From contig JAJDCB010000030.1 of the NCBI GenBank assembly GCA_029261065.1, forward strand, positions 48,196 through 112,195: a stretch of DNA of 64,000 nucleotides, read 5' to 3'. The DNA is from Candidatus Omnitrophota bacterium. Lineage in GTDB: Bacteria; Omnitrophota; Gorgyraeia; Zapsychrales; Zapsychraceae. The notes beneath the pieces were generated by a model, which searched no databases, was not told where the DNA came from, and was given only the letters and a program-made list of their open reading frames with translations. This document shows, one piece after another, positions 1-64,000 of this stretch. Positions within the stretch are counted from its first letter, which is position 1. Every line of letters starts with the position of its first letter. Made by a program: the position numbers and the translations under genes.

Positions 1-10
1 GACATTACGT

Positions 11-541
11 TTGATTATAGGATTTTTTATTTCATTAACGGTATTGTTTTTGGGGACGAATGTTGATGCGCATCACATTCGTGGGCTTCCTCATTATGGT
101 TATGCCGATAATTATCCGCAGACACCGACATATGAAGAAATACGTAGTGTAGGTGATTGGGAGATTAACTATTCTTATATTAGAATTTTTGAGACTAAAG
201 TGTGTGATCTAGCGGTCTATATCAAAAATACAAAAACAGGCAAACCGTATCAGGGGTCAGTTTCTTTTCATGTTTTTGCGCAGTGGGAAAAGCCGGAAGA
301 TACACACGCCTTTGACACGTTATTAGATCCTACAAATACGTTTCGTGTTCAATGGGTGTATGAAGACGATGGTTATTATTTTGTTCGGATTAAATTTGTC
401 GTTGATAATGAAGAGATTGTCGAAGAGTTTAAAATGCAGATGGGGGAGGTTGGTTTTAACTTCTTGTGGCTTATCTTGCCAGGTTCTGTCCTTTTGATTC
501 TTGTGTTGTTAGTTGTGTTTAAGAGGAGAGTGTCAAAGTGA
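11..541 (+). CDS. hypothetical secreted/membrane-anchored protein (N-terminal signal peptide, C-terminal TM helix)
   Basis: 176-aa ORF. Hydrophobic N-terminus MIIGFFISLTVLFLGTNVDA and C-terminal hydrophobic stretch followed by KRR. No recognisable catalytic motif. Confidence 0.4.
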   Translation: MIIGFFISLTVLFLGTNVDAHHIRGLPHYGYADNYPQTPTYEEIRSVGDWEINYSYIRIFETKVCDLAVYIKNTKTGKPYQGSVSFHVFAQWEKPEDTHAFDTLLDPTNTFRVQWVYEDDGYYFVRIKFVVDNEEIVEEFKMQMGEVGFNFLWLILPGSVLLILVLLVVFKRRVSK

Positions 542-2136
542 AGGGAAGCATGAAAGGAAGTATGAGCAGTTCCTTGGGGACGGATGGGTCCATGATTCAG
601 GACTCAGAGATGATTATGTCCGGGATCCCTGCATGGTTATTTTTTTTGGGAATTGGTCTTATATTAGTTGTGTCTTTTATAGCGGTTGAACTTCTCAATC
701 AAAAAACCAAGGAGAAGAAAAAATATTGGACGTTTAATCTGTTGAGTATAAAGTTTCTGGATACGTTAGTAAAAAAACCTTATTTTAAATTTTTATTTCA
801 GTTTCCGATGTTTTTGATTTTTTGTTTTATTATTTATGCAGGAATTTTTGGTCATGGCATCATCAATATAGCTCCTATTCTAACTTGGACGATTTGGTGG
901 ACAGGTTTGATATTTCTTATTTTGTTTTTTGGAAAAGCATGGTGTTTTGTTTGTCCGTGGGATTTTGTGGCGACATTATTTCAACATGGCAAACCGTTTG
1001 GTGTGAGCCGGCGCCCCTTTACTCTTGGATTAAAATGGCCTGAGAAATTTAACAATATTTATTTAGCGATCGGATTCTTTGTTGTTTTAACATGGTTTGA
1101 ACTCGGGTATAAAGTGACCTCCTCCCCGAGGGGAACAGCGATTATGGCTATTATGATGGTCTTCTTGGCTGTTTTTTCTGCTTTGATTTTTGAAAAAAGA
1201 TCATTCTGTAAACACGCCTGCCTGGTGGGACGCATTCAGGGTTTGTATTCAATGTTTGCTCCGGTTGAAATACGTGCTAATAAGTTATCGGTATGTGCCA
1301 CATGTGATACCAAGGATTGCTATTCAGGAAATGATAAAGGCAATGTTTGTCCGACATCGTTGACGATGCCGCAGGTGACAGCGAACAGTTATTGCATCCT
1401 ATGTACGGAGTGTATTAAAAGCTGTCCGCATGATAATATTGGTATTAATATTAGGCCGTTTGGAACTGACCTTGGCCGTTTTAAACGCGTTTTACCAGAT
1501 GAAGCGTGGCTGGCATTAGTTCTTCTTGTCTTAACGAGTTTTCACGGTTTAACCATGACACCGATGTGGGATTCTTTATCAGGGCCTTCCATTATTGGTT
1601 CTATACAATCTACATTTCACGTTGGCCGATTAAGTGCGTTTACGATAGGGATGGTTTCTTTTAATGGACTTTTGTTAGCTTTTTATTATTTGATCGCGTT
1701 ACTGACTTTTTATGTCGTCAAGGAAAAGGACGTTCCTATAAAGAGAATATTTGTTTATTATGCCTTCTCTATCCTTCCGGTTGCTTTGTTCTATCATTTG
1801 GCGCATAATGTCATGCATATTTTTATGGAAGGACCAATGGTTATTCCATTATTGTCTGATCCGCTAGGCGAAGGGAAGAATTTATTTGGAACAGCCACTT
1901 GGCAGGTTGGATCGGTGTTATCAACGAATGCGATCTGGATTATTCAAGTAGGGCTTGTCCTCTTAGGGCATATCTTTGGTATTGTGATTGCTCATTATGT
2001 GTCACGCAAATTATACAGCGATCCAAAGAAAGCCAGGGTGTCCCTTTTTCCTATGCTCTTAGGAATGATTGCCTATTCCTTTCTGTCGTTATGGATCATG
2101 CATTTAGATATGAATATGAGAAGCAGTTTGATGTAA
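538..2136 (+). CDS. polytopic membrane iron-sulfur protein, NapH/MauN/CcoG-like polyferredoxin
   Basis: GTG at 538 overlaps the upstream stop, and an RBS-like aagaggagag lies upstream. Multiple TM segments. Cys motifs CFVCPWD, CATCDTKDC...CP and CILCTECIKSCP indicate ferredoxin-type 4Fe-4S binding. An alternative ATG start is near 592. Confidence 0.5.
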   Translation: MKGSMKGSMSSSLGTDGSMIQDSEMIMSGIPAWLFFLGIGLILVVSFIAVELLNQKTKEKKKYWTFNLLSIKFLDTLVKKPYFKFLFQFPMFLIFCFIIYAGIFGHGIINIAPILTWTIWWTGLIFLILFFGKAWCFVCPWDFVATLFQHGKPFGVSRRPFTLGLKWPEKFNNIYLAIGFFVVLTWFELGYKVTSSPRGTAIMAIMMVFLAVFSALIFEKRSFCKHACLVGRIQGLYSMFAPVEIRANKLSVCATCDTKDCYSGNDKGNVCPTSLTMPQVTANSYCILCTECIKSCPHDNIGINIRPFGTDLGRFKRVLPDEAWLALVLLVLTSFHGLTMTPMWDSLSGPSIIGSIQSTFHVGRLSAFTIGMVSFNGLLLAFYYLIALLTFYVVKEKDVPIKRIFVYYAFSILPVALFYHLAHNVMHIFMEGPMVIPLLSDPLGEGKNLFGTATWQVGSVLSTNAIWIIQVGLVLLGHIFGIVIAHYVSRKLYSDPKKARVSLFPMLLGMIAYSFLSLWIMHLDMNMRSSLM

Positions 2137-2169
2137 GAAAACTGTTGTTCCAAAAAAAACCTGTAAACC

Positions 2170-2194
2170 TGTCATTCCCGAGACATCGGGAATC
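2170..2194. repeat. short palindromic repeat unit tgtcATTCCCgagacatcGGGAATc (ATTCCC-N8-GGGAAT), member of a window-wide family
   Basis: Perfect 6-bp inverted arms around an 8-nt spacer, 14 bp upstream of the NapG-like start. Same architecture as the units at 22908-23020 and 44276-44372. Confidence 0.6.
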
Positions 2195-2207
2195 TAATTA
2201 GAGATCC

Positions 2208-2798
2208 ATGAGCGATAAACCGATATCAAGAAGAGATTTTTTTAAACAAGGTTTCACAGAAGCGTTTAATTCTGTCCGGGAAGTCACGAATGCAGCGTGG
2301 GGGCCTGAAAAAGCGAAAGCACACAAGCCAGAACTTATTCGTCCTCCAGGAGCCTTGTTGGAGGAGCAATTTCTTGATAAATGCACACGATGCAACGAAT
2401 GCGCGAAAGTTTGTCCAGAAGAAGCTATTATACAATTTGTTGGTGAAGACTCGGTCAATCATTTAACACCCATGCTCAATTTACGTAAATCAGCATGTGT
2501 TTTGTGTGAAGGTTTTCCATGTGTCAAGGCGTGTGAACCAGCAGCGTTAGTGATGCCTTCATCGGCTAAAGAAGTCAAGATGGGAACAGCGGTTATTAAT
2601 CAAAAACTGTGTCACGCTTGGGCTGATGGGGCTGATTGTGATTATTGTGTTAAAGAGTGTCCTTTTCCCCAAGAGGCGATTTATTTGGATGACAACCGGC
2701 ATCCCGTTGTTAATGAAGAGATATGTACAGGATGCGGTTTATGTGAGAATATATGTCCTAGCCGTCAATCTGCGATTATCATAAAAAGATTAGAGTAG
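2208..2798 (+). CDS. Tat-signal ferredoxin-type protein with four 4Fe-4S motifs (NapG/MauM-like)
   Basis: N-terminal SRRDFFK twin-arginine motif. Four CxxCxxCxxxCP-type clusters: CTRCNECAKVCP, CVLCEGFPCVKACEP, CDYCVKECPF and CTGCGLCENICP. Confidence 0.65.
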   Translation: MSDKPISRRDFFKQGFTEAFNSVREVTNAAWGPEKAKAHKPELIRPPGALLEEQFLDKCTRCNECAKVCPEEAIIQFVGEDSVNHLTPMLNLRKSACVLCEGFPCVKACEPAALVMPSSAKEVKMGTAVINQKLCHAWADGADCDYCVKECPFPQEAIYLDDNRHPVVNEEICTGCGLCENICPSRQSAIIIKRLE

Positions 2799-2850
2799 TT
2801 CTGATGGTGGGATGAAATTTTTTTTGTTACTAATTAAGGAATGAACTGAT

Positions 2851-3336
2851 ATGGATGATCATACAGAAAACAATCAACCCCACGTTCTTTCGATCAATAT
2901 TTCAAAAGGTGGCGTTCCTAAGTTGCCCGTGGATGCGGTGTTTATTAATGTTCAAGGTTTAGAGGGGGATGGTCATAATCACGAAAAACATTATCGTCTG
3001 ACACAAGCTGTTTGTATTCAGGATATGGAACAACTTGAAGAGCTTGTGAAAAAAGGATATCCCTTGGGACCTGGTAGTGCAGGTGAAAATCTTACGGTTT
3101 GTTGTTTAAACGTTAATTCTTTGCCTATTGGAACGATATTGGAGTTCGCCGGTGGTGTTAAACTTGAGATTACGCGCGTCCGGCCGACGTGTTATGTCAT
3201 GGATCAAATCAATCCTATGCTCAAAGAGGATGCAGATGGTTGTCATGGTATGTATGCTAAAGTTATACAAAGTGGAACGATGAAGAAAAATGAAATGATT
3301 AGCGTGCATCAAGAAACAAAGCAGGGGTCTTATTAA
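2851..3336 (+). CDS. MOSC domain-containing protein (YiiM-like)
   Basis: GENLTV...LPIG...LEITRVRPTCY pattern typical of the MOSC beta-barrel with its conserved Cys. 161 aa. Confidence 0.55.
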   Translation: MDDHTENNQPHVLSINISKGGVPKLPVDAVFINVQGLEGDGHNHEKHYRLTQAVCIQDMEQLEELVKKGYPLGPGSAGENLTVCCLNVNSLPIGTILEFAGGVKLEITRVRPTCYVMDQINPMLKEDADGCHGMYAKVIQSGTMKKNEMISVHQETKQGSY

Positions 3337-3495
3337 TACGCGGAATTCTTCTTATATTTATTCATCTTTATTTTTTAAAAAATAATGTTATAATCATGAA
3401 TTAATTTCGCTCATACTCTATGTTATAGAGCGTTTACCTGTTTAGTTGTACGAATTCGTTCAAATTGTGACGGGCTCACTTTTAATAGAGTTAAT

Positions 3496-4515
3496 ATGAA
3501 AATTATTAGAAGAATTTTTCTTTGGTTTGTCGTTATAACCATTACAATCCTCACTTTAACGTGTGTTTTTCTTCAAACAAAAGGGCGAGAGCTTCTTGCT
3601 CAGAATTTTAGCAATGCCTTAAATCGTGATGTCAAGATTAGGGAAGTCCGCTATGTTTATCCAGCCGGATTTCAATTGTATGATACGTCCGTGGATGGTC
3701 TCATCATTGCGCGTCGTATTAGAATTTTTGCCAGATTGAGTACGTTGTGGCAGAAAGAATATAGGATAACGGAATTAAAGATTATTGAGCCAAAGCTAAC
3801 TTTTTTAAGATTAGAAAATGGTAAGTTTTTAATCGATGGCCTAGATAAGCAGTTAATAAGTCCTTCGCAATCAGAAGGTCAACCCGGCAATTCTCCGTAT
3901 GTTACGGATCTAGAAGAGACTTCAAAAGACAGTACAGAAGCGCAAATATTTATTGATAAAGTTGTCATCGAGGAGGGGGAATTTCAATTTAAAGATTTAT
4001 ACGTCAACTCTGTTAACCCCGCTTTTGATATGCGTGAATTAACGTTTGATCATACGGCAGTAACTTTGACGAATATAAAGCTTCCTATGAAGCAAGATAA
4101 ATTGAATTTTGATTTTTTGGCAAATGTAAAGGCTAAAGGTAAACCGCTCAATGATAATCGTTTAAAAATTTTGGGTTGGATGGATTACGAGAAAAAGGAT
4201 ATGGATGCCGCGCTAACATTATTTAATCTCGATGGGAGTGAGGGGGCATCAGCTCAGATGATTTCAGAGAATAATCACATGCAAGTCAGCGGTGTTTTAA
4301 GTATTCATGATTTAAATTTATTCAATCAAAAAAGTAAGCCATCACAAGGAGCATCTGTGGATCAAATTGTTTTAGGCGCCCTTTCTTCGATGAATGTTGC
4401 CATTGATACCCAATTTTCATTTGAAACACTTATGGATGATTTCCAGATTAAGAACATCTCTTTTTCAGGTAATTTGACAGATAAGGGTGTTGATAAGCAA
4501 AAAGTGCCTCAGTAA
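3496..4515 (+). CDS. hypothetical membrane-anchored protein (possibly AsmA-like N-terminal region)
   Basis: 339 aa with an N-terminal TM helix followed by a soluble domain. No catalytic motifs recognised. Confidence 0.3.
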   Translation: MKIIRRIFLWFVVITITILTLTCVFLQTKGRELLAQNFSNALNRDVKIREVRYVYPAGFQLYDTSVDGLIIARRIRIFARLSTLWQKEYRITELKIIEPKLTFLRLENGKFLIDGLDKQLISPSQSEGQPGNSPYVTDLEETSKDSTEAQIFIDKVVIEEGEFQFKDLYVNSVNPAFDMRELTFDHTAVTLTNIKLPMKQDKLNFDFLANVKAKGKPLNDNRLKILGWMDYEKKDMDAALTLFNLDGSEGASAQMISENNHMQVSGVLSIHDLNLFNQKSKPSQGASVDQIVLGALSSMNVAIDTQFSFETLMDDFQIKNISFSGNLTDKGVDKQKVPQ

Positions 4516-4593
4516 GGATTTTATTGCTGAATTAGAAATTTGTGATAAAATTGAGCCATTCTTTTGTTCTAAAAAAAGTTAAAATATTTTTAT

Positions 4594-4671
4594 GGTGGGT
4601 GTAGCTCAGTCCGGTAGAGCTCCTGGTTGTGGTCCAGGCGGTCGCGGGTTCAAGTCCCGTCACTCACCCCA
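4594..4671 (+). tRNA. tRNA-His (anticodon GTG) with extra 5' G(-1) and encoded CCA
   Basis: Cloverleaf is readable. Acceptor gGTGGGTG pairs with CACTCACC. D-arm is GCTC...GAGC. Anticodon stem CCTGG/CCAGG with loop TTGTGGT gives U33 and anticodon GTG. T-arm is GCGGG-TTCAAGT-CCCGT. The G-1:C73 eighth acceptor pair is the hallmark of tRNA-His. It resembles E. coli tRNA-His. Confidence 0.85.
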
Positions 4672-6231
4672 TTTTTCATTTTTTGCGTAGGATTTTTCGT
4701 AAACCTCAGTGTTTTCAACAGGATGATGAGGTTCTAACCGTTTATGAAGGGCCTGAACTCCTGGGGCTACTTCTCCAACTAGTTCAAGTGGTTTGTCGAG
4801 GGGAATAGATAGCTTTCTATCTAAAAGAAAGAGGTTCGAACCTAAAGCAGCTAGAATATCTCGTTTGTCATCTATCGTACCGAGTTCAAACCTATCTTTA
4901 GCGGTCTCAGCAAAATTCAGCATTGTTTCAGCGCGATCCAGCCACGTTTCTGCACGATTATTGGAATCATTTATTAATTCTTCGTATTTGTGCTTTTCTT
5001 GAATTAGCTTTTCTTTATGTTTTGAGAATTCTTCCGAACTGACCTCCCCGCTTAATCGGAGATCGAGTAATGCATCTAGTTTTCGTTTGCAAGTATCCCA
5101 CGCTTTACGGTGTGCGGTGACAATTTCCTTTTGATCTTCGGTTTCGTTAGCCTGTTCGGCTTTGAGTTGTTTGATTGCCCATTGATGAAATGAGGGAGGG
5201 ATGTTAATCTTGATTAAGGTATCTGTGATCTGTGTTTCAAGATCTTCCATTCGAACAGGTTTTTGAGAACATTTTTTAATTCGTTTAGTACAACGATAGT
5301 AAGTATAGTGATGAGTATTTCCATTTTTTTGATGTTTGGTTTTTTCTTCGGCTGTAATAGCCGCGCCACATTCACCGCAACGGATTAATCCTGTATAAGC
5401 GAAGCTGTGTGTTTTAGAGCAGGTAAAGGATCGTCTATCTAGAATTGTCTGAATCTCATTAAATTGGGATTTACTGATCATGGGTTTATGGTTACCAGGA
5501 TAAAGATTACTTTTCCATTTAAAATGACCATAATAAAATGGGTTACGAAACAACTCATGCATCTTACTTAGACTAAGAGGTTTATTGTTTGACGATGTTA
5601 ACCCAATTTTCTTAGAAAAAGTGTGGATAGATTTAATCGAACATTTTTTCTGGATTAATGTATCCCACAATTTTCTAACGAGTGCAAATTTGTCAGGATC
5701 TTTGTGTATAGGGGGAAGGTCGGGAAGTTTGTGTTTGTTATTCAAATATCCAATAGGTGGTTTATGTGGATACCAGCCATCTTCAACTTTTTTCCGCATA
5801 CCTCGTTTTGTATTTACGCTTAAATCAATTACAAATTGATTCGCCATACCAAATTCCAAGTTCATCATTAAAACGTTGTCAGAGGGCAAATAACCACGTT
5901 GGAAGGTCTGTATGTGTTGGATGATGCCTTGTTGGAGCATCCAGTTAATTTTGCCTCCGTCAATGGGATTTCGAGCTAGGCGGTCAAGTTTCCAGCAAAT
6001 AATACCATTCGCCTGTCCGTTTTGAATAGCATCAAGCATTTCATTGATTATTGGACGACCAGGTGCTTTAGCTGATTTTTCTTCGGTATAAATATCAGTA
6101 ATTTTCAGATTTTTATCTTTAGCAAGGTTTTTAAGTTCACTAATTTGGGAGGGAATGGAGGCTACTTGTTTGTCTTCACTCTCAGAAGATTTTCGTGCAT
6201 AAAGAAAATATTTAATTGGTGTCGAAATCAT
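4660..6231 (-). CDS. large serine recombinase (integrase) of an integrated element
   Basis: N-terminal resolvase catalytic domain YARKSSESEDKQ with the serine nucleophile and LDRLARN, then a recombinase domain. Zinc-ribbon CGECG...CTKRIKKC and a C-terminal coiled-coil are present. The stop overlaps the tRNA-His 3' end by about 12 bp. Confidence 0.85.
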   Translation of the reverse strand: MISTPIKYFLYARKSSESEDKQVASIPSQISELKNLAKDKNLKITDIYTEEKSAKAPGRPIINEMLDAIQNGQANGIICWKLDRLARNPIDGGKINWMLQQGIIQHIQTFQRGYLPSDNVLMMNLEFGMANQFVIDLSVNTKRGMRKKVEDGWYPHKPPIGYLNNKHKLPDLPPIHKDPDKFALVRKLWDTLIQKKCSIKSIHTFSKKIGLTSSNNKPLSLSKMHELFRNPFYYGHFKWKSNLYPGNHKPMISKSQFNEIQTILDRRSFTCSKTHSFAYTGLIRCGECGAAITAEEKTKHQKNGNTHHYTYYRCTKRIKKCSQKPVRMEDLETQITDTLIKINIPPSFHQWAIKQLKAEQANETEDQKEIVTAHRKAWDTCKRKLDALLDLRLSGEVSSEEFSKHKEKLIQEKHKYEELINDSNNRAETWLDRAETMLNFAETAKDRFELGTIDDKRDILAALGSNLFLLDRKLSIPLDKPLELVGEVAPGVQALHKRLEPHHPVENTEVYEKSYAKNEKWGE

Positions 6232-6431
6232 TGCTCAATTTTTTGTAACAGCTTTTTTAAGTCGGATTCTTTATAAAGACGATAGTTATTTATTGGATGT
6301 CTGTGTGGTTTTAGCTTGTCCGCTTTATCCCAATTTCGTAAAGTCTGTCCGGTTACTTTTAAAAGTTTTGCGGCTTCTTTAATTGTTATGTAATTGCTCA
6401 TAATGCCCCTCTCCTTAACCTTATAAAACAT
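6228..6431 (-). CDS. AlpA/excisionase-type helix-turn-helix DNA-binding protein
   Basis: ITIKEAAKLLKVTGQTLRNW is an HTH_17/MerR-like excisionase motif. It overlaps the integrase start by 4 bp. An internal Met at MSNYITIKEAA may be the real start, near 6401. Confidence 0.5.
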   Translation of the reverse strand: MFYKVKERGIMSNYITIKEAAKLLKVTGQTLRNWDKADKLKPHRHPINNYRLYKESDLKKLLQKIEQ

Positions 6432-6631
6432 TATAAATTAGTAAGATAGTAAATCAAAGCATATTCTTTTCTTTTAAAATTTGGTAAATATGATTTAAAA
6501 TTTGTGTTTTATTTAGTCGAACAATTATTTTTTTCATTGTTTATAATTTGAATGACAAGAATGACAAGTTTTTCTTATTTAAACCATTAATCGTGAATAA
6601 TAATTAAAGTATAGTGTTATTGTCATTCTTG

Positions 6632-8833
6632 TCATTGATTTTTTTTGAAAAAGTAAGAGCTTTTAATTCCTACCCAATAATGTGACTGCGCGTCTTTGTC
6701 TTCGCCAATAGAAAAATGTTTTATGAGCTGTTTGCCAAATTTAATCTTAGACAGTGGTCTGAAACAATTATCTTTGCACCAATTTTGATAGGTTTGGTGG
6801 AGATCACCTTTTTTGCTTGTTAATCCCTTCCCCAATCTACACGCCTCATCGACAAAAAGAAGAACATTGTTATTTTCTTTTTGATAATCAATCAGTTCTT
6901 CGCGGATAGATTTGTCTACTTCAAAATAATTTCGTTTTCGAAGTCGATTGAGTCCTAGTAAACACCAATTAAAAATTCCATTTAATTCGGTTTCCAGCTC
7001 ATATTTTAGGTTTTTGTTTTGTTCGCATTCGGGAAATTCCCGATTAAACCTTAATATAAGTAGTCTTCGAAAAAATGCGGGAGTCTTATCATCAACACGA
7101 GGCATATTGTTTAACGAAAAAACTAATTTGGAAAATGGGTTAAATTTAAAGGGTTGTTTAAATTTGTGGTCTGCCTGTATTTCATCGCCACTTATTACAG
7201 CTTTAAACATACTGTCGTATACTTCTGATTTGACGTTTGTTTCGGTACTGATATTAGCTAATTTTCCAAAAAGATTGGCTAAATAATGCGAATCATTAAA
7301 TTTTTCTAAAGAAATAGCTGAATAATTATCTTTACCTAGAATTAAGCCAAGGATGTAAAGAATAACACTTTTGCCATTAGCGCCATCACCAATAAGAAAA
7401 AGGGCTTTTTCATATTTTGTTTCTTTTGTAAGACACAATCCCATAAATTCTTGAAGTGCCTGAATTTTCTCAATGTTCTGCTCAAATATTTCGTTAATAG
7501 TCTGTTCCCATAAGGGGCAATGGGTATGTTTATTGAACTCAATATTTAGTTGAATCGTTGAGTAATTGTCTTGGTTGTGTTCTGTTAAAGCAAAGTTATC
7601 AAGATTAAATAGTCCATTCTTTAAATTGAGATATGGAGAACAATTAAGAATATTAGGGACAATAAAAGATTTTATTTTTAAAAAATGTATTATTTCATGG
7701 CTTTTGCGTTGGCTCGTTTTTGTTTTAAGGATTTCTAAGGTTAATTGATGTATTTGTTCTTCATGTGTTTTTGTGTAAACTCCCTCTGAATATTGATAAA
7801 AATTTTCTGCAGAGAATATGATTTTATTTTGCCCGAGTATTAAGTCAGCAATTTTTACGGAATTTATGCTTCCTCCGTCAATAAACTCTATGTTAGATGC
7901 GCTTTCTTTAGATTTGATAAAATCTTTAAGAAGGGAATCTTTTGCTTTTTGGAGTGAGTGCTTAAGATATGGATTTCCTTGTAACCTATATTTTTCTCCA
8001 ATAGGGTAATGTGTAAAAATTTTATATATTTCGTTATCAGTTGCTCCTGATTTGAGTAGGTTGATGATAACTTTAAAGTCAGCTTCGCTTCTCGACTCAA
8101 AACTATCTTGTGGTTTTTTGCCTTTTTCAATAAGTTGTCTGGTTTCATTAGAGAGATTAAGGGTATTTAGATTAATATTGTCTTGGATTGAGAGTTCTTT
8201 ATTAATTTTTAGGTTTTTTTGAAAGTCGCTAATTTTATAACGTAATGAATCGTCAAAATAGATGATTTTTACTTCTTTATGGTCATGTAGTACTTTACAG
8301 TTAGTTGTTGATGGTATTCGTAGTATTCGGTCAATATTATGAGTTCCATTATCTCCATGAAGGTCGGTGACTAATAGTTTCAGTATGTTTTCTATATTTT
8401 CAAAATTGTCTACAGGGAATAAGCCCGTTAATAACCAATAACAATGCAAACCATACCCGGAATCAACGATAATGGAAGGGGGTAGTTTGTAGCTTTTGAT
8501 AAATGTTATAGCCTCGCTTTGGGTTTTAAAGAAACAGTATTTTTTGTGTCCAATTTTTCCATAGTCAACATCTGTCCAGAGGCTTGTAATAAATTCTATT
8601 GATTCTTTTTTTCCTGATTGTTTTGATCGTGGAGCTACACCAAAATAGATGTCACCTGTTAATGTTGGCGTTAATTCAATAGCTTCAGTAATAGACTTTG
8701 CGAAATGTTGTTCTGCCTTACTATTTTTGATTGTTCGAATTTCTAAATAGCCTGACTGGTAGTCGAAAAAAGGAAGGAATAATGCATTAAAGAATTTTTG
8801 AGTTTCAAGTATTTTCATGAGTTGGGTGGTCAC
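6632..8833 (-). CDS. bifunctional primase-polymerase (PrimPol) fused to D5_N/P4-family SF3 helicase, replication protein of the mobile element
   Basis: N-terminal motifs WTDVDYGK, SGYGLHCYW (sGxGxH) and HNIDRILRIPST. C-terminal Walker A FLIGDGANGKSV with P4/D5-type helicase architecture. Confidence 0.75.
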   Translation of the reverse strand: MTTQLMKILETQKFFNALFLPFFDYQSGYLEIRTIKNSKAEQHFAKSITEAIELTPTLTGDIYFGVAPRSKQSGKKESIEFITSLWTDVDYGKIGHKKYCFFKTQSEAITFIKSYKLPPSIIVDSGYGLHCYWLLTGLFPVDNFENIENILKLLVTDLHGDNGTHNIDRILRIPSTTNCKVLHDHKEVKIIYFDDSLRYKISDFQKNLKINKELSIQDNINLNTLNLSNETRQLIEKGKKPQDSFESRSEADFKVIINLLKSGATDNEIYKIFTHYPIGEKYRLQGNPYLKHSLQKAKDSLLKDFIKSKESASNIEFIDGGSINSVKIADLILGQNKIIFSAENFYQYSEGVYTKTHEEQIHQLTLEILKTKTSQRKSHEIIHFLKIKSFIVPNILNCSPYLNLKNGLFNLDNFALTEHNQDNYSTIQLNIEFNKHTHCPLWEQTINEIFEQNIEKIQALQEFMGLCLTKETKYEKALFLIGDGANGKSVILYILGLILGKDNYSAISLEKFNDSHYLANLFGKLANISTETNVKSEVYDSMFKAVISGDEIQADHKFKQPFKFNPFSKLVFSLNNMPRVDDKTPAFFRRLLILRFNREFPECEQNKNLKYELETELNGIFNWCLLGLNRLRKRNYFEVDKSIREELIDYQKENNNVLLFVDEACRLGKGLTSKKGDLHQTYQNWCKDNCFRPLSKIKFGKQLIKHFSIGEDKDAQSHYWVGIKSSYFFKKNQ

Positions 8834-9101
8834 TTCCCGAGGTAATTGATCTATAAAGATTTAGTAGTTGGATTCCATTTTTTTCAGCTTCATCTTGAGT
8901 AAGATGAATTTTGTATTCATTGAAGTAAATTTCTTGAAATTTTTTAATGGCCTTTTGAGATAGCATAGGTTATCCATGAGTGATTAAACCTTTATAATGT
9001 CTAATATACTATGTTCTCATTTTTATATAAGGGACAGGAAGGGGGGTGAGTTTTTAGGAACAAATGTCCCCTTGTGTAGGGGGTGAGGATTGTAACTTTA
9101 T

Positions 9102-10001
9102 TTATTTCATAGATTTAGGAATTGCAAAAGCTCTTAAAAAATCACTATCATCGATAAGTTCTTTAAAGATTGTAGAATGATTTTTTATTTTGAGAAATTT
9201 AAGAATAGCATGCAATTCATTAAAATATAAGCCGTCAGAAAATTTTTCATTTTGTTGAATTGATTTTTTTATAAGCCCTGAAAGATATAGGTTACGAATG
9301 TGTCTTTTTAATCCTGATTTTGTTTTAAAGAGAGATTTTGTTTTTGACCCAATCTTTAGATTGTTTTTTAATGAACTTTTATAAGATATAATGCGATTTC
9401 TTTCATATCGTTTAAATTTTTTGCTTTGAAGTTCTGATTTAAAATAATATGGTAACCTTTGTAATCTTTTTTTTATATTATCAACAGTTTTTAGATAGTA
9501 GTTTGGATGTCGTTTTTTCCAATCTTTCATACATGTTTTATCTGGAGTATTTTTGATAAGCAGGAAGAGGTCCGCCATAATTTCGCAGCGTTTTTTATCC
9601 CCTAATCTCATTAATAGGGTTTTCATGCTCATTAAGAATAAGGCTATATTAAATTCTTTTTTTTCTTTAGACCGGAAACGCTTGCGATACTCTTTGCCAA
9701 CTTTTAACTCAATTCTGAGAAATCTGTGCATAGGTTCAAATATATTCTTGTGAGTTTTAATTTTGGCTAACAGGTTACAATCTTGCTCAAGCTTTGATAG
9801 ATAAGCACGTGCTGGATCGGGCAATTCATTCTTCTTGTTAATATAATTCATGCTTTCAGCTATCCTTTTGGAATAGTCATTTCTCAAGAAAATCCAATTT
9901 TCTCTCTTTGAATTTTTTTTAATATCCTGAAAAAATTCATCTAAAACCCCAGTGGAGATTAATTGTTTTCCTGTGATTTTATTATAATTATTATCTTTCA
10001 T
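9102..10001 (-). CDS. hypothetical basic (Lys/Arg-rich) protein, co-oriented upstream of the replication gene
   Basis: 299-aa ORF with no recognisable motif and very high K/R content. It is the first gene of the leftward int/rep module. Confidence 0.3.
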   Translation of the reverse strand: MKDNNYNKITGKQLISTGVLDEFFQDIKKNSKRENWIFLRNDYSKRIAESMNYINKKNELPDPARAYLSKLEQDCNLLAKIKTHKNIFEPMHRFLRIELKVGKEYRKRFRSKEKKEFNIALFLMSMKTLLMRLGDKKRCEIMADLFLLIKNTPDKTCMKDWKKRHPNYYLKTVDNIKKRLQRLPYYFKSELQSKKFKRYERNRIISYKSSLKNNLKIGSKTKSLFKTKSGLKRHIRNLYLSGLIKKSIQQNEKFSDGLYFNELHAILKFLKIKNHSTIFKELIDDSDFLRAFAIPKSMK

Positions 10002-10162
10002 GATTATTTTTGTAAGTTCTTATAATTTTATATTTGGAAAATGCTCTTCATTCGATTATAATGTTTTATAAGGTTTTTGTAAAATTAAATTACAAAGTAA
10101 GAAAATATTATTAAAATGATGTAGAGTATTGTGTTAGTGAAACTGGAGATTAAATTTCTAAA

Positions 10163-10381
10163 ATGAAAATAGGTTTTGATAAATTTAACTTGAACCAGAA
10201 ATTATATTCAGTAATTGGTGCTGTTATAGCTATTTTGACTTATATGGTCGACGCTGATAATTTAAATGTTGCGATAGGAATAGCTTTGCTAACTATTATT
10301 TTAGTGTTGATGCTGAAAAATCAATATATTTCTTATTGTCCTAGACACCCCTACCCTTACCTACCCAGATCCATTGACTAA
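10163..10381 (+). CDS. small hypothetical membrane protein
   Basis: 72 aa with two hydrophobic helices. First gene of the rightward cargo cluster. Confidence 0.25.
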   Translation: MKIGFDKFNLNQKLYSVIGAVIAILTYMVDADNLNVAIGIALLTIILVLMLKNQYISYCPRHPYPYLPRSID

Positions 10382-10429
10382 TTATTAATCATAGAGCATA
10401 CTTGTACTTTAATATTAAAGGGGAGAAGT

Positions 10430-11128
10430 ATGAAGAAAATAGGATTAATGGTCATAGGAATGTTGCTTTTTATAGTTAGCAATGCATGTGCTGTAATATT
10501 TGTGCATACAAGCGATTTTATTGTAAATTCTGATAGAACTAATTTTAATGGTTTTGAAGGCTTATCAACCCCGGGAACTGGTCAAATTTTAGCAAATGGT
10601 GTGTTTATATTAAATGATCCTTCTGAAGCAACTTACGAAGAAGATGGAATTGTAGTGACCCAGATTTTTGATCAATTTGTAGCGGGAAATGAAAGTTTTG
10701 GAATCTGGACTACACATTTTCCATCAGAAGGAACAAGAGATTGGTATCCTAATGGAGGAGATGATGGATATACGCGAATTACTAGATTGGGAGATTTAGA
10801 TTTTTTCAATGTTGGTTTTGATGTATCAAGTGGGACTGGAGGAAATAAATATCTTTTCATCCTATTGAATGATGGATCTATTGTTAGTCAAGGAAATGTC
10901 AATCGTCCAAATGGTCATAGTTATCTGGGCTTTTCTCATGGAGGTTTTGATGAAATATTGGTTAGATCAATAGATTCACCTTTAAGTAATCCAGAATTCT
11001 ATGATATGAGTTTGAACGGATTAAGCATTGATGAAATTGAACTTTCAGGTGTAATACCAGAGCCTACATCAATTATACTATTGGGAATTGGTTTAAGTGG
11101 AGCAGGTTTCTTTAGAAGAAAAAGATGA
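10430..11128 (+). CDS. PEP-CTERM sorting-domain protein (exosortase substrate)
   Basis: N-terminal signal peptide. C-terminal IPEPTSIILLGIGLSGAGFFRRKR is a canonical PEP motif + TM helix + Arg-rich tail. Confidence 0.7.
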   Translation: MKKIGLMVIGMLLFIVSNACAVIFVHTSDFIVNSDRTNFNGFEGLSTPGTGQILANGVFILNDPSEATYEEDGIVVTQIFDQFVAGNESFGIWTTHFPSEGTRDWYPNGGDDGYTRITRLGDLDFFNVGFDVSSGTGGNKYLFILLNDGSIVSQGNVNRPNGHSYLGFSHGGFDEILVRSIDSPLSNPEFYDMSLNGLSIDEIELSGVIPEPTSIILLGIGLSGAGFFRRKR

Positions 11129-11240
11129 AGAGATTGTTACTAATATGTATAACAGAAAAAAGCAGTATCAGAAATCTCTAATTATCGCTATCTTTACTTT
11201 GAAAACGGCATCCTAACCTCTTGGCAAGACTAGGTTAATC

Positions 11241-11429
11241 ATGGACACTATTATTTCTATAATCTGCTTAGTAGCAATTATCACTCTCTTTGTGCTATTG
11301 TTTTCAATCAACGCAACATTGAAAAACATCCTTGAAGAAATGTACAAGCAAAACGGAACAACCCCCCCATCAAATTTTGACTCTCAAGGGTTCTCTTCCC
11401 AACCCCCTGCCAATAAAGATGATTATTAA
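11241..11429 (+). CDS. small hypothetical membrane protein
   Basis: 62 aa. N-terminal TM helix and a Ser/Pro-rich tail. Confidence 0.25.
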   Translation: MDTIISIICLVAIITLFVLLFSINATLKNILEEMYKQNGTTPPSNFDSQGFSSQPPANKDDY

Positions 11430-11624
11430 ATCAACTGTTATCGCTATCTAACCTATTTTGTATTTAGGGCTTACTTGATGTAGGGAATCATCCTAAAGGT
11501 GCCAAAACTAATTATTAAGAGCCCCGGAGGAAAAAATATTTAAATTCATTAGATGAGTTGTTATAATAACTTCGTAAAGAGGTTGGTATTGTTTTTTATT
11601 GTTATTTACAGTGAGGGGGTTATT

Positions 11625-11933
11625 ATGCCGTTTAAAAGTGGTGTTAGTGGGAATCCTAATGGTCGTCCCAAGGGTAGCAGTTATTTTTCCAAGAAAGAGT
11701 TAGAAGAAGCTATAAGAAAGGTTGAGGGTGAGAATAAGGAAAATCTTTATGAGCATTTTGTAAGGCGTGCCTTTTTGAATGACAGGGTGCTGACAGTGTT
11801 AATGAATAAATTAGTGTCTGATGTTAGAAATGTTGAAATTGATAGTGATATCGATTTGATAAATGAAGAGTTAGAGTTTTTTCATGGAGAAAAAAAAGGA
11901 GATATGAAACGATTCGAGAAGTTTTATCAGTGA
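11625..11933 (+). CDS. hypothetical protein with N-terminal GNPNGRPKG motif
   Basis: Strong RBS gaggggg lies 5 nt before the ATG at 11625. The track ORF starts at 11553 but that stretch is hydrophobic and lacks an RBS. The motif SGNPNGRPKGS recurs in small phage/plasmid-associated proteins. Confidence 0.4.
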   Translation: MPFKSGVSGNPNGRPKGSSYFSKKELEEAIRKVEGENKENLYEHFVRRAFLNDRVLTVLMNKLVSDVRNVEIDSDIDLINEELEFFHGEKKGDMKRFEKFYQ

Positions 11934-12080
11934 TTTATTTTTTTAATTATTATACACTCTCTAATGCTAAAATTGTTTTTGACGGGATGAAGGGATCTGG
12001 CACTTTGTTTTCAAGCAAAGTCTTCGCCAAGATATATAAAGTTTCATTTCGTTTAGAGGAATACAAATAAGGAGATAAGT

Positions 12081-12509
12081 ATGAAAAACCTAATACTCGT
12101 ATTCACGTGCCTATTAATCATCGGATGCGCGACAACTAGCATTGGGAAAAAGTCTGCAATGCTTAGGATTGGAATGACAAAAGATGAAGTAATTGAGATT
12201 TTAGGAACTCCAAAGACAACTTCAGTTAAGGAAAAAAGCGATGGTGTTGTTGAAAAATGGTCATATTGGTCAAAAATGTTTTACGGCACTATTATTCTTG
12301 ATGATCCTAACATGGCAGGAGCAGGAAACCGCATAACTGTAACTTTCAAAAACGAACTTGTTTCATCTTGGGGGGATCAGCTAGATTATTCAGACATCAT
12401 GGAAAATTCTACTCAATTAATGGGTGAATATATGAAAAATATGCCTACTATTCAGGTTGAGCAAAAAGTTTATGACGGCGATAGGCAAGATGCTAAAGAG
12501 CAAGAATGA
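12081..12509 (+). CDS. hypothetical lipoprotein
   Basis: Signal peptide with lipobox LIIGC-ATT. 142 aa. Confidence 0.4.
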   Translation: MKNLILVFTCLLIIGCATTSIGKKSAMLRIGMTKDEVIEILGTPKTTSVKEKSDGVVEKWSYWSKMFYGTIILDDPNMAGAGNRITVTFKNELVSSWGDQLDYSDIMENSTQLMGEYMKNMPTIQVEQKVYDGDRQDAKEQE

Positions 12510-12575
12510 ACGTAAAAGGGAGTAAGAGTAAGGGTGGAGTTCCCCCGATAAAATGGACACAAACATGGGTGAATA

Positions 12576-13253
12576 ATGGATGAAAAAACTCCTTGGGGAA
12601 AATTACATGAGGAATGCATAATCCACGATTTTGATAATTTTGTAAAATATTTTGATGATGAGTTAGCTTCAGTTGTATTGTCGTTGGTTATTTGTGCTAA
12701 TGATTTAAAAATTTGTTTAGATTTGATTTTTACTGAAAAAAATGAATTCCCACATAAGGCGAACTATTTTTTTAAATTAGCAATATCACATCTTAGAGAG
12801 CTGGCTACAGTAGTTGGGAAAAAAGGAGAATTGGTTCAAAATTTTCTTCAAAGACATAATGATAAAACACTTTTAGAAAGTTGGAAAATTCTAGAAGATA
12901 ATTTGGCTAATTATGAAGGGCTTGTCAAAGATGTGTTAAAGGAAGTTAGAGATGATGCTTTTCATTATGAGTATTCGAAGGAAACTGTGAGTGCTTTAAA
13001 AAATTTTGATAAATTACAGGTTGCCTATCAAAAAAAGGGGGTTTTCAAAGAAAATCCAATAGGTCAGGTTTATTTGTTTGGGCATAAGGTGTCAGGGACG
13101 ATAATGAATGTTCATTTAGATAAAAAAAGTGTCCAGAAAATGAGTGAGGCTTCAAGTAATCTTTTTACATTTGTGGATAGTCTATTACATATTGCACAAC
13201 AAGAAGATGTATATTTGAGGAGTCTTGTAAAGAAACTAACAAAGAATAATTAA
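12576..13253 (+). CDS. hypothetical cytoplasmic protein
   Basis: 225 aa with no signal peptide and no recognisable domain. Confidence 0.3.
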   Translation: MDEKTPWGKLHEECIIHDFDNFVKYFDDELASVVLSLVICANDLKICLDLIFTEKNEFPHKANYFFKLAISHLRELATVVGKKGELVQNFLQRHNDKTLLESWKILEDNLANYEGLVKDVLKEVRDDAFHYEYSKETVSALKNFDKLQVAYQKKGVFKENPIGQVYLFGHKVSGTIMNVHLDKKSVQKMSEASSNLFTFVDSLLHIAQQEDVYLRSLVKKLTKNN

Positions 13254-13324
13254 TTTATTTGGAAAAGCCTATTTTCAACTATTTAACAAAATCATAACAC
13301 AACTATTTATTAAGAGGGGTATTT

Positions 13325-13834
13325 ATGAGAATAAAGGAAATACACAAGATTGTTTATTTGTTAATTACGGTTGTGATAGTAAGTGGTTGTTCTGCTATTA
13401 GAAATCATAGGAATTTTCAGCAACCATTAGAACAAAGCCTTACAGCATCTGTAGGTTCTGCTCTTGTGAGAATGAATCGGATTGGAGATTTACCAAACGC
13501 CTATGGTGGTAGAGATATTTATGGTGGAAAGGTTGATAAAGGTTATGTAGAGGTGAAATTAGTAGAAATCACCGATACTAAGGGATTAACCTTAAGTGTT
13601 AGTGATGTTGCTGTCCAATCGACTGAATCAACAATGACTAGATATGTAAATCCGAAATTAGTTGATGTAACTCAAAATGTTAACATTAGTTCTTCTGATA
13701 ATAGTAGTACAATTGTTGAAATTGATGGGAATGCTGAAAACGAATATGTTATTGGTGGTGTAAAAATAACATTTTTAGAAATAAGGAAATCATCAATAGT
13801 TTATACCATTGAAGATCTAATGGCGGTTAAATAA
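13325..13834 (+). CDS. hypothetical lipoprotein
   Basis: Signal peptide + lipobox IVSGC-SA. 169 aa. Confidence 0.4.
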   Translation: MRIKEIHKIVYLLITVVIVSGCSAIRNHRNFQQPLEQSLTASVGSALVRMNRIGDLPNAYGGRDIYGGKVDKGYVEVKLVEITDTKGLTLSVSDVAVQSTESTMTRYVNPKLVDVTQNVNISSSDNSSTIVEIDGNAENEYVIGGVKITFLEIRKSSIVYTIEDLMAVK

Positions 13835-14122
13835 AAATATGTTAATATTAACCTATGCAATGGGCGAGGGAAGAAGTTCTAACTTGGCTTAACCACCGAC
13901 CACATTTGTTATAACCCGTTGCAGTGTAATAAATTGCAGCGTGTTATTTTTATAATATAAATCCGACCAAACTAAGATGTCATGTAAGTTTGGTCTTGAC
14001 AAGGTGATTTCTTTAAAATAAACAGTGACAGGCACGGATTAAGGCAAGGCTGCGAGGCGGATCGGAAAAGAATGCCTGGCACTCATTATTTTTAAACGAA
14101 ATTATCTTCTATTTCTGATTTC

Positions 14123-14485
14123 ATGAAATTTAAAAATATTATTACATCTTTCCTTCAATATGGACTTGCTATATATGTTTTTATTATTATGGCATTTATA
14201 ATTTCCTTTAAATTAACAGAAGCGGTTTTGGAACCTTTTTATTGTCAACGATTGTTAGTATATGTTACAGGTATATGGATTGTAATGATGTTTCTTTTGA
14301 TAATCATTCATTATAAAATTATTTACCCTTATTCTCGTAGTAGTCCTATTAAAGGTCTTGTAATCCTTGCTTTGATTTTAAATTTTGTCACTTATATAAT
14401 TTCTTCAGGAGACTTTGGGAGTGAGTGTGGGAAGGCTTGGCTTGAATGCAACCAGGGAAATTGCAAAAAATCGAGTGAATTTTAA
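14123..14485 (+). CDS. hypothetical integral membrane protein
   Basis: 120 aa with 3 predicted TM helices and a Cys-rich C-terminus (CGKAWLECNQGNCKK). Confidence 0.3.
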   Translation: MKFKNIITSFLQYGLAIYVFIIMAFIISFKLTEAVLEPFYCQRLLVYVTGIWIVMMFLLIIIHYKIIYPYSRSSPIKGLVILALILNFVTYIISSGDFGSECGKAWLECNQGNCKKSSEF

Positions 14486-14510
14486 TAAGTTTGTTTAGTG
14501 TTCATTAATG

Positions 14511-14547
14511 AAGCAAACAGGTTCTAACCTGTTTCAGCCAGCCACCC
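14511..14547. repeat. 36-bp direct repeat copy 1 (aagcaaacaggttctaacctgtttcagccagccaccc) containing a 7-bp-stem hairpin
   Basis: Identical except for 1 nt to the copy at 16823-16860. Both lie about 25 bp after a + strand stop codon. Hairpin is aaacagg-ttctaa-cctgttt. Confidence 0.6.
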
Positions 14548-14634
14548 TTATTTTGTCTAACATGTTGGTATGCATGAGGTTAACTATATGCTCCTGACGA
14601 GATAGGTGGAAAGATTTTAAGAAGGAATGCCGAG

Positions 14635-15000
14635 ATGAAAAAGCCTCTAGTATGGATTGTTCTTATTGTTGTGATTGGTGTTTGTGTTTACAAAGCAAAT
14701 GAATTCAATGAAAATTATAAGAAGGGAATGAGTCGAGTAAAGTATGTCCCTCCTCATGAAAATGCGACGATTGATGAAGTGGAAAAGAAAATTGGAGACA
14801 AATTAACTATTACTAAGAAAGAGAATATCATTTTTGGAGTTGCTGAAGAACCAATGGGAATTTATATGGGTTCAGGTCCTCCTGTGTATATATTTGATGA
14901 GAACAATACACTAATTGATTACACATTAGATAGAGGGGATGATTTAAAATTTAGAAGAAGATGGTACATAGATAAAAAAGGTAATTCAACTGAAAATTAA
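14635..15000 (+). CDS. hypothetical secreted protein
   Basis: 121 aa with an N-terminal signal/anchor helix. Confidence 0.35.
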   Translation: MKKPLVWIVLIVVIGVCVYKANEFNENYKKGMSRVKYVPPHENATIDEVEKKIGDKLTITKKENIIFGVAEEPMGIYMGSGPPVYIFDENNTLIDYTLDRGDDLKFRRRWYIDKKGNSTEN

Positions 15001-15082
15001 TTTTGGATTAAAGTATTCAACAAGTTTTCTGACATTAAGCTCGTCAACGAAGCGACCTTTATTCCTAACTAAAGGAAATACA

Positions 15083-15769
15083 ATGAATAAATTATTATTC
15101 CTCTTTGTGTTATTATCCCTTTCTTCAAATGTTTTTGCAGAATCAATAAATTCTTCACCTAAAGAAGTTTCCAGATCTGAAATAATTGAAAAACTATCAG
15201 CAATTAACTCTTTATATTACGAGATGACATCAAGAACTTCATCGGACACGCCGTTACCGGGTGGCGATGCAATTTCTGATGAAAAAGTGTGGTTTAAGGA
15301 AGGCTACTGGCGTACAGATATTCATTCAGAATCCGCTAATGCAAAGAAAAGAATAAATATTTCAACACCGGAAGCAAGTTATTTCTATAATTCATTTTCA
15401 GATGAAACAAAAAAAAGAGACGGGGGAGCAGGACAGGATTTAAAGAATTTCTTATTTCGATTCTTCTTTGCAACGCTAAAAAGAGAGGAGTCTTTTAAAA
15501 TATTAGGAACAGAGGAGATAGATGGTAAGATTACTACGATACTAGAAATTATTCAAAGTCCTAAGAAGATGAATGTGGAAGGTCAAGATATCAGTATAAA
15601 GGAGAAAAGAATTAAAGTTTGGATTTGGAATGAGAAAGGTGTACCACTCAAACAAGAAGAAAAGTGGCAGGATAATGATTTTCCAATAGAGTATACAACA
15701 ATGATTACATATAAAAATTATAGTTTTGATGAAATACCAAGTGAAATATTTGATATATTAAAAGAATAA
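15083..15769 (+). CDS. hypothetical secreted protein (possibly LolA-like fold)
   Basis: 228 aa. Signal peptide MNKLLFLFVLLSLSSNVFA. The domain assignment is speculative. Confidence 0.35.
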   Translation: MNKLLFLFVLLSLSSNVFAESINSSPKEVSRSEIIEKLSAINSLYYEMTSRTSSDTPLPGGDAISDEKVWFKEGYWRTDIHSESANAKKRINISTPEASYFYNSFSDETKKRDGGAGQDLKNFLFRFFFATLKREESFKILGTEEIDGKITTILEIIQSPKKMNVEGQDISIKEKRIKVWIWNEKGVPLKQEEKWQDNDFPIEYTTMITYKNYSFDEIPSEIFDILKE

Positions 15770-15850
15770 TTTAGCGTTCAAATTAATTTTTTATTGCGTC
15801 AATTTCGTGTATTATTTGGATGTTATGAAACTTTTTTGTTTGGAGGCCAG

Positions 15851-16798
15851 ATGACGAATAAATCTAATAATCTAAAAAGCATTCAGACAGTTTTTATTCC
15901 CCTAACTACAAAAATTATTTTAATTTTAATTTTAATTTTTTGTTTTTACTCTTCTTCATTTGGGCAGGATATTTCAAATATGGAGGAGCGAATAAAGAAT
16001 GCTCAGATATTTTATGTTAATGAGCAAGTCAATAAGAAGCCTGAAATATATGAAGGGGATAGGTTGGTTTGTAAACTAAAATCGGCAGAAATATATTACG
16101 CTGGTCAAAAAAGCATTAATTATTTGAGCAATGAGACCAGTCAAAAATCTACTGAAGAGTTGCGCTTTAAGTTAGAAATTTTTGGTCCAGAAAAATATAA
16201 TCTTATCCCCAGAGAACGATTATCAAGCAGTGTTATAAAAGGTGGGAAAATAACAATCGCAGAAGATGAAATAGGTAAGAATCTTGTGAGCAATAAATCT
16301 TCAATATCACATGATTCAAATTATTATACTTTTACTCAACATCCTATAACAATGCATGGAGAAGCAACCATTACTGGGCTTCAATTGCCTTCTAAGGATG
16401 CGAAAATATTAAAATTGTTAGAAGGTTATTTAACTGTCCACAATGCAGAACAGACAAGTGAGAAAGAATTGAATCCTTTAATAGGTAATGTAGGAAAAGG
16501 CATTGCGATTAATGAAGAAGCAGAAATTACATTTAAAGTTTATGATGATAATGTTGAATACATTTTAGAGTGGGAGGAGGGTCAAGATAAGCCGTATCTT
16601 GATATAGAGTATTATTCGAAAGACGGCACAAAATTAAAGCGTAAAGGTGGGGGGAGTTCAGGAGTTAATAGGAAAATTGAATATCAGCAGAAGTTTGTTG
16701 AGGCATTTCCTCCTGATGCTTACGTTATAATAAAATATCCAAAAAAAGTAAATGAAATTCAAATTTCTTTTTCTTTTAAGGATATTCCTTTACCATAG
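15851..16798 (+). CDS. hypothetical secreted/membrane-anchored protein
   Basis: A ggagg RBS precedes the ATG at 15851. Long hydrophobic signal-anchor. Track ORF begins at 15794. Confidence 0.4.
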   Translation: MTNKSNNLKSIQTVFIPLTTKIILILILIFCFYSSSFGQDISNMEERIKNAQIFYVNEQVNKKPEIYEGDRLVCKLKSAEIYYAGQKSINYLSNETSQKSTEELRFKLEIFGPEKYNLIPRERLSSSVIKGGKITIAEDEIGKNLVSNKSSISHDSNYYTFTQHPITMHGEATITGLQLPSKDAKILKLLEGYLTVHNAEQTSEKELNPLIGNVGKGIAINEEAEITFKVYDDNVEYILEWEEGQDKPYLDIEYYSKDGTKLKRKGGGSSGVNRKIEYQQKFVEAFPPDAYVIIKYPKKVNEIQISFSFKDIPLP

Positions 16799-16822
16799 TT
16801 ATTGATAATTATTAGTGAGTGG

Positions 16823-16860
16823 CAAGCAAACAGGTTCTAACCTGCTTCAGCCAGCCACCC
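16823..16860. repeat. 36-bp direct repeat copy 2 (caagcaaacaggttctaacctgcttcagccagccaccc)
   Basis: Matches 14511-14547. Lies about 30 bp outside the left IR of the IS481 element. Confidence 0.6.
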
Positions 16861-16891
16861 CATTCTGTTTCAGGTCCATACCGGACACATG

Positions 16892-18159
16892 GGTAACAGT
16901 TTGTACCGGAGACATAGGTTACACTATCTCCGGTGCAAACGGGTACTCTAACGGTTCGACTTTTTTGGTTTCTAAATCAAAAAATCCTAAGTCATAATTC
17001 ATAAAAGTAACAAGCCACACATCATCGTTGATTTCTTTAACACCAACGACCTGTCCAGCAAGAGCACGGCTTAAATTAATTTTGTTTCTTCTAATACAAA
17101 TTCTACCGCAATTTGTTACCGTAACAGTTCTATCATGAAAAGGGTAGTTAAGTTCTTCAATTCCTTTGTAAATGCGAGTTGAAGTCTTATATAATTCGCT
17201 AGGGTATTTCATATCAATGGCTTGATGAGGTCTATCTGTATTAAACTCTTGAATAAAGTTATCGAATTTTTCTTGTTGTTGCAATAAGTTTATTCCTGGA
17301 GGTTTTGTTGCCTCTTGTTTGAGTGTTAAATGCATACGTTCATGTCTTCCATTTTGCTGCGGATTACCTGGCTTAATTCTTTCAATAGCAATACCAAGAC
17401 GTAGCCACCAAACAGAAAGTTTGCTTAATCCAAACAGTGCATTGGCAGAAGAGAATGGGAGGCCATTATCTGTACGAATAGTTTTTGGTAAGCCATATTT
17501 CTGAAAAGTTTGTTTTAAGGTGCTGAAGGCATGGATTTCTTTGGTGCTTTCCTGTCCTTCACAAGCGAGTAAATAGCGACTACAGAAGTCTGTAATCGTT
17601 AAGGGATAACAATAAGTTTTATTGCCAAGCATAAATTCACCTTTGTAATCAGCGCACCATAAGTCATTAGGATTTTGATGTTTTGAAAAAGGAGTCCCCT
17701 GAGGTTTAAATCGTCTTCTTTTTCTTCGTTTGACTAAACCATTTCGATCAAGAACACAATGAATAGTGTTTTTAGCAGGAGTCTTTACTTCTGGATACTT
17801 TCGTTTTAATTGTTCTTGTATTTTAGGAGCACCCCAGGAAGGTTTGTCTTGTTTTATTCTTAAGATTTCATTTTCGATTTGAATTGGTAATTTATTTGCG
17901 TAACGATGCGGCTTCCTGGCTCGATTTGTAAGGCCGTGAAGACCGATATCCTTGTAGCGATTCCAAAATTTATAACCTGTCTTTCGTGAGATATCAAATT
18001 CACGGCAAAGTTCAGACATTTTGTCACCTTGTATTAATCTTCCTATAAATTTCATTTTTTCATCCATAATAACACTCTCTTTCCATGGCATATGTAGTAC
18101 CTCCTTATATGCCATTATTGTATAAAGTGTTACCTATGTCTCCGGTATATTGTGTTACC
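16892..18159 (-). mobile_element. IS481-family insertion sequence (about 1.27 kb) with imperfect terminal inverted repeats
   Basis: Left end ggtaacagtttgtaccggagacataggttacact matches the reverse complement of the right end aagtgttacctatgtctccggtatattgtgttacc, about 28/34 identical. It encloses a single DDE transposase gene. No clear target-site duplication was identified. Confidence 0.7.
16919..18115 (-). CDS. IS481-family DDE transposase (integrase core, rve)
   Basis: N-terminal HTH then a DDE/rve core (...TDNGLPF...). The transposase sits within the IRs. The likely true start is MDEKMKFIGRL, near 18067. Confidence 0.8.
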   Translation of the reverse strand: MAYKEVLHMPWKESVIMDEKMKFIGRLIQGDKMSELCREFDISRKTGYKFWNRYKDIGLHGLTNRARKPHRYANKLPIQIENEILRIKQDKPSWGAPKIQEQLKRKYPEVKTPAKNTIHCVLDRNGLVKRRKRRRFKPQGTPFSKHQNPNDLWCADYKGEFMLGNKTYCYPLTITDFCSRYLLACEGQESTKEIHAFSTLKQTFQKYGLPKTIRTDNGLPFSSANALFGLSKLSVWWLRLGIAIERIKPGNPQQNGRHERMHLTLKQEATKPPGINLLQQQEKFDNFIQEFNTDRPHQAIDMKYPSELYKTSTRIYKGIEELNYPFHDRTVTVTNCGRICIRRNKINLSRALAGQVVGVKEINDDVWLVTFMNYDLGFFDLETKKVEPLEYPFAPEIV

Positions 18160-18193
18160 TATCTCTCAGGAAGCACACCGAAGGAAAAAACAA

Positions 18194-18272
18194 GGAATTG
18201 TCTCGATGTTTTTGCGAGACAATTCCCAATCTGTTTTAAAGACAGAACTTCTCTTGTTGAGGTTCTGTCTTT
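18194..18272. repeat. two adjacent perfect hairpins outside the right IS481 IR (ggaattgtctcg-N8-cgagacaattcc, then aaagacagaac-N13-gttctgtcttt)
   Basis: A 12-bp and an 11-bp perfect inverted repeat read directly. The second is followed by a T-rich run. They may be terminator or att remnants. Confidence 0.5.
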
Positions 18273-18380
18273 TCCTTTTGTTGACAAAAAAAAGTAGAAA
18301 AAAATGAAATTTTACATATTTCATAGTAAAATATTAGGAAAAGCTGACTTTTTTATCAAATTTAATATTATTATTCCACT

Positions 18381-18938
18381 ATGAATCTTAAAAGACTTTT
18401 AAATGATGCTCTAATAGATGCGGTAATTCAAACGTTTCAGAGTATGACTAATTACATTCCTTTGCCCACCGAAGGTAATATCGAAATCACGAGCGAAGAT
18501 AGTATTATGACCTCGATTAGCCTAGTTGGCATAATCAAAGGTGATCTGGAGCTATATATATCCTTAGCCGAGGCTAAAAAGATTGTTTCGATCATGCTAG
18601 ATAAAGATGTGGATGAAGCTTCCGCATCTGTAACGGATGGAATGTGTGAGGTTGTTAATATCATGGCCGGACTGTTCAAGAAAAATCTTAGCAAGAATAA
18701 GTTTAGTTTTGAAGTCAGTATTCCAAAAGCCATAAAAGGGACAAGGATTAGCAGATGTATTCCTTCTCAAATAACGGTTATTAACCAAAGTTTTATTTAC
18801 GAAGCTATTTCTTTTAGTGCTATGCTCGTCTATTCGATCAATAAAAGTCACATCCAGGAGATGGGGTTTGATGATATCGAAGAAGAAAAGGCCTTTACAG
18901 AATCCTTGAGGATGTTAAAAGATACATTAGAACCTTAG
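18381..18938 (+). CDS. CheX/CheC-like chemotaxis phosphatase-fold protein
   Basis: Collinear similarity to CheX: N-terminal ALIDAVIQTF, central SLVGIIKGDLELYISLAEAKKIVSIM, and the E..N motif VTDGMCEVVNIMAGLF. Confidence 0.55.
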   Translation: MNLKRLLNDALIDAVIQTFQSMTNYIPLPTEGNIEITSEDSIMTSISLVGIIKGDLELYISLAEAKKIVSIMLDKDVDEASASVTDGMCEVVNIMAGLFKKNLSKNKFSFEVSIPKAIKGTRISRCIPSQITVINQSFIYEAISFSAMLVYSINKSHIQEMGFDDIEEEKAFTESLRMLKDTLEP

Positions 18939-18956
18939 TCACCAAGTGTATTTTTT

Positions 18957-18993
18957 TTAAAAACCTTTGTTAATACAACAAAGGTTTTTTTTA
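18957..18993 (+). terminator. rho-independent terminator (aaaaacctttgtt-aataca-acaaaggttttttttt)
   Basis: 11-bp stem followed by a U-tract 20 bp after the stop of the CheX-like gene. Confidence 0.7.
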
Positions 18994-19196
18994 TTTAGGA
19001 ATTTCGGGGCTTAAACGAAATTCCATATTTGTGTAATACTCGGTAGTTTATTCTGGGGTTTATACCGTTGAGTTGGATTGGGATTAAGATGAGTCAAAAT
19101 AAGAGGTTTTCTTCTTTGTTATTTATTGACATATTGTAATATAAAAAGTAATCATGATCTTAAGGGTTATTCTAGGAAGGTAGGAGGAGTTTAGGA

Positions 19197-20645
19197 GTGC
19201 TGAAGAAAATAATATTGAGTTTTGGGGTGCTTTTTTGTTTTGCATCATGCATAGCGGCCGATGAGGGGTTTAAGATTTATGATCTTAAGGTGCCGGGCCA
19301 GACACAGCAGGTCCACTATCAGCTTTATTATCCCCAAATGTTTAAAGATAAGAATTTGCCTGTCTTAATTTGTGTGGGAGGCCTGCCGATTATTGATGGG
19401 AAATATGTGCATTCGGACACGAAAGAGTGTTTTGGGCCCGCTTGGAAACAAATGGCTGATGAGCGTGGCTTGGCTATTTTAGGGGTTGGGTTTTTGTTTG
19501 ATGAAGAGGATTGGAAGCACAAGAAGAGTTATCAGTATCCACGTGCTTGGTCGGGAAGAGCGGTATTAGATATTCTTCAAAAATTAAGTCAAGAACATCG
19601 AATAAACATCGATGAGCTATTTTTGTATGGTGTATCCGCGGGTTCTCAGTTTTCGATGCGATTTGCGTTTATGAATCCTTTAAAAGTGAAGGGTGTGACG
19701 GCACATGCAGCAGGGGGGTATGATCCGCCATTAGGCAAAATTCCAACTAAGTTTTTAATGACAGTTGGTGAGAATGATAATGTTAAATTTGTGCGTAAAG
19801 ACATGGCAGTCGAGTTTTCTCAAGCAGCTAGTTTGTTTGACATTGATCATCAATTAGAAATCATTCCAGATATTGCGCATATTCAGACAGAAAAGCAAAA
19901 TGAAATGTCGCGTGAGTTTATTCAGGATGTTTTGGACTCAGAAAATATTAAAGAAGATTTAAGTTTCGATATTCCGAGCGTAGCTATGGGAATTCGCGAA
20001 GAAGATTTGTTTACGACTTTTCCGCGTGATCAGGCACGGACACGCCGCGTCCAAGGTTCTGATGAATGGATTACTTACCTATATGGTCCCCAACAGAAAG
20101 ATTTTATTACTTTTTATATTAAGGAAGGGCAAGTTTTTAATTGGGGGCTGAATGCGCGTAGTGAAATTGTTGATGAGTATTTAAGTGAGTTTGCCTCTGG
20201 TGGATTGATGCGTAGCTATCCTAATATTTCTAAAGCATTAGTTAATGCGATGAATCACCTGCCAGAAGAAGCCTTTTTTAAAGTTACGGATCGTAAGAAA
20301 CCTCTTGTCTTTTTAGATGTGATCACCTCCGGTATCGCACGATATGCTAATGCAACACAGATGCGATTAAGAGCAGATGATCCGCCCGCATTTCAAGATG
20401 GATTTTATGTGATTAAGCTTGGCGATGAGCTTAATAATGGAGATGCGAAGGCTATTGAAGGGGTTATTTTGCATGAAATCATTCATGATTATTTGGATCA
20501 TTTAAATGGGGCTCCAGTCACATGCGATACAGAACGTCAAACGAATCGGCTTCTTAAAGAATGGGGATTTGAAGAAAATTGGCAGATGGCGAGTGATCAA
20601 TTTGGGGCAAAAAACAAGTCTGATAGTCCCTGTTTTGATGAATAA
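19197..20645 (+). CDS. secreted alpha/beta-hydrolase (esterase/depolymerase-like) with C-terminal HExxH-containing domain
   Basis: Signal peptide. GxSxG nucleophile elbow GVSAGSQ. A separate C-terminal region carries ILHEIIHDYLDH. Confidence 0.5.
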   Translation: MLKKIILSFGVLFCFASCIAADEGFKIYDLKVPGQTQQVHYQLYYPQMFKDKNLPVLICVGGLPIIDGKYVHSDTKECFGPAWKQMADERGLAILGVGFLFDEEDWKHKKSYQYPRAWSGRAVLDILQKLSQEHRINIDELFLYGVSAGSQFSMRFAFMNPLKVKGVTAHAAGGYDPPLGKIPTKFLMTVGENDNVKFVRKDMAVEFSQAASLFDIDHQLEIIPDIAHIQTEKQNEMSREFIQDVLDSENIKEDLSFDIPSVAMGIREEDLFTTFPRDQARTRRVQGSDEWITYLYGPQQKDFITFYIKEGQVFNWGLNARSEIVDEYLSEFASGGLMRSYPNISKALVNAMNHLPEEAFFKVTDRKKPLVFLDVITSGIARYANATQMRLRADDPPAFQDGFYVIKLGDELNNGDAKAIEGVILHEIIHDYLDHLNGAPVTCDTERQTNRLLKEWGFEENWQMASDQFGAKNKSDSPCFDE

Positions 20646-20735
20646 GCCCAAATTTATTCACCCTATAAATCTCTTTCCAATACAATTATTCGATGGTATC
20701 GTGATTTAAGTTTTATAAATAATGATAAACAGAAA

Positions 20736-22937
20736 TTGTGTTCCATGCCTCTGTCCCCAAACCATCACATAATATTTACTAAAAAAAAGTCTATCGTATT
20801 ATTTGCTTTATCTTTTTGTCTTTGGATGTTTTGTTTCAAAGGATTTATATTTGGCGATTTAACACTCACCTCCGATGCGTTGGCCTATTTCGAACATTTT
20901 CAATATTTCTTAAATAATGTCTCTCGTGGTGTTTTTCCTCTGTGGGAACCAGCTCGGCTGGAGGGAACGCCTGTGGATTTCTTCTGGCGACGCATTGGCT
21001 GTTATAATCCTACTTTTAGTCTTATCTTATTATTAAAGACGGTTGGTTTTTCTTATTTAACGTCTTATTTGATATATTTTTCACTGTATTATTTTTTAGG
21101 ATGTTTTGCCTTCTACCTTCTTTGTAACCGTATTTTTAAAAATGCCAACGTTGCTTTTGTTGCCTTTTTATTGTTGTACTTTTCTTCCCTTTCAACCCGT
21201 ATTTTTGATTCTTATATCCTCCTGACATGCGTGCCTTTGAGTTGGTTGTTTTATTTTATTGTTGCCTTTAGCCAATCACCAAAGCGTAAAAATTTTCTTG
21301 GAGCTACATTTAGCATGATGATTCTTCTGACAACGTACGTACCTTTTTATTTTTTTACGATTGTCATGACCTTTGTTTTTTGCTTTTTTATTGTCTATTT
21401 CAAAACATCCCTGTTTTATTTAAAACAGTTTTTAACCTTTATAAAAGACAATAAAGTCTTAGCGGTGCTTTGTACTGCATTTTTGCTAGCATCGTTAATA
21501 CCTGGAATTTTGTTTTTTATCGAGGGGAGAAGTGGGGAGCTGGTCATTCCGTTGCGTCATGGAGAATCGACTTCAGAGAATATGATGGCTGTTGATTATG
21601 TGAATATTACTCGTTGGGGTCTCGAGGAGGATTTGGCTTATTCAGCCGCTTACTCCAATTTAAGAAGGTTTAAATTCGCCATTCTTTATGTTCCTGCCTT
21701 TAGCTTTGTGATTTTGGCTATTGGGTTATTGTTGGGGCTTAGAAAAAGATTGGTGTTTCTTTTTACGTGGGGATTGCTTCTCCTGCTTATGTTTTCACAC
21801 TATGCGCCTATTTATGATTTTTTGTATGATCATATTTTTTATTTTGAATACTTTCGCAATCTTCATTTCTTTTTGTGGATGATTATTTTACCCATTTTTA
21901 TTTTGTTTGTTGCAGAACAATTAAGCATCTATTTTTCCTTAAAAGAAAGAAAAGACATCAAGAATATGGCTATTGTGGTAGTTCCCTTAATTGGGTTGCT
22001 CGTCGTACTTCTTTTACAAAAAGATGCAATTCTTTCAACCTATCTCGTTGTATTTGGATCTTTGCTCTTTTTTGTTCTTTATGGATTAGGGATTCTAAAA
22101 GAAAAGGGATGGGTCTTATCCTGTATCCTTTTAGGATTAATCGTTATTCAGCCGTTAGAAGTTTATCGTTATTTACATCTTAATACGGAAATTTTTGATT
22201 CAGGGTATCGGCAAGTGGAACCAAAACTAACTCTTTCATTGCCTGATAAAGAAACACGAGAAGGTTTGGGTTTAAGTGAGAAATATCGAGATTTAAAAAG
22301 TTATAAAGAAGAGGCGCCTTTTAGTGTTTATATGGGTGTCAGTTGGTTGCATTCTCTTCGACGGGAGTTAAATAATGAGGTTTTTAGTGATTACAGTGCA
22401 AATAAACTGATTCTTTATGATAACGTTCAGTGGGTGGATGACAATGATGTAGATATCGACTTTGTTGGAGATGTGTTTGTTCAGAATAAAAATGTTGCTC
22501 TTATTGCATCAAAGGATCCGCAATTTTTACGAGAAGGGGGATCAAAGACTAAAAATCCACAAGCTCAGTTTGTAACAAAAACTTCTTCTAAAGTGAAAGT
22601 GAAACATTACGATATTAATGATTTGAAATTAGAAACACATTTGGATCGCGATCAGTTTTTAGTCTTTAACGATTCTTTTCATAGTGGTTGGCAGGCGTAT
22701 ATTGATGGAACCAAAGTTGATATTGTTAGGGCGAACCTTGCTTTTAAGGGATTGTGGATTCCAAAGGGGGAACATGTTGTAGTTTTTCGATTTGGACATT
22801 TATGGCAATACGCTTTGAACTTCTCTTTAATGGCCTTGTTTTATGCGGTGTTTGGCTATTTGCTAATTTTATTTTATTGTTGCAAGTATAAGACGAAAAG
22901 TAATAGTGTCGTCCCCGCGAAAGCGGGGATCAAGTAA
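20736..22937 (+). CDS. large polytopic membrane protein, YfhO/GT-C-like (putative glycosyl- or lipid-transferase); C-terminus fused to a palindromic repeat
   Basis: About 14 TM helices then a roughly 250-aa extracytoplasmic C-terminal domain. The last 9 codons (VVPAKAGIK) are encoded by repeat unit 22908-22931. Confidence 0.45.
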   Translation: MCSMPLSPNHHIIFTKKKSIVLFALSFCLWMFCFKGFIFGDLTLTSDALAYFEHFQYFLNNVSRGVFPLWEPARLEGTPVDFFWRRIGCYNPTFSLILLLKTVGFSYLTSYLIYFSLYYFLGCFAFYLLCNRIFKNANVAFVAFLLLYFSSLSTRIFDSYILLTCVPLSWLFYFIVAFSQSPKRKNFLGATFSMMILLTTYVPFYFFTIVMTFVFCFFIVYFKTSLFYLKQFLTFIKDNKVLAVLCTAFLLASLIPGILFFIEGRSGELVIPLRHGESTSENMMAVDYVNITRWGLEEDLAYSAAYSNLRRFKFAILYVPAFSFVILAIGLLLGLRKRLVFLFTWGLLLLLMFSHYAPIYDFLYDHIFYFEYFRNLHFFLWMIILPIFILFVAEQLSIYFSLKERKDIKNMAIVVVPLIGLLVVLLLQKDAILSTYLVVFGSLLFFVLYGLGILKEKGWVLSCILLGLIVIQPLEVYRYLHLNTEIFDSGYRQVEPKLTLSLPDKETREGLGLSEKYRDLKSYKEEAPFSVYMGVSWLHSLRRELNNEVFSDYSANKLILYDNVQWVDDNDVDIDFVGDVFVQNKNVALIASKDPQFLREGGSKTKNPQAQFVTKTSSKVKVKHYDINDLKLETHLDRDQFLVFNDSFHSGWQAYIDGTKVDIVRANLAFKGLWIPKGEHVVVFRFGHLWQYALNFSLMALFYAVFGYLLILFYCCKYKTKSNSVVPAKAGIK

Positions 22938-23020
22938 TAGTTGTTATCGCGCACGGTTCCCCGCTTTCGCGGGGATGACACATTTAGTATCAATAGGTTC
23001 ACGCTTTCACGGGAATGACA
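22908..23020. repeat. cluster of three ATyCCC-N8-GGGrAT palindromic repeat units
   Basis: Units are gtcgtccccgcgaaagcggggatc (22908-22931, +), gttccccgctttcgcggggatgacac (22956-22981, inverted) and ggttcacgctttcacgggaatgaca (22996-23020, inverted, degenerate). The same family occurs at 2170, about 26533 and 44276-44372. Confidence 0.7.
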
Positions 23021-23038
23021 AATTTAGTTGTATAAAAC

Positions 23039-23965
23039 ATGAAATCATTTATTCATTACCTAAAACTCATCTCAACCCGCATTATCATCCTGTATCTCAT
23101 CGGCTATGGCATTATCCACATCTGTTTGGATGCAAAAGCCTCACAGCGTACGGCTAATCTATTGGCCTTAAATCGTATTCGGCCGGAGAGTTTTAATTAT
23201 CTCGTTAAGCTTTCAAAGGAGCAAGTTGAGCCTGATGCAGATAGTATTGATGGGTTTGTTCATTATTATGAAAAGGTCTTACAATTTGTTGGCCATCGCG
23301 CGGATGGTTATGGGCTGTTGGCCTATAGTTTGTGTCAAAAAGGTGAAAAGAAAAAATGTGTGGAAGCTTATAAGAGGGCTATTAAAGAGAATGCGACATT
23401 TTTTTGGTATTATCATAATTTGGGCGTGGTATATTATCAGGATGGTCGATACAAAGAGGCCTTTGATATTCTAAGCCAAGGGGTTGTTTTGCCTCCGGAG
23501 GCAACGTTTACGTATATAGGAACCTCACAGCGCTTGTATGTGCCTTTATTATCAATGGATTCCGAGGATATTCGGCCAAAACTCATTTCAGAATATAGGC
23601 TAGGGCATAAAGATAGTTATTTGATGATGGTTCAAAGCGCTTATGGATTGAAGGATTACAAAGAGGGGCTTCAATTGGCAATAAGAGCGATTGAGAATCA
23701 GTTAGACCAGCGAGGAGAGTTTTATTTTTATGCGGGTTTGGCATCGCATGAATTAAAGGATTATCCTAAAGCTGTGTATTTTTTCAAAGAAAGTATGAAA
23801 AGAGATGAAAAAAATCATGAGGTGGTGTACCATTTAGCGTTAAGTATTCAGGCCGCGGGAAAAGCCCAGATGGCGCAGAAAATTATTCAAAAATCAGAAG
23901 GGCTTAAACGTCTGTCGGGATCAACAGCATATTCAGATCAAAACTTTGCGTTAAAATTGTATTAA
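23039..23965 (+). CDS. TPR-repeat protein with N-terminal membrane anchor
   Basis: Several 34-residue W/LG/Y-A-F/A-P TPR-like repeats (e.g. ATFFWYYHNLGVVYYQDGRYKEAF). Hydrophobic N-terminus. Confidence 0.5.
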   Translation: MKSFIHYLKLISTRIIILYLIGYGIIHICLDAKASQRTANLLALNRIRPESFNYLVKLSKEQVEPDADSIDGFVHYYEKVLQFVGHRADGYGLLAYSLCQKGEKKKCVEAYKRAIKENATFFWYYHNLGVVYYQDGRYKEAFDILSQGVVLPPEATFTYIGTSQRLYVPLLSMDSEDIRPKLISEYRLGHKDSYLMMVQSAYGLKDYKEGLQLAIRAIENQLDQRGEFYFYAGLASHELKDYPKAVYFFKESMKRDEKNHEVVYHLALSIQAAGKAQMAQKIIQKSEGLKRLSGSTAYSDQNFALKLY

Positions 23966-23975
23966 AGGGATAAGT

Positions 23976-25172
23976 ATGAATAAATCAAAACCGAGCATCC
24001 TACATCTGGCAACACTTTTTTTGATCGGATTGTATTTTTTTCTTTGTTTGACTCACTTTTCATTTCAAAGACCATTATGGAATGATGAGAGCTGTGTTTT
24101 TTTAAGCATTCAACAATTCTCTCAGAAAGAAATATTTACAAGGACGATGTTGGCTGATCAGGTGTTTCCTCGAACTTATTTATTTTTTATTCAAAGTTTT
24201 TCCACCATTTTTAATTTTCATCCTCTTAGTCTACGTTTACCTTCCTTGATATGTATGTTTATAGCCTTCTTTTTGTGGCTTAAAATTGCAAAGATTGTTT
24301 TTAAGAGTGAATTAGAACGTTTTATTTTTGTGTTATGTTGGTGCGCATCCATTCCGTTGGTGTATTATTCGGCGGAATTAAAACAATATTCGATGGATCT
24401 AATGGCAGGGGCCTTATTTTTGTTGTTTCTTTTTAAACAGCAACAGTGGCAGGCTTCTGAGGATAAGAAAAAATTTGGGTTAACACTTATGGCCCTGCCT
24501 TTTTTAGGGTTGTTTTCTTATCCAGCCTTAATGTTATCTTTTCTTCCTTTATACAATTTGTGTTTGTATGCCAAAAATGAGAATAAAAAACATTTTAAAT
24601 ACGTTCTACTATATGGAACGTCTATGGCGATTGTTATTCTCATATCTTATTTTTTTGATATGCGTTTAAGACCAATTAAGACTGTTACAGATGGATTTGG
24701 CGATTATTTTATTTCTTTTGCTTCGTTCGGTGAGTTTTTTAAGACCTTAGGGGAGGGAGTAAATAACTTGTTTTCGCGTTATTTGGCGGAACATCCAAAG
24801 GTTTTAAAGAAGTTTGTTCGTAGTTTTATGACATTTGGTTTGTTTTATATGTTTTATGCTTTTTTTAAAAATTTTAAAAAGCAACGCTATTATCTTAACA
24901 CCTTAAATGTCCTTGCCTTTGCTATCTTTCTGGAATTGTTTATGTTAGGTGCGTTAAAAAAATATCCCTTTACTGTACCAAGAACGTCTTTGTTTTTTTC
25001 TCCAATAGTTTTCTTTTTAACGATTAAGGGGATTGGTGTGCTTAAGGATATTAACAAGCCAATTTATTATATAATTAATACTAGTTTTATTATATTTTTA
25101 ATAGCGTTAACGGTGGGGCTTACAAACGTTGTTTTATTTCAGTATTTGGGAGGACAATCGGCCCTTTGGTGA
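23976..25172 (+). CDS. hypothetical polytopic membrane protein
   Basis: 398 aa with about 10 TM helices. No diagnostic motif. Confidence 0.35.
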   Translation: MNKSKPSILHLATLFLIGLYFFLCLTHFSFQRPLWNDESCVFLSIQQFSQKEIFTRTMLADQVFPRTYLFFIQSFSTIFNFHPLSLRLPSLICMFIAFFLWLKIAKIVFKSELERFIFVLCWCASIPLVYYSAELKQYSMDLMAGALFLLFLFKQQQWQASEDKKKFGLTLMALPFLGLFSYPALMLSFLPLYNLCLYAKNENKKHFKYVLLYGTSMAIVILISYFFDMRLRPIKTVTDGFGDYFISFASFGEFFKTLGEGVNNLFSRYLAEHPKVLKKFVRSFMTFGLFYMFYAFFKNFKKQRYYLNTLNVLAFAIFLELFMLGALKKYPFTVPRTSLFFSPIVFFLTIKGIGVLKDINKPIYYIINTSFIIFLIALTVGLTNVVLFQYLGGQSALW

Positions 25173-25336
25173 TTTAAAGGACTCAAAAATATTCTTGCCA
25201 CAAAGGGAGCCCCCATATATAATAGGCTCCAATAAAGGACTTCATTTGGTGAAAAAGAATGTAAGTTGTTATATAATCAGAACTTGAGTGTTAATCGTAT
25301 TAATGCTTGAGTCATCAATACAAGTGGAGGTTTTGT

Positions 25337-25660
25337 ATGGCTGTTTTGGAAATAACAAATGACAATTTTGAGAGTGAAGTATTAAAGTCAGATTTGCCTG
25401 TATTAGTCGACTTTTGGGCAGAATGGTGTGGGCCATGCAAAATGATTGCCCCTATTGTGGATGAAATTTCAGGTGAGTTAGAAGGAAAGTTAAAGGTGTC
25501 CAAATTAAATATCGACGATTCGCAGGAATTAGCGGTTAAATTCAATGTTATGTCTATTCCTACTCTTTTGATATTTAAAAATGGTGAGCCTGTCGAAGCT
25601 ATTGTTGGTGCAATGTCCAAAGACCAGCTATTAGATAAAATCAACCCTCACGTAGCATAA
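25337..25660 (+). CDS. trxA: thioredoxin
   Basis: WAEWCGPCK active site. About 107 aa from the ATG at 25337, which is preceded by a ggagg RBS. Track ORF starts at 25307. Confidence 0.85.
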   Translation: MAVLEITNDNFESEVLKSDLPVLVDFWAEWCGPCKMIAPIVDEISGELEGKLKVSKLNIDDSQELAVKFNVMSIPTLLIFKNGEPVEAIVGAMSKDQLLDKINPHVA

Positions 25661-25669
25661 AGGTCAATT

Positions 25670-26020
25670 ATGTTTATAGAATTTTGTAAATCCAAATTAG
25701 CACACGCTACAATTACCGATTCCCATCTGCATTATGAAGGAAGCATTACGGTTGATATTGATTTATTAAACGTTGTTGATATTGTTCCAGGAGAGAAGGT
25801 TCAGATTCTTAATATGAACAATGGGCAACGGTTTGATACTTATGCGATTGAAGGCAAGGCAGGATCTGGTGAAGTCTGTTTAAATGGTCCAGCGGCAAGA
25901 TTAGGTTTGATTGGTGATAAGATTATGATCTTAAGTTATGCAATGGTAGACCATCAAGAAGCCAAGACTATAAAGACAAAAGTTGCGCATTTAAACGATA
26001 AGAATGAAATTAAGGTTTAA
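25670..26020 (+). CDS. panD: aspartate 1-decarboxylase proenzyme
   Basis: KLH.ATIT...LHYEGSITVD. 116 aa with the conserved G-S self-cleavage region. Confidence 0.8.
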   Translation: MFIEFCKSKLAHATITDSHLHYEGSITVDIDLLNVVDIVPGEKVQILNMNNGQRFDTYAIEGKAGSGEVCLNGPAARLGLIGDKIMILSYAMVDHQEAKTIKTKVAHLNDKNEIKV

Positions 26021-26022
26021 TT

Positions 26023-26520
26023 ATGGGGTCTCTCCTAAAGGTACGTCAATACGGTGATCCTTGTCTTAGGCAGAAGTCGGTTCTTGTAGAGGAAATTGGT
26101 GTCCCTGAAAGAATGCTTATACAAGCGATGGTTCAGACGATGCATGAAGACAAGGGCATTGGTCTTGCTGCTCCTCAAGTTGGTATTAATAAACGTATAT
26201 TTGTAATAGACATCGGTGATGGGCCTATGGTGTTCATCAATCCTAAAATTATTAACGCCGAAGGAGCTAGTGTTTTAGAAGAGGGATGTTTAAGTATTCC
26301 CGAAGCATTAGTAAAAGTTGAGCGCCCTGAGAAGATTCGCGTGCAGTATAGAGATGAAGATAATAAGTTGTTTGAACGAGATTTTGATGAGTTGCAGGCG
26401 CGTGTGATTCAGCATGAAAATGACCATTTGGATGGTAAGATGATTGTTGATTATGCGACGGAAGAAGAGTTGGCGAAGTGGAAGAAGAAGCTTGAAGAGA
26501 TTGAGAAAGAAAAAAAGTAA
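26023..26520 (+). CDS. def: peptide deformylase
   Basis: The three PDF motifs GIGLAAPQVG, EGCLSIP and HENDHLDG. Confidence 0.85.
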   Translation: MGSLLKVRQYGDPCLRQKSVLVEEIGVPERMLIQAMVQTMHEDKGIGLAAPQVGINKRIFVIDIGDGPMVFINPKIINAEGASVLEEGCLSIPEALVKVERPEKIRVQYRDEDNKLFERDFDELQARVIQHENDHLDGKMIVDYATEEELAKWKKKLEEIEKEKK

Positions 26521-26530
26521 AGGCCATATT

Positions 26531-26555
26531 GGCATCCCCGCGCGAGGATAACACA
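26531..26555. repeat. degenerate copy of the palindromic repeat family (gcATCCCCgcgcgaggATaacac) in the def-lipA spacer
   Basis: Left arm ATCCCC is intact and the right arm is degenerate. It generates a spurious N-terminal extension (MASPREDN) on the lipA ORF. Confidence 0.4.
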
Positions 26556-26561
26556 ATTCTT

Positions 26562-27449
26562 ATGACTACTACAACACCACAAAAACTTCCCTCCTGGTTC
26601 CGTCAGGACATTCCCAATATAGAAAAAATTCGTTCCATGCAAAAGATGTTTCGTTCAACAGGCTTACATACTGTTTGTGAGAGTGCGCGATGTCCTAATA
26701 TGGGTAAATGCTGGGGGCAGGGAGTTGCTACATTTATGATTCTCGGTGAAATTTGTACACGGGCGTGTCGGTTTTGTGCGGTTAAGGCGGGTCATCCTAT
26801 GAAGGTCGATGAAAAGGAACCAAAACACATTGCTGATGCAGTCAAGGCTTTGCAGTTGCGGTATGTTGTTATAACATCTGTTGCACGCGATGATTTGCCA
26901 GATGAAGGGGCCCAACATTTTTATGAGACGATTCAAGCGGTTCGTCAAGCGATGCCAAATATTAAAATTGAAGTGCTTATTCCAGATTTTTCAAATAAGT
27001 GGGATAGTTTAAAGGTTGTTGTTGATGCAAAACCTGAGGTTGTTAGCCACAATGTTGAGAGTGTTAAACGTTTATCAAACCGGATCCGTCCACAGGCGAG
27101 TTATGAGCGTTCGTTGGATGTTTTAAGGAACTTTAAGAAGCTAGATCGTGATATCTTTACAAAATCAAGTATTATGGTTGGATTAGGAGAAACGGAAGAG
27201 GAACTTATATCGACAATGAAGGATCTTTTGGCTGTTGAATGCGATATTTTAACAATTGGTCAATACCTGGCTCCAACCCAATTAAAGAGACATCTTCCTG
27301 TTGAAACATTTTATACACCGGATCAATTTAAATCATTAAAAACACTTGGCATGAAATTAGGATTTAAACATGTTATGAGCGGTCCCTTGGTAAGAAGTTC
27401 GTTTATCGCTGAAGAAGGGTATCGTGAGTGTGTGGAGAGTTTAGGATAA
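26562..27449 (+). CDS. lipA: lipoyl synthase (radical SAM)
   Basis: N-terminal auxiliary cluster CESARCPNMGKCW and radical-SAM CTRACRFCAV. Start chosen at MTTTTPQKL, downstream of the repeat-derived extension. Confidence 0.8.
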   Translation: MTTTTPQKLPSWFRQDIPNIEKIRSMQKMFRSTGLHTVCESARCPNMGKCWGQGVATFMILGEICTRACRFCAVKAGHPMKVDEKEPKHIADAVKALQLRYVVITSVARDDLPDEGAQHFYETIQAVRQAMPNIKIEVLIPDFSNKWDSLKVVVDAKPEVVSHNVESVKRLSNRIRPQASYERSLDVLRNFKKLDRDIFTKSSIMVGLGETEEELISTMKDLLAVECDILTIGQYLAPTQLKRHLPVETFYTPDQFKSLKTLGMKLGFKHVMSGPLVRSSFIAEEGYRECVESLG

Positions 27450-27451
27450 AC

Positions 27452-28462
27452 ATGGCAGAGAATAATAAATTAAAAGATATCGGCTCCTTTATTATGCGCT
27501 TTGGCGTTAGCGCATTATTATTGTGGTTTATTTATACAAAAATTGATGTCGAACAGACGAAAGAAGTTTTAAAAACAGCAAAAATTTCTTATATTGTTTA
27601 TGCCTTCTTGATTTTTTCTTTTGGCCATTCTTTTCTGATTTATCGGTGGTGGATTTTTATTAAGGCGTTGGATTTAGTGACAACAGTGATGAATGTTACC
27701 CGCTATTTTTTTATTGGTCTGTTTGGGAATCTCGTTTTGCCAAGTGCCATTGGGGGAGATGTGATAAAAATTTTAGGCATGTGTAAGACCAGCGATCAAA
27801 AGCCGCGTGTGATTGCCTCTGTTTTGCTTGATCGTTTAAGTGGGTTTGCTGGGCTTGTGATTGTCGCTGTTTTCTCGTTTATATTTGGTTTTAATCTTAT
27901 CGAAAATAAAATGTTGGCGATTCCTATTGTATTGATGGGTGTTGGGTCCTTCTGTATTATTTCTATTTTATTTAATGAAAAGATCTATTCGTTTTTTTGT
28001 AAAGTTTTTGGCAAGTTTCCTAAGCTCCAAAAAAGTCTTATGAATATGCATTATGATATTATGTTGCTCAAAGATAAACCAATGGAGGGGTGGAAGGCTA
28101 TTGGTTTATCCGCTTTTGGACAAATCAATTTGGCACTTTGTTATTATTTGCTTGCTTTAGGGTTACATCAAAGTGTAAATCCTGTTTATTTTTTAATTTT
28201 TATTCCTATTATTTGTGTCGGCTCTGCTTTTCCATCGATTGGGGGATTAGGTGTCAGAGAGGTTGTTGCTGCTATTTTGTTTGCTCAAATTGGGGTTGGA
28301 GAAGGGATCGCGGTAAGCATGACACTGCTTAATTATTTATTTATGATTGTTATGGGTTTATTAGGAGGATTGTTTTATGTCGTTACAATACCTTCTGGAC
28401 GGGTACAACATCAGTCATCAGATCGAGATGCCGGAGAATCTGTCTCTTCAGGAACAGCGTGA
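27452..28462 (+). CDS. flippase-like / lysylphosphatidylglycerol-synthase TM-domain family membrane protein (UPF0104)
   Basis: 8 TM helices with ...IGGDVIKILGM...LDRLSG... signature. ATG at 27452 follows the lipA stop. The 3' end overlaps the next gene by 86 bp. Confidence 0.5.
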   Translation: MAENNKLKDIGSFIMRFGVSALLLWFIYTKIDVEQTKEVLKTAKISYIVYAFLIFSFGHSFLIYRWWIFIKALDLVTTVMNVTRYFFIGLFGNLVLPSAIGGDVIKILGMCKTSDQKPRVIASVLLDRLSGFAGLVIVAVFSFIFGFNLIENKMLAIPIVLMGVGSFCIISILFNEKIYSFFCKVFGKFPKLQKSLMNMHYDIMLLKDKPMEGWKAIGLSAFGQINLALCYYLLALGLHQSVNPVYFLIFIPIICVGSAFPSIGGLGVREVVAAILFAQIGVGEGIAVSMTLLNYLFMIVMGLLGGLFYVVTIPSGRVQHQSSDRDAGESVSSGTA

Positions 28463-28895
28463 ATTTCTCATATCGTGGATTGAAAGGCAGCGGCCTCAAG
28501 GGAGTCTGCGTAATACGGTGACAGTCGTTTTTGATGGTCAGTCAGGGATGTGGGGTGGATCTTTGTCAAATCAGCAGATGAAAGTGATGTTTTCATCAGA
28601 TGGACAAACGGCAGACGATCTTATTAAACGTCTTGTTGAAGAGGCCGATCATAAGAAAAATATTATTGTGGTCACTGATGATCGTGCTATTCAATATGCT
28701 GTTCGGGCTTCAGGTGCTAAAGTGTTAGCCGTCAAAGAGTTCTTTGCAAAGACAACATCATTGAAATCCCAAAGTAGACAAAAGTCTTCTTCGATAGATC
28801 AATCTAAGCCCAAAAACATTTCAAAGACAGTAGAATCTGAAATAAACAGCGAACTGACAAAGATTTGGTTGAATAAAAAAAATAAGGGTAAATAG
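28377..28895 (+). CDS. NYN-domain ribonuclease, YacP/Rae1-like
   Basis: LLDGYNISHQ start motif, TVVFDG and SSDGQTADDLI acidic residues typical of the YacP NYN family. Confidence 0.6.
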   Translation: MSLQYLLDGYNISHQIEMPENLSLQEQREFLISWIERQRPQGSLRNTVTVVFDGQSGMWGGSLSNQQMKVMFSSDGQTADDLIKRLVEEADHKKNIIVVTDDRAIQYAVRASGAKVLAVKEFFAKTTSLKSQSRQKSSSIDQSKPKNISKTVESEINSELTKIWLNKKNKGK

Positions 28896-29035
28896 GATCC
28901 AGTCCGAGAATAGCTTACTTCAGAATTGTATGTTGTAAAAAAATAACTTACAATATAACATATGATAAAAAATTTATTCGTGGACAATCTCTTAGATTAA
29001 CAATTTTTTAACTTTGACTTATAATAGAAGCATTA

Positions 29036-29806
29036 ATGAACGTTATAATCAAGCCTTGTATAAATTTTATATTCAGTTTGGGGCGAGCCTTTTGTTTTTT
29101 AGGTGAAGTATTATGGTGTATTATCAGTGGACGGATTCGATTTGGAGAGTTACTTAAGCAAATTTATGAACAAGGTTTGCAATCTGTAGTTATTATTGCT
29201 TTAACTTCTTTGGCATCAGGCATCGTATTGGCCTTACAAGGTTATGTGATGATGGTTCGATTTGGGGCCAAGGAATATATTGCCCAATTGGTTGCTCTTT
29301 CTTTGGTTCGAGAGCTGAGTCCTGTTTTTACAGCCTTGATCTTCTCTGGAAAAGCGGGTGCTCGTATCGCAGCTGAACTGGGTACGATGAATGTTAACGA
29401 TCAGATGTTAGCAACACGGACGTTGGGCGTTGACCCAATCGAATTTCTTGTCGCCCCACGGATGTTAGCTTGTATTTTAGTTTTGCCTTTGTTAACGGTT
29501 TTTTCTGAAATTGTAGGTATTGCTGGCGGGTATTATATCGGAGTTCATGAAGCGAATATTCCAAGCAGTTTTTATATCAATCAAACGTTAAAATCGATTC
29601 GTTTTGTCGATTTTTTTAGCGGATTTGCTAAGATAATATTTTTCTCTGGTATTGTTGGTTGGGTATGCTGTTATCAAGGATACTCGACCAAAGGCGGGTC
29701 ATTGGGCGTTGGTAAGTATACAACAAATGCGGTTGCCTATTCGTATATTTTGGTCATTGTTTTTAATACTATTTTAACGAAGGTCATATTAACGTTGTGG
29801 GAATAG
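29036..29806 (+). CDS. mlaE: ABC transporter permease, MlaE family
   Basis: 256 aa with 5-6 TM helices and the conserved MlaE layout (...SLVRELSPVFTALIF...). Confidence 0.7.
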   Translation: MNVIIKPCINFIFSLGRAFCFLGEVLWCIISGRIRFGELLKQIYEQGLQSVVIIALTSLASGIVLALQGYVMMVRFGAKEYIAQLVALSLVRELSPVFTALIFSGKAGARIAAELGTMNVNDQMLATRTLGVDPIEFLVAPRMLACILVLPLLTVFSEIVGIAGGYYIGVHEANIPSSFYINQTLKSIRFVDFFSGFAKIIFFSGIVGWVCCYQGYSTKGGSLGVGKYTTNAVAYSYILVIVFNTILTKVILTLWE

Positions 29807-29848
29807 GGTGAAATCATTTTTTTATAATTTGCCTAGGAGACAAAGACA

Positions 29849-30184
29849 TTGCGAAAAATAATTTTAATGAGTCTTTTACTTGTTGTTGTGGTATTCCATA
29901 GCGGCTGTACGAGAAGGTCGGGTAATATCGGAAACCTTCAAAGTTATGGGTTTCAAGCAGCAGAAGCCGATTGGATTCGAAATGGAGAGCCGATTGAATT
30001 TGAAGAGGGGTATTGGTATCCTGCGGATGATATTGAGGTGTTAATTGATGCTGAGGTGTATGTTGTTGGTGAATTCCGAGGGGTGCAGATATTTGTTGAT
30101 AAATTAGATGTGCGTCCTTATCGACGACTATACACAAAGTTTGGAAGAAATAAGTTCCGATTTTATGAGAAGATGCGTGAATGA
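29849..30184 (+). CDS. small lipoprotein inserted between mlaE and mlaF
   Basis: Signal peptide + lipobox FHSGC-TRR. 111 aa. Overlaps the mlaF start (ATGA). Confidence 0.4.
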   Translation: MRKIILMSLLLVVVVFHSGCTRRSGNIGNLQSYGFQAAEADWIRNGEPIEFEEGYWYPADDIEVLIDAEVYVVGEFRGVQIFVDKLDVRPYRRLYTKFGRNKFRFYEKMRE

Positions 30185-30897
30185 TAAATGTCGAGAATAT
30201 TAAAAAGTCGTTTAGTGGTCAGGTCATTCTTGATGAGATTAATTTAAAGATTCCATCGGGTGAAATATTAGCTATTTTAGGAGAAAGTGGTACCGGAAAA
30301 AGTGTTTTGCTTAAGACGATTATGGGTTTACTCAAACCTGATGGCGGAAAAGTTGAGATAGATGGTGTTAATATGACGAAATTACCGGAGAGAAAGAAGT
30401 TAGATCTTCGTAAGAAAATCGGGTATTTATTTCAAGAAGGCGCTCTTTACGATTTTATGAATGTTTTTGAGAACATCGCTTTTCCTTTAAAGGAACATAC
30501 GAAGTTATCCCGTGGGGACATTAAAGAAAAAGTTCTTAACGTTTTAAAGGTTGTTGATCTAGAGGGAGTGGAGGCGAAGTACCCAACAGAATTAAGTGGT
30601 GGTATGAAAAAACGGGTAGGGTTAGCACGTTCCATTATTCTTGATTGTAAAGTTTTATTATGTGACGAACCAACCTCAGGGTTGGATCCTATTCGAAGCC
30701 GTGATATTTCGGATTTGATTAGAGATGTATCAAAGAAAATAAACTGTACAACGGTTATAACATCTCACGATATAGAAAACGCCTTTCGCGTTTCCGACCG
30801 TTTAGCGCTTCTACGTGAGGGTAAATTTGTTGCCATCGGAACACAACAAGATTTAGAAAGCAGTGAAGATCTTTTTGTAAAAGATTTTATTCGTTAA
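30181..30897 (+). CDS. mlaF: ABC transporter ATP-binding protein, MlaF family
   Basis: Walker A GESGTGKS, signature LSGGMKKR, Walker B LLCDEP. Confidence 0.8.
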   Translation: MINVENIKKSFSGQVILDEINLKIPSGEILAILGESGTGKSVLLKTIMGLLKPDGGKVEIDGVNMTKLPERKKLDLRKKIGYLFQEGALYDFMNVFENIAFPLKEHTKLSRGDIKEKVLNVLKVVDLEGVEAKYPTELSGGMKKRVGLARSIILDCKVLLCDEPTSGLDPIRSRDISDLIRDVSKKINCTTVITSHDIENAFRVSDRLALLREGKFVAIGTQQDLESSEDLFVKDFIR

Positions 30898-30917
30898 CCG
30901 TATGAGGTTGGGAAATT

Positions 30918-31589
30918 ATGGAACAGAGAGAGCTAAAAAGATATTTTTTTGCAGGTCTATTTGTCATGGTTGGTGTTTTTCTTTTGTTTCAAGTCATCTA
31001 TATTCTGGGTAAGGATAAAGGATTAACTCAACCTAAATTTCAGATCATCGTACATTATTTAGATGTTAATGGTCTACAAAAAGGCGCTCCTATTCGGATT
31101 GCTGGGGTTAATGTGGGAAATGTTGCAAGTGTAGGTTTTTTGGAACAAGAAGTTGATGGTCGGCGTGTGGAGGTTGTTTTAAACATTTTTAATAAATATA
31201 GAAAACAACTGCAGAAGCCTTCCAACTTTGTTATTCAATCGGAAGGAATTTTAGGAGAAAAGTTAATCGAAATAACAGAGTCCAGTGAAGGGCCCCCCTT
31301 AGATTTAACACAACCTATAAAAGGCGCTGATTCTATTAGTGTTGACGATTTAGCTGCAGTCTTTGCACAAGCGGCCCAAGCTTTTACAAAGGCCTCGGAA
31401 GATTTAAGTACCATTGATTATAAACACATCTCAGAAATCGTGGCTGAAGGTGGCGAGTCATTAACAGCAACGTCCAGAGGAATTAATGAAGTTTTGATAG
31501 AAATGAAATATGTTACTAAAAAAACAAAACGGCTTATCAATCGTGTCGAGGGTAAATTAATCGATGACGATCTATTTAAGGTTTTTTAA
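30918..31589 (+). CDS. mlaD: MCE-domain substrate-binding protein, MlaD family
   Basis: N-terminal TM anchor then an MCE domain (GAPIRIAGVNVGNVASV). Confidence 0.7.
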   Translation: MEQRELKRYFFAGLFVMVGVFLLFQVIYILGKDKGLTQPKFQIIVHYLDVNGLQKGAPIRIAGVNVGNVASVGFLEQEVDGRRVEVVLNIFNKYRKQLQKPSNFVIQSEGILGEKLIEITESSEGPPLDLTQPIKGADSISVDDLAAVFAQAAQAFTKASEDLSTIDYKHISEIVAEGGESLTATSRGINEVLIEMKYVTKKTKRLINRVEGKLIDDDLFKVF

Positions 31590-31609
31590 ATTAGTTAAAG
31601 GATGCCAAT

Positions 31610-32683
31610 ATGTCTGAAATTATTATTTTTGGAATAACAATGCCCGCCTGGATTGTTGTGCCTGTCGCTTTCTTTTTATGGATTACGATATTTACAATCA
31701 TTAAGAGGCTTGTATTTAAAGCTGTCCGTAAATTAACAGAAAAGACAAAGACAAAGGCCGATGATATTTTTATAAAGGCTGCTGATTTCCCTCTTAATTT
31801 ATTAATTTTTACAAGTGGTGGTGCAATTGTTGAAAGAATGCTGCCTCTGGCTACAAATGTCGAATTAACCCAATATTTTCTCATCGCCTTTAAAGCAACA
31901 ACGATTATCGCTGTTGTTGTGTTTGTGGAAAGATTTATTAATGGTCTTATCTTAGAGTATTCAAGTAAAGTTCCTGTCTTGCGGACATCAGGGGGGATAG
32001 CTAAAGGGCTTGTGCGTGTTATTGTTATTGGTTTGGGTATGCTTATTTTGTTGGATAGTTTTGGTGTTTCTATCACACCGATTATTGCTTCTTTAGGAAT
32101 TGGATCGTTGGCAGTAGCGCTAGCTCTTCAGCCGACATTGGAGAACTTTTTCTCTGGGATTCAATTGATTATCGATAAACCGATTCAAGTAGGACATTTT
32201 GTAAAGTTGGAAACAGGAGAAGAAGGTTACGTTCATAAGATTGGTTGGCGATCGACGTGGGTAAGGTTTTTGGGCAATAACATGGTTATTATGCCTAATA
32301 GTTCTTTAGTGAATTCAAGGATCGTTAATTATTATTATCCAGAGAGAGAGCTTGCTGTATTAGTGCAGGTTGGTGTTCATTATGGCTCGGATTTAGAACA
32401 TGTTGAAAAGGTAACATGTGAGGTGGGTAAAGAGGTTCTTACTAAACTTGATGGGGGTGTTGATGAGTTTGATCCGTTTATTCGTTATCATACTTTTGAT
32501 AACTCAAGCATAAATTTCTCTGTTATATTGCGTGCGAAAGAATTTGTAGATAACTATCTCATTAAGCATGAGTTTATTAAACTGTTACATAAAAGGTTTA
32601 ATGAAGAAGGGATTACCATTCCGTATCCCATTCGTGCGATTAATTACGATCAGGAAAAATCTTTTTCTACTGAAGAATCATAA
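31610..32683 (+). CDS. mechanosensitive ion channel, MscS family
   Basis: TM helices followed by the conserved MscS beta-domain (PIQVGHFVKLETGEEGYVHKIGWRSTWVR). Confidence 0.75.
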   Translation: MSEIIIFGITMPAWIVVPVAFFLWITIFTIIKRLVFKAVRKLTEKTKTKADDIFIKAADFPLNLLIFTSGGAIVERMLPLATNVELTQYFLIAFKATTIIAVVVFVERFINGLILEYSSKVPVLRTSGGIAKGLVRVIVIGLGMLILLDSFGVSITPIIASLGIGSLAVALALQPTLENFFSGIQLIIDKPIQVGHFVKLETGEEGYVHKIGWRSTWVRFLGNNMVIMPNSSLVNSRIVNYYYPERELAVLVQVGVHYGSDLEHVEKVTCEVGKEVLTKLDGGVDEFDPFIRYHTFDNSSINFSVILRAKEFVDNYLIKHEFIKLLHKRFNEEGITIPYPIRAINYDQEKSFSTEES

Positions 32684-32702
32684 TTAAAGAAAGGAATAGT
32701 AA

Positions 32703-32999
32703 ATGTTTGTCCTAGGAAATTTTATTCAAGCCCTTGCTTATGTGTTAAATACCCTTATTACGCTTTATTATTACATCCTTATTATTCGTGTTTTACTCAG
32801 TTGGGTCAATCCGGATCCTTATAATCCTATTGTACAGATGTTGTATAAAGCGGCTGATCCGTATCTTAATTTATTCAGACGTTTTATTCCTCCATTGGGA
32901 AGGGTGGATATCTCTGCTATTATAGGTATTCTGGCGTTGGTTTTTGTTCAGCAATTTTTGATACAATCCTTGTATCAAATCGCTGCTATGTTTCAATAA
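32703..32999 (+). CDS. YggT family membrane protein
   Basis: 98 aa with two TM helices and IRVLLSWV...DPYNPI typical of YggT/Ycf19. Confidence 0.6.
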   Translation: MFVLGNFIQALAYVLNTLITLYYYILIIRVLLSWVNPDPYNPIVQMLYKAADPYLNLFRRFIPPLGRVDISAIIGILALVFVQQFLIQSLYQIAAMFQ

Positions 33000-33079
33000 A
33001 TTTGTGCTTGAAAATTTTTAAGTTTGCGTATATGATTGACGCAAATTAATTATCGTTTTTTAAAGATTGGAGATTTGAA

Positions 33080-33370
33080 ATGTTAGACAAAATGAAACAA
33101 CTAATGGATATGAAGAAACAAGCGGACAAAATTAAGCGCGAACTTGATGGCGTTAGTGTGGACGTTGAAGAAGTCCGAGGAATAAAGATTACAATTAATG
33201 GTTCCCAAGTTTTTCAGGCCGTTGAGATTGAAGAAGGTTTGGTTGAATCAATTGATAAAAAGAAGTTAGAATCTCATTTATTAAGAAGTATGAATGCTGC
33301 TGTTAAGAAATCACAAAATATGGCAGCGATGAAGATGAGAGATGTTATGCCGGGATTTCCTGGTATGTAA
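33080..33370 (+). CDS. ybaB: YbaB/EbfC nucleoid-associated protein
   Basis: MLDKMKQLMDMKKQADKIKREL... layout matches YbaB (helix then beta-hairpin dimer). About 96 aa. Confidence 0.65.
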   Translation: MLDKMKQLMDMKKQADKIKRELDGVSVDVEEVRGIKITINGSQVFQAVEIEEGLVESIDKKKLESHLLRSMNAAVKKSQNMAAMKMRDVMPGFPGM

Positions 33371-33462
33371 GAGATTGTCCAATTGCGGATAATCTTATAA
33401 GTGGATTTATTCCTTCAGGTTGTAGGAATGACAATATTAACTGGTTTTAAGGAGGATAAGAA

Positions 33463-33699
33463 ATGCCTTACGATAAATCGCTAGATGTAGAATCATTTAA
33501 AGAAACAAAAGAATTTGAGGGCTCACGAATTTCTGTTGGAGTTTTTTCATATAATGGGGGAGAGATGAAAATTCAGATTTCGCGTGAAAATCAAAATGCT
33601 AATGAAGAGTGGCGCTTTGCCAAATTAGGTCGTTTAACTAAAGATGAGGCAAAAGAAGTTGTTCCTATTATGATGAAGGCTGTAGAAAGTATAGGATAA
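33463..33699 (+). CDS. hypothetical protein (possible PC4/YdbC-like ssDNA-binding fold)
   Basis: 78 aa. Weak resemblance (ISRENQNANEEWRFAKLGRLTKDE) to bacterial PC4-like proteins. Speculative. Confidence 0.25.
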   Translation: MPYDKSLDVESFKETKEFEGSRISVGVFSYNGGEMKIQISRENQNANEEWRFAKLGRLTKDEAKEVVPIMMKAVESIG

Positions 33700-33744
33700 G
33701 TTTTAAGTAAAGTATTAAAGATTTAATTTTAAGGAGTTTGTATT

Positions 33745-34224
33745 ATGTCTGATGATGTTGTTTATCTTACAAGAGCGGGTTACAATAAGTTATTTGCAGA
33801 ACTTGAAGCTTTAAAATCGGAAAGAATTAAAATCTCTGCAGCTATTGAAGACGCTCGTCTACAGGGTGATCTAAAAGAGAATGCTGAATATGCTGCAGCA
33901 AAAGAAGCTCAAGGTTACAATGTCGCGCGCGGCACAGATATTGAATCCAAATTAGCCAAAGTTCGAATCATTGAAGATGAAGATATTCCTGGAGATAAAA
34001 TTTATATCGGAGCCATCGTTACGTTGATGGATTTGGATATGGATGAAGAGTTTACTTATATGTTAGTCTCACCTGAGGAGGCTGATTATGATGAAAACAA
34101 AATATCGATTATCTCCCCCATCGGAAAAGCCTTAATGGGCCACGCCGAAGACGAAGAACTCGCCATAGATGTTCCAGCCGGAACACTTAATTATAAAGTT
34201 TTAAAAATAGAGCGTCCTAAATAA
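33745..34224 (+). CDS. greA: transcription elongation factor GreA
   Basis: N-terminal coiled-coil with acidic tip (AIEDARLQGDLKENAEYAAAKE) and a C-terminal FKBP-like domain. Confidence 0.85.
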   Translation: MSDDVVYLTRAGYNKLFAELEALKSERIKISAAIEDARLQGDLKENAEYAAAKEAQGYNVARGTDIESKLAKVRIIEDEDIPGDKIYIGAIVTLMDLDMDEEFTYMLVSPEEADYDENKISIISPIGKALMGHAEDEELAIDVPAGTLNYKVLKIERPK

Positions 34225-34233
34225 ATCATTTTT

Positions 34234-34260
34234 CCTTCCTCGCCTTATAAGCGAGGAAGG
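34234..34260. terminator. convergent-gene hairpin (ccttcctcgc-cttataa-gcgaggaagg) between greA and the minus-strand membrane gene
   Basis: Perfect 10-bp stem. A T-run precedes it on + and an A-run follows it. Plausible bidirectional terminator. Confidence 0.5.
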
Positions 34261-34261
34261 A

Positions 34262-35701
34262 TTAAGATACCGTCTTTTTTCCTACCGAAATTTTCTGTGA
34301 CTCCCACAAAGAATAATATACCCAAAATAATATTGTTGGTAAGACAGCAAAAAGAATCCTGTGTAAGGTGTTTTGTAGCCACCAACCAATTTCAAAGTAA
34401 GTATTTAAAAAATAATAAAATGTGACAATCCCTGTATAACACAAAAGAAAGATAGGGATAATGATTATTTTAGAAGACAAACATTTTAATCGACTCATAA
34501 TAAGTCCAATAAAGACAATCACCCATAACCCATTCCATTTTGGTTCCAAATAAGTAAACTCTCCCATGGTTTTTCCTACCATTTTATAAAAAGCGTTCCA
34601 TAAGGGGGCGCACATCTCAAAGAAATAAAATCCGAAGACTGTTTTAATGCGGTTTAGGGTAATTGGTTTTGTTGGAGATGTAAGGCCATTAACGAAGGTT
34701 TGATTGTTAGGCGAGTAAAAGATTTCAAAAATAATGGTAGGTAAAAAAGCAAAAAAGGCCCCTAAAAAGAAGGGAATAAGTAATCTTTTTTTGTTAGCCT
34801 CTTTGTTTTTCCAGAAGAAAAAGACTGGAGTTAGAAATAATATGACAAGGGATGCAAGATAACCTTCGCTTTTTGAGAAACTTAATAAACCAAGAAAAAT
34901 ACCACCGAGTAGGGCAAAGCTTTTGTTATTTTCGGTTTTAGCCATAATTAAAGAAAAGAAACTCGCTAATAAATAAAATCCGACAATGTTGTCACTATAT
35001 TGACTGTAAGACAATTTATTTAAAAGGGGCAAGCTCAAAAAAATAAAGGCAATCAAGATAGCATAAACAGATTGTGTGAGGTGTTTTAGGCTGTAATACA
35101 AGAGGCCTAAGCCTAAAATGGTATAAGCGTAAGAAGAGAAGACGGGAACTTTATAGATGGCTTCACTCTGGAACACCCAACCCCAAACATTGACGAGGGG
35201 AAAGAGGAGTGGGTAGTGAGGGCTTGATCGCCATAGAATAGGATCAAACATGTTTTTCCAATTTTCTGCTCCTAAGAAAATAAATTTAGCCTTTAAATTC
35301 CAAACCTGCCACGCATCCCAACCCCCATAAGCGTAAAAATGGGCTTGATACCAAAGTGGAACAGAGGCTCCTATAATGAGTATTAATGGGATAACATTAA
35401 AGGCATCTTTGGGCTGAAACGTTATTAATGGAAGATTATTTTTTTTAATAAGGAATAAAAGGAGAATAGATAGAGCTAGAAAAACAATTCCATGAATAAT
35501 AAGAAGGGCTGTTGGTTGAAAACGATTGAGAAAGATTAACGAAAAGAAATTAATATAAGCACTGAGTCCTAATCCAAGGCCACCGGCAAGCATCAATTTA
35601 AGCATTCGTTCTAGAGAGTGCTTAAGAAATAGGATATGAATAAAAAGATAGCCTATTAGAAGAGAGATAACAAAGGGAAGATAGATAAGTAGTGTTTTCA
35701 T
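34262..35701 (-). CDS. GT-C-fold-like polytopic membrane protein (ArnT/PMT/YkcB-like putative glycosyltransferase), paralog A
   Basis: About 12 TM helices. Acidic first-loop motif YGGWDAW and HYPLLFPLVNVW shared with its paralog at 36120-37487. Confidence 0.45.
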   Translation of the reverse strand: MKTLLIYLPFVISLLIGYLFIHILFLKHSLERMLKLMLAGGLGLGLSAYINFFSLIFLNRFQPTALLIIHGIVFLALSILLLFLIKKNNLPLITFQPKDAFNVIPLILIIGASVPLWYQAHFYAYGGWDAWQVWNLKAKFIFLGAENWKNMFDPILWRSSPHYPLLFPLVNVWGWVFQSEAIYKVPVFSSYAYTILGLGLLYYSLKHLTQSVYAILIAFIFLSLPLLNKLSYSQYSDNIVGFYLLASFFSLIMAKTENNKSFALLGGIFLGLLSFSKSEGYLASLVILFLTPVFFFWKNKEANKKRLLIPFFLGAFFAFLPTIIFEIFYSPNNQTFVNGLTSPTKPITLNRIKTVFGFYFFEMCAPLWNAFYKMVGKTMGEFTYLEPKWNGLWVIVFIGLIMSRLKCLSSKIIIIPIFLLCYTGIVTFYYFLNTYFEIGWWLQNTLHRILFAVLPTILFWVYYSLWESQKISVGKKTVS

Positions 35702-36123
35702 TGTCTTTGAGCGATGACGATTCCAAATTGATTGCGGCCAAGTGCTATTGCTTTAATTTTGTTCATCTCTAAATGGGCAACCCCATCGGATGAGCAGGCA
35801 AAAATGATATATTTATGATTTAAGTTGTTAAAATCTAACACAATGGGAGCTAAGGCGAATTGTGCGTGTGCAAAAAGTTTTGCGTTCTTTGGATCATCCA
35901 TGTCTTTGTCTGTGTAATATCCCATATATTCGACATCTTTTAAAAATGCCTCAATCCCTGCAAATTGATAACCCACCACATTAAAATCCAGAATTTTTTT
36001 ATAATTGTAAATGCGGCGAATTTCCTCTTTGAGTACGACGCTATTTGTTATCGTTAAGACGATAAGTGCTAAACAAAATAAAAATTGAGGGACAGTTCTA
36101 GGTTTTACGCGTGAGAAATTCAT
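35698..36123 (-). CDS. small membrane-anchored partner protein, paralog A
   Basis: 141 aa, N-terminal TM. The motif AQFALAPIVLD is shared with the 142-aa paralog (AQYFLAPTILE). 4-bp overlaps on both sides. Confidence 0.4.
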   Translation of the reverse strand: MNFSRVKPRTVPQFLFCLALIVLTITNSVVLKEEIRRIYNYKKILDFNVVGYQFAGIEAFLKDVEYMGYYTDKDMDDPKNAKLFAHAQFALAPIVLDFNNLNHKYIIFACSSDGVAHLEMNKIKAIALGRNQFGIVIAQRQ

Positions 36124-37487
36124 GTGTTTTCTATTTTTTTATTTTGGGGCCAATATACATAAAAAACATGAAATAGGATGGCCGGTAACAGATAAAAATA
36201 AATTCTAGGCAAAGAATAAGGGATCCACCAGTTAAGTCGGGTCTGTGTGCTGACTAAATATATAAAGATTATGATGATGAAGTAGCTCAAGAAAAAAAGA
36301 GTAACCCATAAGGTTTCTTTTTTTAAAAATTTAAATAATTTGGTAATCACCATGATAAGGATTAACATCCATATGTAACACCATTTTTTGTGAATAATTT
36401 CTTTACCTAAATAATCAAAAATAACGGCTAGACGATTGACGTTGATCATTTGTAATCCGGTTTGAGAGATGTTTGGTAAGATATCGCTATTAGGAGGTGC
36501 TAGAAATAACTTAAAGATAATGGTTGGTAAACAGGCTATAAGAAGTGTTATCAGAAAAAGCACATAGCAGGGCAGGTTGCTTTTTTGTTTGTTGCGTTGT
36601 TGCCAGAGTCGAATGAGAAAGATAACGGATAGTAATGCAGCAAAAACAATGCCTTCATTTTTTGCAAAGGTTAAGAATCCTAAATTTAAACCAGCTAGAA
36701 TAGAGATAGCAGGGTTTGACTCTTTATCGAGGAGATAAAAACAAATAAGGCTTATCAAGACAAACAAAGCAATAAGGATATCCGCATATTGTTGTGTGGC
36801 GCTAAATGCAAAATAAGGATGAAAGCCTAAGATAAGGGTCGCAAGTAGAGCATAGCCTTTTTTGATAAACAATGATAATCCTGTGTACATAAACATCGCA
36901 CAAGAGACGGTCAGCAGTATGCACGTGATAAACGGGACATAAAGCATGTGGGTATGAGAGAAGCTATTAAGCCATACATTGATAAGCGGCAATAACAAGG
37001 GATAGTCGGGGTGTGTGTGCCAAGAAAGGTTTGTTAGAATGTCGTCTAAGGGTGCACTACTTAGAAGTAAAAATTTCATTTTCATATTCCACATCGCCCA
37101 AGCATCCCATTCTCCATGAGGGTGGACGGATGCCACATAGTAATAAAGAGCAATAAGAAGTGTGAAGGCACAAATGACACTATAAGAAAAGAAAGAAAGT
37201 TTGTGTATGCGAAAGGGGTTGAGTAAGGTTCTGATGTTTTTGTTTGTTTTTAAGTTAAGTAGGATGACGCCTAAGAGGCTTAGAAGATTAAGACCTACAA
37301 TCAGCCAAGCATAAAATTTGTTAAAGAGAAGAAAGACAAAGAATGTCAGATAAGCCGAGAGACATAGGCCTGTGATGATAGATAAGCTTAAGTGTAGGAG
37401 GCTTTGATAGTATCGGGTTTCTTTGAAAATAAGCGAAAGGCTAAAGTACCCGAGGAGAAAAGAAATTAAGTGTGCGATGATAAACAT
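36120..37487 (-). CDS. GT-C-fold-like polytopic membrane protein, paralog B
   Basis: HGEWDAWAMWNMKMKF and HPDYPLLLPLINVW are collinear with the 479-aa paralog. Confidence 0.45.
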   Translation of the reverse strand: MFIIAHLISFLLGYFSLSLIFKETRYYQSLLHLSLSIITGLCLSAYLTFFVFLLFNKFYAWLIVGLNLLSLLGVILLNLKTNKNIRTLLNPFRIHKLSFFSYSVICAFTLLIALYYYVASVHPHGEWDAWAMWNMKMKFLLLSSAPLDDILTNLSWHTHPDYPLLLPLINVWLNSFSHTHMLYVPFITCILLTVSCAMFMYTGLSLFIKKGYALLATLILGFHPYFAFSATQQYADILIALFVLISLICFYLLDKESNPAISILAGLNLGFLTFAKNEGIVFAALLSVIFLIRLWQQRNKQKSNLPCYVLFLITLLIACLPTIIFKLFLAPPNSDILPNISQTGLQMINVNRLAVIFDYLGKEIIHKKWCYIWMLILIMVITKLFKFLKKETLWVTLFFLSYFIIIIFIYLVSTQTRLNWWIPYSLPRIYFYLLPAILFHVFYVYWPQNKKIENT

Positions 37488-37489
37488 TG

Positions 37490-37918
37490 TTATTTTCGTC
37501 TTAAGAGTAAAGCTTGTCCATATTCGTTGTTGGTTGTGCGCATGGCATTGAGCGTTTTAATTGTTTTAACAATATAAGGTGGATCCTCAGAGTCAATGAT
37601 ACTAAAGAGATGCGAGTCATCTTGCAACTCAAGAATAGTTGGCGCTAAAAAATATTGGGCCTGAAGAAGGATGCCGTCATTATCTTCTCGTGTAATAGCT
37701 TTGCTGGTTAGATAGCCGGCCCTTTTTTCGTTTTTAAGAAAAGGTTTAAATGTTTCAAATTGTGTGCCTGGTTCAAGATAAACGGGTAGGTTTAAATTTT
37801 CATGGTATTTCTTAATGCAATAGACGCCTGCATGAAAAATATTGTAAATGATTAAACACAGGCAAAGAGAGGCGATTGCTCCATTGAGGGAGAAGAGATA
37901 TTTGAGGGCCTGACGCAT
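37490..37918 (-). CDS. small membrane-anchored partner protein, paralog B
   Basis: 142 aa, homologous to 35698-36123. Confidence 0.4.
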   Translation of the reverse strand: MRQALKYLFSLNGAIASLCLCLIIYNIFHAGVYCIKKYHENLNLPVYLEPGTQFETFKPFLKNEKRAGYLTSKAITREDNDGILLQAQYFLAPTILELQDDSHLFSIIDSEDPPYIVKTIKTLNAMRTTNNEYGQALLLRRK

Positions 37919-37955
37919 GGACTTATTTTACAATTGTTAAGGAATTGTGTGGTAA

Positions 37956-39644
37956 TTATTTCAACTTTTCTTGAATCTCTGCGATCAGGTTATGATCAAA
38001 TTCATATTCTAATTCTTTGGCACGTAGGATGTGTGTTAATGCTTTTGGGTAATCCTTTTTGTGTCTATAAATTTTCGAAAGAAAATAATGCCCTTTTCCT
38101 GAGTCTTTATTCGTTTCTATGGCTTTAAGCCCTGATACTAAAGCCTCATCGTATCGATTTGATTTGATATATAAAAGACACTTATTAATAAGAGCTTTGG
38201 TGTATTCGGGATCATATTTAAGAGCTAAGTTGTAATTAACAACGGCGAGATCATATTTTTCTGAGTTTTGATATACAAGCCCAAGGTTGTAATGAGCATT
38301 TACATATTTAGGACGAAGCTTGACGGCTTTAGTAAAATCGGCGATCGCTAAATCGTATTGCTTTTTGCGAAGATAGATAACGCCTCTGTTATTAAGGATG
38401 AGAGGCGTGTTGGAAGAATATTCCATGGCTTTATCCCAAACCTTACCAGCATCTTTCCAGACTTTGTTTTGAAAGTGTGTTCGTGTGCCCAGTAATCCTA
38501 AGATGATGACGATACAAGTTGAAGCGATAAGAAAATGTTTTTGTTTGCGTTTTTTTGTTTGGGTTAATAATTGATCGGCTAGAGAACCTAATAAAAGACA
38601 GAGCCCTAAGCTGGGTAGGTACATAAAGCGATCAGCCACAACACTAACATGAACTTCTTCGGCCATGCGTAATAGGAAAAAGATGGAAAAGTAATAGTAG
38701 AGAAGAGCAAATAGGACTAAACGGTTTTTTCGAAAGCGAATTAGCAAATAGATAATAAGGGCAAAGACAATGACAGCAATGTTGTAATGAAGGTGATCAA
38801 ATCCAATGGGTTTGGGTAATTCATAAATTGGGCTTAAGTGAATGGGCAGGAAGAACTTTTGAATGTAAAATGTAAATGACCAGGTCCAGATCATGATTGC
38901 TTGGATAAAGTCTTTGGCTGGGACCCTCGCGTTAATTAAATAGGTAACTGCCGCGACAGGAACGATATAGAAAAAATGAGGAATTTTTTCTTTTAGAACA
39001 TTAAATGTGATCTTTCGGCCATGGTACCAGTCGAGGACCAGGAGAATAAAGGGTAAACTTAAGGCCATGGATTTTGCCAAGATGCTTAATAATCCTGCTA
39101 ACATTGATAAGATGAAAAATTTAATTTTTTTGTTGTCAAGATAATGCCAATAACTGCATAAGGCTAACATATAGAAAAAGGCATAAAGGACATCTTTTCT
39201 CTCCGTAATCCAAGCAACCGATTCGACATGCATCGGATGAATACCAAAGAGAAGGGCTGCCAGAAAAGCAGCCCGTATGCTGAGCCCCATCTGCAGGGCC
39301 AAAAGATAAATGAGGCCGCAGACGGCAACGTGTAAAAGGATGTTATTTAATATATAGAGAAAAGGCTTATCTTCAACGAAATGCCATTCTATGGCAAATG
39401 ATAAGACGCTTAAAGGAGCGTAAGTCTTTGTGACAGTTGATTTAAAGATATTTTTGATGCTCTGGAAACTAAGATGATGGACATCTACATTATCTGTCAC
39501 ATAAACATCATCATCCCAATTGGTGAATTCGTTTCCTAGATTTGAGGAAAAAAGGACAAATACAATGATTCCTAAGCAAATAGCCGTTAAAATGGCCTTT
39601 TTTTTGGGGATCGGGGGCGTAATAGTCTTAGATCGCTTTTTCAT
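37956..39644 (-). CDS. TMTC-like membrane glycosyltransferase: N-terminal GT-C/PMT-like TM domain + C-terminal TPR repeats
   Basis: Conserved N-terminal FTNWDDDVYVTDN (FxxDD) motif, about 10 TM helices, and a C-terminal run of TPR units (AHYNLGLVYQNSEKYDLA...). Confidence 0.55.
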   Translation of the reverse strand: MKKRSKTITPPIPKKKAILTAICLGIIVFVLFSSNLGNEFTNWDDDVYVTDNVDVHHLSFQSIKNIFKSTVTKTYAPLSVLSFAIEWHFVEDKPFLYILNNILLHVAVCGLIYLLALQMGLSIRAAFLAALLFGIHPMHVESVAWITERKDVLYAFFYMLALCSYWHYLDNKKIKFFILSMLAGLLSILAKSMALSLPFILLVLDWYHGRKITFNVLKEKIPHFFYIVPVAAVTYLINARVPAKDFIQAIMIWTWSFTFYIQKFFLPIHLSPIYELPKPIGFDHLHYNIAVIVFALIIYLLIRFRKNRLVLFALLYYYFSIFFLLRMAEEVHVSVVADRFMYLPSLGLCLLLGSLADQLLTQTKKRKQKHFLIASTCIVIILGLLGTRTHFQNKVWKDAGKVWDKAMEYSSNTPLILNNRGVIYLRKKQYDLAIADFTKAVKLRPKYVNAHYNLGLVYQNSEKYDLAVVNYNLALKYDPEYTKALINKCLLYIKSNRYDEALVSGLKAIETNKDSGKGHYFLSKIYRHKKDYPKALTHILRAKELEYEFDHNLIAEIQEKLK

Positions 39645-39844
39645 AATTCCATAAGCATATCATTTTTTAGGCCAAAAGCAAAGAATTGATTAGAGGTCAT
39701 TTAAAAGAGCCCTTAATGGTGTTCGTTTCTTAAGAGTACGTATTTTTCCTTGTATCCCATATGTTTAGGGGCTAGAATAATGACCTAACTTAAGTGTTTC
39801 TCCCTTTTTTTAATGAGATTTTTTAAAAAAGTATCCAAAAGTGT

Positions 39845-41524
39845 ATGAAACGTAATATTTGGTTTTTATGTATTGGCCTCATTATCGTTACTGGTATTTT
39901 TGCTAGAGTATATGATTTGAGTGGTCATTTTAGCCATATAGATGATATTGGTGTTGCCAAAACGATACTCGATCACAAGCTCGCTGATAAATCTCCTTTT
40001 CTAGCCGTTCCTTCCCGTTGGACATTCGCCCCTTTTCAATATTTTATTACCCCTTTTTTAGTCTCTATTGATCACACCTATCGTCAGCTTTTATTTTGGG
40101 GTCGTTTGCCTTCCTGTTTTTTTGGGATCTTAGGGATATTTTTTATGATTCAGTTTTATCGCCTTTATGAAGGTGATTTTTCTTATAAGACTCTTGTTCC
40201 GTTGTTCTTTTTTTGCTGTACCTGGGAAAACATCATATTCTCGAAACTTATGTATAATTATGCATTGGCTGTGACCGCATTCGTCGTATTGCTGATCCTT
40301 TATATGGATTATTTAAAGAAAATGAACTTTACTCTTAAAAAAGTTCTTTTTAACAGTTTGTGTTTAGGGGCGTTATGTTGGATGCATTATATTTTTCTTT
40401 ATTTTGTTCCTGTGTTTTATTTGTGTACATTTTTATATGCTTGCCAGTTCACGGAAAATAAGGGCAAAGTTGTTTTACAATATTGTTTAGGTGGGATCGT
40501 TGTCATTGTGTCTGTGTTTCCTTTGTGGTTTCTTTTTCTTCGGAAATTAATAGCCTCTGGACATTATGGGTTATATGGTTGGAATAGTGGAATTGATAAA
40601 GAATTTGTTTTTCATCTCCCAGAGGCGGGCTTCTTTCACGATATAGGTTATGCCGTTTCTTTTTTCTTTAAAAATTTCTTCTATATTTTTCAATTAAACA
40701 CAGGGTTTTTCCCAAACACACACTCCATTTTCCTACCTTTAAGTATAGTATTTCTTATTTTCTTTGTAATTGGGTTTTTTAGATTATTAACTCACAAAAA
40801 TTTGCATAAACGCTATTTAGGAATTTTCTTTGTTGTAACGATAATTGTATGGATTCTTTTAGTATGTACGCAGCGTCTTACTTTTTCACCAACGCGACAT
40901 AATTTTATTTTTATGCCGTTAATTGTTATTACACTGACCGAAGGGCTTTACTTGGTGCTTAAGGAGATTGGAAAGCGGATCGGGAGAAGTCATTTTAAGG
41001 ATTGGGGACAAGCAGTAATAATTGTAGGGTTGTTAATTTTGTTTGGATGTCATTATCAAACATTTCTTATCGAACGAAAAGATCGGTTAAATGAGCAAGA
41101 GATTTTAAAAATAGTTAAAACATACAATGTTGATACCATTATTCTGGCTGTTTGGACTCAACAAGTTGAGATGATGAAGAGTATTCGAGATCATTTTCAA
41201 TTTTATGAAACAGGATTTCGTGAAGATGCCAATATCTCGAAGGGGCCATCGACATATAAAAGGATTGCTTGGATTAGTCATCGAGATAAATTTAGTCCCA
41301 AATCTTACGAAAGGGCGAGATCAGCTGTAAATCATTATATTTATTACACTAATCCTAGACGTGTTAAGCGTAATAAGAAAGAATTGTCGTTGTTAAGATA
41401 TACTTTTAGATCTTATCGGGTGATTTATAAAAAGGTTATTGATTCAGATGTCGAACTCGAATTTGATAATAGAACACATAATGGAACGAATAATTTGTAT
41501 ATCTATATATTAGAGAGAAATTAA
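39845..41524 (+). CDS. polytopic membrane protein, GT-C-like (putative glycosyltransferase)
   Basis: 559 aa. First-loop acidic motif SHIDDIGVA and more than 10 TM helices. Confidence 0.4.
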   Translation: MKRNIWFLCIGLIIVTGIFARVYDLSGHFSHIDDIGVAKTILDHKLADKSPFLAVPSRWTFAPFQYFITPFLVSIDHTYRQLLFWGRLPSCFFGILGIFFMIQFYRLYEGDFSYKTLVPLFFFCCTWENIIFSKLMYNYALAVTAFVVLLILYMDYLKKMNFTLKKVLFNSLCLGALCWMHYIFLYFVPVFYLCTFLYACQFTENKGKVVLQYCLGGIVVIVSVFPLWFLFLRKLIASGHYGLYGWNSGIDKEFVFHLPEAGFFHDIGYAVSFFFKNFFYIFQLNTGFFPNTHSIFLPLSIVFLIFFVIGFFRLLTHKNLHKRYLGIFFVVTIIVWILLVCTQRLTFSPTRHNFIFMPLIVITLTEGLYLVLKEIGKRIGRSHFKDWGQAVIIVGLLILFGCHYQTFLIERKDRLNEQEILKIVKTYNVDTIILAVWTQQVEMMKSIRDHFQFYETGFREDANISKGPSTYKRIAWISHRDKFSPKSYERARSAVNHYIYYTNPRRVKRNKKELSLLRYTFRSYRVIYKKVIDSDVELEFDNRTHNGTNNLYIYILERN

Positions 41525-43588
41525 ATGTTAAACCAAATAGGATTGGATAGACTTTTGTATAAAGGGTTTGGATTGCAAACAAAGAAGGCGCAGGTTGCTT
41601 TTTTAGTGATACTGGCCATTAAAGTGTTGGTGATGATTCTATTTTCTTCAGATTATCAGAATCGCCTTTTTATTCCTTTTGTACAATATTTTATCGAAGT
41701 CTCTGGTAATCCTTGGGATTATTTCTATGCGCAAGGGAGATATGATCAATTCCCATATTCACCTGTTATGCTTTACTTTTTATCTATTTGTTATGCGCCT
41801 TTTTATTTATTAGGAGCTACCCATTCTTTATTAGGCCAGTTTTTCTTTAAATTACCAACGCTGTTTGCTGATCTCACCATTTTTTATTTATTGTGTCGTA
41901 TGTTTGAAGACAAAATGAAGGTGATGATTTATTATTTTGCAACACCTATCATTATTTATGCCTGTTATATGCATTCTCAGTTGGATCTTATACCAACGGC
42001 ATTACTTTTTTTATCGGTTTATTTATTAACTAAACGAAACTGTATCACCTCAGCGCTTGTATTCGGTTTGGCCGTGTGTGCCAAATTACATGTTGTTGCA
42101 GCTTTCCCGCTCCTGCTTATTTATTTACTAAAAACACACAAATTAAGAGGTGTTATGACTTTTTTATTCATAGCACCGTCAGTGTTTTTGATTATTGTTT
42201 TTCCTTTTTGGACAGAAGGTTATCAGCAGTTGGTGCTTAATAATTCCAAGCAAACGTTGATTTATGATTCTTACATCGCTGTAGGCAACCTGAAAGTATA
42301 CTTTACCGTTTTGTTGGTGGCCATTTTTTATGCGCGCGTCAGTGCTTTTCGTAAGATGAATAAAGATCTGCTCTACACATTTTTGGCCCTTATTTTTTCA
42401 ACGTTTGTATCATTGGCCCAACCCTCGCCGGGATGGTATGTGTGGTTGTTTCCTTTTCTTAGTATCTTTTTTATAAAATTTCATGAAAAAGCTCAACATA
42501 TTATTCGCTTATATGTGGCACTAAACGTGATGTATTTAGTTTATATGTTGCTTTTTTATTTACCCGAGTATCATGATCTTATTTTCTTGAAAACACCTAT
42601 TCATTTTAAGATCGATATTGAGAAATATCGTAATGTTAGTTTTACATTGCTCGAAGCTGTATTAATAGCGAGTATGTATGCTTTTTATAAGTTTGGAATC
42701 AGAAGTAACTTTTATTATAAGAAAAATACACCAGGCGTTATTGGGATTTCTGGTGATAGTGCCGCCGGTAAAACGACGATCCTATCTGATATAAGAAAGC
42801 TTTTTGGCCATCGTGTTTTAGAGTTAGAAGGGGACGCTGATCATAAGTGGGAACGCGATGATGAGCATTGGGAGGAGTTAACGCATTTAAATCCGAAAGC
42901 CAATTATCTTCATCGGCAATATAATGATATTCTTAATCTTCATAATCGTAATGCTGCTTTTCGTTGTGATTATGATCATAGTACGGGTAGGTTTACAAGT
43001 TCAAGAAAAGTAAGGGCAGATGACTATATTGTTTTAAGCGGACTACATGCTTTTTATCTTCCTAAAATGCGTAAGATTATTGATTTAAAAGTATTTGTTG
43101 ATACAGATGAAGGGTTGCGTCGATATTGGAAGGTTCAACGGGACACACGTGATCGTGGACGTAAAGTCAAAGATATCTTAAAGCAGATGGACCAGCGTGC
43201 TTTAGATGTTAAAAAATATATTCACCCTCAATATGATTTTGCAGATATTGTTGTTCAGTACTTTACGGATGATCCTATTAAATATGAAGAGCGTAATGCC
43301 AGGTATCATATGAAGTGTAAGGTTATTCTTGATTCAAACGTTTCTCTTCAAGCGATTGTTCATCGATTAGAAACAAAGCTTGATGTAACTTGGGACTATT
43401 CTCAAGATTTAAAAAATCAAAGTCTTATTGTGGATGGATGGCTTGAAAAAGAATATATCGCAAAGATGGCCCAAGAATATATAGTCAATTTAGAAGAATT
43501 GTTGGGTGATGATCCTATTTGGTTGGATGGTTACCGAGGTCTTGTTCAGTTTATGGTGTTGTTAATGTTAAGTGAGAAATTAAAATGA
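41525..43588 (+). CDS. fusion protein: N-terminal polytopic membrane domain (GT-C/DUF2029-like) + C-terminal uridine-kinase/PRK-family P-loop kinase domain
   Basis: C-terminal 230 aa: Walker A GISGDSAAGKTT and ...VLSGLHAFYL...VFVDTDEGLRRYWKVQRDTRDRGR...YDFADIVV, collinear with Udk. The N-terminal 400 aa has about 11 TM helices. Confidence 0.6.
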   Translation: MLNQIGLDRLLYKGFGLQTKKAQVAFLVILAIKVLVMILFSSDYQNRLFIPFVQYFIEVSGNPWDYFYAQGRYDQFPYSPVMLYFLSICYAPFYLLGATHSLLGQFFFKLPTLFADLTIFYLLCRMFEDKMKVMIYYFATPIIIYACYMHSQLDLIPTALLFLSVYLLTKRNCITSALVFGLAVCAKLHVVAAFPLLLIYLLKTHKLRGVMTFLFIAPSVFLIIVFPFWTEGYQQLVLNNSKQTLIYDSYIAVGNLKVYFTVLLVAIFYARVSAFRKMNKDLLYTFLALIFSTFVSLAQPSPGWYVWLFPFLSIFFIKFHEKAQHIIRLYVALNVMYLVYMLLFYLPEYHDLIFLKTPIHFKIDIEKYRNVSFTLLEAVLIASMYAFYKFGIRSNFYYKKNTPGVIGISGDSAAGKTTILSDIRKLFGHRVLELEGDADHKWERDDEHWEELTHLNPKANYLHRQYNDILNLHNRNAAFRCDYDHSTGRFTSSRKVRADDYIVLSGLHAFYLPKMRKIIDLKVFVDTDEGLRRYWKVQRDTRDRGRKVKDILKQMDQRALDVKKYIHPQYDFADIVVQYFTDDPIKYEERNARYHMKCKVILDSNVSLQAIVHRLETKLDVTWDYSQDLKNQSLIVDGWLEKEYIAKMAQEYIVNLEELLGDDPIWLDGYRGLVQFMVLLMLSEKLK

Positions 43589-44304
43589 GAGAGATCCCTT
43601 GGAGTCCTATAACTGGTTTATTGTTGGATTTGGATAATACGTTATACGATTACAACAAAGCACATCAACCAGCTTTACGAGAAGTTGTTCAGTTTTTATC
43701 TCAAAAGACTGGAGTTGTTAAAGAGGATATAGAAAAAGAATATGGTGTTGCTCGTGGGATGATTCATCAGCAGTTAAAGGGTAAAGCATCAAGTCATAAT
43801 CGTTTACTGTATTTTCAAAAGTTATTAGAAAATATAAATAAACCCATCATGCCTTATGCCTTAGAAGCGTATGATTTGTATTGGGATGTGTTTATTGAAC
43901 ATATTGTTTTGTTTGATGAGGTGATGTCTTTTTTAGAGAAAAATCAGGATAAAAGGATTTGTATCTTAACGGATTTAACAGCTGATATTCAGCATAAGAA
44001 GTTGCATAAGCTTGGATTAAGTTCTTATATTCACGCCCTTGTAACAAGTGAAGAAGTGGGCGTTGAGAAACCTGATCGCGGGATGTTTGAATGTGGGTTA
44101 AAGAAGTTAGGATGTATGAAAGAAGAGGTTTGTATGATCGGGGATAACTATGAGAAGGATGTGATGGGAGCGGTTGAGTTGGGTATGAAAGCGATTTGGG
44201 TGAATAAGGAGGGGGGGGAGCGTAGGGAGAGAGCTCTGGTTGTGGAGGTTGAGGATTTAAATTTTTCTTTAATGAGTTCCCCGCTTTCGCGGGGACGACA
44301 GTAG
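43585..44304 (+). CDS. HAD-superfamily phosphatase
   Basis: Motif I LLDLDNTLYD, motif III K, motif IV GDNYEKDV. The last about 10 codons (SSPLSRGRQ) come from palindromic repeat unit 44276-44300. Confidence 0.65.
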   Translation: MREIPWSPITGLLLDLDNTLYDYNKAHQPALREVVQFLSQKTGVVKEDIEKEYGVARGMIHQQLKGKASSHNRLLYFQKLLENINKPIMPYALEAYDLYWDVFIEHIVLFDEVMSFLEKNQDKRICILTDLTADIQHKKLHKLGLSSYIHALVTSEEVGVEKPDRGMFECGLKKLGCMKEEVCMIGDNYEKDVMGAVELGMKAIWVNKEGGERRERALVVEVEDLNFSLMSSPLSRGRQ

Positions 44305-44372
44305 TATGCGATCTCTGTTTTCGCGGGGACGACAACTATACTGTCATCCTCGCGAAAGCGGGGATCCGTGCG
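44276..44372. repeat. cluster of palindromic repeat units (gttccccgctttcgcggggacgaca; half-unit gttttcgcggggacgacaa; tgtcatcctcgcgaaagcggggatccgtgcg)
   Basis: Same ATCCCC-N8-GGGGAT family as at 22908-23020. It spans the end of the HAD gene and the start region of the next gene. Confidence 0.7.
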
Positions 44373-44395
44373 GTTTTACTGTTCAAAGAGTAACC

Positions 44396-46042
44396 ATGCA
44401 AATTATAATCCCTATGTCCGGCGTAGGCAAGCGTTTCATTGACGCTGGCTATAAAGATGTTAAACCGTTAATCGAAGTGGACGGTTTGCCTATCATTGCA
44501 CATGTTATCAACATGTTTCCGGGTGAAAATAATTTTACTTTTGTCTGCAATAAAACGCATTTACAAGAAACGCCAATGGAAGAAATTTTAAAAGGTCTTG
44601 CTCCTTTTGGAAAAATTATAGGGATCGAACCTCATAAGAAAGGTCCTGTCTATGCGGTGGCAGAAGTGTTTGACGCAATTGATGAAAGGGAGGAGACAAT
44701 CGTTAACTATTGTGATTTTTCAAAGTATTGGGATTATGATGGCTTTCTTTCTCATACAAGAGCGCGGCAGGCTGATGGTGCGATAGCAGCGTATAAGGGG
44801 TTTCATCCTCATATGTTAGGTTCTACCAATTATGCCTTTATGCGCGACGATCAACAATGGCTTTTAGAAATTCAAGAGAAAGAGCCGTTTACGGATAATC
44901 GTATGCAAGAATATGCTTCTGATGGAACGTATTATTTTAAAAACGGCGGACTCGTAAAAAAATATTTTCAGCAATTGATGGATGAGGATATAAACCTTAA
45001 AGGAGAATATTATATAAGTTTGGTCTATACGTTAATGCTGAGAGATGGTCTTAAGTCTTCTGTTTATGAAATACAACATATGTTGCAATGGGGGGAGCCT
45101 GGACATTTACAAGAGTATCAACAATGGTCAAAATATTTTTCTAAAATGGTTGATGAGACAAAAAGCATTATCAATAATGAAGAGACGATTAATCTAATAC
45201 CTTTAGCTGGACGTGGACAACGATTTGTTGATGAAGGCTATCAAACACCAAAACCTCTTATAGATGTCAGTGGAAAACCAATGATTGTTCAGGCGGCCTC
45301 TTATTTGCCTCAATCGGGGGCGCAAACTTTTATTTGTTTAGAAGATCATCTAAAAGAATATCCTATCAAAGTTGCTCTTCTAGAAGCCTATCCCCAAGCC
45401 AATATTGTTTCCCTTAATGAAGTTACAGAAGGTCAGGCGTGCACGTGTGAGAAAGGAATAAGAGAAGAGGATTATGATAAACCGTTGTTTATTGCCGCCT
45501 CAGATAATGGAATGATATGGTCTGAAAAAAAGTTGCAATCCTTATTGGATGATACCTCAATAGGTTGTCTCGTTTGGAGTTTCCGGCATCATCCTTCAAG
45601 CGCTCAAAATCCTCAAATGTATGGTTGGATTAAAACGGATGAGAAAGAAAATGTTTTAGGCGTCTCAGTTAAAGTTCCAATTTCAGATGATCCGTTTAAT
45701 GATCATGCCATCATCGGGGCTTTTTATTTTCGTAAAGCCAGATTTTTTATTGATGCATTAGAACGACTTTATAAGAGTGATGTTCGTGTTAATAATGAAT
45801 TTTATGTCGATAGCTGCATTAACGAAATTGTGGCCATGGGTTTAAAGGCAAAAGTCTTTGAGGTGGATCATTATATCTGTTGGGGAACGCCGAATGATTT
45901 AAAAACATACGAATACTGGCAAAGTTATTTTCATAAAAGTGATCAACATCCGTATTGTTTAGAGAAAGATCGGAGAATGGAGTTAAGTAAATTGAAGGAT
46001 TATGAAAAAAAATATTCTTCTTTTAAACAGGAGCACAATTAA
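44396..46042 (+). CDS. tandem double nucleotidyltransferase (two sugar-phosphate/alcohol-phosphate NTP-transferase domains, LicC/IspD-like)
   Basis: Duplicated N-terminal signatures IIPMSGVGKRF...KPLIEVDGLPII and LIPLAGRGQRF...KPLIDVSGKPMI. Start placed at MQIIIPMSG (ATG 44396), because the upstream 30 codons are repeat-derived. Confidence 0.55.
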   Translation: MQIIIPMSGVGKRFIDAGYKDVKPLIEVDGLPIIAHVINMFPGENNFTFVCNKTHLQETPMEEILKGLAPFGKIIGIEPHKKGPVYAVAEVFDAIDEREETIVNYCDFSKYWDYDGFLSHTRARQADGAIAAYKGFHPHMLGSTNYAFMRDDQQWLLEIQEKEPFTDNRMQEYASDGTYYFKNGGLVKKYFQQLMDEDINLKGEYYISLVYTLMLRDGLKSSVYEIQHMLQWGEPGHLQEYQQWSKYFSKMVDETKSIINNEETINLIPLAGRGQRFVDEGYQTPKPLIDVSGKPMIVQAASYLPQSGAQTFICLEDHLKEYPIKVALLEAYPQANIVSLNEVTEGQACTCEKGIREEDYDKPLFIAASDNGMIWSEKKLQSLLDDTSIGCLVWSFRHHPSSAQNPQMYGWIKTDEKENVLGVSVKVPISDDPFNDHAIIGAFYFRKARFFIDALERLYKSDVRVNNEFYVDSCINEIVAMGLKAKVFEVDHYICWGTPNDLKTYEYWQSYFHKSDQHPYCLEKDRRMELSKLKDYEKKYSSFKQEHN

Positions 46043-46755
46043 TGGCTAAGAAAAAACTTTCTATTGTTGTTCCTTGTTACAATGAAGAAAAAAATATTCC
46101 TCTTATTCTTAATCGCTTTCTTAAAGTTTTAGGTCGAGCTGATATTGAAGTTATTTTGGTCAATAATGGATCAACGGATGATAGTGAGAATGTTTTAAAG
46201 GAATTATTACCTCAGTATCCTTTTGCAAGATCGGTTAGAGTTGAAGTCAATCAAGGTTATGGTTTTGGTATTATTGCCGGGCTTAATGAAGCTGTTGGTG
46301 ATTATATCGGTTGGACGCACGCAGATATGCAAACAGATCCTAATGATGTGATGAGAGCGTTGGCTATCATTGAAGAAAAAGGGAGTCCATTAAACATTTT
46401 TATTAAGGGAGACCGCCGAAATCGACAATTGTTTGATCAAGTGTTTACCTGGGGGATGAGTTGTTTTGAGTCAATGTATTTGGGGAAACGATTATGGGAT
46501 ATTAATGCGCAACCAAATATTTTTTCTCGGTCATTTTATTCAACGTGGAAAAATCCTCCACATGATTTCTCGTTAGATTTGTATGCTTTATATATGGCTA
46601 GGCGGCAAGATATAGAAGTTGTTCGATTTGAAGTTGTTTTTCCCAAACGGATTTACGGTCAATCCAGTTGGAATACAGGATTAAAATCAAAAGGTAAGTT
46701 TATTAAAAGAACACTCGATTTTAGTGTCTCTTTAAAAAAGAGATTAAAAGTATGA
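46042..46755 (+). CDS. GT2 family glycosyltransferase, Dpm1/GtrB-like polyprenyl-phosphate sugar synthase
   Basis: LSIVVPCYNEEKNI with DxD-like NNGSTDDS. Short soluble catalytic-domain size (237 aa). Confidence 0.65.
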   Translation: MAKKKLSIVVPCYNEEKNIPLILNRFLKVLGRADIEVILVNNGSTDDSENVLKELLPQYPFARSVRVEVNQGYGFGIIAGLNEAVGDYIGWTHADMQTDPNDVMRALAIIEEKGSPLNIFIKGDRRNRQLFDQVFTWGMSCFESMYLGKRLWDINAQPNIFSRSFYSTWKNPPHDFSLDLYALYMARRQDIEVVRFEVVFPKRIYGQSSWNTGLKSKGKFIKRTLDFSVSLKKRLKV

Positions 46756-47357
46756 TTTACATCGCACATCGTATCAACTCTAAAGAAGAGTTAAAAAAAT
46801 TACCTCAAGAATTTGGTGTTGAATTAGATTTGCGTGATCATGGTGAGCAACTCATTGTTCAACATGACCCTTTTAAAGATGGAGAAAATTTTGAAGAGTA
46901 TCTAGGAGAATATCAACACGGGCTTATGATACTTAATATTAAAAGCGAACGCATTGAACATCGTGTTTTGGATTTGCTTGAAAAATATGCTATTAAAGAT
47001 TATTTCTTCCTCGATTCATCTTTTCCTATGGTTTATACATTAAGCCAATCGGGCGAGCACAATGTCGCTGTGCGTTTTTCGGAATTTGAAGGGATTGATA
47101 CTGTTTTAGCTATGAAAAAACAAGTCAATTGGGTTTGGGTCGATTGTTTTACAAAAATGCCTTTGGATCGAGATAAAAGTTTAGCTATTAAACAAGCGGG
47201 TTTAAAAATATGTTTAGTTTCTCCAGAGTTGCAAGGCCGAGATGATCAAATAGAGGCGTATGCCAAAGAAATTCTGGATGCTTCAATAGATGTTGATGCT
47301 ATTTGTACAAAAAGTTACAATATTGAGAGATGGCAATCCATTCTTAAACGAGCATAA
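46752..47357 (+). CDS. glycerophosphodiester phosphodiesterase (GDPD)-like domain protein
   Basis: IAHRIN...ELDLRDHGEQLIVQHD matches the GDPD TIM-barrel N-terminal catalytic His/Asp pattern. 201 aa. Confidence 0.45.
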   Translation: MIYIAHRINSKEELKKLPQEFGVELDLRDHGEQLIVQHDPFKDGENFEEYLGEYQHGLMILNIKSERIEHRVLDLLEKYAIKDYFFLDSSFPMVYTLSQSGEHNVAVRFSEFEGIDTVLAMKKQVNWVWVDCFTKMPLDRDKSLAIKQAGLKICLVSPELQGRDDQIEAYAKEILDASIDVDAICTKSYNIERWQSILKRA

Positions 47358-47360
47358 ATT

Positions 47361-48431
47361 ATGAAACAAGAAATTACGATAAACGATCCTTTAGAAAAAT
47401 ATCAGAAGGAGCTTTCTGATATTAAGTTTGCTCTTGATGCTTCGACCATTGTTGCGATGACCGACCAAAAGGGCAAGATCACTTATGTTAATGATAAGTT
47501 CTGCAAAATATCTCAGTATAGTCGTGATGAACTCATAGGAGAAGATCATCGCATTATTAATTCGAACCATCACCCTAAAGAGTTTTTTAAAAATTTGTGG
47601 GATACAATTAAAAAGGGAGAGGTTTGGAGTGGAGAAATTAAGAATAGAACGAGAAGGGGGACTTATTATTGGGTTAGCACGACCATTGTTCCTTTTCTAG
47701 ATTTTGAAGGTAAGCCCTATCAGTATGTGGCTATTCGTCATGAAATAACAAAACGTAAAGAGATGGAGGCGGCTGTTAAGCAGTTGCCACAACGCATTAT
47801 TCATGCGCAGGAAAAAGAAAGAGAAGGGATCTCGCGAGAAATTCATGATGACTTAGGGCAATCCTTGGCTATGCTAAAGATGTCGATTCAGTCGACGATT
47901 CATAATGATCAACTGAGACCGGAAATAGCGTCATACGAGAAGATATTGCAATATCTAAATAAGATTATTGATAAAACTCGCCATTTAGCTTCTGGCTTAA
48001 GGCCTTCTACATTAGAGGTTGTTGGATTAACGACAGCTTTAAAAACTCTTATTAACGATTTTAAGACGTATTCTTCAATTGAAGTTCATTTTCATTGTAT
48101 TGATCTAGAAGATTTTAATTTTAAAGGTGAGGTGATAAATATTTACAGAATTGTTCAAGAAGCCTTAAATAACATTACTAAACATTCTCAAGCGAGTACT
48201 CTTAACATTGATATTAACTATTGTGATCAGATGTTAAATCTTAGCATTAAAGACAATGGAGTTGGCATGGAGATAGAGAGTAGTTCTTTTGAAAATAGTG
48301 TAGTTGGTGGCTTGGGGCTTACGACGATAAAAGAACGTGTTAGCATGCTTAAAGGAGAAATGTTCATTAAATCAAAATCTAATCAAGGAACAAAACTTTT
48401 GTTTCGTATCCCAGTTGATAAGAAAGGTTGA
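47361..48431 (+). CDS. PAS sensor histidine kinase (HisKA_3 / NarX-type)
   Basis: PAS ([26 protein letters not shown]), H-box [17 protein letters not shown], and HATPase N/G boxes ([18 protein letters not shown]). Confidence 0.75.
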
Positions 48432-49081
48432 ATGTAATGGATCGGTTACGTATTATCATCGCAGATGATCATCAAATATTTAGAGAAGGTTTAAAAAATT
48501 TAATTGAGTCCAACGAGAACTATTCTGTTGTTGGAGAAGCAAATGATGGAGAAAAGCTTTTAGAGCTTGTGAAGCATAAAAAGAGCGATGTGATTATTTC
48601 TGACATATCAATGCCCAATATGGATGGGTTAAGTGCTATAAAAAAAATTTCAGAACAATTTCCAGATATTAAAATCTTAGTTCTTTCGATGCTAAAAGAC
48701 AATGTGCATTTAAAGAATGCCCTTAGTCATGGTGCGGCGGGTTACATTTTAAAAGATGATGCCTATGATGAGTTGCAAATGGCCATTGAGCGAGTGAGAA
48801 AAGGGAAACGATACATATCATCGGCCTTATCACAGTTATTTGTCGAAAGGCATGTTTGTGCAGATAACGATCTTGACGCCCCTTCATTAGAAATTCTTAC
48901 GAAAAGAGAGCGAGAGGTTCTTAAATATGTTGCAAAGGGTTATCCGAACAAGTTGATAGCAAGCAGGCTAAAAATTAGTTCACGCACAGTTGAGGCCCAC
49001 CGTGGTAATCTTTCCAAAAAGCTTGGCATTTTTAACACAGCAGGTTTAGTCAAATATGCCCTTTCTAAAACCCTCCTTTAG
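48428..49081 (+). CDS. response regulator, NarL/LuxR family
   Basis: REC domain (IIADDH..., D in VIISDISMP) + C-terminal LuxR HTH ([36 protein letters not shown]). Confidence 0.8.
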
Positions 49082-49204
49082 TTAAACTTCGTAATAATAC
49101 TTAGATTGTTTGTGGAACCTCCTTATTTCGGATAAGTCCTATTTGTCTTAAAATATTAGTGTAAGGTTAACTTAATAGAGGAATGATTTAAAAAGGATGA
49201 TTTT

Positions 49205-49594
49205 ATGAAAACAAAGATTTTATTAATCGAAGACAATGATGATTTTAGGAATGCGGTGAAGGGCTACTTAAATGAACAAATACTAGATATTGAGATTTTT
49301 GAAGCTTGTACAGGGGAAATGGGTGTAACGAAAGCTTCTTTAGTTAAGCCTGATATTGCTATTGTTGATCTAAACTTGCCGCATGCTAATGGGTTTGAAG
49401 TCATTAAAATGTTGAAAGAAGATCATCCGAATTGTTTTCTTATTGTATTAACCATGCTTGAGGTAGAACAGTTTAAGCAGTTGGCCAAAGAGTTGAACGT
49501 TGTTGATTTTGTTGGGAAAAGTGAGCTTTTTGATCGTCTCGTACCTGTCGTTAATAAATATGTAGAAAAATGCAGAGAAGCCAGTATGGTCTAG
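49205..49594 (+). CDS. single-domain response regulator (receiver only)
   Basis: KILLIEDN...DIAIVDLNLP...VLTM receiver signature. 129 aa. Confidence 0.65.
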   Translation: MKTKILLIEDNDDFRNAVKGYLNEQILDIEIFEACTGEMGVTKASLVKPDIAIVDLNLPHANGFEVIKMLKEDHPNCFLIVLTMLEVEQFKQLAKELNVVDFVGKSELFDRLVPVVNKYVEKCREASMV

Positions 49595-49603
49595 AAGAAA
49601 GGG

Positions 49604-49861
49604 GTGATAAAAATGATTACAGAGATCGGAATCGTTTCAGGTGAAATATTGACAGCTCTTGATGAGATAGACACGCCTTTAGATATTCAACAACTTTTCC
49701 TTTATGTCGATGCCCCTCAGGATGTCATCACTATGGGGATAGGTTGGCTAATTCGCGAGGGTTATGTACATTTACACTTTGAAAATGGGCATTATTTTAT
49801 TGAAAAGCAAAAAAGGCGCTGCGATAAGAGTAATCTAGCCAGCAATACTTTTGGTGTGTAG
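49604..49861 (+). CDS. hypothetical small protein (possible winged-helix)
   Basis: 85 aa, 9 bp after the receiver gene. Fold assignment is speculative. Confidence 0.25.
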   Translation: MIKMITEIGIVSGEILTALDEIDTPLDIQQLFLYVDAPQDVITMGIGWLIREGYVHLHFENGHYFIEKQKRRCDKSNLASNTFGV

Positions 49862-50026
49862 AGTTTCGTTTTACAGATATTCCATTTTTACTCAATTTTT
49901 CCTTCCTTAAATTTAGGCAATTTTTTCTACATTTTTCCTCCATTAGGCTTTACAATCAATAAAACAAAATACTAGATATAATATTTTTTCATTATTAATG
50001 AAATTTCTTAAAGGTATTCTGATTCT

Positions 50027-51043
50027 ATGATTAAAGTAGGTATTATTGGATGTGGGTATTGGGGGCCGAATCATATACGTATTTTTTCTCAATTGGCTAA
50101 CTCTCAAGCTGTGATGTGTGCTGATTTGGATGAAAATCGGTTGGCAAATGTTAAAGATTTATACCCTAATCTCCAAACAACAACAAATTATAAAGATATT
50201 TTGACCAATGATGAGATAAGGGCTGTGTGTATCGCATCACCTACCAATACCCATTTTAATCTCACCAAAGAGGCTTTAGAGCATGGCAAGCATGTTCTTG
50301 TAGAAAAACCTCTTGCTTTACATACAAAAGAATGTCAGGAACTCAAGGAGTTAGCTGAAAAAAAGAAGTTGGTGCTTATGGTGGGCCACGTTTTTCTTTT
50401 TAATTCCAGCATCCAATGGCTTAAAGATTACATTAAAGCCGGAGAGATGGGACAAATTTATTATGCTTATTGTACGCGAACCAATTTAGGACCATTTCGT
50501 TATGATGTTAATGCGTTATGGGATTTAGCCCCACACGATATTTCTATCTTAAATTATTTATTTGAAGGTTCTCCTATTAATGTCTCGGGACGCGGTCAGA
50601 AATCATTAGGCAGTTCGCTTGAAGATTTATCATTTGCTACTATGGAATACGAACAAGGCATTATTGCAAACGTTCATGTGAGTTGGTTGGATCCAAAGAA
50701 GGTGAGGCAGATGACAATTGTTGGAGAGAAAAAGATGGTGACGTGGGATGATTTAGATGGTTTAGGTCCGATTAAGCTTTATGATAAACATGTTGAGAAA
50801 ACCTCAACCTATTATGCGACGTACGGGGAGTTTCAGTTGCTTTCTAAAGAAGGAAGTATCACGTTACCCAATATCTCAGCAAGTGAACCTTTAAAGGCGC
50901 AGGGTCAGTATTTTATGGAGTGTGTGGAGAAGGTAAAAAATCCTGATCTAGCCGATGCGCAAAAAGGATTGGAGGTTGTTAAAACGTTGTGTGGTATTCA
51001 AGAATCCATGGATTTAAAGGGAACTTGTGTTGCCATTATATAG
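50027..51043 (+). CDS. Gfo/Idh/MocA family NAD(P)-dependent sugar oxidoreductase
   Basis: Rossmann KVGIIGCGYWGPNH, then EKPLA and the C-terminal alpha/beta domain typical of the family. Confidence 0.7.
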   Translation: MIKVGIIGCGYWGPNHIRIFSQLANSQAVMCADLDENRLANVKDLYPNLQTTTNYKDILTNDEIRAVCIASPTNTHFNLTKEALEHGKHVLVEKPLALHTKECQELKELAEKKKLVLMVGHVFLFNSSIQWLKDYIKAGEMGQIYYAYCTRTNLGPFRYDVNALWDLAPHDISILNYLFEGSPINVSGRGQKSLGSSLEDLSFATMEYEQGIIANVHVSWLDPKKVRQMTIVGEKKMVTWDDLDGLGPIKLYDKHVEKTSTYYATYGEFQLLSKEGSITLPNISASEPLKAQGQYFMECVEKVKNPDLADAQKGLEVVKTLCGIQESMDLKGTCVAII

Positions 51044-51055
51044 AGAGATAAAGCT

Positions 51056-51619
51056 ATGAGTTATTTTAAACACGAAAAAGCGATTGTTCACCCAGAAGCC
51101 GAAATAGGCGAGGGGACACGTTTATGGGCGAACACTAATATTCAGCAGGGCGCTACGATTGGCAAAGATTGTAATATTTGTGATGGAAGTTTTGTAGAGA
51201 GTGGCGCGATTGTTGGTAATCATGTCACGGTCAAACATCATGTTTCTATTTTTGATGGTGTCACGATTGAAGATGATGTATTTATCGGATCCAATATTGC
51301 CTTTATTAACGATCGGTATCCTCGGAGTAATAACGGGGGTGAGTGGACGTTAGAGAAGACTACGGTTAAAGAAGGTGCGACGTTAGGAAGTAATGTTGTT
51401 ATACTTTGCGGGTTAAGTGTTGGGCGTTACGCTGTTGTTGGGGCGGGAAGTGTTGTAACAAAAGATGTTGATGATTACACGATTGTAGGTGGTAATCCTG
51501 CGCGTCAAATGGGTTATGCTTGTGTGTGCGGTAAAAAGTTAGATAAGGAATTATCTTGTAGTTGTGGGAAAAAATATTTATTGAAAGATAAAGCGCTTGT
51601 GATGGATGATCAAAAATGA
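51056..51619 (+). CDS. hexapeptide-repeat (left-handed beta-helix) sugar N-acetyltransferase with C-terminal Cys4 motif
   Basis: Repeating [LIV]G.... hexads (IGKDCNICDGSFVESGAIVGNHVTV...). C-terminal CVCGKK...CSCGKK. Confidence 0.65.
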   Translation: MSYFKHEKAIVHPEAEIGEGTRLWANTNIQQGATIGKDCNICDGSFVESGAIVGNHVTVKHHVSIFDGVTIEDDVFIGSNIAFINDRYPRSNNGGEWTLEKTTVKEGATLGSNVVILCGLSVGRYAVVGAGSVVTKDVDDYTIVGGNPARQMGYACVCGKKLDKELSCSCGKKYLLKDKALVMDDQK

Positions 51620-52347
51620 GCAAAGTTCTCGTCTCCCCGGTCGCGTTCAACGAAAAAATTAAGTTACAAAATGTTATAAAACGATTTTTGAAAAGTGAGT
51701 TTAACGGTACGTTTGATTATTTGATCGTGGATGATGCCTCAACAGATGGGCAAACAGAGATGATTGCCGGGTATAAAGATCAAGGGGTTATGACCCTTAG
51801 ACATCAAACACGTCAAGGCGTTGGTTCGGCCATTCGTACAGCTATACGGTATGCTCAAAAACATGATTACGATGTATTGGTGATTATGGCCGGTAATGAT
51901 AAAGATAACCCAGAGGAAATTGCAAGATTAACAGATCCGATCATTAAAGACGGGTGCGATCTTGTCCAAGGATCTCGTTATTTAGGAAAAAATGGCATTG
52001 GTGGGGATATGCCTTTTTATCGAAAGATTGCAACGAGATTACATCCGATGTTACTTTCTTTAATTTCTGGACGTCGTGTTACAGATTCGACAAATGGTTT
52101 TAGGGCTTTTCGTTTATCTCTTTTTAATGATGAACGCATTAACATTGATCAATCTTGGTTAGATCAATATGAGCTGGAACCTTATTTGTTATATAAAGTT
52201 ATTAAATTAGGTCATAAATTTCAAGAAGCTTCTGTAACAAAGATATATCCAGCTAAGAAGTTGGGTTATACAAAAATGCGTCCTTTAATCGGTTGGTGGA
52301 GTATATTGCGCCCGCTGATTTATTTAGGATTGGGTATAAGAAAATAA
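51616..52347 (+). CDS. GT2 family glycosyltransferase, Dpm1-like
   Basis: DYLIVDDASTDGQT and LVQGSRY motifs. 243 aa. Confidence 0.6.
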   Translation: MSKVLVSPVAFNEKIKLQNVIKRFLKSEFNGTFDYLIVDDASTDGQTEMIAGYKDQGVMTLRHQTRQGVGSAIRTAIRYAQKHDYDVLVIMAGNDKDNPEEIARLTDPIIKDGCDLVQGSRYLGKNGIGGDMPFYRKIATRLHPMLLSLISGRRVTDSTNGFRAFRLSLFNDERINIDQSWLDQYELEPYLLYKVIKLGHKFQEASVTKIYPAKKLGYTKMRPLIGWWSILRPLIYLGLGIRK

Positions 52348-52380
52348 AAAGATAAACCTCTTTAAATAAAGGAACGAATA

Positions 52381-52650
52381 ATGGCTAAAATACTCGCTTT
52401 CTTTTTGGTGTGTTGCATTTCGATTGGTTGTAGTTATGAAGGAAAATCTATTCAATCATATTTGAAAGATCCTCGATCCATCATCCAGGATCCTCATTTT
52501 ACTAGTTATCAAGAAAAGAGAGGGGATTTGGAAAGCCAGTATTTAAAGAAAGAAATTGCTTACGTTGATTATGTTGAGCAAATGGATCAGTTAGATCAAA
52601 AATATTCACAAGAAGTTCAAGAGAGAAGTTCGATTATTAATACACAATAG
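52381..52650 (+). CDS. small hypothetical lipoprotein
   Basis: Lipobox SIGC-SYE. 89 aa. Confidence 0.35.
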   Translation: MAKILAFFLVCCISIGCSYEGKSIQSYLKDPRSIIQDPHFTSYQEKRGDLESQYLKKEIAYVDYVEQMDQLDQKYSQEVQERSSIINTQ

Positions 52651-52651
52651 A

Positions 52652-53413
52652 TTGTGTGTGTTTGGAGTGCTTATGAAGTTGTATGGGAAAAATCCAGTGT
52701 TAGAAAGGCTACGGTCGAATCCGAAAAGCATTAAAAAGATTCATGTGGAGCAAGGTGTTCAAGGTTTAACGGTGATCAGGCAAAAAGCGAAACAATGGAA
52801 TATCCCTGTTATAGCGACAACGCGATCCAAGATGCAAAAGATTGGACGGTCGCTTAATACGCAAGGAATTGTGGTTGTTGTAGACGATTTTGAATATATG
52901 CCATTTGATGATTTGTTAGAACAAGCTCTTAAGAAAAAACGGTGTATTCTTTTTCTAGATGAGATTAATGATCCGCAGAATTTAGGGGCTATTATTCGTA
53001 GTGCAGGGTGCTTAGGACATTTTTCAATAGTGTTACCTTCCCATAAATCTGTTTCCGTGACTGAGGCTGCTTTACGAGTAGCTTCAGGAGGGGAAAGTCA
53101 TGTTGCTATTGCTAAGGTGTCGAATTTAAATCAGGCGATTAGAGAGGCTAAAGGTGAAGGGTTTCATATTGTTGGTACGGTTGTCAATGCCAAACAAACA
53201 CTAGAGAAGACGCAACTCCCGTTTCCTTTGGGTATTGTTGTTGGGTCGGAACAAAAAGGAATTCGGGATGTGATTCGCAAAAATTTGGATTTAGAAGTTC
53301 AAATACCGATGTACATTGATCGGCTTTCATTTAACGTTGCTCATGCAACAACAATTCTTTGTTATGAAGTCACAAGACAAAAACTTATCAGAAAAAAACC
53401 AAGAGACAGCTGA
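52652..53413 (+). CDS. SpoU/TrmH-family RNA 2'-O-methyltransferase (RlmB-like)
   Basis: LFLDEINDPQNLGAIIRSAGCLG, GSEQKGI, and the SPOUT C-terminal knot LSFNVAHA. Confidence 0.7.
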   Translation: MCVFGVLMKLYGKNPVLERLRSNPKSIKKIHVEQGVQGLTVIRQKAKQWNIPVIATTRSKMQKIGRSLNTQGIVVVVDDFEYMPFDDLLEQALKKKRCILFLDEINDPQNLGAIIRSAGCLGHFSIVLPSHKSVSVTEAALRVASGGESHVAIAKVSNLNQAIREAKGEGFHIVGTVVNAKQTLEKTQLPFPLGIVVGSEQKGIRDVIRKNLDLEVQIPMYIDRLSFNVAHATTILCYEVTRQKLIRKKPRDS

Positions 53414-53981
53414 TCTAAACGCAATTAACTTTTTTGCAGAAGCGGGTCTTCTTAAAAGAGTAAAACGTAGCGGTTGGTGGGTTGCTGGTATCAAGGATCC
53501 TGAAAGTGTTGCCGAGCATTGTTATCGTTGTGCTGTCATTGGATATTATATGGCGCATGAAGAAAAGGTCGATCCTTTTAAGGTTATGACCATGACATTG
53601 TTTAATGATATTCATGAAGCGCGTATTAATGATTTGCATAAGATGGGACATTATTATATTGATTTTCGAGAAGCAGAAAAGAAGGTTTTTAAAGATCAAA
53701 CTAAGGGTTTAAAAAGTGAAGTAAGAGAAGAGTTGGAAGGGACGAGAAAAGATTATGATGAGCAGGTCACCAAAGAAAGTCTTGTCGCGCGCGATGCGGA
53801 TATTTTTGAATGTTTAATTCAAGCGAAAGAATACACTGATAACGGTCACGCCCAAGCTAAAAAATTTTTGAAAGTAGCACCAGGTCACTTAAAAACAAAA
53901 ACCGCTAAGCGTTGGTGGAAACAGTTAGAAAATTGGCATAGTGGAGACTGGTGGGAGAATGTTGTTAAGTTTGAACGGTGA
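53364..53981 (+). CDS. HD-domain phosphohydrolase (YfbR-like)
   Basis: H...HD motif: AEHCYRCAVIGYY...LFNDIHEARINDL...D. Start uncertain: the track ORF begins at 53316 inside the upstream gene. Confidence 0.5.
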   Translation: MKSQDKNLSEKNQETADLNAINFFAEAGLLKRVKRSGWWVAGIKDPESVAEHCYRCAVIGYYMAHEEKVDPFKVMTMTLFNDIHEARINDLHKMGHYYIDFREAEKKVFKDQTKGLKSEVREELEGTRKDYDEQVTKESLVARDADIFECLIQAKEYTDNGHAQAKKFLKVAPGHLKTKTAKRWWKQLENWHSGDWWENVVKFER

Positions 53982-54749
53982 TTGATGAAAATGCGCAGAT
54001 TTTTTTCATTTTGTTGTGTTATAAGTTTATTGTTTCTTTTTGGCTGTTCGTACAATGCGGCTACGGGACGGCGAGAGATTATTGCGATTTCTACCTCTGA
54101 AGAAGTTGCTCTTGGCCAAAAAGCCCACAATGGTATTCTTAAAGAATTTACTCTTTCTTCCGATGAAACGCTAAATGAGAAGGTTAATCGTATCGGTAAA
54201 AGGCTTGTCCGTGTTTCTGATCGGCAAGATTATCAATATCATTTTTATGTTATTGATAAAAAAGAGTTTAATGCTTTTACCACCCCAGGTGGACATATCT
54301 ATTTTCATGCAGGTCTTTTAGAGCATTTAAGTACGGATGATCAGATTGCTGGAGTCTTGGCTCATGAAATTGGTCATTGTGCGGCTAAACATACTATTAA
54401 AAAATATCAGGCGGCATTGGGATATAACTTTTTAGGAAATCTTGTTTTAAACCGTATTGGTGGCGGCGCTCAGCAAATTGCTAATTTAAGTTCAGGTGTT
54501 ATCATGAACTTGGCTTTTTCAGCCTATGGCCGCAAAGATGAATATGAAGCAGATCGTTTAGCTATAAAATATATGTATTTAGCTGGTTACGATATTGATG
54601 GCATGATTGGTGTATTGAAAGTTTTGGAACAAGCCTCAAAGGGGGCTTCTAAAACGCCTCTTATTTTGAGAAGTCATCCGTATTTGAAAGATAGGATTAC
54701 AGCGGCCAAGCAGGAGATTGTCAATATTAAGGTAAAGTTTGGGGAATGA
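53982..54749 (+). CDS. M48-family zinc metallopeptidase lipoprotein
   Basis: Lipobox LFGC-SY, HExxH VLAHEIGHCAAKH, downstream E (EYEADRLA). Confidence 0.7.
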   Translation: MMKMRRFFSFCCVISLLFLFGCSYNAATGRREIIAISTSEEVALGQKAHNGILKEFTLSSDETLNEKVNRIGKRLVRVSDRQDYQYHFYVIDKKEFNAFTTPGGHIYFHAGLLEHLSTDDQIAGVLAHEIGHCAAKHTIKKYQAALGYNFLGNLVLNRIGGGAQQIANLSSGVIMNLAFSAYGRKDEYEADRLAIKYMYLAGYDIDGMIGVLKVLEQASKGASKTPLILRSHPYLKDRITAAKQEIVNIKVKFGE

Positions 54750-54824
54750 AATTTTGATAACATCCAATAATCTTTGATTTTCCATTTGCGATTAGTAATT
54801 TAATGTTAGAATGGAGCTAATACA

Positions 54825-55130
54825 ATGAAACGAATTGGTATTGCTGCTAGTAAAATGGCCAAGGGAAATCGTGCGCTTTACAACGGCTATGTTGTATTGA
54901 TTTCCGCCCTTTTTTCATTGTTTATTTTTGTCATTGCTGGTGCTAGTGTTGTCTTTGCGCTAATCATTATTGCCACCATTGGTAATGAAATTATGCCAGA
55001 TGACAATTTTACAGAAAACTGGAAATCCATCCTTACTGTTTGTATGGTTTCTCTAACAGTCATCATTGCCATTTTTAACGTTTTTGCTATTACAAAGAAT
55101 ATTAAATTTCCTAAAGGAATAGAAAAATAA
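54825..55130 (+). CDS. small hypothetical membrane protein
   Basis: 101 aa, 3 TM helices. Confidence 0.3.
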
Positions 55131-57436
55131 TGGTTCAGAATAAAATAGATTTTGAGCAGTGTTTAAATCAACTCCCCGTTGGTTTCTTTCGTGCCCATGT
55201 GGGTAGAAATTCCAAACTTACTTTTGTAAACGAGAATATTTTGAAATTATTGGGATATTCGAAAACAGAGATGATGAAAGTTAAAGCGTCATCTTTTTTT
55301 GTAGAGAAAAAAAGCTACAACTTACTTATAAAAAATGTTGCGGCTGATGGTTATGTTCACGATATGGAAGTGTGTTTTAAGAAAAAAAATAAAAAAACGA
55401 TATGGTGTTTATTGTCGGCTCAATATGTTCAAGGAGTTGGACGTAAGGAAGCGTACATGGATGTTACGGTGAGAGATTTCTCTCAACGTAAACAGATTGA
55501 GAAGGATTTGATCGAATCAAAAGAGATGTTTCAAACTGTCTTTAATAATTCGGCCACCGCAATTACTGTAACGGATAAAAACGAAAAAATTGTCGCTTGG
55601 AATCCTTTTGCTGAAAGGATGTTGGGTATGGAGCGAGAAGCTTTGTTTAATAAACCCATCAAAGATTTATACCCACCTAAAGAGTGGCGCCGGTTGCGTT
55701 CTTTTAGAATTAGAAGAAAGGGGATGCTCTCTGATATTGAAACGCAGATTATAAAACCGGATGGTAAAATTATAGATGTTAATATCTCGGTTACGGTTTT
55801 AAAAAATCTTGAGGGAAAAGTGGTAGGTTCTATTGGGATTATGAGAGATATTACGAACCAAAAGATTGCAGATAAAAAGGTAAGAGAATCGGAAAATAAG
55901 ATTCGTGTTATTCTTGATAATTCTGCAGCAGCGATCACCTTAACAGATGACCAAGAGCGTATCGTTTCTTGGAATAAATATACAGAACATATGCTGGGCA
56001 TGAAAAAGAACGATCTTTATCTTAAAGATGTTAGCTCGTTATATCCTGAAGATGAATGGAAAAAAATTCGTTCTGAGAAAATTCGAAAAATTGGTTCCAA
56101 GCATCATTTAGAAACAAAGGTTGTTAAGAGAGATGGTCATATCATTGATATCGATTTATCCATTAATGTCCTTAGAGATGATAAAGGGAAATTGATTGGA
56201 TCGGTTGGTATTATGCAAGATATCACTGAACAAAAACGTTTTCAGGAAATGCTTATTCAGGCAAAACTGTCCGCCGAGGAAGCCAATAGCGCTAAAACTC
56301 TTTTTCTAGCTAATATGTCACATGAAGTGCGTACACCCATGAACACCATTTTGGGAATGGTTGATCTGACATTGGATACAGAGCTCTCTGATGAACAAAA
56401 AGAAAATTTATCAGTTGTTAAAGATGCTGCTGATAATCTGTTGGGTCTTTTAAATGATATTCTTGATTTATCTAGGGTTGAGGCGGGAAAAATTTCTTTA
56501 GAAAAAATAGAGTTTCACTTACATAACGTTGCTAGAAGTGTTTGTAAGGGGTTGTCCGTTATCTCACGGGCAAAAAAATTGGAGATTGTTTTAAACTTTG
56601 CAGATGATGTCCCAGAGATGATTTTAGGGGACCCTGTTCGATTAAGACAGGTTTTGGTTAATTTGATTAATAATGCCATTAAATTTACGCATAAAGGTAA
56701 CATCACCTTAGATATTAGTTTAGCTTCAAAAAAGGGTGAGGATGTATTGATTAGTTTTGCTGTTAAGGATCAAGGGATCGGTATTCCGTTGGATCGACAA
56801 GATAAAATTTTTGAGGTGTTTACTCAAGCGGATGACTCGACAACAAGAAGATTTGGAGGCACAGGTCTTGGACTTGCTATCTCAAAGCGATTAGTTGAGA
56901 TGATGGGGGGAGATATTGGGGTCGAGAGTAAAGAAGGAAAGGGGAGTACGTTTAAATTTACGGCTGCGTACAAAGCATTGTCGGAGGAGAGGGTTTCAGC
57001 GTTAGGGATCGCTTCTCAAGAGGTTGAAAAAGAAAAGAGTGATGCTCCTGAGGTAAAAGATTTAAAAATTTTGTTAGCAGAAGATAATATTGTAAATCAA
57101 AAAATTGCAGCGCGCATGTTAGAAAAACAAGGATGGACGGTGACGTGTGCGGATAACGGAAAAGAAGTTCTTGATTTGATTATTGCCAATGAATTTGATG
57201 TTGTGCTTATGGATGCACATATGCCCATTCTTGATGGGTTAGAAGCCACACAAATTATTCGAAAAAATGAAACAAATACAGGTAAGCATATTCCTATCAT
57301 TGCTTTAACGGCTCGTGCTATGCAGGAAGACCGTAAAAAGTGTTTGGATTCTGGAATGGATGGTTATGTATCAAAACCGATAGATCGAAAAAAATTATTT
57401 GATGAAATCATTAATACAGTTAGAAAGGAAAAATAA
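55130..57436 (+). CDS. hybrid sensor histidine kinase (multiple PAS + HisKA + HATPase + receiver)
   Basis: Three PAS-like repeats ending DIT.QK/RDIT. H-box [12 protein letters not shown] boxes [19 protein letters not shown]-terminal REC ILLAEDN...VLMDAHMP...KP. Confidence 0.8.
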
Positions 57437-57437
57437 C

Positions 57438-57797
57438 ATGAGTGAACACGTTATAGATTTAGAAGAATTTTTGGAAAGAGTTCAGGATGATAAAGAATTA
57501 TTGCTAGAACTTTTAGATATATTCATGGATGATTTTCAACAAAAGCGCAAATTGTTAGACACCGCTATTTCATCTAATGATTTTGAGGAAGTAAAAAATA
57601 TTTCTCATTCTATAAAAGGTGCATCGGGTAATATTTCTGCTAAGTCTTTGCGTATGTTGTTTCTTCGGCTAGAAGATATGGGTGGCAATAGTGACCTTTC
57701 TGGGGCGCAAGATTTATTGATAGATGTTGATAAAAGCTTTGATGATTTGAAAAAGAGATGTGCAGAGTTAAAAACGGAGTTAGGAAGTGATAATTAA
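57438..57797 (+). CDS. Hpt (histidine phosphotransfer) domain protein
   Basis: HSIKGASGNISA is the HxxKG phospho-His motif. ATG at 57438 has RBS aaaggaa. Track ORF begins at 57399. Confidence 0.65.
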   Translation: MSEHVIDLEEFLERVQDDKELLLELLDIFMDDFQQKRKLLDTAISSNDFEEVKNISHSIKGASGNISAKSLRMLFLRLEDMGGNSDLSGAQDLLIDVDKSFDDLKKRCAELKTELGSDN

Positions 57798-57805
57798 AGC
57801 CTTCG

Positions 57806-59668
57806 ATGTCCATCCTCAAAAAAATTCATAATACACTTTATAACATTAAACAATCTCAAGTTTTGTTGTTGTTGTGCGCCATAGGATTGTTATGTTATTT
57901 CAATACCCTTACCTTTCCCTTCGTCCACGATGATGTTGTTTTTATCGTTCAAAATCCTAATATTGATCGTATCGATCTAAAACAAATATTTGATAGAACC
58001 TCCCCTTTAACGCAAGACCATTCGATCGTTAATGATTATTACAGGCCTTTTTTGGAAATTCTTTATCGTCTCCAATACAAGGTGTTTCGATTTCATGCGG
58101 GAGGGTATCATTTTTTAAACATCATTCTTCATGTTTTAAATAGTTTTTTAGTTTTTCTTATTGCGATGTGTTTGGTTAAGGATCGGGAAGAAAAGGACGT
58201 TCGCCAAGATCAAGAAGGGCTTGGGTTTTCTGGGAAGATGTTTGCTTTAGCCGTCTCTGTCTTTTTTCTGACGCATCCTGTTCAAAGTGAGGCTGTTGCT
58301 TGTATATCAGGTATATCCAATCTTATTTTTGTTTTTTTGTTATTGGGAAGTTTTTATTTTTATATTCAGTTTGAAGAAAAGAGAAGGGTTGGTTTATATG
58401 TGGCTTCTTTATTTGCGTTTTTGCTCTCCCTGCTAGCTAAAGAGCAAGCAATCGTCTTGCCATTTTTGATTGTTCTTTATGATTTATGGATATCAAAATA
58501 TTCTAAAAGTTATTTAAAGAAGGTGTTTCAGTGTTTGCCATTTTTTGTTTTGTTGCTTGGTTATTTTCTTGCTAGGGAGCACATCTTAGGATTGTCGATG
58601 GCGAGTGTGTTTGATTTTAAGGGAGAGCTTTGGTTGCGGATATTAGCCATCCCTCAAACCCTGTTAATGTATATTAAGATAATGTTTTATCCCGTTGATT
58701 TGCATTATTATCGCAACACCGATATCTTGCTGCCTTGGGTATTGCCAACAGTTTTTTTAAGTTTATTAATAGGAATTCTTCTTTTTCTTGTTTTAAAATT
58801 AAAGTCTTTTCATCGTCGATACGTTGCTTTTGGTCTTGGGTTCTTTTTTATAACGTTGGCTCCGGTTTTAAACATTGTTCCGTTAGTTAATGAATATTCT
58901 TTCATTTTAACAGCCGAGCATTTTTTGTATTTACCTTTGTTGGGGGTTATAATCAGCGTTTTGGTGGCATTTGATTTCTTGGCAAAAAAATTTAATTGCA
59001 ATAGGCATATACTGTTTCAAATATCCCTGTTTCTTGTCTTGGTTTTTATTGGTATCACTCATAAGCAGGTCACCTATTGGAGGGGAGAAATCCCACTGTT
59101 TGAAAGAACCATCGCTTTTGAGAAAGATTTTGGACGGGGTCATCTTCTTTTGGCTAAAGCATATTTTAGGGCAGGTAGGCTAATTGAAGCGCAAAAAGAA
59201 TATGAACGCGCGTTGGAAATTATGACGCGATATGTTGAAATTTCTTACCATCAGGGTGCTAAAGAAGTCTATCTAGGCTTCATTAAGGAAATACATAGGG
59301 AATTGGCCCAATGTTTGTTTGCTAAAACAGATTACCAAGGTTCCATAGATCATTATTTAAGTCTTTTAAAGATGCAAGAAGGGGATATGAATCTGTATAA
59401 TGGTATTGCGATGAGTTATTGTGGCATTTATGATAGTAAGAATGCTGAATTTTATTTTGAGAAGACATTGCAGTTTGATCAAGGAAACTTGATGATTAGA
59501 AATAATATGGGGGTTTGTTTTATGAAAAGTGGGGCATTTCAAAAGGCATTTAATGTTTTTGATAGTATTCTTAAAATGGATTCTGATTATGCGCCAACAT
59601 TAGAGAATTTAGAGCTACTTAAAGAAACACTGAAATTAAGAGAACACAAAATCAAGGGCTTAGAATGA
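57806..59668 (+). CDS. TMTC-like membrane glycosyltransferase (GT-C TM domain + C-terminal TPR repeats), second copy
   Basis: N-terminal FPFVHDDVVFIVQN (FxxDD) motif as in 37956-39644, about 11 TM helices, and a C-terminal TPR-like region. Confidence 0.55.
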   Translation: MSILKKIHNTLYNIKQSQVLLLLCAIGLLCYFNTLTFPFVHDDVVFIVQNPNIDRIDLKQIFDRTSPLTQDHSIVNDYYRPFLEILYRLQYKVFRFHAGGYHFLNIILHVLNSFLVFLIAMCLVKDREEKDVRQDQEGLGFSGKMFALAVSVFFLTHPVQSEAVACISGISNLIFVFLLLGSFYFYIQFEEKRRVGLYVASLFAFLLSLLAKEQAIVLPFLIVLYDLWISKYSKSYLKKVFQCLPFFVLLLGYFLAREHILGLSMASVFDFKGELWLRILAIPQTLLMYIKIMFYPVDLHYYRNTDILLPWVLPTVFLSLLIGILLFLVLKLKSFHRRYVAFGLGFFFITLAPVLNIVPLVNEYSFILTAEHFLYLPLLGVIISVLVAFDFLAKKFNCNRHILFQISLFLVLVFIGITHKQVTYWRGEIPLFERTIAFEKDFGRGHLLLAKAYFRAGRLIEAQKEYERALEIMTRYVEISYHQGAKEVYLGFIKEIHRELAQCLFAKTDYQGSIDHYLSLLKMQEGDMNLYNGIAMSYCGIYDSKNAEFYFEKTLQFDQGNLMIRNNMGVCFMKSGAFQKAFNVFDSILKMDSDYAPTLENLELLKETLKLREHKIKGLE

Positions 59669-60375
59669 CGACAGTCGAAATAGTATTATTTATTGGAATT
59701 ATTTTTTTCTTAATCCTAATTGTGGTTATATTTTTAATTCCAACGGAGTCTCGTCTTAAAAAGAAAAGACGAAGGGTTGCAAATAAACCGCCGGAGAAAA
59801 GTAAGGATTGGAAAGAGACAGCTTTAAGGTTGGAGCAACATATTCATTCAAAAAGTCAGACAATCGTTACACTTGAACGAGAAGCAAAGGCTCGCAATAA
59901 AGCGTTGTTAATTGAAAAAGCAAAAGTGGATAAGGTGAAAGACAAGTTGAAACAAGAGAGAGGATGGCAGCAAAAAGAGTTGGGTTCTGTAGAGCGGCAA
60001 ACGAAAGAATTGCAGGTTTTGAAAAACGAATTACGGGTGATTCAAGATAATTTGGGTAAGGAACATTCTGCTAACATTCGACTTAGGAAGGAGCTCGAGG
60101 AAGTTAATAAGAAATGTGAAGCCTATAATGCCAAACGAAGAGCAGCCGAGGCAGAAGTATCACAATTTAAAACGCATACAGCAGCTCAAAAGCAGGAGAT
60201 TTCCCATCTTAAGAAGGATGTTGCCGAGTTATCAAAGAAAAAACAAGATACGCAATGGGTTGCCAAAACGGAATATCTCAAGCTTGAACGAGAGTTAAAA
60301 GAAACGGAAAAGAGTCTTCAACGGAAATTAAGAGAAGCAGAGCAGCAGCTTGATAAGATTAAACGTGAATTTTAG
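59665..60375 (+). CDS. membrane-anchored coiled-coil protein
   Basis: N-terminal TM helix then about 200 aa of K/E-rich heptad-like sequence. Confidence 0.35.
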   Translation: MTTVEIVLFIGIIFFLILIVVIFLIPTESRLKKKRRRVANKPPEKSKDWKETALRLEQHIHSKSQTIVTLEREAKARNKALLIEKAKVDKVKDKLKQERGWQQKELGSVERQTKELQVLKNELRVIQDNLGKEHSANIRLRKELEEVNKKCEAYNAKRRAAEAEVSQFKTHTAAQKQEISHLKKDVAELSKKKQDTQWVAKTEYLKLERELKETEKSLQRKLREAEQQLDKIKREF

Positions 60376-60383
60376 TATAAGTT

Positions 60384-61571
60384 ATGTCGTCTAAAAATAT
60401 TTTTGCAAAACGAACAAATTGGCCGTTAGAAATTAATCAGATTAGTGAACGGCTTAGCTATCTTAAGAAAAATAAAATCCCCTATATTGATCTTACCTTA
60501 TCAAATCCAACCCGGTGTGGTTTTGATTATCCTTCCAAAGAAATATTGTCAGCTTTAAGTGATGAAAGGGCAATGGAATATTATCCAGAATCATTTGGAT
60601 TGGATGATGCGCGTAATGCGGTTTGTGATTATTATCGTAAAAAAGGTTTAAAGGTCGATAAGAATCAGATTATTCTAACGTCAAGCACATCAGAGGCGTA
60701 TTCTTATTTATTTCGTTTGTTAGCAAATCCCAATGACCGCGTTCTTTTCCCACAACCAAGTTATCCGTTGTTTGAATTTTTAGTAGATCTGCATGATTTA
60801 CGAATGGGGTATTACACCCTTAACTATGATGGGGCATGGGGGCTGGGTGAAGATTTTTTAAATAATTTTGATAAATCGACACGTGCCTTTATTTTGGTTA
60901 ATCCGAATAACCCAACAGGCTCTTATATAAAGTTTTTAGAGTTAGCTCGAATTAATGATCTTTGTGATGAATACGAGGTGCCTATTATTTGTGACGAAGT
61001 TTTTCATGATTTTCCGTTTAATGAGAAGCTTAAACCAATAAGCATGGTGACAAATAATAAAGTTTTAACCTTTACGTTAGGTGGGTTATCGAAATCTTTG
61101 GGTTTGCCCCAAATGAAATTATCTTGGATTGTGATCAATGGCCCTGTTAACCTGGTTGAGGAAGCTAAAAAGCGTTTGGAGATTATCGCCGATACGTATC
61201 TTTCTGTAAATACACCAGCTCAACTTTCTTTAAGACAATGGTTTACGCTCAAAGATAATATTCAAAGCCAAATAAAGTCGCGCATATTAAACAATTATCA
61301 TTTTGCTCAGCAGCAAGTTAAGTTATTGAAACGTATACAATTGTTGGATGTTGAAGGAGGCTGGTATATTACATTAAAGTTATCCACTTCACGTAATGAG
61401 GATGAATGGGTGTTAAAGTTGCTTAATAATTATCATGTCTATGTTCATCCAGGGTATTTCTTTGATTTTGATCAAGGAAATCATCTCATTGTTAGTTTAT
61501 TGGGACCTCAAGAGGCCTTCCAAGAGGGTTTGACGAGAGTTTTAAGCCGAATTGAGCAAGAAGGCGGATAG
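60384..61571 (+). CDS. PLP-dependent aminotransferase, class I/II fold
   Basis: NPNNPTG, LCDEVF and GLSKSLGLP (PLP-Lys) motifs. Confidence 0.65.
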   Translation: MSSKNIFAKRTNWPLEINQISERLSYLKKNKIPYIDLTLSNPTRCGFDYPSKEILSALSDERAMEYYPESFGLDDARNAVCDYYRKKGLKVDKNQIILTSSTSEAYSYLFRLLANPNDRVLFPQPSYPLFEFLVDLHDLRMGYYTLNYDGAWGLGEDFLNNFDKSTRAFILVNPNNPTGSYIKFLELARINDLCDEYEVPIICDEVFHDFPFNEKLKPISMVTNNKVLTFTLGGLSKSLGLPQMKLSWIVINGPVNLVEEAKKRLEIIADTYLSVNTPAQLSLRQWFTLKDNIQSQIKSRILNNYHFAQQQVKLLKRIQLLDVEGGWYITLKLSTSRNEDEWVLKLLNNYHVYVHPGYFFDFDQGNHLIVSLLGPQEAFQEGLTRVLSRIEQEGG

Positions 61572-61646
61572 CTTTTTAAAGCCCTTTAAATGAAGACAAA
61601 TGATGTTATAATGTGAAAAATATAAAGAGCGTAAGGAGTTACAATT

Positions 61647-62120
61647 ATGAGTGAAAGACCTCAATGGGATGAATATTTTTTAAAGTTGGCCATGTTGGCC
61701 TCAGAGAGGGCAACGTGTCCACGTATGCATTGTGGGTGTGTTTTGGTCAAGGATAAGGAGGTTATTGCCTCTGGATATAATGGTTCTATTCCTGGAGATG
61801 TGCATTGTGAGGATGAGGGGTGTTTGATTGTTGATAATCATTGTGTGAGGACGGTTCATGCAGAGATGAATGCTGTTGTTCAGGCTGCCAAAAGAGGGCA
61901 TGCCGTTAAAGGAGCTACCGCTTATGTGACAAATATGCCGTGTTCAACGTGTGCCAAATCTTTAATTGCGGCGGGTATAAAACGGGTTGTTGTTTTTTCA
62001 GATTATCATGATACGCTAGCTCTTGATTTTTTTAAGACAGCCAACGTTGTGATAGATAAGATAAAAATGCCCTCTACGACTATTTCTTATAACTTAAAAG
62101 ATTATTCTTCAGCGAGGTAA
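61647..62120 (+). CDS. dCMP (deoxycytidylate) deaminase, ComEB-like
   Basis: Zinc motifs HAEMNA and PCSTCAKS. Confidence 0.75.
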   Translation: MSERPQWDEYFLKLAMLASERATCPRMHCGCVLVKDKEVIASGYNGSIPGDVHCEDEGCLIVDNHCVRTVHAEMNAVVQAAKRGHAVKGATAYVTNMPCSTCAKSLIAAGIKRVVVFSDYHDTLALDFFKTANVVIDKIKMPSTTISYNLKDYSSAR

Positions 62121-62124
62121 CCTT

Positions 62125-62520
62125 ATGAGCAAAGCTAAAGTTCTTATAGCAGATGATGAGCCTGAAATTCTCGATGTCATGGTACGTAAAGTGGCTTTGG
62201 AAGGTTACGAGGTTTTTGATGCGAAGGATGGTCAGGAGGCCTGGGAGAAGATTCAAAAAGAAAATCCGGATGTTATCGTTTTAGACATTACAATGCCTCA
62301 CAAAGGTGGGTTAGAGGTTTTAAGGGATCTTCGTAAAAATCCTTCGTCTTTGAAATGGCAACCGGTTATTTTAGTATCAGCTCATCGGGATTTAGAAGAT
62401 TTAAAAAAAGGCTTCGCGCTTGAGGCAGATCATTACATTGGTAAACCTTGTCGCGTGGAAGATATTATAAAGGCTATTAAATTGATGTTAAGTTTAGCTC
62501 CCAAAAGAGATGTTCTCTAA
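62125..62520 (+). CDS. single-domain response regulator (receiver)
   Basis: VLIADDE...VIVLDITMP...ILVSAH...K receiver signature. 131 aa. Confidence 0.65.
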   Translation: MSKAKVLIADDEPEILDVMVRKVALEGYEVFDAKDGQEAWEKIQKENPDVIVLDITMPHKGGLEVLRDLRKNPSSLKWQPVILVSAHRDLEDLKKGFALEADHYIGKPCRVEDIIKAIKLMLSLAPKRDVL

Positions 62521-62609
62521 AATACAAATGATTAGAAGTTTTTCAATAATTAATTTTAGTTTAGTTTAATGGGCCTGAAGTTAATTTTGAATAACTTCTA
62601 GAAGAATAT

Positions 62610-63413
62610 ATGAAGATTATTTTAGTATTTATTTTATTTATAGTCCTTTTTGTTCTTTATGTGCGTTACCTAGAAAATAAAACTCTTTTTTATCCAGCCA
62701 AATTATTATCATCAACTCCAAATGATATTGGTGTCTCCTACGAAGATGTCTTTATAACTACTGAAGATGGCTGTAAGTTACATGGTTGGTTTGTTCCTGC
62801 AGAAGATAGCCGCAGTACATTACTTTTTTTTCATGGCAATGCGGGTAATATTTCTGATAGATTAGGAAAGATTCAACTTTTTCATCGGATGCGTTTAAAT
62901 GTGTTGATTATCGATTATAGAGGTTTTGGACAAAGTAACGGTAAGCCAACAGAATCAGGAATGTACTTAGATGCAAAGGCTGCTTTTGATTATTTGAAAA
63001 ATAGTAAAAAAGATATGCTTGATTCCCTTATTGTTTATGGCGCTTCGTTAGGTGGCGTAGCTGCCATTAATTTGGCATCTCGTGAAGAGATAACAGCGTT
63101 AATTGTAGATTCATCTTTTTCTAATGCCGTTGATATGGCGAAAAGGATTTATCCTTTTATTCCATCATTTTTGGTGACCATAAAGCTGGATAATATTTCA
63201 AAGATAAAAAAAATATCAATACCGAAGCTTTTTATTCATAGTGTTGATGATATGACGATTCCTTATTCTTTGGGCCAAAAATTGTTTGAAGCAGCCAAAG
63301 ATCCAAAAGAGATGCTTACAATTAGTGGGGGGCATAATGATGGTCATATTCATGACGAAGAAAAATACAACTCCGCAATTGAGATATTTTTAGATCAACA
63401 TCAATTACGATAA
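62610..63413 (+). CDS. alpha/beta-hydrolase fold protein
   Basis: FHGNAGN oxyanion region, nucleophile elbow GASLGG, C-terminal D and H (SGGHNDGH). Confidence 0.6.
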   Translation: MKIILVFILFIVLFVLYVRYLENKTLFYPAKLLSSTPNDIGVSYEDVFITTEDGCKLHGWFVPAEDSRSTLLFFHGNAGNISDRLGKIQLFHRMRLNVLIIDYRGFGQSNGKPTESGMYLDAKAAFDYLKNSKKDMLDSLIVYGASLGGVAAINLASREEITALIVDSSFSNAVDMAKRIYPFIPSFLVTIKLDNISKIKKISIPKLFIHSVDDMTIPYSLGQKLFEAAKDPKEMLTISGGHNDGHIHDEEKYNSAIEIFLDQHQLR

Positions 63414-63431
63414 CAAAGGTAGTCGTTTACA

Positions 63432-64000
63432 ATGACAGAAAATATTACAAGTTTACAAAATCCTCGGATTAAACAATTGGTTAAATTGCGTGATCGTAAG
63501 ACACGCGATAAAACAGGTTATACTCTAATTGACGGATTGCGCGAATTAATGCTAGCCGTTAGTTCAAAGCAAGAGATAAAGGAAATATTTATTTGTTCGC
63601 CTTTGTTAGATGAAAAAAGTTATCGTATTATAAAAAAGCAGAAAGTATCCGTTTTCGAAGTTCCAAAAAAAGTATTTGATAAAATTAGTTACGGAGATCG
63701 TCAAGAAGGGCTTCTTGCTGTTTGTCAGCCAAAGCAATCTTCTATTACTAATTTAACATTGCCCAAAAATCCACTTTGTGTTGTTATCGAACATCTTGAG
63801 AAACCAGGAAATCTAGGAGCCATTTTAAGAACGTGTGATGGAGCTGGTGTTGATGCAGTGTTTGCTTGTGAATCTTTAACAGATCTTTATAACCCTAATG
63901 TGATTCGAGCAAGTTTGGGAACAGTTTTTTCTGTTAACACAGTTGTTTGTACGAATGAAGAGGCGTATGGCTATTTTCAAGATCACAACATTACAAGTTG
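63432..64000 (+). CDS. SpoU/TrmH-family RNA methyltransferase (partial, runs off window end)
   Basis: ATG at 63432. N-terminal substrate-binding domain, then HLEKPGNLGAILRTCDGAGVDAVF SPOUT motif. No stop before 64000. Confidence 0.6.
   Translation, partial: MTENITSLQNPRIKQLVKLRDRKTRDKTGYTLIDGLRELMLAVSSKQEIKEIFICSPLLDEKSYRIIKKQKVSVFEVPKKVFDKISYGDRQEGLLAVCQPKQSSITNLTLPKNPLCVVIEHLEKPGNLGAILRTCDGAGVDAVFACESLTDLYNPNVIRASLGTVFSVNTVVCTNEEAYGYFQDHNITS

Follow-up and report, generated by a model that had tools for sequence, protein, structure and literature searches.

A Widespread, Mobile Gene Cassette with a Phosphoribulokinase Fused to a GT-C Membrane Domain, Proposed to Supply a Pentose-Derived Donor for Envelope Glycosylation

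Organization of the Locus

The window analysed here is a stretch of 64,000 nucleotides from a Candidatus Omnitrophota bacterium (GCA_029261065.1, contig JAJDCB010000030.1, positions 48,196 to 112,195), in which an earlier note, made from the letters alone, had delineated a 13-kb envelope-glycosylation “super-locus” of twelve open reading frames (ORFs). All twelve are present at the coordinates given there and most of the domain calls stand, while the subtype of the kinase, the type of the membrane domain fused to it and the start of the double nucleotidyltransferase had to be corrected. The super-locus itself does not survive as one conserved unit: its minus-strand PMT-like and partner genes occur beside the cassette only in L008, a related locus whose collinearity with the window extends from the Mla genes as far as GFO_IDH, i.e., far past the locus. 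The real unit is smaller, namely the plus-strand operon at 39845–47357, which encodes, in this order, a polytopic protein, a GT-C::kinase fusion, a HAD phosphatase, a double nucleotidyltransferase (NTP2), a short GT2 and a GDPD-fold protein (Table 1). Neither a class II aldolase-like gene nor GtrA is encoded in the window, two absences that count against our main reading (see below).

Table 1. Features of the locus (positions in the window).
Feature	Position	Strand	Remarks
Two PMT-like GT-C paralogues of 479 and 455 aa, with a ~141-aa partner encoded before each	34262..37918	-	
562-aa polytopic protein with C-terminal TPRs, TMTC-like architecture	37956..39644	-	TPR Pfam matches
559-aa polytopic membrane protein	39845..41524	+	~9 hydrophobic segments (~9 TM) and a ~150-aa C-terminal soluble part
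Fusion protein, membrane domain (aa 1–398 of 687)	41525..42718	+	GT-C fold, PIG-M/ALG3/PimE (GT-C_B) type
Fusion protein, phosphoribulokinase domain (aa 401–687)	42725..43588	+	C-terminal, cytoplasmic
HAD-IA phosphatase	43585..44304	+	Overlaps fusion gene by 4 nt; Pfam HAD_2, E = 2e-22
REP-like GC-rich hairpin repeat TTTCGCGGGGACGACA, 3 copies	44279..44368	.	HAD–nucleotidyltransferase spacer
NTP2, 548-aa tandem double sugar-phosphate nucleotidyltransferase	44396..46042	+	Pfam NTP_transferase, NTP_transf_3
237-aa GT2, polyprenyl-phosphate glycosyltransferase-like	46042..46755	+	Pfam Glycos_transf_2, E = 3e-23
201-aa cytoplasmic GDPD-fold (PLC-like phosphodiesterase) TIM-barrel	46752..47357	+	Structure model, pLDDT 95.7
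PAS histidine kinase (HisKA_3) and NarL/LuxR-type response regulator	47361..49081	+	4 nt 3' of cassette

On the minus strand, the PMT-like and partner genes are lineage-specific, and all four are translationally coupled. The product of 36120–37487 passes the Pfam PMT model (27.1 bits for a cut-off of 22.7) and that of 34262–35701 is its paralogue (29% identity, E = 4e-47); the partners, with one N-terminal TM each, are likewise mutually paralogous (E = 2e-10). The gene for the TPR protein, which is divergent from the cassette operon, is missing even from L008, and the protein features an invariant W-D-D after TM1. Its family numbers 61,955 representatives, including a second member in the window (57806–59668), yet no Pfam model covers its membrane part, and the DUF1736 or PMT_2 membership anticipated earlier did not appear in the Pfam check. 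The protein O-glycosylation that the earlier note deduced from this architecture is hypothetical. Downstream of the operon, the histidine kinase and response regulator lie outside the conserved core and are possibly lineage-specific regulators; in L008, a receiver-domain gene is found inside the cassette instead.

Proteins of the Plus-Strand Operon

The stop codon of the first gene, encoding the 559-aa protein, abuts the start of the fusion gene. An Asp pair directly after TM1 (D33, D34) is invariant in 31 homologues, and the protein has paralogues adjoining the fusion in L005, L006 and L008, while its resemblance to the neighbours of the archaeal loci reaches an hhalign probability of 95%. 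More generally, 70 of 87 loci have, no more than 2.5 kb from the cassette, a polytopic ORF that corresponds to it although the sequence has diverged strongly. The protein is a candidate acceptor-specific GT-C-type transferase; against the main reading, it has no family match in Pfam, NCBIfam or the PDB.

That a kinase is fused to a membrane domain, as already noted, is correct, but not its assignment to the Udk type. Judged by its sequence, the fused kinase is a phosphoribulokinase (PRK), not a uridine kinase: every ribulose 5-phosphate (Ru5P)-binding and catalytic residue is invariant, so that the loss of catalytic residues envisaged earlier is not observed, and the same holds for the PRK-specific motifs D-x-x-H-x-x-x-R, Y-x-H and K-x-x-R-D-x-x-x-R. 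The NCBIfam scores point the same way (170.6 bits for PRK vs 81 for Udk), although 170.6 bits is below the cut-off of 236 (PRK07429), which counts against the main reading. As a consequence of this assignment, the precursor would most likely be Ru5P rather than a nucleoside. Five residues of the fused membrane domain hardly vary (D116, D154, K187, H150 and Q152). The position after TM1, by comparison, is Asp in 57%, Glu in 6% and Gly in 24% of the family and hence not conserved, and the E. coli and Azospirillum proteins lack this Asp.

The best NCBIfam family of the HAD protein is the haloarchaeal ribulose-1,5-bisphosphate (RuBP) 5-phosphatase (E = 3e-45), at 154.7 bits for an equivalog/subfamily cut-off of 330, another point against the main reading, while its best PDB match is N-acylneuraminate-9-phosphatase. 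D15, D17, T19, K162, D187 and D192 are conserved in 76 members, and we propose that the enzyme may act as a pentulose-bisphosphate 5-phosphatase. The haloarchaeal phosphatase is specific for RuBP, and its gene lies in one operon with that of a class II aldolase (PMC9700705).

The TTTCGCGGGGACGACA repeat that fills the following spacer is found five times in the window, for 0.01 copies expected by chance, the other two being at 22907 and 22965. The C-terminal residues of the HAD ORF are read from it, as is a spurious N-terminal extension of the next one: the start of NTP2 is not at 44306 but at 44396, the first 30 codons being repeat read-through, and the alignment of the Paenibacillus orthologue (61% identical) begins at M31. 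In most relatives, this spacer is the site of the class II aldolase-like gene, which the window and L008 lack, as do 7 of the 41 well-flanked loci (those with 4 kb or more of flank on each side). Its product retains the His triad for Zn and the Glu; against the Ru1P aldolase model it reaches no better than E = 0.03, the RhaD-type aldolase domain and 3m4r being nearer to it.

For the HAD protein, both halves of NTP2 and the GT2, family profiles (Pfam, NCBIfam) and conserved residues bear out the original calls. Both NTP2 halves keep the P-x-x-G-x-G-x-R-F...K-P motif and the Asp and Lys motifs (66 members), and several Clostridia and archaeal loci encode the protein in two separate genes. Its PDB matches are weak and it is far from all known hexose-1-P enzymes; the second half shows faint similarity to IspD and inositol-phosphate cytidylyltransferase, and a weak match to an entry named only “putative 6-deoxy-D-mannoheptose pathway protein”. 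The GT2 has no predicted TM helices, is 68% identical to its Paenibacillus orthologue with D46, D95 and D99 conserved, and best matches ArnC (E = 1.5e-12), the Pyrococcus DPMS (1e-9) and GtrB sll0501 (2e-9) in the PDB. Neither Pfam nor NCBIfam matches the 201-aa protein, but its high-confidence model adopts the GDPD fold suspected from the outset, with the H-R/E-x-D/H-D motif present, and its gene invariably comes after that of the GT2.

Distribution and Linkage of the Cassette

Across 86 related loci, the order of the genes is conserved and NTP2 is encoded in 85, HAD in 79, the GT2 in 77, the GDPD-like protein in 75, the aldolase-like protein in 74 and GtrA in 27, i.e., about a third. In the 41 well-flanked loci, the counts are 40 for HAD, 39 for both NTP2 and the GDPD-like protein, 38 for the GT2 and 34 for the aldolase-like protein, an arrangement beyond chance. 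The cassette genes are not juxtaposed by accident: relatives from over 12 phyla, gut bacteria among them, have them linked as well, with the block found in Bacillota, Bacteroidota, Melainabacteria, Spirochaetota, Campylobacterota, Proteobacteria, Dependentiae and archaeal MAGs; cultured carriers include Paenibacillus, Virgibacillus, Halobacillus, Leptospira and Allohahella. In L005 and L006, however, the fusion and HAD genes lie apart from the others, which counts against the main reading. Complete eight-gene modules are carried by an E. coli IncR plasmid, adjoining IS26 (NZ_CP145712.1, 6022–14984), and by an Azospirillum plasmid, within a polysaccharide locus. The plus-strand operon is one copy of this widespread, mobile cassette.

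Proposed Pathway and Alternative Readings

From these genes, folds, conserved residues and linkages, we infer a route from Ru5P through RuBP, a pentulose 1-phosphate, an NDP-sugar and a polyprenyl-phosphate sugar to GT-C transfer outside the membrane. The PRK domain would phosphorylate C1 of Ru5P, a substrate suggested by its invariant residues, and the HAD enzyme would strip the distal 5-phosphate from the resulting RuBP, as suggested by the logic of nucleotide-heptose pathways (kinase, bisphosphate, HAD, nucleotidyltransferase) and by the match to the haloarchaeal phosphatase. In most lineages, the class II aldolase-family Zn enzyme may then remodel or epimerise the pentulose phosphate; since its gene is absent here, this organism would use the unmodified sugar. 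NTP2 would form the NDP-sugar, the ArnC/DPMS-like GT2 would, by its family, load the sugar onto polyprenyl phosphate, and the GDPD-fold protein may carry out a phosphodiester step coupled to the GT2. After flipping, for which GtrA would serve where it is encoded, the fused GT-C domain and/or the adjoining variable polytopic protein would transfer the sugar to an envelope acceptor. The general idea of the earlier note holds, namely that GT-C enzymes receive lipid-phosphate-linked donors from a cytoplasmic activation cassette, and we lean, if only slightly, towards the whole reading of a Ru5P-derived lipid-linked donor for glycosylation at the outer face of the cytoplasmic membrane. One chemical difficulty speaks against it: the phosphate of a ketose 1-phosphate is not anomeric, so that a plain NDP-1-pentulose could not serve the GT2, which implies at least one unexplained step, in which the GDPD-like protein and the second nucleotidyltransferase may take part.

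This difficulty is precisely what the interpretation first offered would exploit, in which a pentulose or polyol phosphate is activated as a CDP/NDP-linked alcohol phosphate and yields a phosphodiester-linked head group, i.e., a teichoic-acid-like or phospho-sugar decoration, with the GDPD-fold protein in phosphodiester transfer. The non-anomeric phosphate is indeed like that of CDP-ribitol- or CDP-glycerol-type donors, the IspD-like traits of the second NTP2 half fit, and GDPD enzymes act on glycerophosphodiesters and teichoic acids (e.g., B. subtilis GlpQ, in the fold-match list). Yet the conserved core has no CDP-alcohol phosphotransferase, no LicD, TagF or fukutin-type transferase and no reductase, whereas the conserved GT2, together with GtrA and GT-C proteins, consists of parts for glycosyl transfer from polyprenyl-monophosphate sugars, so that we consider such a head group improbable. 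A less drastic alternative keeps the donor pathway and regards the membrane domain fused to PRK as a scaffold binding lipids, a flippase or a sensor, by which the kinase is tethered to the membrane or regulated there, transfer falling to the variable ~550-aa polytopic neighbour. The unconserved Asp after TM1 of the fusion, as opposed to the invariant DD of the 559-aa family, speaks for it, as do the fast evolution of the extra polytopic protein, expected of acceptor-specific transferases, and the need for another flippase in the two thirds of loci devoid of GtrA. Nevertheless, the nearly invariant residues of the fused domain fit an active site and 17 of 87 loci have no extra polytopic ORF nearby, which leaves this alternative tentative.

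Two further readings concern the kinase and its substrate. PRK, HAD and the aldolase-like enzyme belong to the same three families (NCBIfam matches) as the haloarchaeal non-carboxylating pentose bisphosphate pathway (PMC9700705), and might form a catabolic or regulatory shunt (Ru5P to RuBP to Ru1P to DHAP and glycolaldehyde), separate from an NTP2/GT2 pair activating a common hexose. We deem this very unlikely: the aldolase-like gene is dispensable and its product a poor match to the Ru1P aldolase model, NTP2 is remote from hexose-1-P enzymes, and neither the covalent PRK::GT-C fusion nor the strict linkage to GT2, NTP2 and GDPD-like genes across phyla and plasmids would be accounted for. As for a uridine/cytidine kinase ensuring local nucleotide supply, implied by the many database entries named uridine kinase, Pfam PF00485 spans both enzymes, and the PRK-specific motifs and scores reported above make this scarcely credible.

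Comparison with Known Systems

For the preferred Ru5P-derived donor, the closest relatives are three-component systems: Gtr (GtrA/GtrB/GtrC) of Shigella and Salmonella, ArnC/ArnT, CsbB/GtcA/YfhO and PpgS-Rv3632-Rv3779 of M. tuberculosis. The cassette likewise co-encodes an ArnC/DPMS/GtrB-like cytoplasmic GT2, GT-C-fold proteins and, in about a third of loci but not in the window, GtrA. It differs in that its donor would come from a dedicated five-enzyme pathway starting at phosphoribulokinase, that the kinase is covalently fused to a GT-C domain, that the GT2 lacks TM helices and that a GDPD-fold protein is its obligatory partner.

In nucleotide-activated heptose pathways (HldE/GmhB/HldC, HddA/GmhB/HddC), a kinase yields a bisphosphate, a HAD enzyme removes the distal phosphate and a nucleotidyltransferase follows. 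The cassette shares this logic, but the kinases of those pathways are anomeric ones of the GHMP or ribokinase type, whereas here a PRK-family enzyme would act on a presumed ketopentose, leaving the product phosphate at ketose C1. Calvin-Benson phosphoribulokinases (cyanobacterial/archaeal: 6hzk, 9qko, 5b3f) share the fold, the P-loop and the Ru5P-binding and catalytic residues, but the cassette kinase is fused behind a ~400-aa GT-C membrane domain and is found in heterotrophs and on plasmids, with envelope genes.

With the haloarchaeal pathway, the cassette has in common the best HAD match, RuBP as implied intermediate and, mostly, an aldolase-family gene directly beside HAD. That pathway (RuBP phosphatase and Ru1P aldolase) is catabolic, drawing RuBP from nucleosides via R15P isomerase (PMC9700705), and is devoid of glycosylation genes, while the cassette proteins score below equivalog cut-offs. 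Three-component extracytoplasmic glycosylation with a pentose donor has a precedent in the pentofuranose systems, i.e., Citrobacter youngae ORF12/14/15 (GT136) and the mycobacterial DPA pathway, which start from PRPP and use a UbiA-type polyprenyl phosphoribose synthase and MATE or SMR flippases (PMC11127046). The cassette would share with them a polyprenyl-phosphate donor made from a pentose, transfer by GT-C enzymes beyond the membrane and an accessory enzyme, not always present, that diversifies the pentose, but it has no UbiA-type synthase, its PRK, HAD, nucleotidyltransferase and GT2 implying a nucleotide-sugar intermediate instead.

No published description of the cassette was found in our literature search, in agreement with the earlier impression that a pathway with such a domain combination was undescribed. 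We propose that it amounts to a three-component system of the Gtr/Arn/PpgS type whose donor pathway is new, and that it probably serves to make an unusual five-carbon sugar and to place this sugar on the cell surface.

Organization of the Locus

The earlier note had described twelve open reading frames (ORFs), all of which were recovered where it had placed them. They make up two compact operons that diverge from a 200-bp spacer (39645-39844): a plus-strand operon, hereafter the cassette, and a minus-strand arm.

Features of the locus and its surroundings (window positions)
Feature	Position	Strand	Remark
479-aa polytopic protein	34262-35701	-	PMT-like paralogue; last in minus-strand order
141-aa single-TM protein	35698-36123	-	fourth in minus-strand order
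455-aa polytopic protein	36120-37487	-	Pfam PMT 27.1 bits vs. cut-off 22.7
142-aa single-TM protein	37490-37918	-	second in minus-strand order
562-aa polytopic/TPR protein	37956-39644	-	first in minus-strand order
559-aa polytopic protein	39845-41524	+	opens the plus-strand operon
687-aa membrane::PF00485 kinase fusion, then HAD phosphatase		+	genes 2 and 3 of the plus-strand operon
147-aa Pro/Ser-rich ORF	43892-44335	-	antisense to the HAD gene
REP-like repeat, three copies	44279-44368
REP-like repeat, one copy	22907-22922	-
REP-like repeat, one copy	22965-22980	+
Double nucleotidyltransferase (NTP2)	start 44396	+	after HAD, before GT2; corrected start
237-aa GT2, then 201-aa protein (p201)		+	end of the plus-strand cassette
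PAS/HisKA_3 histidine kinase and LuxR-type response regulator, then orphan receiver gene	47361-49594		begin 4 nt past the cassette
GFO_IDH oxidoreductase, hexapeptide acyltransferase, second short GT2 (243 aa)	50027-52347
Second polytopic/TPR protein	57806-59668

The window contains a REP-like, GC-rich hairpin repeat (TTTCGCGGGGACGACA, with the stem-loop CCCCGC-TTTC-GCGGGG) five times, where 0.01 copies would be expected by chance. The cluster of three copies, placed between HAD and the nucleotidyltransferase gene, encodes the final codons of HAD and a false N-terminal extension of 30 codons in the next ORF, and its translation is a “CHPRESGDP”-type peptide; the start previously annotated for the nucleotidyltransferase was corrected, its first 30 codons being translated repeat. 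The Pro/Ser-rich ORF that lies antisense to the HAD gene runs into the same cluster and is almost certainly not a gene. The regulators that follow the cassette may provide a lineage-specific regulation of it; in L008, a syntenic relative, a receiver-domain gene is found between the nucleotidyltransferase and GT2 genes instead. Further downstream, the oxidoreductase, the acyltransferase and the second short GT2, which is only marginally similar to the cassette GT2, are all three syntenic in L008 and may belong to a further pathway close by, for sugar modification or for a lipid-linked donor. Finally, a sigma-70 promoter scan yielded 60 candidates against 60.6 expected, i.e., chance level, and was set aside.

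The Fused Kinase Domain

The C-terminal domain of the 687-aa fusion matches Pfam PF00485 with 115 bits (cut-off 22), and its P-loop residues (G407, G410, D411, S412, G415 and K416) are invariant. The earlier note had called it a uridine kinase of the Udk/PRK type; we reject the uridine-kinase reading. In NCBIfam, the best family is phosphoribulokinase (PRK), at 170.6 bits (short of the 236-bit cut-off of the subfamily PRK07429) vs. 81 bits for uridine kinase; in the PDB, cyanobacterial PRKs are matched with an E-value of 1e-29 vs. 2e-14 for Udk; and all the residues of the PRK active site are kept. Indeed, the Ru5P-binding and catalytic residues of plant-type PRK (Arg64, Tyr103, His105, Arg159, Asp160 and Arg164 of CrPRK; bioRxiv 10.1101/422709) align, via 6hzk, with R444, Y483, H485, R539, D540 and R544 of the fusion, which are invariant in 27 family members and kept in the plasmid-borne proteins of E. 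coli and Azospirillum (27-29% identical). Moreover, the whole-domain architecture of PRK is present, including the C-terminal region that Udk lacks. Judged from its sequence, the kinase domain is a bona fide-looking phosphoribulokinase.

The Membrane Domain and Its Polytopic Neighbour

The N-terminal domain of the fusion has a GT-C transmembrane fold (PIG-M/ALG3/PimE-like), in which D116, D154, K187, W304 and W307 are about 99-100% conserved. GT-C enzymes usually carry their catalytic acid just after TM1, where the window fusion has D43; the corresponding column holds D or E in only 63% of 204 members, and in the homologues encoded on plasmids this residue is L or H.

In the 559-aa protein that opens the cassette, there are about nine TM segments, and the DD pair that follows TM1 is invariant. 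Pfam and PDB profile searches returned no match for it, except DUF7024 in distant family members, and hhalign detects no relation of its family to that of the fusion (probability 5%); the hhalign links to other polytopic neighbours are indirect only. Its paralogues adjoin the fusion in three related loci (L005, L006 and L008), and in 70 out of 87 loci an equivalent polytopic ORF of 380-1,000 aa is found no more than 2.5 kb from the cassette. These variable neighbours are so divergent that iterated HMM search and clustering did not bring them into a single family and left 47 clusters with few and weak profile links. An acceptor-specific transferase would be expected to look like this, as a membrane partner that evolves fast next to a core that evolves slowly. 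The transferase may be either the GT-C domain of the fusion or its variable polytopic neighbour.

The Accompanying Enzymes

Among NCBIfam families, the HAD protein is closest to the haloarchaeal RuBP 5-phosphatase (NF053830: 154.7 bits, E-value 3e-45, the equivalog cut-off of 330 bits not being reached), which is ahead of the next family by about 12 orders of magnitude; its HAD motifs are intact. Among solved structures, its best match is N-acylneuraminate-9-phosphatase, which likewise removes a distal phosphate from a sugar. The haloarchaeal enzyme acts specifically on RuBP, and its operon also encodes a class II aldolase (PMC9700705). An aldolase-like protein is also encoded in most of the related loci (see below); it keeps the Zn-binding His triad and the Glu and is similar to aldolase domains of the RhaD type and to 3m4r, an uncharacterised structure. 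Since it matches the haloarchaeal Ru1P aldolase model with an E-value of 0.03 only, we do not assign this function to it.

Both halves of NTP2 keep the G-x-G-x-R...K-P motif and the downstream Asp/Lys motifs. In several loci from Clostridia and archaea (e.g., L036, L040, L047, L065 and L084), NTP2 is split into adjacent genes that are both retained, which argues that the halves are separate functional units. The catalytic domain of GT2 is most similar to ArnC, DPMS and GtrB, with D46, D95 and D99 conserved; all its NCBIfam scores are, however, far below the equivalog cut-offs, and no TM helix was found, the C-terminal ones being missing. As for p201, it has a GDPD-type TIM-barrel fold, with H6, R7, E24, D26, H38 and D39 invariant in 26-32 sequences, residues that we take, from their order and spacing, to be those of the GDPD motifs H-R...E-x-D...H-D. 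It has no match in Pfam (GDPD PF03009 included) at E-values up to 5, none in NCBIfam and none in a PDB sequence-profile search.

Distribution and Linkage of the Cassette

A protein search returned hundreds of full-length relatives of the fusion, 41-60% identical, from Omnitrophota, Nitrospirota, Margulisbacteria, Desulfobacterota, Paenibacillus, Dependentiae, Melainabacteria, Spirochaetota and Bacteroidota. Scanning genomes with the single fusion sequence gave no match, an alignment-based scan being required; with the latter (pattern scan of one genome per species, confirmed by tblastn), at least 528 relatives were recovered. The best 80 of these are all full length and come both from cultured organisms (Paenibacillus, Virgibacillus, Halobacillus halophilus, Allohahella and Leptospira ognonensis) and from metagenome-assembled genomes (MAGs), including many Lachnospiraceae and Bacteroides and two archaeal ones. 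Among the matches listed, MAGs with the labels Planctomycetales and Omnitrophota come closest. In databases, the proteins have generic names (“uridine kinase”, “hypothetical protein”, “PI-PLC/GDPD family protein”), and no NCBIfam equivalog exists for the cassette proteins.

To study linkage, ORFs were called in 86 loci and searched with the window proteins and with the aldolase-like and GtrA proteins of Paenibacillus. NTP2 was found in 85 loci, HAD in 79, GT2 in 77, p201 in 75, the class II aldolase-like gene in 74 and GtrA in 27; of the 41 loci whose flanks measure 4 kb or more on each side, 40 have HAD, 39 NTP2, 39 p201, 38 GT2, 34 the aldolase and 12 GtrA. This linkage rejects a chance juxtaposition of the cassette genes. 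The conserved order is fusion, HAD, aldolase, NTP2, (GtrA), GT2, p201, and it is permuted in Clostridia (aldolase, NTP2, fusion, HAD, GT2, p201), where NTP2 is sometimes split into two genes. Conservation across phyla is high, the window proteins sharing 61% (NTP2), 68% (GT2) and 60% (p201) identity with those of Paenibacillus. The aldolase-like gene is absent at the locus in the window, L008, L005 and L006, and tblastn found no GtrA homologue in the 64-kb window; besides the related loci counted above, GtrA is present in both plasmid modules. The GDPD-like component alone amounts to 3,882 protein clusters, and no homologue was found in a phage collection.

The first of these plasmids is a 33-kb IncR plasmid of E. 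coli (NZ_CP145712.1, 6022-14984), which carries a complete eight-gene module adjoining IS26, in the order NTP2, GtrA, GT2, p201, fusion, HAD, aldolase and a 586-aa polytopic protein. Its orthologue of the fusion is WP_338707020. The module is present in only 2 of 5,426 complete E. coli genomes, identical in both, and is 100% identical between isolates from human stool and from a bullfrog (second record NZ_JCAPUP010000005.1). The other is plasmid p5 of Azospirillum brasilense (NZ_CP032350.1, locus coordinates 3757-12933), where a similar module lies inside a polysaccharide locus, next to an ABC-transporter pair, gmd, fcl (GDP-fucose synthase) and GT1 genes, which suggests that its acceptor is an ABC-transporter-dependent O-antigen-like glycan.

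The Minus-Strand Arm

The earlier note had treated the whole 13 kb as one unit. Our comparison narrows the conserved unit to the plus-strand cassette, for the minus-strand arm recurs only in L008: among the related loci, this is the only one where GT-C paralogues and their small partners lie beside the cassette. As L008 and the window have the same gene order all the way from the Mla genes to the GFO_IDH gene downstream, far beyond this locus, the adjacency common to both reflects shared ancestry. Within the arm, the 479-aa and 455-aa proteins are paralogous (29% identity, E-value 4e-47), the former having no direct Pfam PMT match, and so are the two partners of about 141 aa (E-value 2e-10). 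Each partner consists of one N-terminal TM segment and an extracytoplasmic domain of about 110 aa without family match, and is translationally coupled to one of the PMT-like GT-C paralogues.

The TPR protein, which is absent from L008, has a TMTC-type layout: a polytopic N-terminal domain, an acidic motif after TM1 (W43, D44 and D45, invariant or nearly so) and C-terminal TPRs (residues 390-550). Its N-terminal 390 aa have no Pfam match (DUF1736 and PMT_2 included) at E-values up to 5, and none of 20 homologues matches these families either. The membrane domain belongs to a family of 61,955 representatives. The family is multi-copy in this genome, as a second polytopic/TPR member lies in the window (21% identity over the membrane domain, E-value 4e-14).

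A Possible Donor Pathway

Polyprenyl-monophosphate sugar systems include Gtr, Arn, CsbB/YfhO and PpgS/Rv3779. Pentofuranose systems are of the same class, with a lipid-linked sugar used outside the membrane (PMC11127046). The combination of GT2 (with or without GtrA) and a GT-C set is most likely the signature of such a system acting outside the membrane, in which a cytoplasmic GT2 step would produce the polyprenyl-monophosphate sugar to be used on the other side. The cassette resembles the three-component systems of the Gtr/Arn type, but differs from them by a donor pathway initiated by PRK, the covalent PRK::GT-C fusion, a GDPD-like partner of GT2 and a GtrA that is often missing. Its other genes look like a dedicated donor pathway following the logic of nucleotide-heptose synthesis, i.e., kinase, bisphosphate, HAD phosphatase, nucleotidyltransferase. 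The interpretation offered in the earlier note stands in its domains and general logic, but not in the size of the locus, the type of kinase or the head-group chemistry (a sugar- or alcohol-phosphate).

Because the PRK active site is associated with a HAD protein resembling RuBP phosphatase, we infer that PRK would convert Ru5P to RuBP and HAD would convert RuBP to pentulose 1-phosphate. An optional enzyme of the aldolase family would diversify the sugar, and nucleotide activation would precede transfer to polyprenyl phosphate. The weak point of this scheme is that the phosphate of a ketose 1-phosphate is non-anomeric, and therefore a further conversion to a glycosyl donor is needed, a gap that the obligatory GDPD-fold p201 and the second intact half of NTP2 may fill. 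Speculatively, and we regard this scheme as improbable, PRK and the 5-phosphatase would yield a pentulose 1-phosphate whose free 5-OH allows ketofuranose closure; one half of NTP2 would make the NDP-1-pentulose; the GDPD-fold enzyme would move the C1 phosphate to the anomeric C2 by a PI-PLC-like cyclic-phosphate chemistry; and the second half would produce the NDP-ketofuranose used by GT2 to form Und-P-ribulofuranose for GT-C transfer. Where the aldolase-like enzyme is present, the product would be, with the same small likelihood, an epimer of Und-P-ribulofuranose.

Significance

The literature searched, in which few of the subscription journals are represented, contains no description of this domain combination, of ketopentose glycans or of PRK-like fusions. 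Phosphoribulokinase is regarded as an enzyme that marks CO2 fixation. In the cassette, an apparent PRK joined to a GT-C fold travels with envelope-glycosylation genes on plasmids and in heterotrophs of many phyla, among them Lachnospiraceae and Bacteroides that abound in the gut, which would make RuBP the precursor of a cell-surface sugar. In metagenome annotation, the PRK of the cassette would result in false “PRK/Calvin cycle” calls. The interest of the locus rests on the unexpected PRK fusion, on a widespread and mobile cassette, and on the E. coli plasmid: as the module is complete on 33 kb, its chemistry is directly testable in a ready experimental system.

If the speculative scheme were true, it would be the first known pathway from ribulose 1,5-bisphosphate to a surface sugar and a biosynthetic role for PRK outside the Calvin cycle, and it would explain how ketopentoses (xylulose, ribulose) are activated for bacterial glycans. 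As the cassette is large, mobile and almost wholly unannotated, it could give rise to a diversity of surface antigens that has gone unrecognised.

Follow-up and report, generated by a model that had tools for sequence, protein, structure and literature searches.

Paired genes for a small membrane protein and a GT-C glycosyltransferase, duplicated in tandem in Omnitrophota: a candidate two-subunit enzyme

The solved bacterial GT-C enzymes (ArnT, PglB, AftA/B/D and PimE) have periplasmic parts of their own. Dedicated single-pass auxiliary subunits of GT-C enzymes are, to our knowledge, found only in eukaryotic enzymes, such as GPI-MT-I and OST, and our literature searches gave no bacterial counter-example. 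The recorded case closest to the locus described here is GPI-MT-I, in which the GT-C enzyme Gpi14 has the single-pass auxiliary subunit Pbn1 (PMC12653191). Periplasmic glycosylation systems that combine a GT2 with a GT-C enzyme have also been described (PMC11127046).

Here we examine two tandem pairs of a small (S) and a large (L) gene within 64 kb of DNA from an Omnitrophota bacterium, the whole stretch being referred to below as the window. We lean towards the view that each S-L pair would form a two-subunit, periplasm-facing GT-C glycosyltransferase. Such a pair would resemble Gpi14/PIG-M with Pbn1/PIG-X, for the partner by analogy and not by homology. Pbn1/PIG-X has type I topology, its helix being C-terminal and its lumenal domain rich in beta structure, whereas in the small protein an N-terminal helix precedes a small alpha/beta domain, and our sequence and fold comparisons revealed no resemblance between them (Pbn1 features as described in PMC12653191). 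GPI-MT-I is moreover a eukaryotic ER enzyme with Dol-P-Man as the donor and GPI as the acceptor, whereas the S-L pair is bacterial. ArnT (GT83) carries a C-terminal periplasmic domain within its one polypeptide and is not known to have a separate subunit; L479 and L455, in contrast, end in the membrane.

The likeness to the GtrA/GtrB/Gtr* systems (PMC11127046) would lie in the combination of a GT-C enzyme with a GT2 that makes, or here is predicted to make, a polyprenyl-phosphate sugar, in transfer outside the cytoplasm and in a small membrane protein encoded alongside. GtrA, however, has four helices, whereas the small protein here has one helix and a soluble domain. Its coupling is with the GT-C and not with the GT2, whose gene here lies on the other strand. 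Set against the pattern of GtrA and ArnE-F (∼120 aa, four helices), the small proteins differ in having one hydrophobic segment and no Pfam match. As for the parts of a three-component system, the GT-C is present, a GT2 is conserved nearby but divergent and 12 kb off in the window, and a flippase was not recognised. With the protein O-mannosyltransferases (GT39; Pmt1-Pmt2) the large proteins share an acidic motif in the first outside loop, and Pmt1-Pmt2 also act as paralog pairs. L455 and L479 are, however, much shorter, with 455 and 479 aa that are nearly all membrane helices and no Pfam match to a MIR domain, and the partner in GT39 is a second GT-C, whereas here it is a small unrelated protein.

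The four genes and their large products

The locus comprises four genes, listed in the order of transcription:

37490..37918, minus strand: S142, type-B small subunit candidate, 142 aa (ORF; S141 paralog; family-profile match, E 8.9e-38)
36120..37487, minus strand: L455, type-B GT-C glycosyltransferase, 455 aa, PMT/PMT_2-like, without a soluble domain (ORF; Pfam PMT; L479 paralog)
35698..36123, minus strand: S141, type-A small subunit candidate, 141 aa (ORF; AF2 model; family search)
34262..35701, minus strand: L479, type-A GT-C glycosyltransferase, 479 aa (ORF)

These four minus-strand ORFs lie exactly where the original prediction had placed them. It had further proposed that all four genes are translationally coupled by ATGA overlaps, which holds at two of the three junctions, 455 to 141 (36120-36123) and 141 to 479 (35698-35701), but not at the 142-to-455 junction, which reads TAA-ca-ATG with a 2-nt spacer. 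Pairwise alignment bears out the proposed paralogy of both the large proteins (29% identity between L455 and L479 over 471 columns, E 4e-47) and the small ones (26% between S142 and S141 over 129 columns, E 2e-10), and the shared blocks quoted for it are indeed present, in the large proteins as YGGWDAW / HGEWDAW and HYPLLFPLVNVW / HPDYPLLLPLINVW and in the small proteins as AQFALAPIVLD / AQYFLAPTILE. A search of the 64-kb window gave no further copy besides the two pairs. Between the window and its closest relative, the related locus L002, pN is 0.12-0.21 against a pS of 0.69-0.82, with synonymous sites saturated, and the non-synonymous divergence of the small genes is as low as that of the large genes.

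The large proteins had been described as 12-TM and GT-C-like. The helix number is approximate, as the AF2 model and positive-inside counts suggest ∼13 membrane helices, the chain starting outside and ending inside, and no soluble domain follows the last helix in either the model or the topology counts. The GT-C likeness stands, with a Pfam PMT match above threshold for L455, the invariant columns and the GT-C fold; both proteins have a multi-helix membrane fold with a conserved GT-C module, and judged by sequence and fold L455 and L479 are GT-C enzymes. L455 scores 27.1 bits against Pfam PMT (PF02366, cut-off 22.7), the sole Pfam family that it passes, and stays below the cut-off for PMT_2 (22.5 against 26.1 bits). 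The PMT match begins at residue 108, so that the first three helices (1-107) fall outside it. L479 reaches no Pfam family threshold, and many L479 homologs have a precomputed match to PF13231. An NCBIfam search of the large proteins gave no match, the ArnT equivalog included, and PDB sequence searches with the large-family profile and with L455 alone gave no meaningful match.

Across 112 sequences of the large family, 20 columns are invariant, including D129, K277, E279 and R351, and L455 has all 20, among them D128, the K and E of FxKxEG and the R. D129, the Asp of GGWDAW (112 of 112 sequences; D128 is its L455 counterpart), lies in a loop that loop charge counts place outside. We infer that it corresponds to the catalytic Asp of the solved GT-C enzymes, a match of a looser kind than a residue-by-residue alignment. 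The presumed catalytic residues are kept in both the A and the B large proteins and the periplasmic loops differ. The three extra N-terminal helices carry conserved Ser/Gly packing motifs.

The small proteins and their pairing with the large genes

Both small proteins have a single N-terminal membrane helix followed by an alpha/beta domain. In S142 the helix spans approximately residues 14-32, and in S141 a signal-anchor helix (residues 13-31, including N27) precedes a domain of ∼95 aa. The AF2 model of S141, with a pLDDT of 90.3, consists of one long helix and the alpha/beta domain. N27, the membrane-helix Asn, is conserved in 96 of 116 small-family sequences, and at position 71, within the GY(Y/L)TDK motif, 99 of the 116 have Thr and the other 17 Ser. 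The conserved polar residues of the domain (T71, D72, Q86, Q88, D97, N99, N100, H103, D109 and N131) are found mostly at C-terminal strand ends in the AF2 model. Over 158 sequences the N-flank of the small protein has a net charge of +3.4, compared with +1.6 for the C-flank; the ∼95-residue domain would be periplasmic.

The small family comprises ∼292 clusters at 50% identity (E<=1e-3), the best 150 of which have lengths of 71-193 aa each. Its members come from Omnitrophota wherever the source organism is named. We found no relative of it in Pfam, NCBIfam or the PDB and no fold or sequence match of the small protein to known enzyme families or to PIG-X/Pbn1. The original prediction, which took the small proteins for a conserved partner family to which no function could be assigned, thus described a real family that is still without one, and conservation in other genomes is borne out by family members across 34 related loci, with the large gene following wherever there is sequence beyond the small one.

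The S-L pairs of the window were found again in 33 related loci, and roughly 45 linked pairs were collected. All 48 small ORFs from the window and 34 loci stand alone: no fused S-L form occurs among them (the longest is <=208 aa from stop to stop) or among the best 150 of 292 small-family matches (all <=193 aa), and hhalign of the small-family profile gave nothing either with the 559-aa neighbour or with the extended large protein of L030 (998 aa). Every locus with downstream sequence has a same-strand large homolog of matching type 3' of the small gene. The S-L junctions fall within -10 to +17 nt in 28 of 30 cases (one of them a longest-ORF artefact that reads as an overlap), and 14 of the 30 measured are 4-nt overlaps. 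This tight coupling is not absolute, because the type-A small and large genes are 2.8 kb apart in L006 and 190 bp apart in L009. The most divergent detectable member of the small family, on a contig of 55.6% G+C, overlaps an L-family gene. Almost without exception, the small gene accompanies the large one on its upstream side.

Pairing follows type without exception: a type-B small gene stands before a type-B large gene, and a type-A small gene before a type-A large one, a pattern in the sequences that fits cognate partners that diverged together. The two families co-diverge with r(S,L) = 0.75 and a partial correlation of 0.65 (permutation p = 0.0005), the control being a single marker, GreA. 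Because the tandem B-A order is present in 12 related loci, the duplication is old; sequence comparison places it as an ancient event kept across many Omnitrophota species and not a local one. The L479 type (A) is the core copy, found in 32 of 34 assessable related loci (the exceptions being L027 and L029). The metagenome scan for type-B small genes yielded 2 loci, and the type-B contexts come mainly from exact look-ups.

Neighbouring genes and a candidate sugar donor

Three further features bear on the operon and on the possible substrate of the pairs:

37956..39644, minus strand: 562-aa membrane protein with C-terminal TPR repeats and a GT-C-like N-terminal half (Pfam TPR matches; tblastn)
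34234..34261, no strand assigned: G+C-rich hairpin within the 37 bp that separate the convergent genes greA and L479 (RNAfold -22 kcal/mol, either strand)
50027..52347, plus strand: GFO/IDH/MocA oxidoreductase (UDP-GlcNAc 3-dehydrogenase-like), NeuD/PglB-type hexapeptide acetyltransferase and 243-aa GT2 at 51616-52347 (Pfam/NCBIfam; synteny)

The 562-aa TPR gene, transcribed in the same direction as S142 and 37 bp upstream of it, probably opens the operon that contains the pairs; its GT-C-like N-terminal half shows weak similarity to L455 (tblastn against this region, E 0.002). Its ortholog also adjoins the module in three relatives, always upstream: L002 has it on the strand of the module, like the window, and in L031 and L032 it is divergently transcribed. 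At the other end, the hairpin is probably a transcription stop for both greA and L479, which the consensus terminator scan missed because there is no clean T-tail. The promoter scan was at chance level and the terminator scan uninformative on operon ends.

The three plus-strand genes at 50027..52347 are candidate makers of a lipid-linked sugar donor. Their Pfam and NCBIfam matches are all below equivalog cut-offs, and the 243-aa GT2 resembles polyprenyl-phosphate hexose synthases. In most relatives these genes sit directly upstream of the pair and are divergently transcribed (21/25, 12/25 and 16/25 loci in synteny clusters 2, 14 and 4, respectively); in the window ∼12 kb of other genes separate them from the pairs, and the strands are opposite. 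No flippase candidate was recognised among the conserved neighbours of the pairs.

A proposed two-subunit enzyme and its alternatives

In the enzyme that we propose, the large subunit would be the catalytic part, with ∼13 helices and without a soluble domain. Invariant D129 would be placed in its first canonical outside loop, and K277/E279 (FSKSEG) together with R351 would be the residues that handle a sugar donor linked to polyprenyl phosphate. Gene context suggests that this donor is probably a polyprenyl-phosphate sugar supplied by the conserved divergent neighbours, most likely through a sugar 3-dehydrogenase, an N-acetyltransferase and a GT2 polyprenyl-phosphate sugar synthase. The small protein, probably a separate helper subunit of the GT-C, would insert with its N-terminus in the cytoplasm and a single helix bearing the conserved Asn. 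This helix would pack on the large subunit, possibly on its three extra N-terminal helices, holding the alpha/beta domain over the periplasmic face, where it might contribute to binding of the acceptor or of the donor's head group, or might stabilise the enzyme in a Pbn1/PIG-X-like manner. The old tandem duplication would have given rise to cognate pairs A and B. Because neither the periplasmic loops nor the small subunits are the same in A and B, the two pairs probably form distinct linkages or serve separate acceptor sites. The original prediction, which called the small protein an obligate partner and read the duplication as two acceptor or donor specificities, pointed to a similar possibility. 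More tentatively, and in our view less likely than not, the small family could be an exchangeable 'specificity subunit', encoded apart from a catalytic membrane core and the first bacterial counterpart of PIG-X/Pbn1, with the A and B sets directing one donor to two envelope acceptors.

The small protein could instead be an independent periplasmic accessory enzyme or carrier, co-transcribed with the GT-C and not bound to it, in the manner of ArnD before ArnT or as a flippase substitute. Its conserved polar residues at strand ends make a typical alpha/beta ligand site, its place beside the GT-C matches the 'third component' slot of the GtrA/GtrB/Gtr-type systems, and a nearby flippase was not found. 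Flippases of the GtrA and ArnE/F types have four helices, however, and with one helix only the small protein is therefore neither. Its domain is only ∼95 residues long, lacks a conserved set of metal ligands or nucleophiles and matches no enzyme family. The type-matched pairing kept strictly since the duplication, together with the partial mirror-tree signal, favours a direct partner, which leaves such an independent role unlikely. The same pairing is also compatible with an enzyme and its target, that is, with the small protein as an O-glycosylated acceptor of the adjacent GT-C (for example at the Thr/Ser of GY(Y/L)TDK), one target per enzyme. In Pfam the large protein comes nearest to protein O-mannosyltransferases, and residue 71 is Thr or Ser in every one of the 116 sequences. 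Yet T71 is at a structured strand-to-loop site of a compact domain with pLDDT above 90, whereas targets of the PMT type are usually disordered Ser/Thr-rich stretches, and the large proteins lack the MIR domain that is usual in protein O-mannosyltransferases. Coupling that suggests ∼1:1 synthesis would be unusual for an enzyme and its substrate, and the intramembrane conserved Asn points to helix-helix packing; we consider an acceptor role very unlikely.

Inherited synteny within one phylum could also account for the S-L adjacency, the small protein then having an unrelated envelope function. The small family has been seen in this lineage only, and the whole neighbourhood (greA, ybaB, yggT and mla) is syntenic across Omnitrophota, so linkage alone could be historical. 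The pair nevertheless moves, and was duplicated, as a unit, with a different context in L029; it stands as the sole plus-strand unit inside a minus-strand block, its linkage extends even to the most divergent member on the 55.6% G+C contig, and start/stop overlaps are kept at 40-60% protein divergence. A purely historical association seems to us quite remote. We give least credence to a non-catalytic GT-C-fold scaffold with its partner, comparable with PIG-U and PIG-T of the GPI transamidase and organising another envelope process, given the invariant acidic residue of the first canonical outside loop, the invariant K/E/R set, which is typical of an active GT-C, and the resemblance of the conserved neighbours to sugar-donor synthesis genes.

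Should the small protein prove to be merely co-transcribed with the large one, the locus would amount to two GT-C paralogs of an ordinary kind. If it is a true subunit, its ∼292 clusters are a new protein family, and the division of a GT-C enzyme into core and helper arose independently in bacteria. The two genes, with a natural diverged second copy, would then offer a system for studying acceptor choice by GT-C enzymes, and the pairs would mark a conserved step of envelope glycosylation in Omnitrophota, whose cell surface is essentially unstudied. The Omnitrophota are largely uncultured and are in part host-dependent nanobacteria.

Two tandem gene pairs

The ORF listing places the two small genes and the two large genes consecutively on the minus strand.

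37490-37918, minus: S142, small protein of type B, 142 aa
36120-37487, minus: L455, large protein of type B, 455 aa
35698-36123, minus: S141, small protein of type A, 141 aa
34262-35701, minus: L479, large protein of type A, 479 aa
37956-39644, minus: 562-aa protein (membrane region in the N-terminal half, TPR repeats at the C-terminus), 37 bp upstream of S142
34234-34261: 28-nt hairpin, rich in G+C (-22 kcal/mol for each strand), between the convergent greA and L479 genes

L455 and L479 align end to end (29% identity, E 4e-47), and S141 and S142 share 26% identity over 129 residues (E 2e-10), bearing out the paralogy claimed for both couples in the original prediction, the quoted motifs of which were all found in the proteins. 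Its statement that all four genes are joined by ATGA holds for the L455-S141 and S141-L479 junctions, but the DNA reads TAA-ca-ATG, with a 2-nt spacer, between S142 and L455; with this one correction the observation was confirmed, and its interpretation is supported in part. No additional copy of either protein lies elsewhere in the 64-kb window. The hairpin occupies most of the 37-bp greA/L479 gap, lacks a clean T-run and was not reported by the consensus terminator scan. GC skew is positive in all 2-kb bins across the window (1-64000), and the long ORFs lie nearly all on the plus strand, the five-gene minus block at 34262-39644 being among the few exceptions.

The large and small protein families

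L455 and L479 are GT-C glycosyltransferases, new members of a known superfamily. L455 passes the gathering threshold of Pfam PMT (PF02366; 27.1 bits, threshold 22.7) and scores narrowly under the Pfam threshold for PMT_2. L479 itself has no Pfam match; PF13231 is precomputed on many of 295 L479 homologs, some of which are named 'glycosyltransferase family 39 protein'. Sequence search detected no PDB chain for the large family, and the AF2 model of L479 (112 sequences; pLDDT 93.5, pTM 0.94) has Gpi14 as its top structural match. Twenty alignment columns are invariant over 112 sequences, among them G126, W128, D129, A130, W131, K137, Y163, P164, Q234, Y235, K277, E279, R351 and R448, and L455 has all 20. 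Family-wide K+R counts of the loops point to about 13 helices in an N-out, C-in arrangement and would put the GGWDAW loop (residues 124-183) on the extracytoplasmic side. The PMT match begins at L455 residue 108, leaving ahead of it three extra N-terminal helices with the conserved small residues S13, G17, G41, G43, S47 and F52. A soluble domain is absent from both proteins. At one related locus (L030, 7414-10410), the large protein of type B reaches 998 aa, with GT-C as its first ∼450 residues; for the remaining ∼540, neither a Pfam match nor similarity to the small proteins was found.

The small proteins form a real, unnamed family, matching no Pfam or NCBIfam model and no PDB sequence. Searching 1.84 billion representative proteins with the family profile yielded 292 clusters at E<=1e-3 (221 at E<=1e-10; lengths 71-193 aa among the best 150 of the 292). 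The conservation attributed to the small partner in the original prediction is supported. All organism-named matches are Candidatus Omnitrophica/Omnitrophota, two others being named only 'hydrothermal vent metagenome'; by title, the 22 genome loci (all MAGs) are 13 Omnitrophota, 8 'uncultured Planctomycetales' and 1 'bacterium'.

The AF2 model of S141 (pLDDT 90.3) has a long helix (11-44, hydrophobic part 13-31) followed by a compact α/β domain made up of strands (66-70, 95-98, 105-108, 125-130, 136-140) and helices (78-90, 113-122). Family-wide conservation is seen at G51, F54, G68, Y69, T71, D72, Q86, A87, Q88, L91, A92, L96, D97, N99, N100, H103, D109, C110, N131 and G134, together with P93 in 116/116 sequences. 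The conserved polar residues of the domain lie mostly at C-terminal strand ends and, from the usual behavior of such folds, form a predicted ligand or interface site. The membrane helix varies except at Asn27, kept in 96/116 sequences (the remainder mostly Gly or Ser), which we take as a sign of helix-helix packing within the membrane. Net charge in 158 members is +3.4 in the flank N-terminal to the helix, where acidic residues are nearly absent, and +1.6 in the C-terminal flank; this favors an N-in/C-out topology with the domain in the periplasm.

Small-large linkage and the two-subunit reading

Thirty-four related loci were gathered by exact look-ups and by two scans, one of a genome collection and one of metagenomes. 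The family HMM found 48 small ORFs in these and the window, all stand-alone, and a large homolog lies downstream on the same strand wherever the contig extends past the small gene. Fourteen of the 30 measured junctions are 4-nt overlaps and 28 fall within -10 to +17 nt, counting L020 as an overlap since its value of -103 is a longest-ORF artefact and the junction reads aaATGAtg. The small-large exceptions are L006, where ∼2.8 kb with a TPR-containing ORF is inserted between the type-A genes (7433-10202), and L009 (190 bp); the only other break in tight linkage is at L028, where ∼2.8 kb with a TPR-containing ORF separates the B pair from the A pair (7824-10632). Even P0182, the most divergent detectable small-family member (E 5e-6; 55.6% G+C contig), overlaps through TGATG a large-family gene that keeps the HGDWDAW, YPLLLP and TKNEG motifs. 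Upstream of the most divergent pair (L034, 3-1145) is a 380-aa protein, incomplete at the contig end, in which a large soluble region is followed by a membrane helix at the C-terminus; judged by eye, the protein looks like the C-terminal portion of YfhO-type proteins.

Two orthologous pair types can be told apart: in type A an S141-like gene always stands ahead of an L479-like gene, and in type B an S142-like gene always stands ahead of an L455-like gene. The B-A tandem of the window is also present in L002, L005-L010, L028 and L030-L033, most other loci have type A alone, and L029 has type B without an A pair in a different context. The duplication is thus old and conserved rather than local. 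When the window is compared with L002, non-synonymous changes are far fewer than synonymous ones in all four genes (pN 0.12-0.21, pS 0.69-0.82). Across 19 loci, the pairwise distances of type-A small proteins track those of the type-A large ones (r = 0.75; 0.65 as a partial correlation with GreA controlled for, permutation p = 0.0005), a co-divergence that is supportive only, because GreA is a single control marker.

The best-supported reading makes each pair a GT-C enzyme of two subunits, with the large protein as its putative catalytic core and the small protein as a single-pass subunit, the periplasmic domain of which would replace the soluble parts fused in other GT-C enzymes. The closest documented parallel is Gpi14-Pbn1 (PIG-M/PIG-X), in which the GT-C protein has one helix packed on it and is covered by a lumenal domain (PMC12653191); the small protein is, however, not homologous to Pbn1/PIG-X and differs in both topology and fold. 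A conserved small partner with a gene of its own has not, as far as we found, been described for GT-C enzymes of bacteria. We infer the complex, donor and acceptor alike.

Inherited synteny might by itself keep the small and large genes adjacent, an account we consider less probable. A non-catalytic scaffold is also a less likely role for the module, all invariant catalytic-type residues being retained in both A and B pairs. The stand-alone small protein could instead be a glycosylation target, or an independent accessory enzyme or carrier, and we rank both below the two-subunit enzyme. The pair types differ in their small subunits and in periplasmic loops such as the A-type P331-N333-T335-N338-G339-S342 loop, differences that would be compatible with, and are not proof of, the two specificities originally proposed.

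Genomic neighborhood

Across loci, the pair is the sole plus-strand unit inside a conserved minus-strand block, with greA, ybaB, yggT, mlaD, mlaF, mlaE, an NYN gene and an LPG_synthase_TM gene downstream. The divergent upstream genes encode a GFO/IDH/MocA oxidoreductase, which among NCBIfam models most resembles UDP-GlcNAc 3-dehydrogenase, a hexapeptide acetyltransferase of NeuD/PglB type, and a GT2 of 243 aa resembling dolichyl-phosphate hexose transferase, AglJ, PpgS and ArnC, all of these matches being under equivalog cut-offs. Known periplasmic glycosylation systems combine GT2 with GT-C (PMC11127046), and the same logic is found here; no flippase was recognized in the neighborhood.

50027-52347: dehydrogenase-acetyltransferase-GT2 block, ∼12 kb from the pairs
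41525-43588, plus: 687-aa protein with an N-terminal multi-helix membrane domain and a C-terminal phosphoribulokinase/uridine-kinase domain

The interval between pairs and block (37956-49600) holds glycosylation genes, a PAS histidine kinase and two response regulators; its contents include the 562-aa TPR protein, a 559-aa membrane protein, the 687-aa fusion, a HAD hydrolase, a double nucleotidyltransferase, another GT2 and a 201-aa unknown protein. Since the divergent block directly adjoins the pair in most related genomes, the interval looks like a lineage-specific insertion or rearrangement. The 687-aa gene starts directly after the stop of the 559-aa gene and is followed by the HAD hydrolase, nucleotidyltransferase and GT2 genes. 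Its kinase domain matches Pfam PRK (E 5e-33) and, under the cut-off, an NCBIfam phosphoribulokinase subfamily (170 bits); the protein is an unusual membrane-tethered kinase, perhaps in a sugar-donor pathway.

Beyond the two pairs, window regions 19197-25172 and 37956-41524 hold unusually many GT-C-like membrane proteins: a 733-aa YfhO-like protein, a 398-aa PMT_2-like protein with a 308-aa TPR protein ahead of it, a 482-aa membrane protein with no matches, the 562-aa TPR protein and the 559-aa protein, which has no Pfam match in the window. A similar set neighbors the type-B pair of L029, where a protein of the same length, at the position matching the 559-aa gene, has a weak PMT_2 match.

What the first reader, a model, noticed from the sequence alone, without database searches (positions are those of the whole stretch)
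41525..43588. Membrane-domain::uridine-kinase-like fusion protein
The C-terminal 230 aa align collinearly with uridine/cytidine kinase, including the Walker A GxSGxGKTT loop, the acceptor-site region and the ...RD..RGR... lid. These are fused to an about 11-TM N-terminal domain resembling GT-C/DUF2029 glycosyltransferases. A PRK-family kinase tethered to a polytopic membrane domain inside a glycan locus suggests phosphorylation of a lipid-linked or sugar intermediate at the membrane, which is not a known Udk-family role.
Basis: partly seen in the sequence, partly recalled or inferred. Interest (0 to 1): 0.6.

Follow-up and report, generated by a model that had tools for sequence, protein, structure and literature searches.

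The report
Membrane glycosyltransferase fused to phosphoribulokinase-like kinase
A real, widespread but unstudied bacterial protein joins an outward-facing membrane sugar-transferase to an inward-facing kinase built like the Calvin-cycle enzyme phosphoribulokinase, inside a conserved gene set that probably turns a pentose phosphate into a lipid-linked sugar for decorating the cell surface.

Summary

The kinase is PRK-like, not uridine-kinase-like. Its score against PRK is 170 bits, against 81 for Udk. Every strictly conserved PRK catalytic and Ru5P-binding residue is invariant (D437, R444, Y483, H485, R539, D540, R544).

The positive-inside rule puts the kinase in the cytoplasm and the GT-C motifs outside.

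The gene heads a conserved cassette: a HAD phosphatase closest to RuBP 5-phosphatase, usually a class II aldolase-fold enzyme (absent here), a tandem nucleotidyltransferase, an ArnC/DPMS-like GT2, and an invariant GDPD-fold phosphodiesterase.

Best reading: the kinase starts, and the GT-C finishes, a dedicated route from a ribulose-5-phosphate-like sugar to a polyprenyl-phosphate-linked donor for extracytoplasmic glycosylation. The chemistry and the acceptor are inferred, not shown. I found no published description.

The parts
41525..43588 (+). Whole fusion ORF (687 aa): GT-C membrane domain plus PRK-like kinase
   Evidence: ORF listed. AlphaFold model pLDDT 91.9, pTM 0.88. 457 homologues, at least 474 species genomes, identical ORF in an independent assembly.
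41525..42715 (+). GT-C glycosyltransferase-fold membrane domain (aa 1-397). About 12 crossings plus a kinked re-entrant pair at aa 130-149. Invariant F40, S42, FPY76-78, P111, D116, Y137, Y145, Q152, D154, K187, N279, W304, W307.
42716..43588 (+). Complete class II phosphoribulokinase-like kinase (aa 398-687), predicted cytoplasmic. P-loop 407-418. Catalytic D437/H485. Phosphate site R444/Y483/H485. Loop R539/D540/R544.
43585..44304 (+). HAD-IA phosphatase whose start overlaps the fusion's stop (ATGA). Closest characterised family is RuBP 5-phosphatase.
   Evidence: Pfam HAD_2 E=1.9e-22. NCBIfam NF053830 at 154.7 bits (cut-off 330), next best 115.9. It is the best hit in 16/16 family members. 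Overlap read directly from sequence. Present next to the fusion in 71/85 loci.
44396..46042 (+). Tandem (two-domain) sugar-phosphate nucleotidyltransferase, 'NTase2'. The true start is probably the ATG at 44396. The mechanical ORF start at 44306 reads through a repeat element.
   Evidence: Pfam NTP_transferase. Alignment with homologues starting at MQIIIPMSG, with two GxGxRF motifs. PDB relatives are 4evw, GlmU and CDP-glucose synthase. Found in 75/85 loci. Fused to GT2 in L038 and L043.
46042..46755 (+). Soluble GT2 of the polyprenyl-phosphate glycosyltransferase type (ArnC/DPMS/GtrB-like)
   Evidence: Pfam Glycos_transf_2 E=2.6e-23. The closest solved structures are ArnC (top three), DPMS and GtrB. 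Found in 71/85 loci. Fused to GtrA in L063 and to NTase2 in L038/L043.
46752..47357 (+). 'U200': compact cytoplasmic GDPD-fold phosphodiesterase-like protein, extremely conserved (invariant H6, R7, E24, D26, H38, D39)
39845..41524 (+). 559-aa polytopic membrane protein of unknown family. Its stop abuts the fusion's start. It is a clade-specific partner.
   Evidence: ORF. No Pfam or NCBIfam hit. About 10 hydrophobic segments. A homologue lies directly upstream only in the window's nearest relatives L005 and L007; weaker matches elsewhere in L009, L084 and L085. No profile similarity to the fusion's GT-C domain.
44286..44356 (.). Three copies of a short palindromic repeat (TTCGCGGGGACGACA), at the position where other genomes carry the Aldolase_II gene
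   Evidence: 5 copies in the window against 0.02 expected. No Aldolase_II homologue anywhere in the window (tblastn). Aldolase_II is present in 77/85 other loci.

Best explanation
The protein is a two-faced enzyme.

Membrane half. The N-terminal ~397 aa form a GT-C glycosyltransferase whose conserved polar motifs (EL1 F-S-S...FPY, D116, MHSQLD150-154) face the outside of the cytoplasmic membrane. Like its structural relatives, it would use a polyprenyl-phosphate-linked monosaccharide as donor.

Kinase half. A long helix (aa 366-398) leads straight into a complete class II phosphoribulokinase-like domain on the cytoplasmic side.

Proposed pathway. The kinase phosphorylates C1 of ribulose-5-phosphate, or a very close ketose phosphate, to the 1,5-bisphosphate. 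The translationally coupled HAD removes the 5-phosphate to give the pentulose-1-phosphate. In most lineages, though not this one, a class II aldolase-fold enzyme remodels or epimerises it. The tandem nucleotidyltransferase, with the GDPD-fold phosphodiesterase, converts it into a nucleotide-activated sugar. The ArnC/DPMS-like GT2 loads it on undecaprenyl phosphate. A flippase (GtrA where present) moves it across the membrane. The GT-C half of the same protein then transfers it to an envelope acceptor.

Meaning of the fusion. It ties the first committed step and the last step of one pathway into one, probably dimeric, polypeptide.

Shown here: domain identities, conservation of catalytic residues, the fusion's reality and spread, and cassette conservation. 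Inferred: topology, Ru5P as the substrate, the order of steps, the identity of the sugar, and the acceptor.
For: - Fold and family of both halves.
- All strictly conserved PRK residues are invariant in 60 homologues (Asp57/His105 dyad; Arg64, Tyr103 and His105 phosphate site; Arg159/Asp160/Arg164). The only mismatch (Arg67 to E447) is the one position the PRK papers call variable.
- The HAD overlaps the fusion's stop codon, and its best hit in 16/16 members is the haloarchaeal RuBP 5-phosphatase. That enzyme is strictly RuBP-specific and is itself in an operon with a class II aldolase.
- Neighbourhood census of 85 loci from more than 12 phyla: Aldolase_II 77, NTase2 75, HAD 71, GT2 71, U200 65, GtrA 33, mostly in the same order.
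- Rosetta-stone fusions NTase2::GT2 and GtrA::GT2.
- The GT2 is closest to ArnC, DPMS and GtrB.
- All close structural relatives of the GT-C domain use Dol-P or polyprenyl-P monosaccharide donors.
- Positive-inside analysis gives a consistent N-in/C-in topology, with the linker before the kinase the most basic loop (K+R = 3.2).
- pTM 0.88 for the whole chain indicates a defined packing between the domains.
Against: - No biochemistry exists for any member.
- The kinase scores below NCBIfam's PRK cut-off (170.6 against 236), and the HAD below the RuBP-phosphatase cut-off (154.7 against 330). Both are relatives, not members, so substrates could differ.
- A C1 phosphate on a ketose is not anomeric, so how the product becomes a donor for an inverting GT2 is unexplained. 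My cyclic-phosphate idea for U200 is speculation, and the single-domain NTases in Leptospiraceae and Clostridia weaken it.
- The canonical GT-C catalytic Asp at the start of EL1 is only D in 34/60 sequences.
- The aldolase-fold gene is missing here and in the nearest relatives. HAD is missing beside the fusion in 14 of 85 loci, about 10 of which still carry other cassette genes.
- Genomes with a second, solitary fusion paralogue keep an intact kinase. A purely 'first pathway enzyme' role does not require that.
- No flippase is identifiable in the window.
- Topology was inferred without model coordinates.
Confidence: 0.55

Rival explanations
1. The kinase is needed in cis as a coupling or regulatory module rather than, or as well as, a bulk metabolic enzyme. 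Two versions are possible. In one, it senses or gates donor supply across the membrane, so that kinase turnover or PRK-type dimerisation controls the GT-C half through the aa 366-398 helix. In the other, it phosphorylates a later intermediate at the inner membrane face (for example the primary hydroxyl of an NDP- or polyprenyl-P-linked sugar), with the HAD removing that phosphate after transfer, as in PRPP-based pentofuranose pathways.
For: Genomes with two fusion paralogues keep all kinase residues in the solitary copy, which has no cassette nearby. In 80/80 loci found through kinase-domain motifs, the GT-C domain is in the same ORF. 117 of the top 150 hits to the membrane domain alone are full-length fusions. 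Class II PRKs are dimers through the C-terminal domain retained here. In the PRPP systems, a HAD removes the 5-phosphate only after transfer to lipid or glycan.
Against: The pocket residues are exactly those that bind free Ru5P in PRK. The HAD's closest characterised relative acts on free RuBP. No known PRK/Udk-family enzyme acts on lipid-linked substrates (my knowledge of the family).
Confidence: 0.2
2. The kinase, HAD and aldolase-fold enzymes form a small catabolic or building-block shunt like the haloarchaeal non-carboxylating pentose bisphosphate pathway: Ru5P to RuBP to Ru1P to DHAP plus glycolaldehyde. This would supply a C2 or C3 unit to the glycan pathway, or simply be co-located with it, rather than providing the transferred sugar itself.
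For: The PRK-like, RuBP-5-phosphatase-like HAD and class II aldolase-fold trio mirrors the characterised haloarchaeal HAD and FucA-like operon. The aldolase-fold protein retains the Glu and three-His metal motif.
Against: The window and its nearest relatives keep kinase, HAD, NTase2, GT2 and U200 but have no aldolase, so the pathway works without cleavage. The shunt gives no substrate for the always-present nucleotidyltransferase. The aldolase-fold protein is not specifically FucA-like: its best PDB hit is the uncharacterised 3m4r, and FucA scores only E~5e-4. The shunt does not explain a fusion to a GT-C.
Confidence: 0.1
3. One reading: a uridine/cytidine-kinase-like nucleoside kinase tethered to the membrane that phosphorylates a lipid-linked intermediate or polyprenol.
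Against: PRK models and structures win by 30 or more orders of magnitude in E-value in every member. The extra ~100 C-terminal residues are the PRK-specific domain. The PRK-specific Ru5P residues are invariant. Udk NCBIfam cut-offs are missed by about 100 bits or more.
Confidence: 0.04
4. Artefact: two adjacent genes merged by a sequencing or assembly frameshift near nt 42700.
For: None found.
Against: The same architecture and length occur in hundreds of homologues from independent projects, in 80/80 fetched genome loci, and as the identical ORF in an independent Logan assembly. The model shows a continuous helix across the junction with high pLDDT.
Confidence: 0.01

Closest known systems
Class II (plant, cyanobacterial, archaeal type) phosphoribulokinase, e.g. 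Synechococcus PRK 6KEV/6HZK, M. hungatei 5B3F, and the 'cyanobacteria-specific PRK' 9QKO/9QKN
   Different: Only ~23-26% identity, and below the NCBIfam PRK cut-off. It is fused to a membrane domain. It is not linked to RuBisCO or Calvin-cycle genes in any locus examined. It occurs in lineages such as Leptospiraceae, Paenibacillus, Clostridia and Babeliales, which are not known as autotrophs (my knowledge). It has family-specific invariant residues of its own (H440, W442, W449, THLxP 453-457, N460, Q465).
GT-C glycosyltransferases that use polyprenyl-P or Dol-P monosaccharide donors: GPI mannosyltransferase I (PIG-M/Gpi14), ALG3, ALG6, PimE, MptA/B, ArnT
Three-component transmembrane glycosylation systems (GtrA/GtrB/Gtr*, ArnC/ArnT, CsbB/GtcA/YfhO)
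   Same: A DPMS/ArnC/GtrB-like GT2, a GtrA-family protein (33/85 loci, and fused to GT2 in one) and a GT-C, all in one operon.
   Different: Those systems take a common housekeeping nucleotide sugar. Here the operon also encodes its own kinase, phosphatase, aldolase-fold enzyme, tandem nucleotidyltransferase and GDPD-fold protein, and the first of these is fused to the GT-C.
PRPP-based polyprenyl-P-pentofuranose pathways (C. youngae ORF12-15 with GT136; mycobacterial DPA pathway)
   Same: A pentose-phosphate-derived, lipid-linked donor for a periplasmic GT-C. A HAD phosphatase removes a 5-phosphate. Optional epimerases diversify the sugar.
   Different: Those use PRPP and a UbiA-like polyprenyl phosphoribose synthase with a MATE or SMR flippase, and involve no nucleotide sugar. 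Here there is no UbiA-like synthase. Instead there is a PRK-like kinase, a nucleotidyltransferase and a GT2.
Haloarchaeal non-carboxylating pentose bisphosphate pathway (RuBP 5-phosphatase plus Ru1P aldolase; Sato et al. 2022)
   Same: The HAD is the closest characterised relative of the cassette's HAD (16/16 members). A HAD and a class II aldolase-fold gene are adjacent, and RuBP is the implied intermediate.
   Different: That pathway is catabolic, and its RuBP comes from ribose-1,5-bisphosphate isomerase, not from a PRK. The HAD here scores less than half the equivalog cut-off. The aldolase-fold protein here is ~355 aa, is not FucA-like, and is dispensable in this clade.
Nucleotide-heptose pathway logic (HldE/HddA kinase, GmhB HAD phosphatase, nucleotidyltransferase). 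This comparison rests on my own knowledge and was not tested here.
   Same: Sugar monophosphate, then a kinase makes the bisphosphate, a HAD phosphatase makes the sugar-1-phosphate, and a nucleotidyltransferase makes the NDP-sugar.
   Different: The kinase family differs (ribokinase or GHMP against PRK). The heptose kinase phosphorylates the anomeric position, whereas PRK-type enzymes phosphorylate a primary C1 hydroxyl of a ketose.

Membership tests
Phosphoribulokinase, class II (NCBIfam NF005655 / PDB 6KEV, 5B3F type) | P-loop kinase core plus PRK-specific C-terminal domain (whole-chain fold) | tested here: met
Phosphoribulokinase, class II (NCBIfam NF005655 / PDB 6KEV, 5B3F type) | Catalytic Asp/His dyad (CrPRK Asp57/His105) | tested here: met
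   D437 and H485, with the same 48-residue spacing, are invariant in 60/60 sequences.
Phosphoribulokinase, class II (NCBIfam NF005655 / PDB 6KEV, 5B3F type) | Ru5P phosphate site (Arg64, Tyr103, His105) and the Arg159/Asp160/Arg164 loop | tested here: met
   R444, Y483, H485, R539, D540 and R544 are invariant. Arg67 (E447 here) is the one position those papers call non-conserved.
Phosphoribulokinase, class II (NCBIfam NF005655 / PDB 6KEV, 5B3F type) | Score at or above the curated family cut-off | tested here: not met
   170.6 bits against a cut-off of 236. All 60 members match, best E 9.5e-63. It is a relative, not a curated member.
Phosphoribulokinase, class II (NCBIfam NF005655 / PDB 6KEV, 5B3F type) | ATP:Ru5P 1-phosphotransferase activity | not testable with these tools
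   Needs an enzyme assay.
Uridine/cytidine kinase (Udk; TIGR00235, NF004018) | Score at or above the curated cut-off, and Udk as the best-matching family | tested here: not met
   81.3 bits (cut-off 180) and 74.4 bits (cut-off 220.3). PRK outranks Udk in 60/60 members. PDB E 1e-18 against 1e-51 for PRK.
GT-C glycosyltransferases (ALG3, PIG-M, PimE, MptA/B-like) | GT-C membrane fold | tested here: met
GT-C glycosyltransferases (ALG3, PIG-M, PimE, MptA/B-like) | Conserved acidic catalytic residue in the first extracytoplasmic loop | tested here: inconclusive
   D43 is D in 34, G in 14, N in 4 and E in 4 of 60. No invariant acid lies in aa 40-79. D116 and D154 are invariant instead. Their position relative to the donor site could not be measured because no model coordinates were available.
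GT-C glycosyltransferases (ALG3, PIG-M, PimE, MptA/B-like) | Sequence-family membership (Pfam ALG3, GT87/DUF2029, PMT_2, MptA_B) | tested here: not met
   No N-terminal Pfam hit on the window protein. Only sporadic weak hits in homologues: ALG3 25.7 bits in P0012, GT87 E=0.063 in P0070, MptA_B 'weak' in P0080.
GT-C glycosyltransferases (ALG3, PIG-M, PimE, MptA/B-like) | Uses a polyprenyl-phosphate-linked sugar donor | not testable with these tools
   Supported only by context: ArnC/DPMS/GtrB-like GT2 in 71/85 loci and GtrA in 33/85.
Three-component (GtrA/GtrB/GT-C type) extracytoplasmic glycosylation system | Polyprenyl-phosphate GT2 and a GT-C encoded together | tested here: met
   GT2 at 46042-46755 is closest to ArnC, DPMS and GtrB. 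The GT-C domain is in the same operon.
Three-component (GtrA/GtrB/GT-C type) extracytoplasmic glycosylation system | GtrA-family (or other) flippase in the locus | tested here: not met
   An HMM built from 20 cassette GtrA proteins finds nothing in the window at E up to 10. GtrA is present in 33/85 related loci.
RuBP 5-phosphatase (NCBIfam NF053830), for the downstream HAD | Score at or above the equivalog cut-off | tested here: not met
   154.7 bits against a cut-off of 330. It is nevertheless the top family in 16/16 members.
GDPD / PLC-like phosphodiesterases, for U200 | GDPD barrel fold with the His-Arg, Glu/Asp and His catalytic motif positions | tested here: met

The most novel reading that the evidence does not exclude
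Many non-autotrophic bacteria, across at least a dozen phyla, make ribulose-1,5-bisphosphate with a PRK-type kinase not for carbon fixation but as the entry to a previously unrecognised sugar-activation route. The route would run RuBP, then pentulose-1-phosphate, then a nucleotide-linked sugar, then a polyprenyl-phosphate-linked sugar. It would involve a GDPD-fold enzyme in nucleotide-sugar chemistry. Its first and last enzymes are welded into one transmembrane protein, so that donor synthesis inside is coupled to glycan transfer outside. The transferred residue would be a ketopentose or a pentose derived from it, for which no activated donor pathway of this kind is known.
Probability: 0.35. 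Interest if true: 0.8.

Novelty: new variant of a known kind. Interest (0 to 1): 0.68.

Why it matters
If the inference holds, three things follow.

1. It explains the 'uridine kinase' and 'phosphoribulokinase' annotations scattered through genomes that have no Calvin cycle.
2. It adds a third route for feeding pentose-phosphate carbon into extracytoplasmic glycosylation, beside ordinary nucleotide sugars and the PRPP-based polyprenyl-phosphoribose route.
3. It gives an unusual case of the first and last enzymes of a pathway sitting on opposite membrane faces of one polypeptide. That is a natural system for studying how cells match donor synthesis to surface demand.

The cassette is present in cultivable organisms (Paenibacillus spp., Flavobacterium gawalongense, Clostridium sp. 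LS, Oceanidesulfovibrio marinus, Aliarcobacter), so all of this is directly testable. It also flags a very large and very conserved orphan family, the GDPD-fold 'U200' with 3,882 hits, that has no Pfam model.

Tried and rejected
- Frameshift or merge artefact: rejected.
- Udk identity: rejected in favour of PRK-type.
- DUF2029/GT87 sequence membership: not obtained for this protein. The GT-C assignment rests on fold instead.
- Aldolase_II in the window: looked for by tblastn with two cassette aldolases and found absent. It is also absent in the nearest relatives and in the independent assembly.
- GtrA in the window: looked for with an HMM and found absent.
- Upstream 559-aa membrane protein as a paralogue of the GT-C domain: hhalign shows no similarity. 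This is a weak test, since one side was a single sequence.
- Literature: ten searches ([rejected for syntax], 28, 32, 52, 53, 54, 61, 62, 78) found no description of the fusion, the cassette, or the source paper for PDB 9QKO/9QKN. Subscription-only papers are not covered.
- Model coordinates were not exposed to scripts. I therefore could not measure where D116 and D154 sit, dock Ru5P, or count crossings geometrically. Topology rests on the positive-inside rule.
- Source organism: not identified. Cluster look-up gave no name. The nearest fusion homologues are from Omnitrophota and PVC-type MAGs.
Full report
**1. The observation**

The ORF at 41525..43588 on the + strand encodes 687 aa from an ATG. 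Its stop overlaps the start of the next gene (ATGA at 43585-43588). Its start directly follows the stop of the preceding gene (TAA then ATG at 41522-41527). Pfam places a PRK/Udk-family domain at aa 405-582 (E=5e-33), with nothing on aa 1-400.

That is excluded on three grounds.
- A search of 5.8 billion proteins returned 457 homologues. The 120 best listed are nearly all 655-790 aa with 82-100% query coverage, at 41-60% identity.
- A scan of one genome per species found at least 474 genomes that encode a relative. All 80 fetched loci match the query from residues 3-41 through to residues 637-687.
- An independent Logan assembly of a sequencing run contains the identical 687-aa ORF.

**2. What the two halves are**

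An AlphaFold model built on 60 homologues is very confident (mean pLDDT 91.9, pTM 0.88).

The C-terminal ~290 residues superpose on entire phosphoribulokinases, not just on a Udk-sized core.
- Foldseek gives TM 0.78 over 304 columns to the 'cyanobacteria-specific PRK' 9QKO and 0.74 to the archaeal PRK 5B3F. Uridine kinases align over only ~185 columns.
- By sequence, a family profile hits class II PRKs at E~1e-51 and Udk at ~1e-18.
- NCBIfam ranks PRK (170.6 bits) far above Udk (81.3 and 74.4) for this protein, and the same ranking holds for all 60 aligned members.

**3. Is the kinase competent, and for what?**

Published PRK structures define three groups of residues:
- a catalytic Asp/His dyad (CrPRK Asp57/His105);
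- a site for the Ru5P phosphate made of Arg64, Tyr103 and His105, with Arg67 explicitly not conserved;
- a flexible loop carrying Arg159, Asp160 and Arg164.

In the HMM alignment to Synechococcus PRK, these map to D437/H485 (identical 48-residue spacing), R444, Y483, H485 and R539/D540/R544. All of them are invariant across the 60 homologues, as is the P-loop G410, S412, G415, K416. The single mismatch is Arg67 to E447, the variable position.

The pocket is that of a ketose-phosphate kinase. The family also has invariant residues of its own (H440, W442, W449, T453-H454-L455-x-P457, N460, Q465). It scores below the curated PRK cut-off. Ru5P is therefore the best guess for the substrate, not a demonstrated one.

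**4. Topology**

I applied the positive-inside rule to the model's helices across the alignment.

If the least hydrophobic helix pair (aa 130-149, broken at P141) is treated as re-entrant, every loop is consistent. Under that reading:
- the N-terminus is inside;
- the acidic EL1 (aa 40-79), the invariant H-S-Q-L-D motif (150-154) and the long loops 229-259 and 345-365 are outside;
- the most basic loop (aa 393-403, mean K+R 3.2) is inside, immediately before the kinase.

That places the ATP-dependent domain in the cytoplasm, on the opposite face from the conserved GT-C motifs. This is an inference, not a measurement.

**5. The surroundings: a conserved cassette**

In the window the genes run as follows:

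| Coordinates | Product |
|---|---|
| 39845-41524 | 559-aa membrane protein of unknown family |
| 41525-43588 | the fusion |
| 43585-44304 | HAD phosphatase |
| 44396-46042 | two-domain nucleotidyltransferase (NTase2) |
| 46042-46755 | GT2 |
| 46752-47357 | 201-aa protein with no Pfam hit ('U200') |
| 47361-49081 | PAS histidine kinase and LuxR-type regulator |

Contexts in Oceanidesulfovibrio marinus, Paenibacillus tianmuensis, a Margulisbacteria MAG and a cyanobacterial-lineage MAG (P0080, labelled 'soil metagenome') show the same set in the same order, plus a ~355-aa class II aldolase-fold gene after the HAD and, in Paenibacillus, a GtrA. A Babeliales MAG carries a partial set: fusion, Aldolase_II and NTase2.

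A phmmer census over 85 loci (flank 10 kb, several cut by contig ends) found:

| Cassette member | Loci (of 85) |
|---|---|
| Aldolase_II | 77 |
| NTase2 | 75 |
| HAD | 71 |
| GT2 | 71 |
| U200 | 65 |
| GtrA | 33 |

The loci come from Melainabacteria, Leptospiraceae, Paenibacillus, Clostridia, Flavobacteriia, Cloacimonadota, Chlamydiae, Babeliales/TM6, Bacteriovoracales, Gammaproteobacteria, Campylobacterota, Nitrospirota, Omnitrophota, Elusimicrobia and SAR324.

Rosetta-stone fusions link NTase2 to GT2 (L038 and L043, 756 aa) and GtrA to GT2 (L063, 374 aa).

**6. The cassette members**

- HAD. Its best NCBIfam match, in 16 of 16 members tested, is the haloarchaeal RuBP 5-phosphatase (best E 2e-52; 154.7 bits here against 115.9 for the runner-up, with a cut-off of 330). 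That enzyme is strictly specific for RuBP, yields cyclised ribulose-1-phosphate, and always sits in an operon with a class II aldolase.
- Aldolase-fold protein. It keeps the Pro-Ser-x-Glu and three-His metal motif. It is closest to an uncharacterised structure (3m4r, E 2e-22) and only weakly similar to FucA.
- NTase2. It has two GxGxRF nucleotide-binding motifs. Leptospiraceae and Clostridia carry only the N-terminal half. Solved relatives are sugar-1-phosphate nucleotidyltransferases.
- GT2. Its nearest solved relatives are ArnC (top three), DPMS and GtrB.

**7. How it most likely works**

The coherent reading is a self-contained donor pathway bracketed by the two halves of the fusion. The cytoplasmic PRK-like domain phosphorylates Ru5P, or a near analogue. 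The overlapping HAD removes the 5-phosphate. The aldolase-fold enzyme, where present, remodels or epimerises the ketose-1-phosphate. NTase2 and U200 produce a nucleotide-activated form. GT2 makes the polyprenyl-phosphate sugar. A flippase exports it. The GT-C half transfers it to an envelope acceptor.

- Shown: domain identities, residue conservation and gene linkage.
- Inferred: the substrate, the order of steps, the sugar, the acceptor and the topology.

The weak point is chemical. A PRK-type kinase phosphorylates a primary C1 hydroxyl, not an anomeric one, so the route to a donor usable by an inverting GT2 is unclear. The notebook gives one speculative scheme that uses the phosphodiesterase and the second NTase half, and one that isomerises to an aldopentose-1-phosphate. 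Neither was tested.

**8. Observations that do not fit neatly**

- The canonical EL1 Asp of GT-C enzymes is D in only 34 of 60 sequences (G in 14), whereas D116 and D154 are invariant.
- Two Obscuribacterales genomes each hold a second, solitary fusion paralogue, ~64% identical to the cassette copy, with G at position 43 and no cassette genes within 10 kb. It still retains every kinase residue. This suggests the kinase is needed in cis with each GT-C, for coupling, regulation or dimerisation, and not only as a bulk first enzyme.
- The window and its nearest relatives lack the aldolase-fold gene altogether. This argues against a cleavage (shunt) role for that enzyme in the core pathway.
- 14 of the 85 loci lack a HAD hit. 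About 10 of those still carry other cassette genes.
- No flippase is recognisable in the window.

**9. Comparison with what is known**

The system works like the three-component Gtr/Arn/CsbB-YfhO glycosylation systems. In using pentose-phosphate carbon and a HAD 5-phosphatase, it also resembles the PRPP-based polyprenyl-phosphoribose systems described in 2024. It differs from both because its donor arm is PRK-like kinase, HAD, nucleotidyltransferase, GDPD-fold protein and GT2, with no UbiA-like synthase, and because the kinase is fused to the GT-C.

Searching the membrane domain alone against 1.84 billion representatives gave 941 hits. Of the top 150, 117 are full-length fusions, and most of the shorter ones match to their very last residue, which points to contig-end fragments. 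This GT-C subfamily is therefore essentially defined by the fusion.

Ten literature searches found no description of it. Databases label members 'uridine kinase', 'phosphoribulokinase' or 'hypothetical'.

**10. Verdict**

The kinase is PRK-type, not Udk-type. It most likely acts on a soluble ketose phosphate at the start of a dedicated donor pathway, rather than on a lipid-linked intermediate.

[quoted passage not shown] Interest is 0.68. It is widespread, unstudied, mechanistically puzzling, and testable in cultivable hosts.

Noticed in passing
window 44286-44356 and 22907-22980: A short palindromic repeat (TTCGCGGGGACGACA) occurs 5 times against 0.02 expected. Three copies lie between the HAD stop and the true NTase2 start, exactly where other genomes carry the Aldolase_II gene. 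They add a spurious 30-aa N-terminal extension (…SRGRQLYCHPRESGDP…) to the mechanically called NTase2 ORF and create a spurious 147-aa antisense ORF (43892-44335). The other two copies flank the 3' end of the YfhO-like gene.
   Followed up: partly
window 46752-47357: U200 is a 201-aa cytoplasmic GDPD-fold protein with no Pfam model. It is more conserved across phyla (62-69% identity among the 120 best hits) than the fusion itself, and has 3,882 database homologues. It is an orphan family worth its own study.
   Followed up: yes
L032, L035, L047 (Obscuribacterales MAGs): These are second, solitary paralogues of the GT-C::PRK fusion (741 aa in L032 and L035, 734 aa in L047). L032 and L035 have no cassette genes within 10 kb, and their genomes also carry a full cassette (L015, L014); L047 is a 6.8-kb contig. 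All three keep every kinase residue and carry Gly instead of Asp at EL1 position 43.
   Followed up: partly
L038 and L043 (12992-15262); L063 (6503-7627): Natural gene fusions NTase2::GT2 (756 aa) and GtrA::GT2 (374 aa) occur within the same cassette.
   Followed up: yes
window ~4660-16000: A probable integrated mobile element: a large serine recombinase (4660-6231, - strand) and a D5-like primase/helicase (6632-8833, - strand). GC content drops to 0.305-0.33 here, against ~0.35-0.39 elsewhere.
   Followed up: no
window 20736-22937, 34262-35701, 36120-37487, 37956-39644, 39845-41524, 57806-59668: An unusual density of large polytopic and/or TPR-bearing proteins: a weak YfhO hit, a PMT hit, a TM+TPR protein and several with no family hit. 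They may be further GT-C-type enzymes or acceptor-handling partners of the same glycan system.
   Followed up: partly
window 47361-49081 and 55130-57436: A PAS histidine kinase and a LuxR-type response regulator follow U200 with a 3-nt gap, and a hybrid PAS histidine kinase lies further downstream. They may regulate the cassette. The same pair follows the cassette in the independent assembly.
   Followed up: no
window 50027-52347: A second small sugar-modification cluster: a GFO/IDH/MocA oxidoreductase, a hexapeptide acyltransferase and a GT2. This is typical of amino-sugar synthesis and is probably part of the same surface-glycan locus.
   Followed up: no
PDB 9QKO/9QKP/9QKN (external): The closest solved structures to the kinase domain are recently released 'cyanobacteria-specific PRK' paralogues, one of them deposited as 'uridine kinase'. 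I could not find their source paper or function. Their function may bear on this family.
   Followed up: partly
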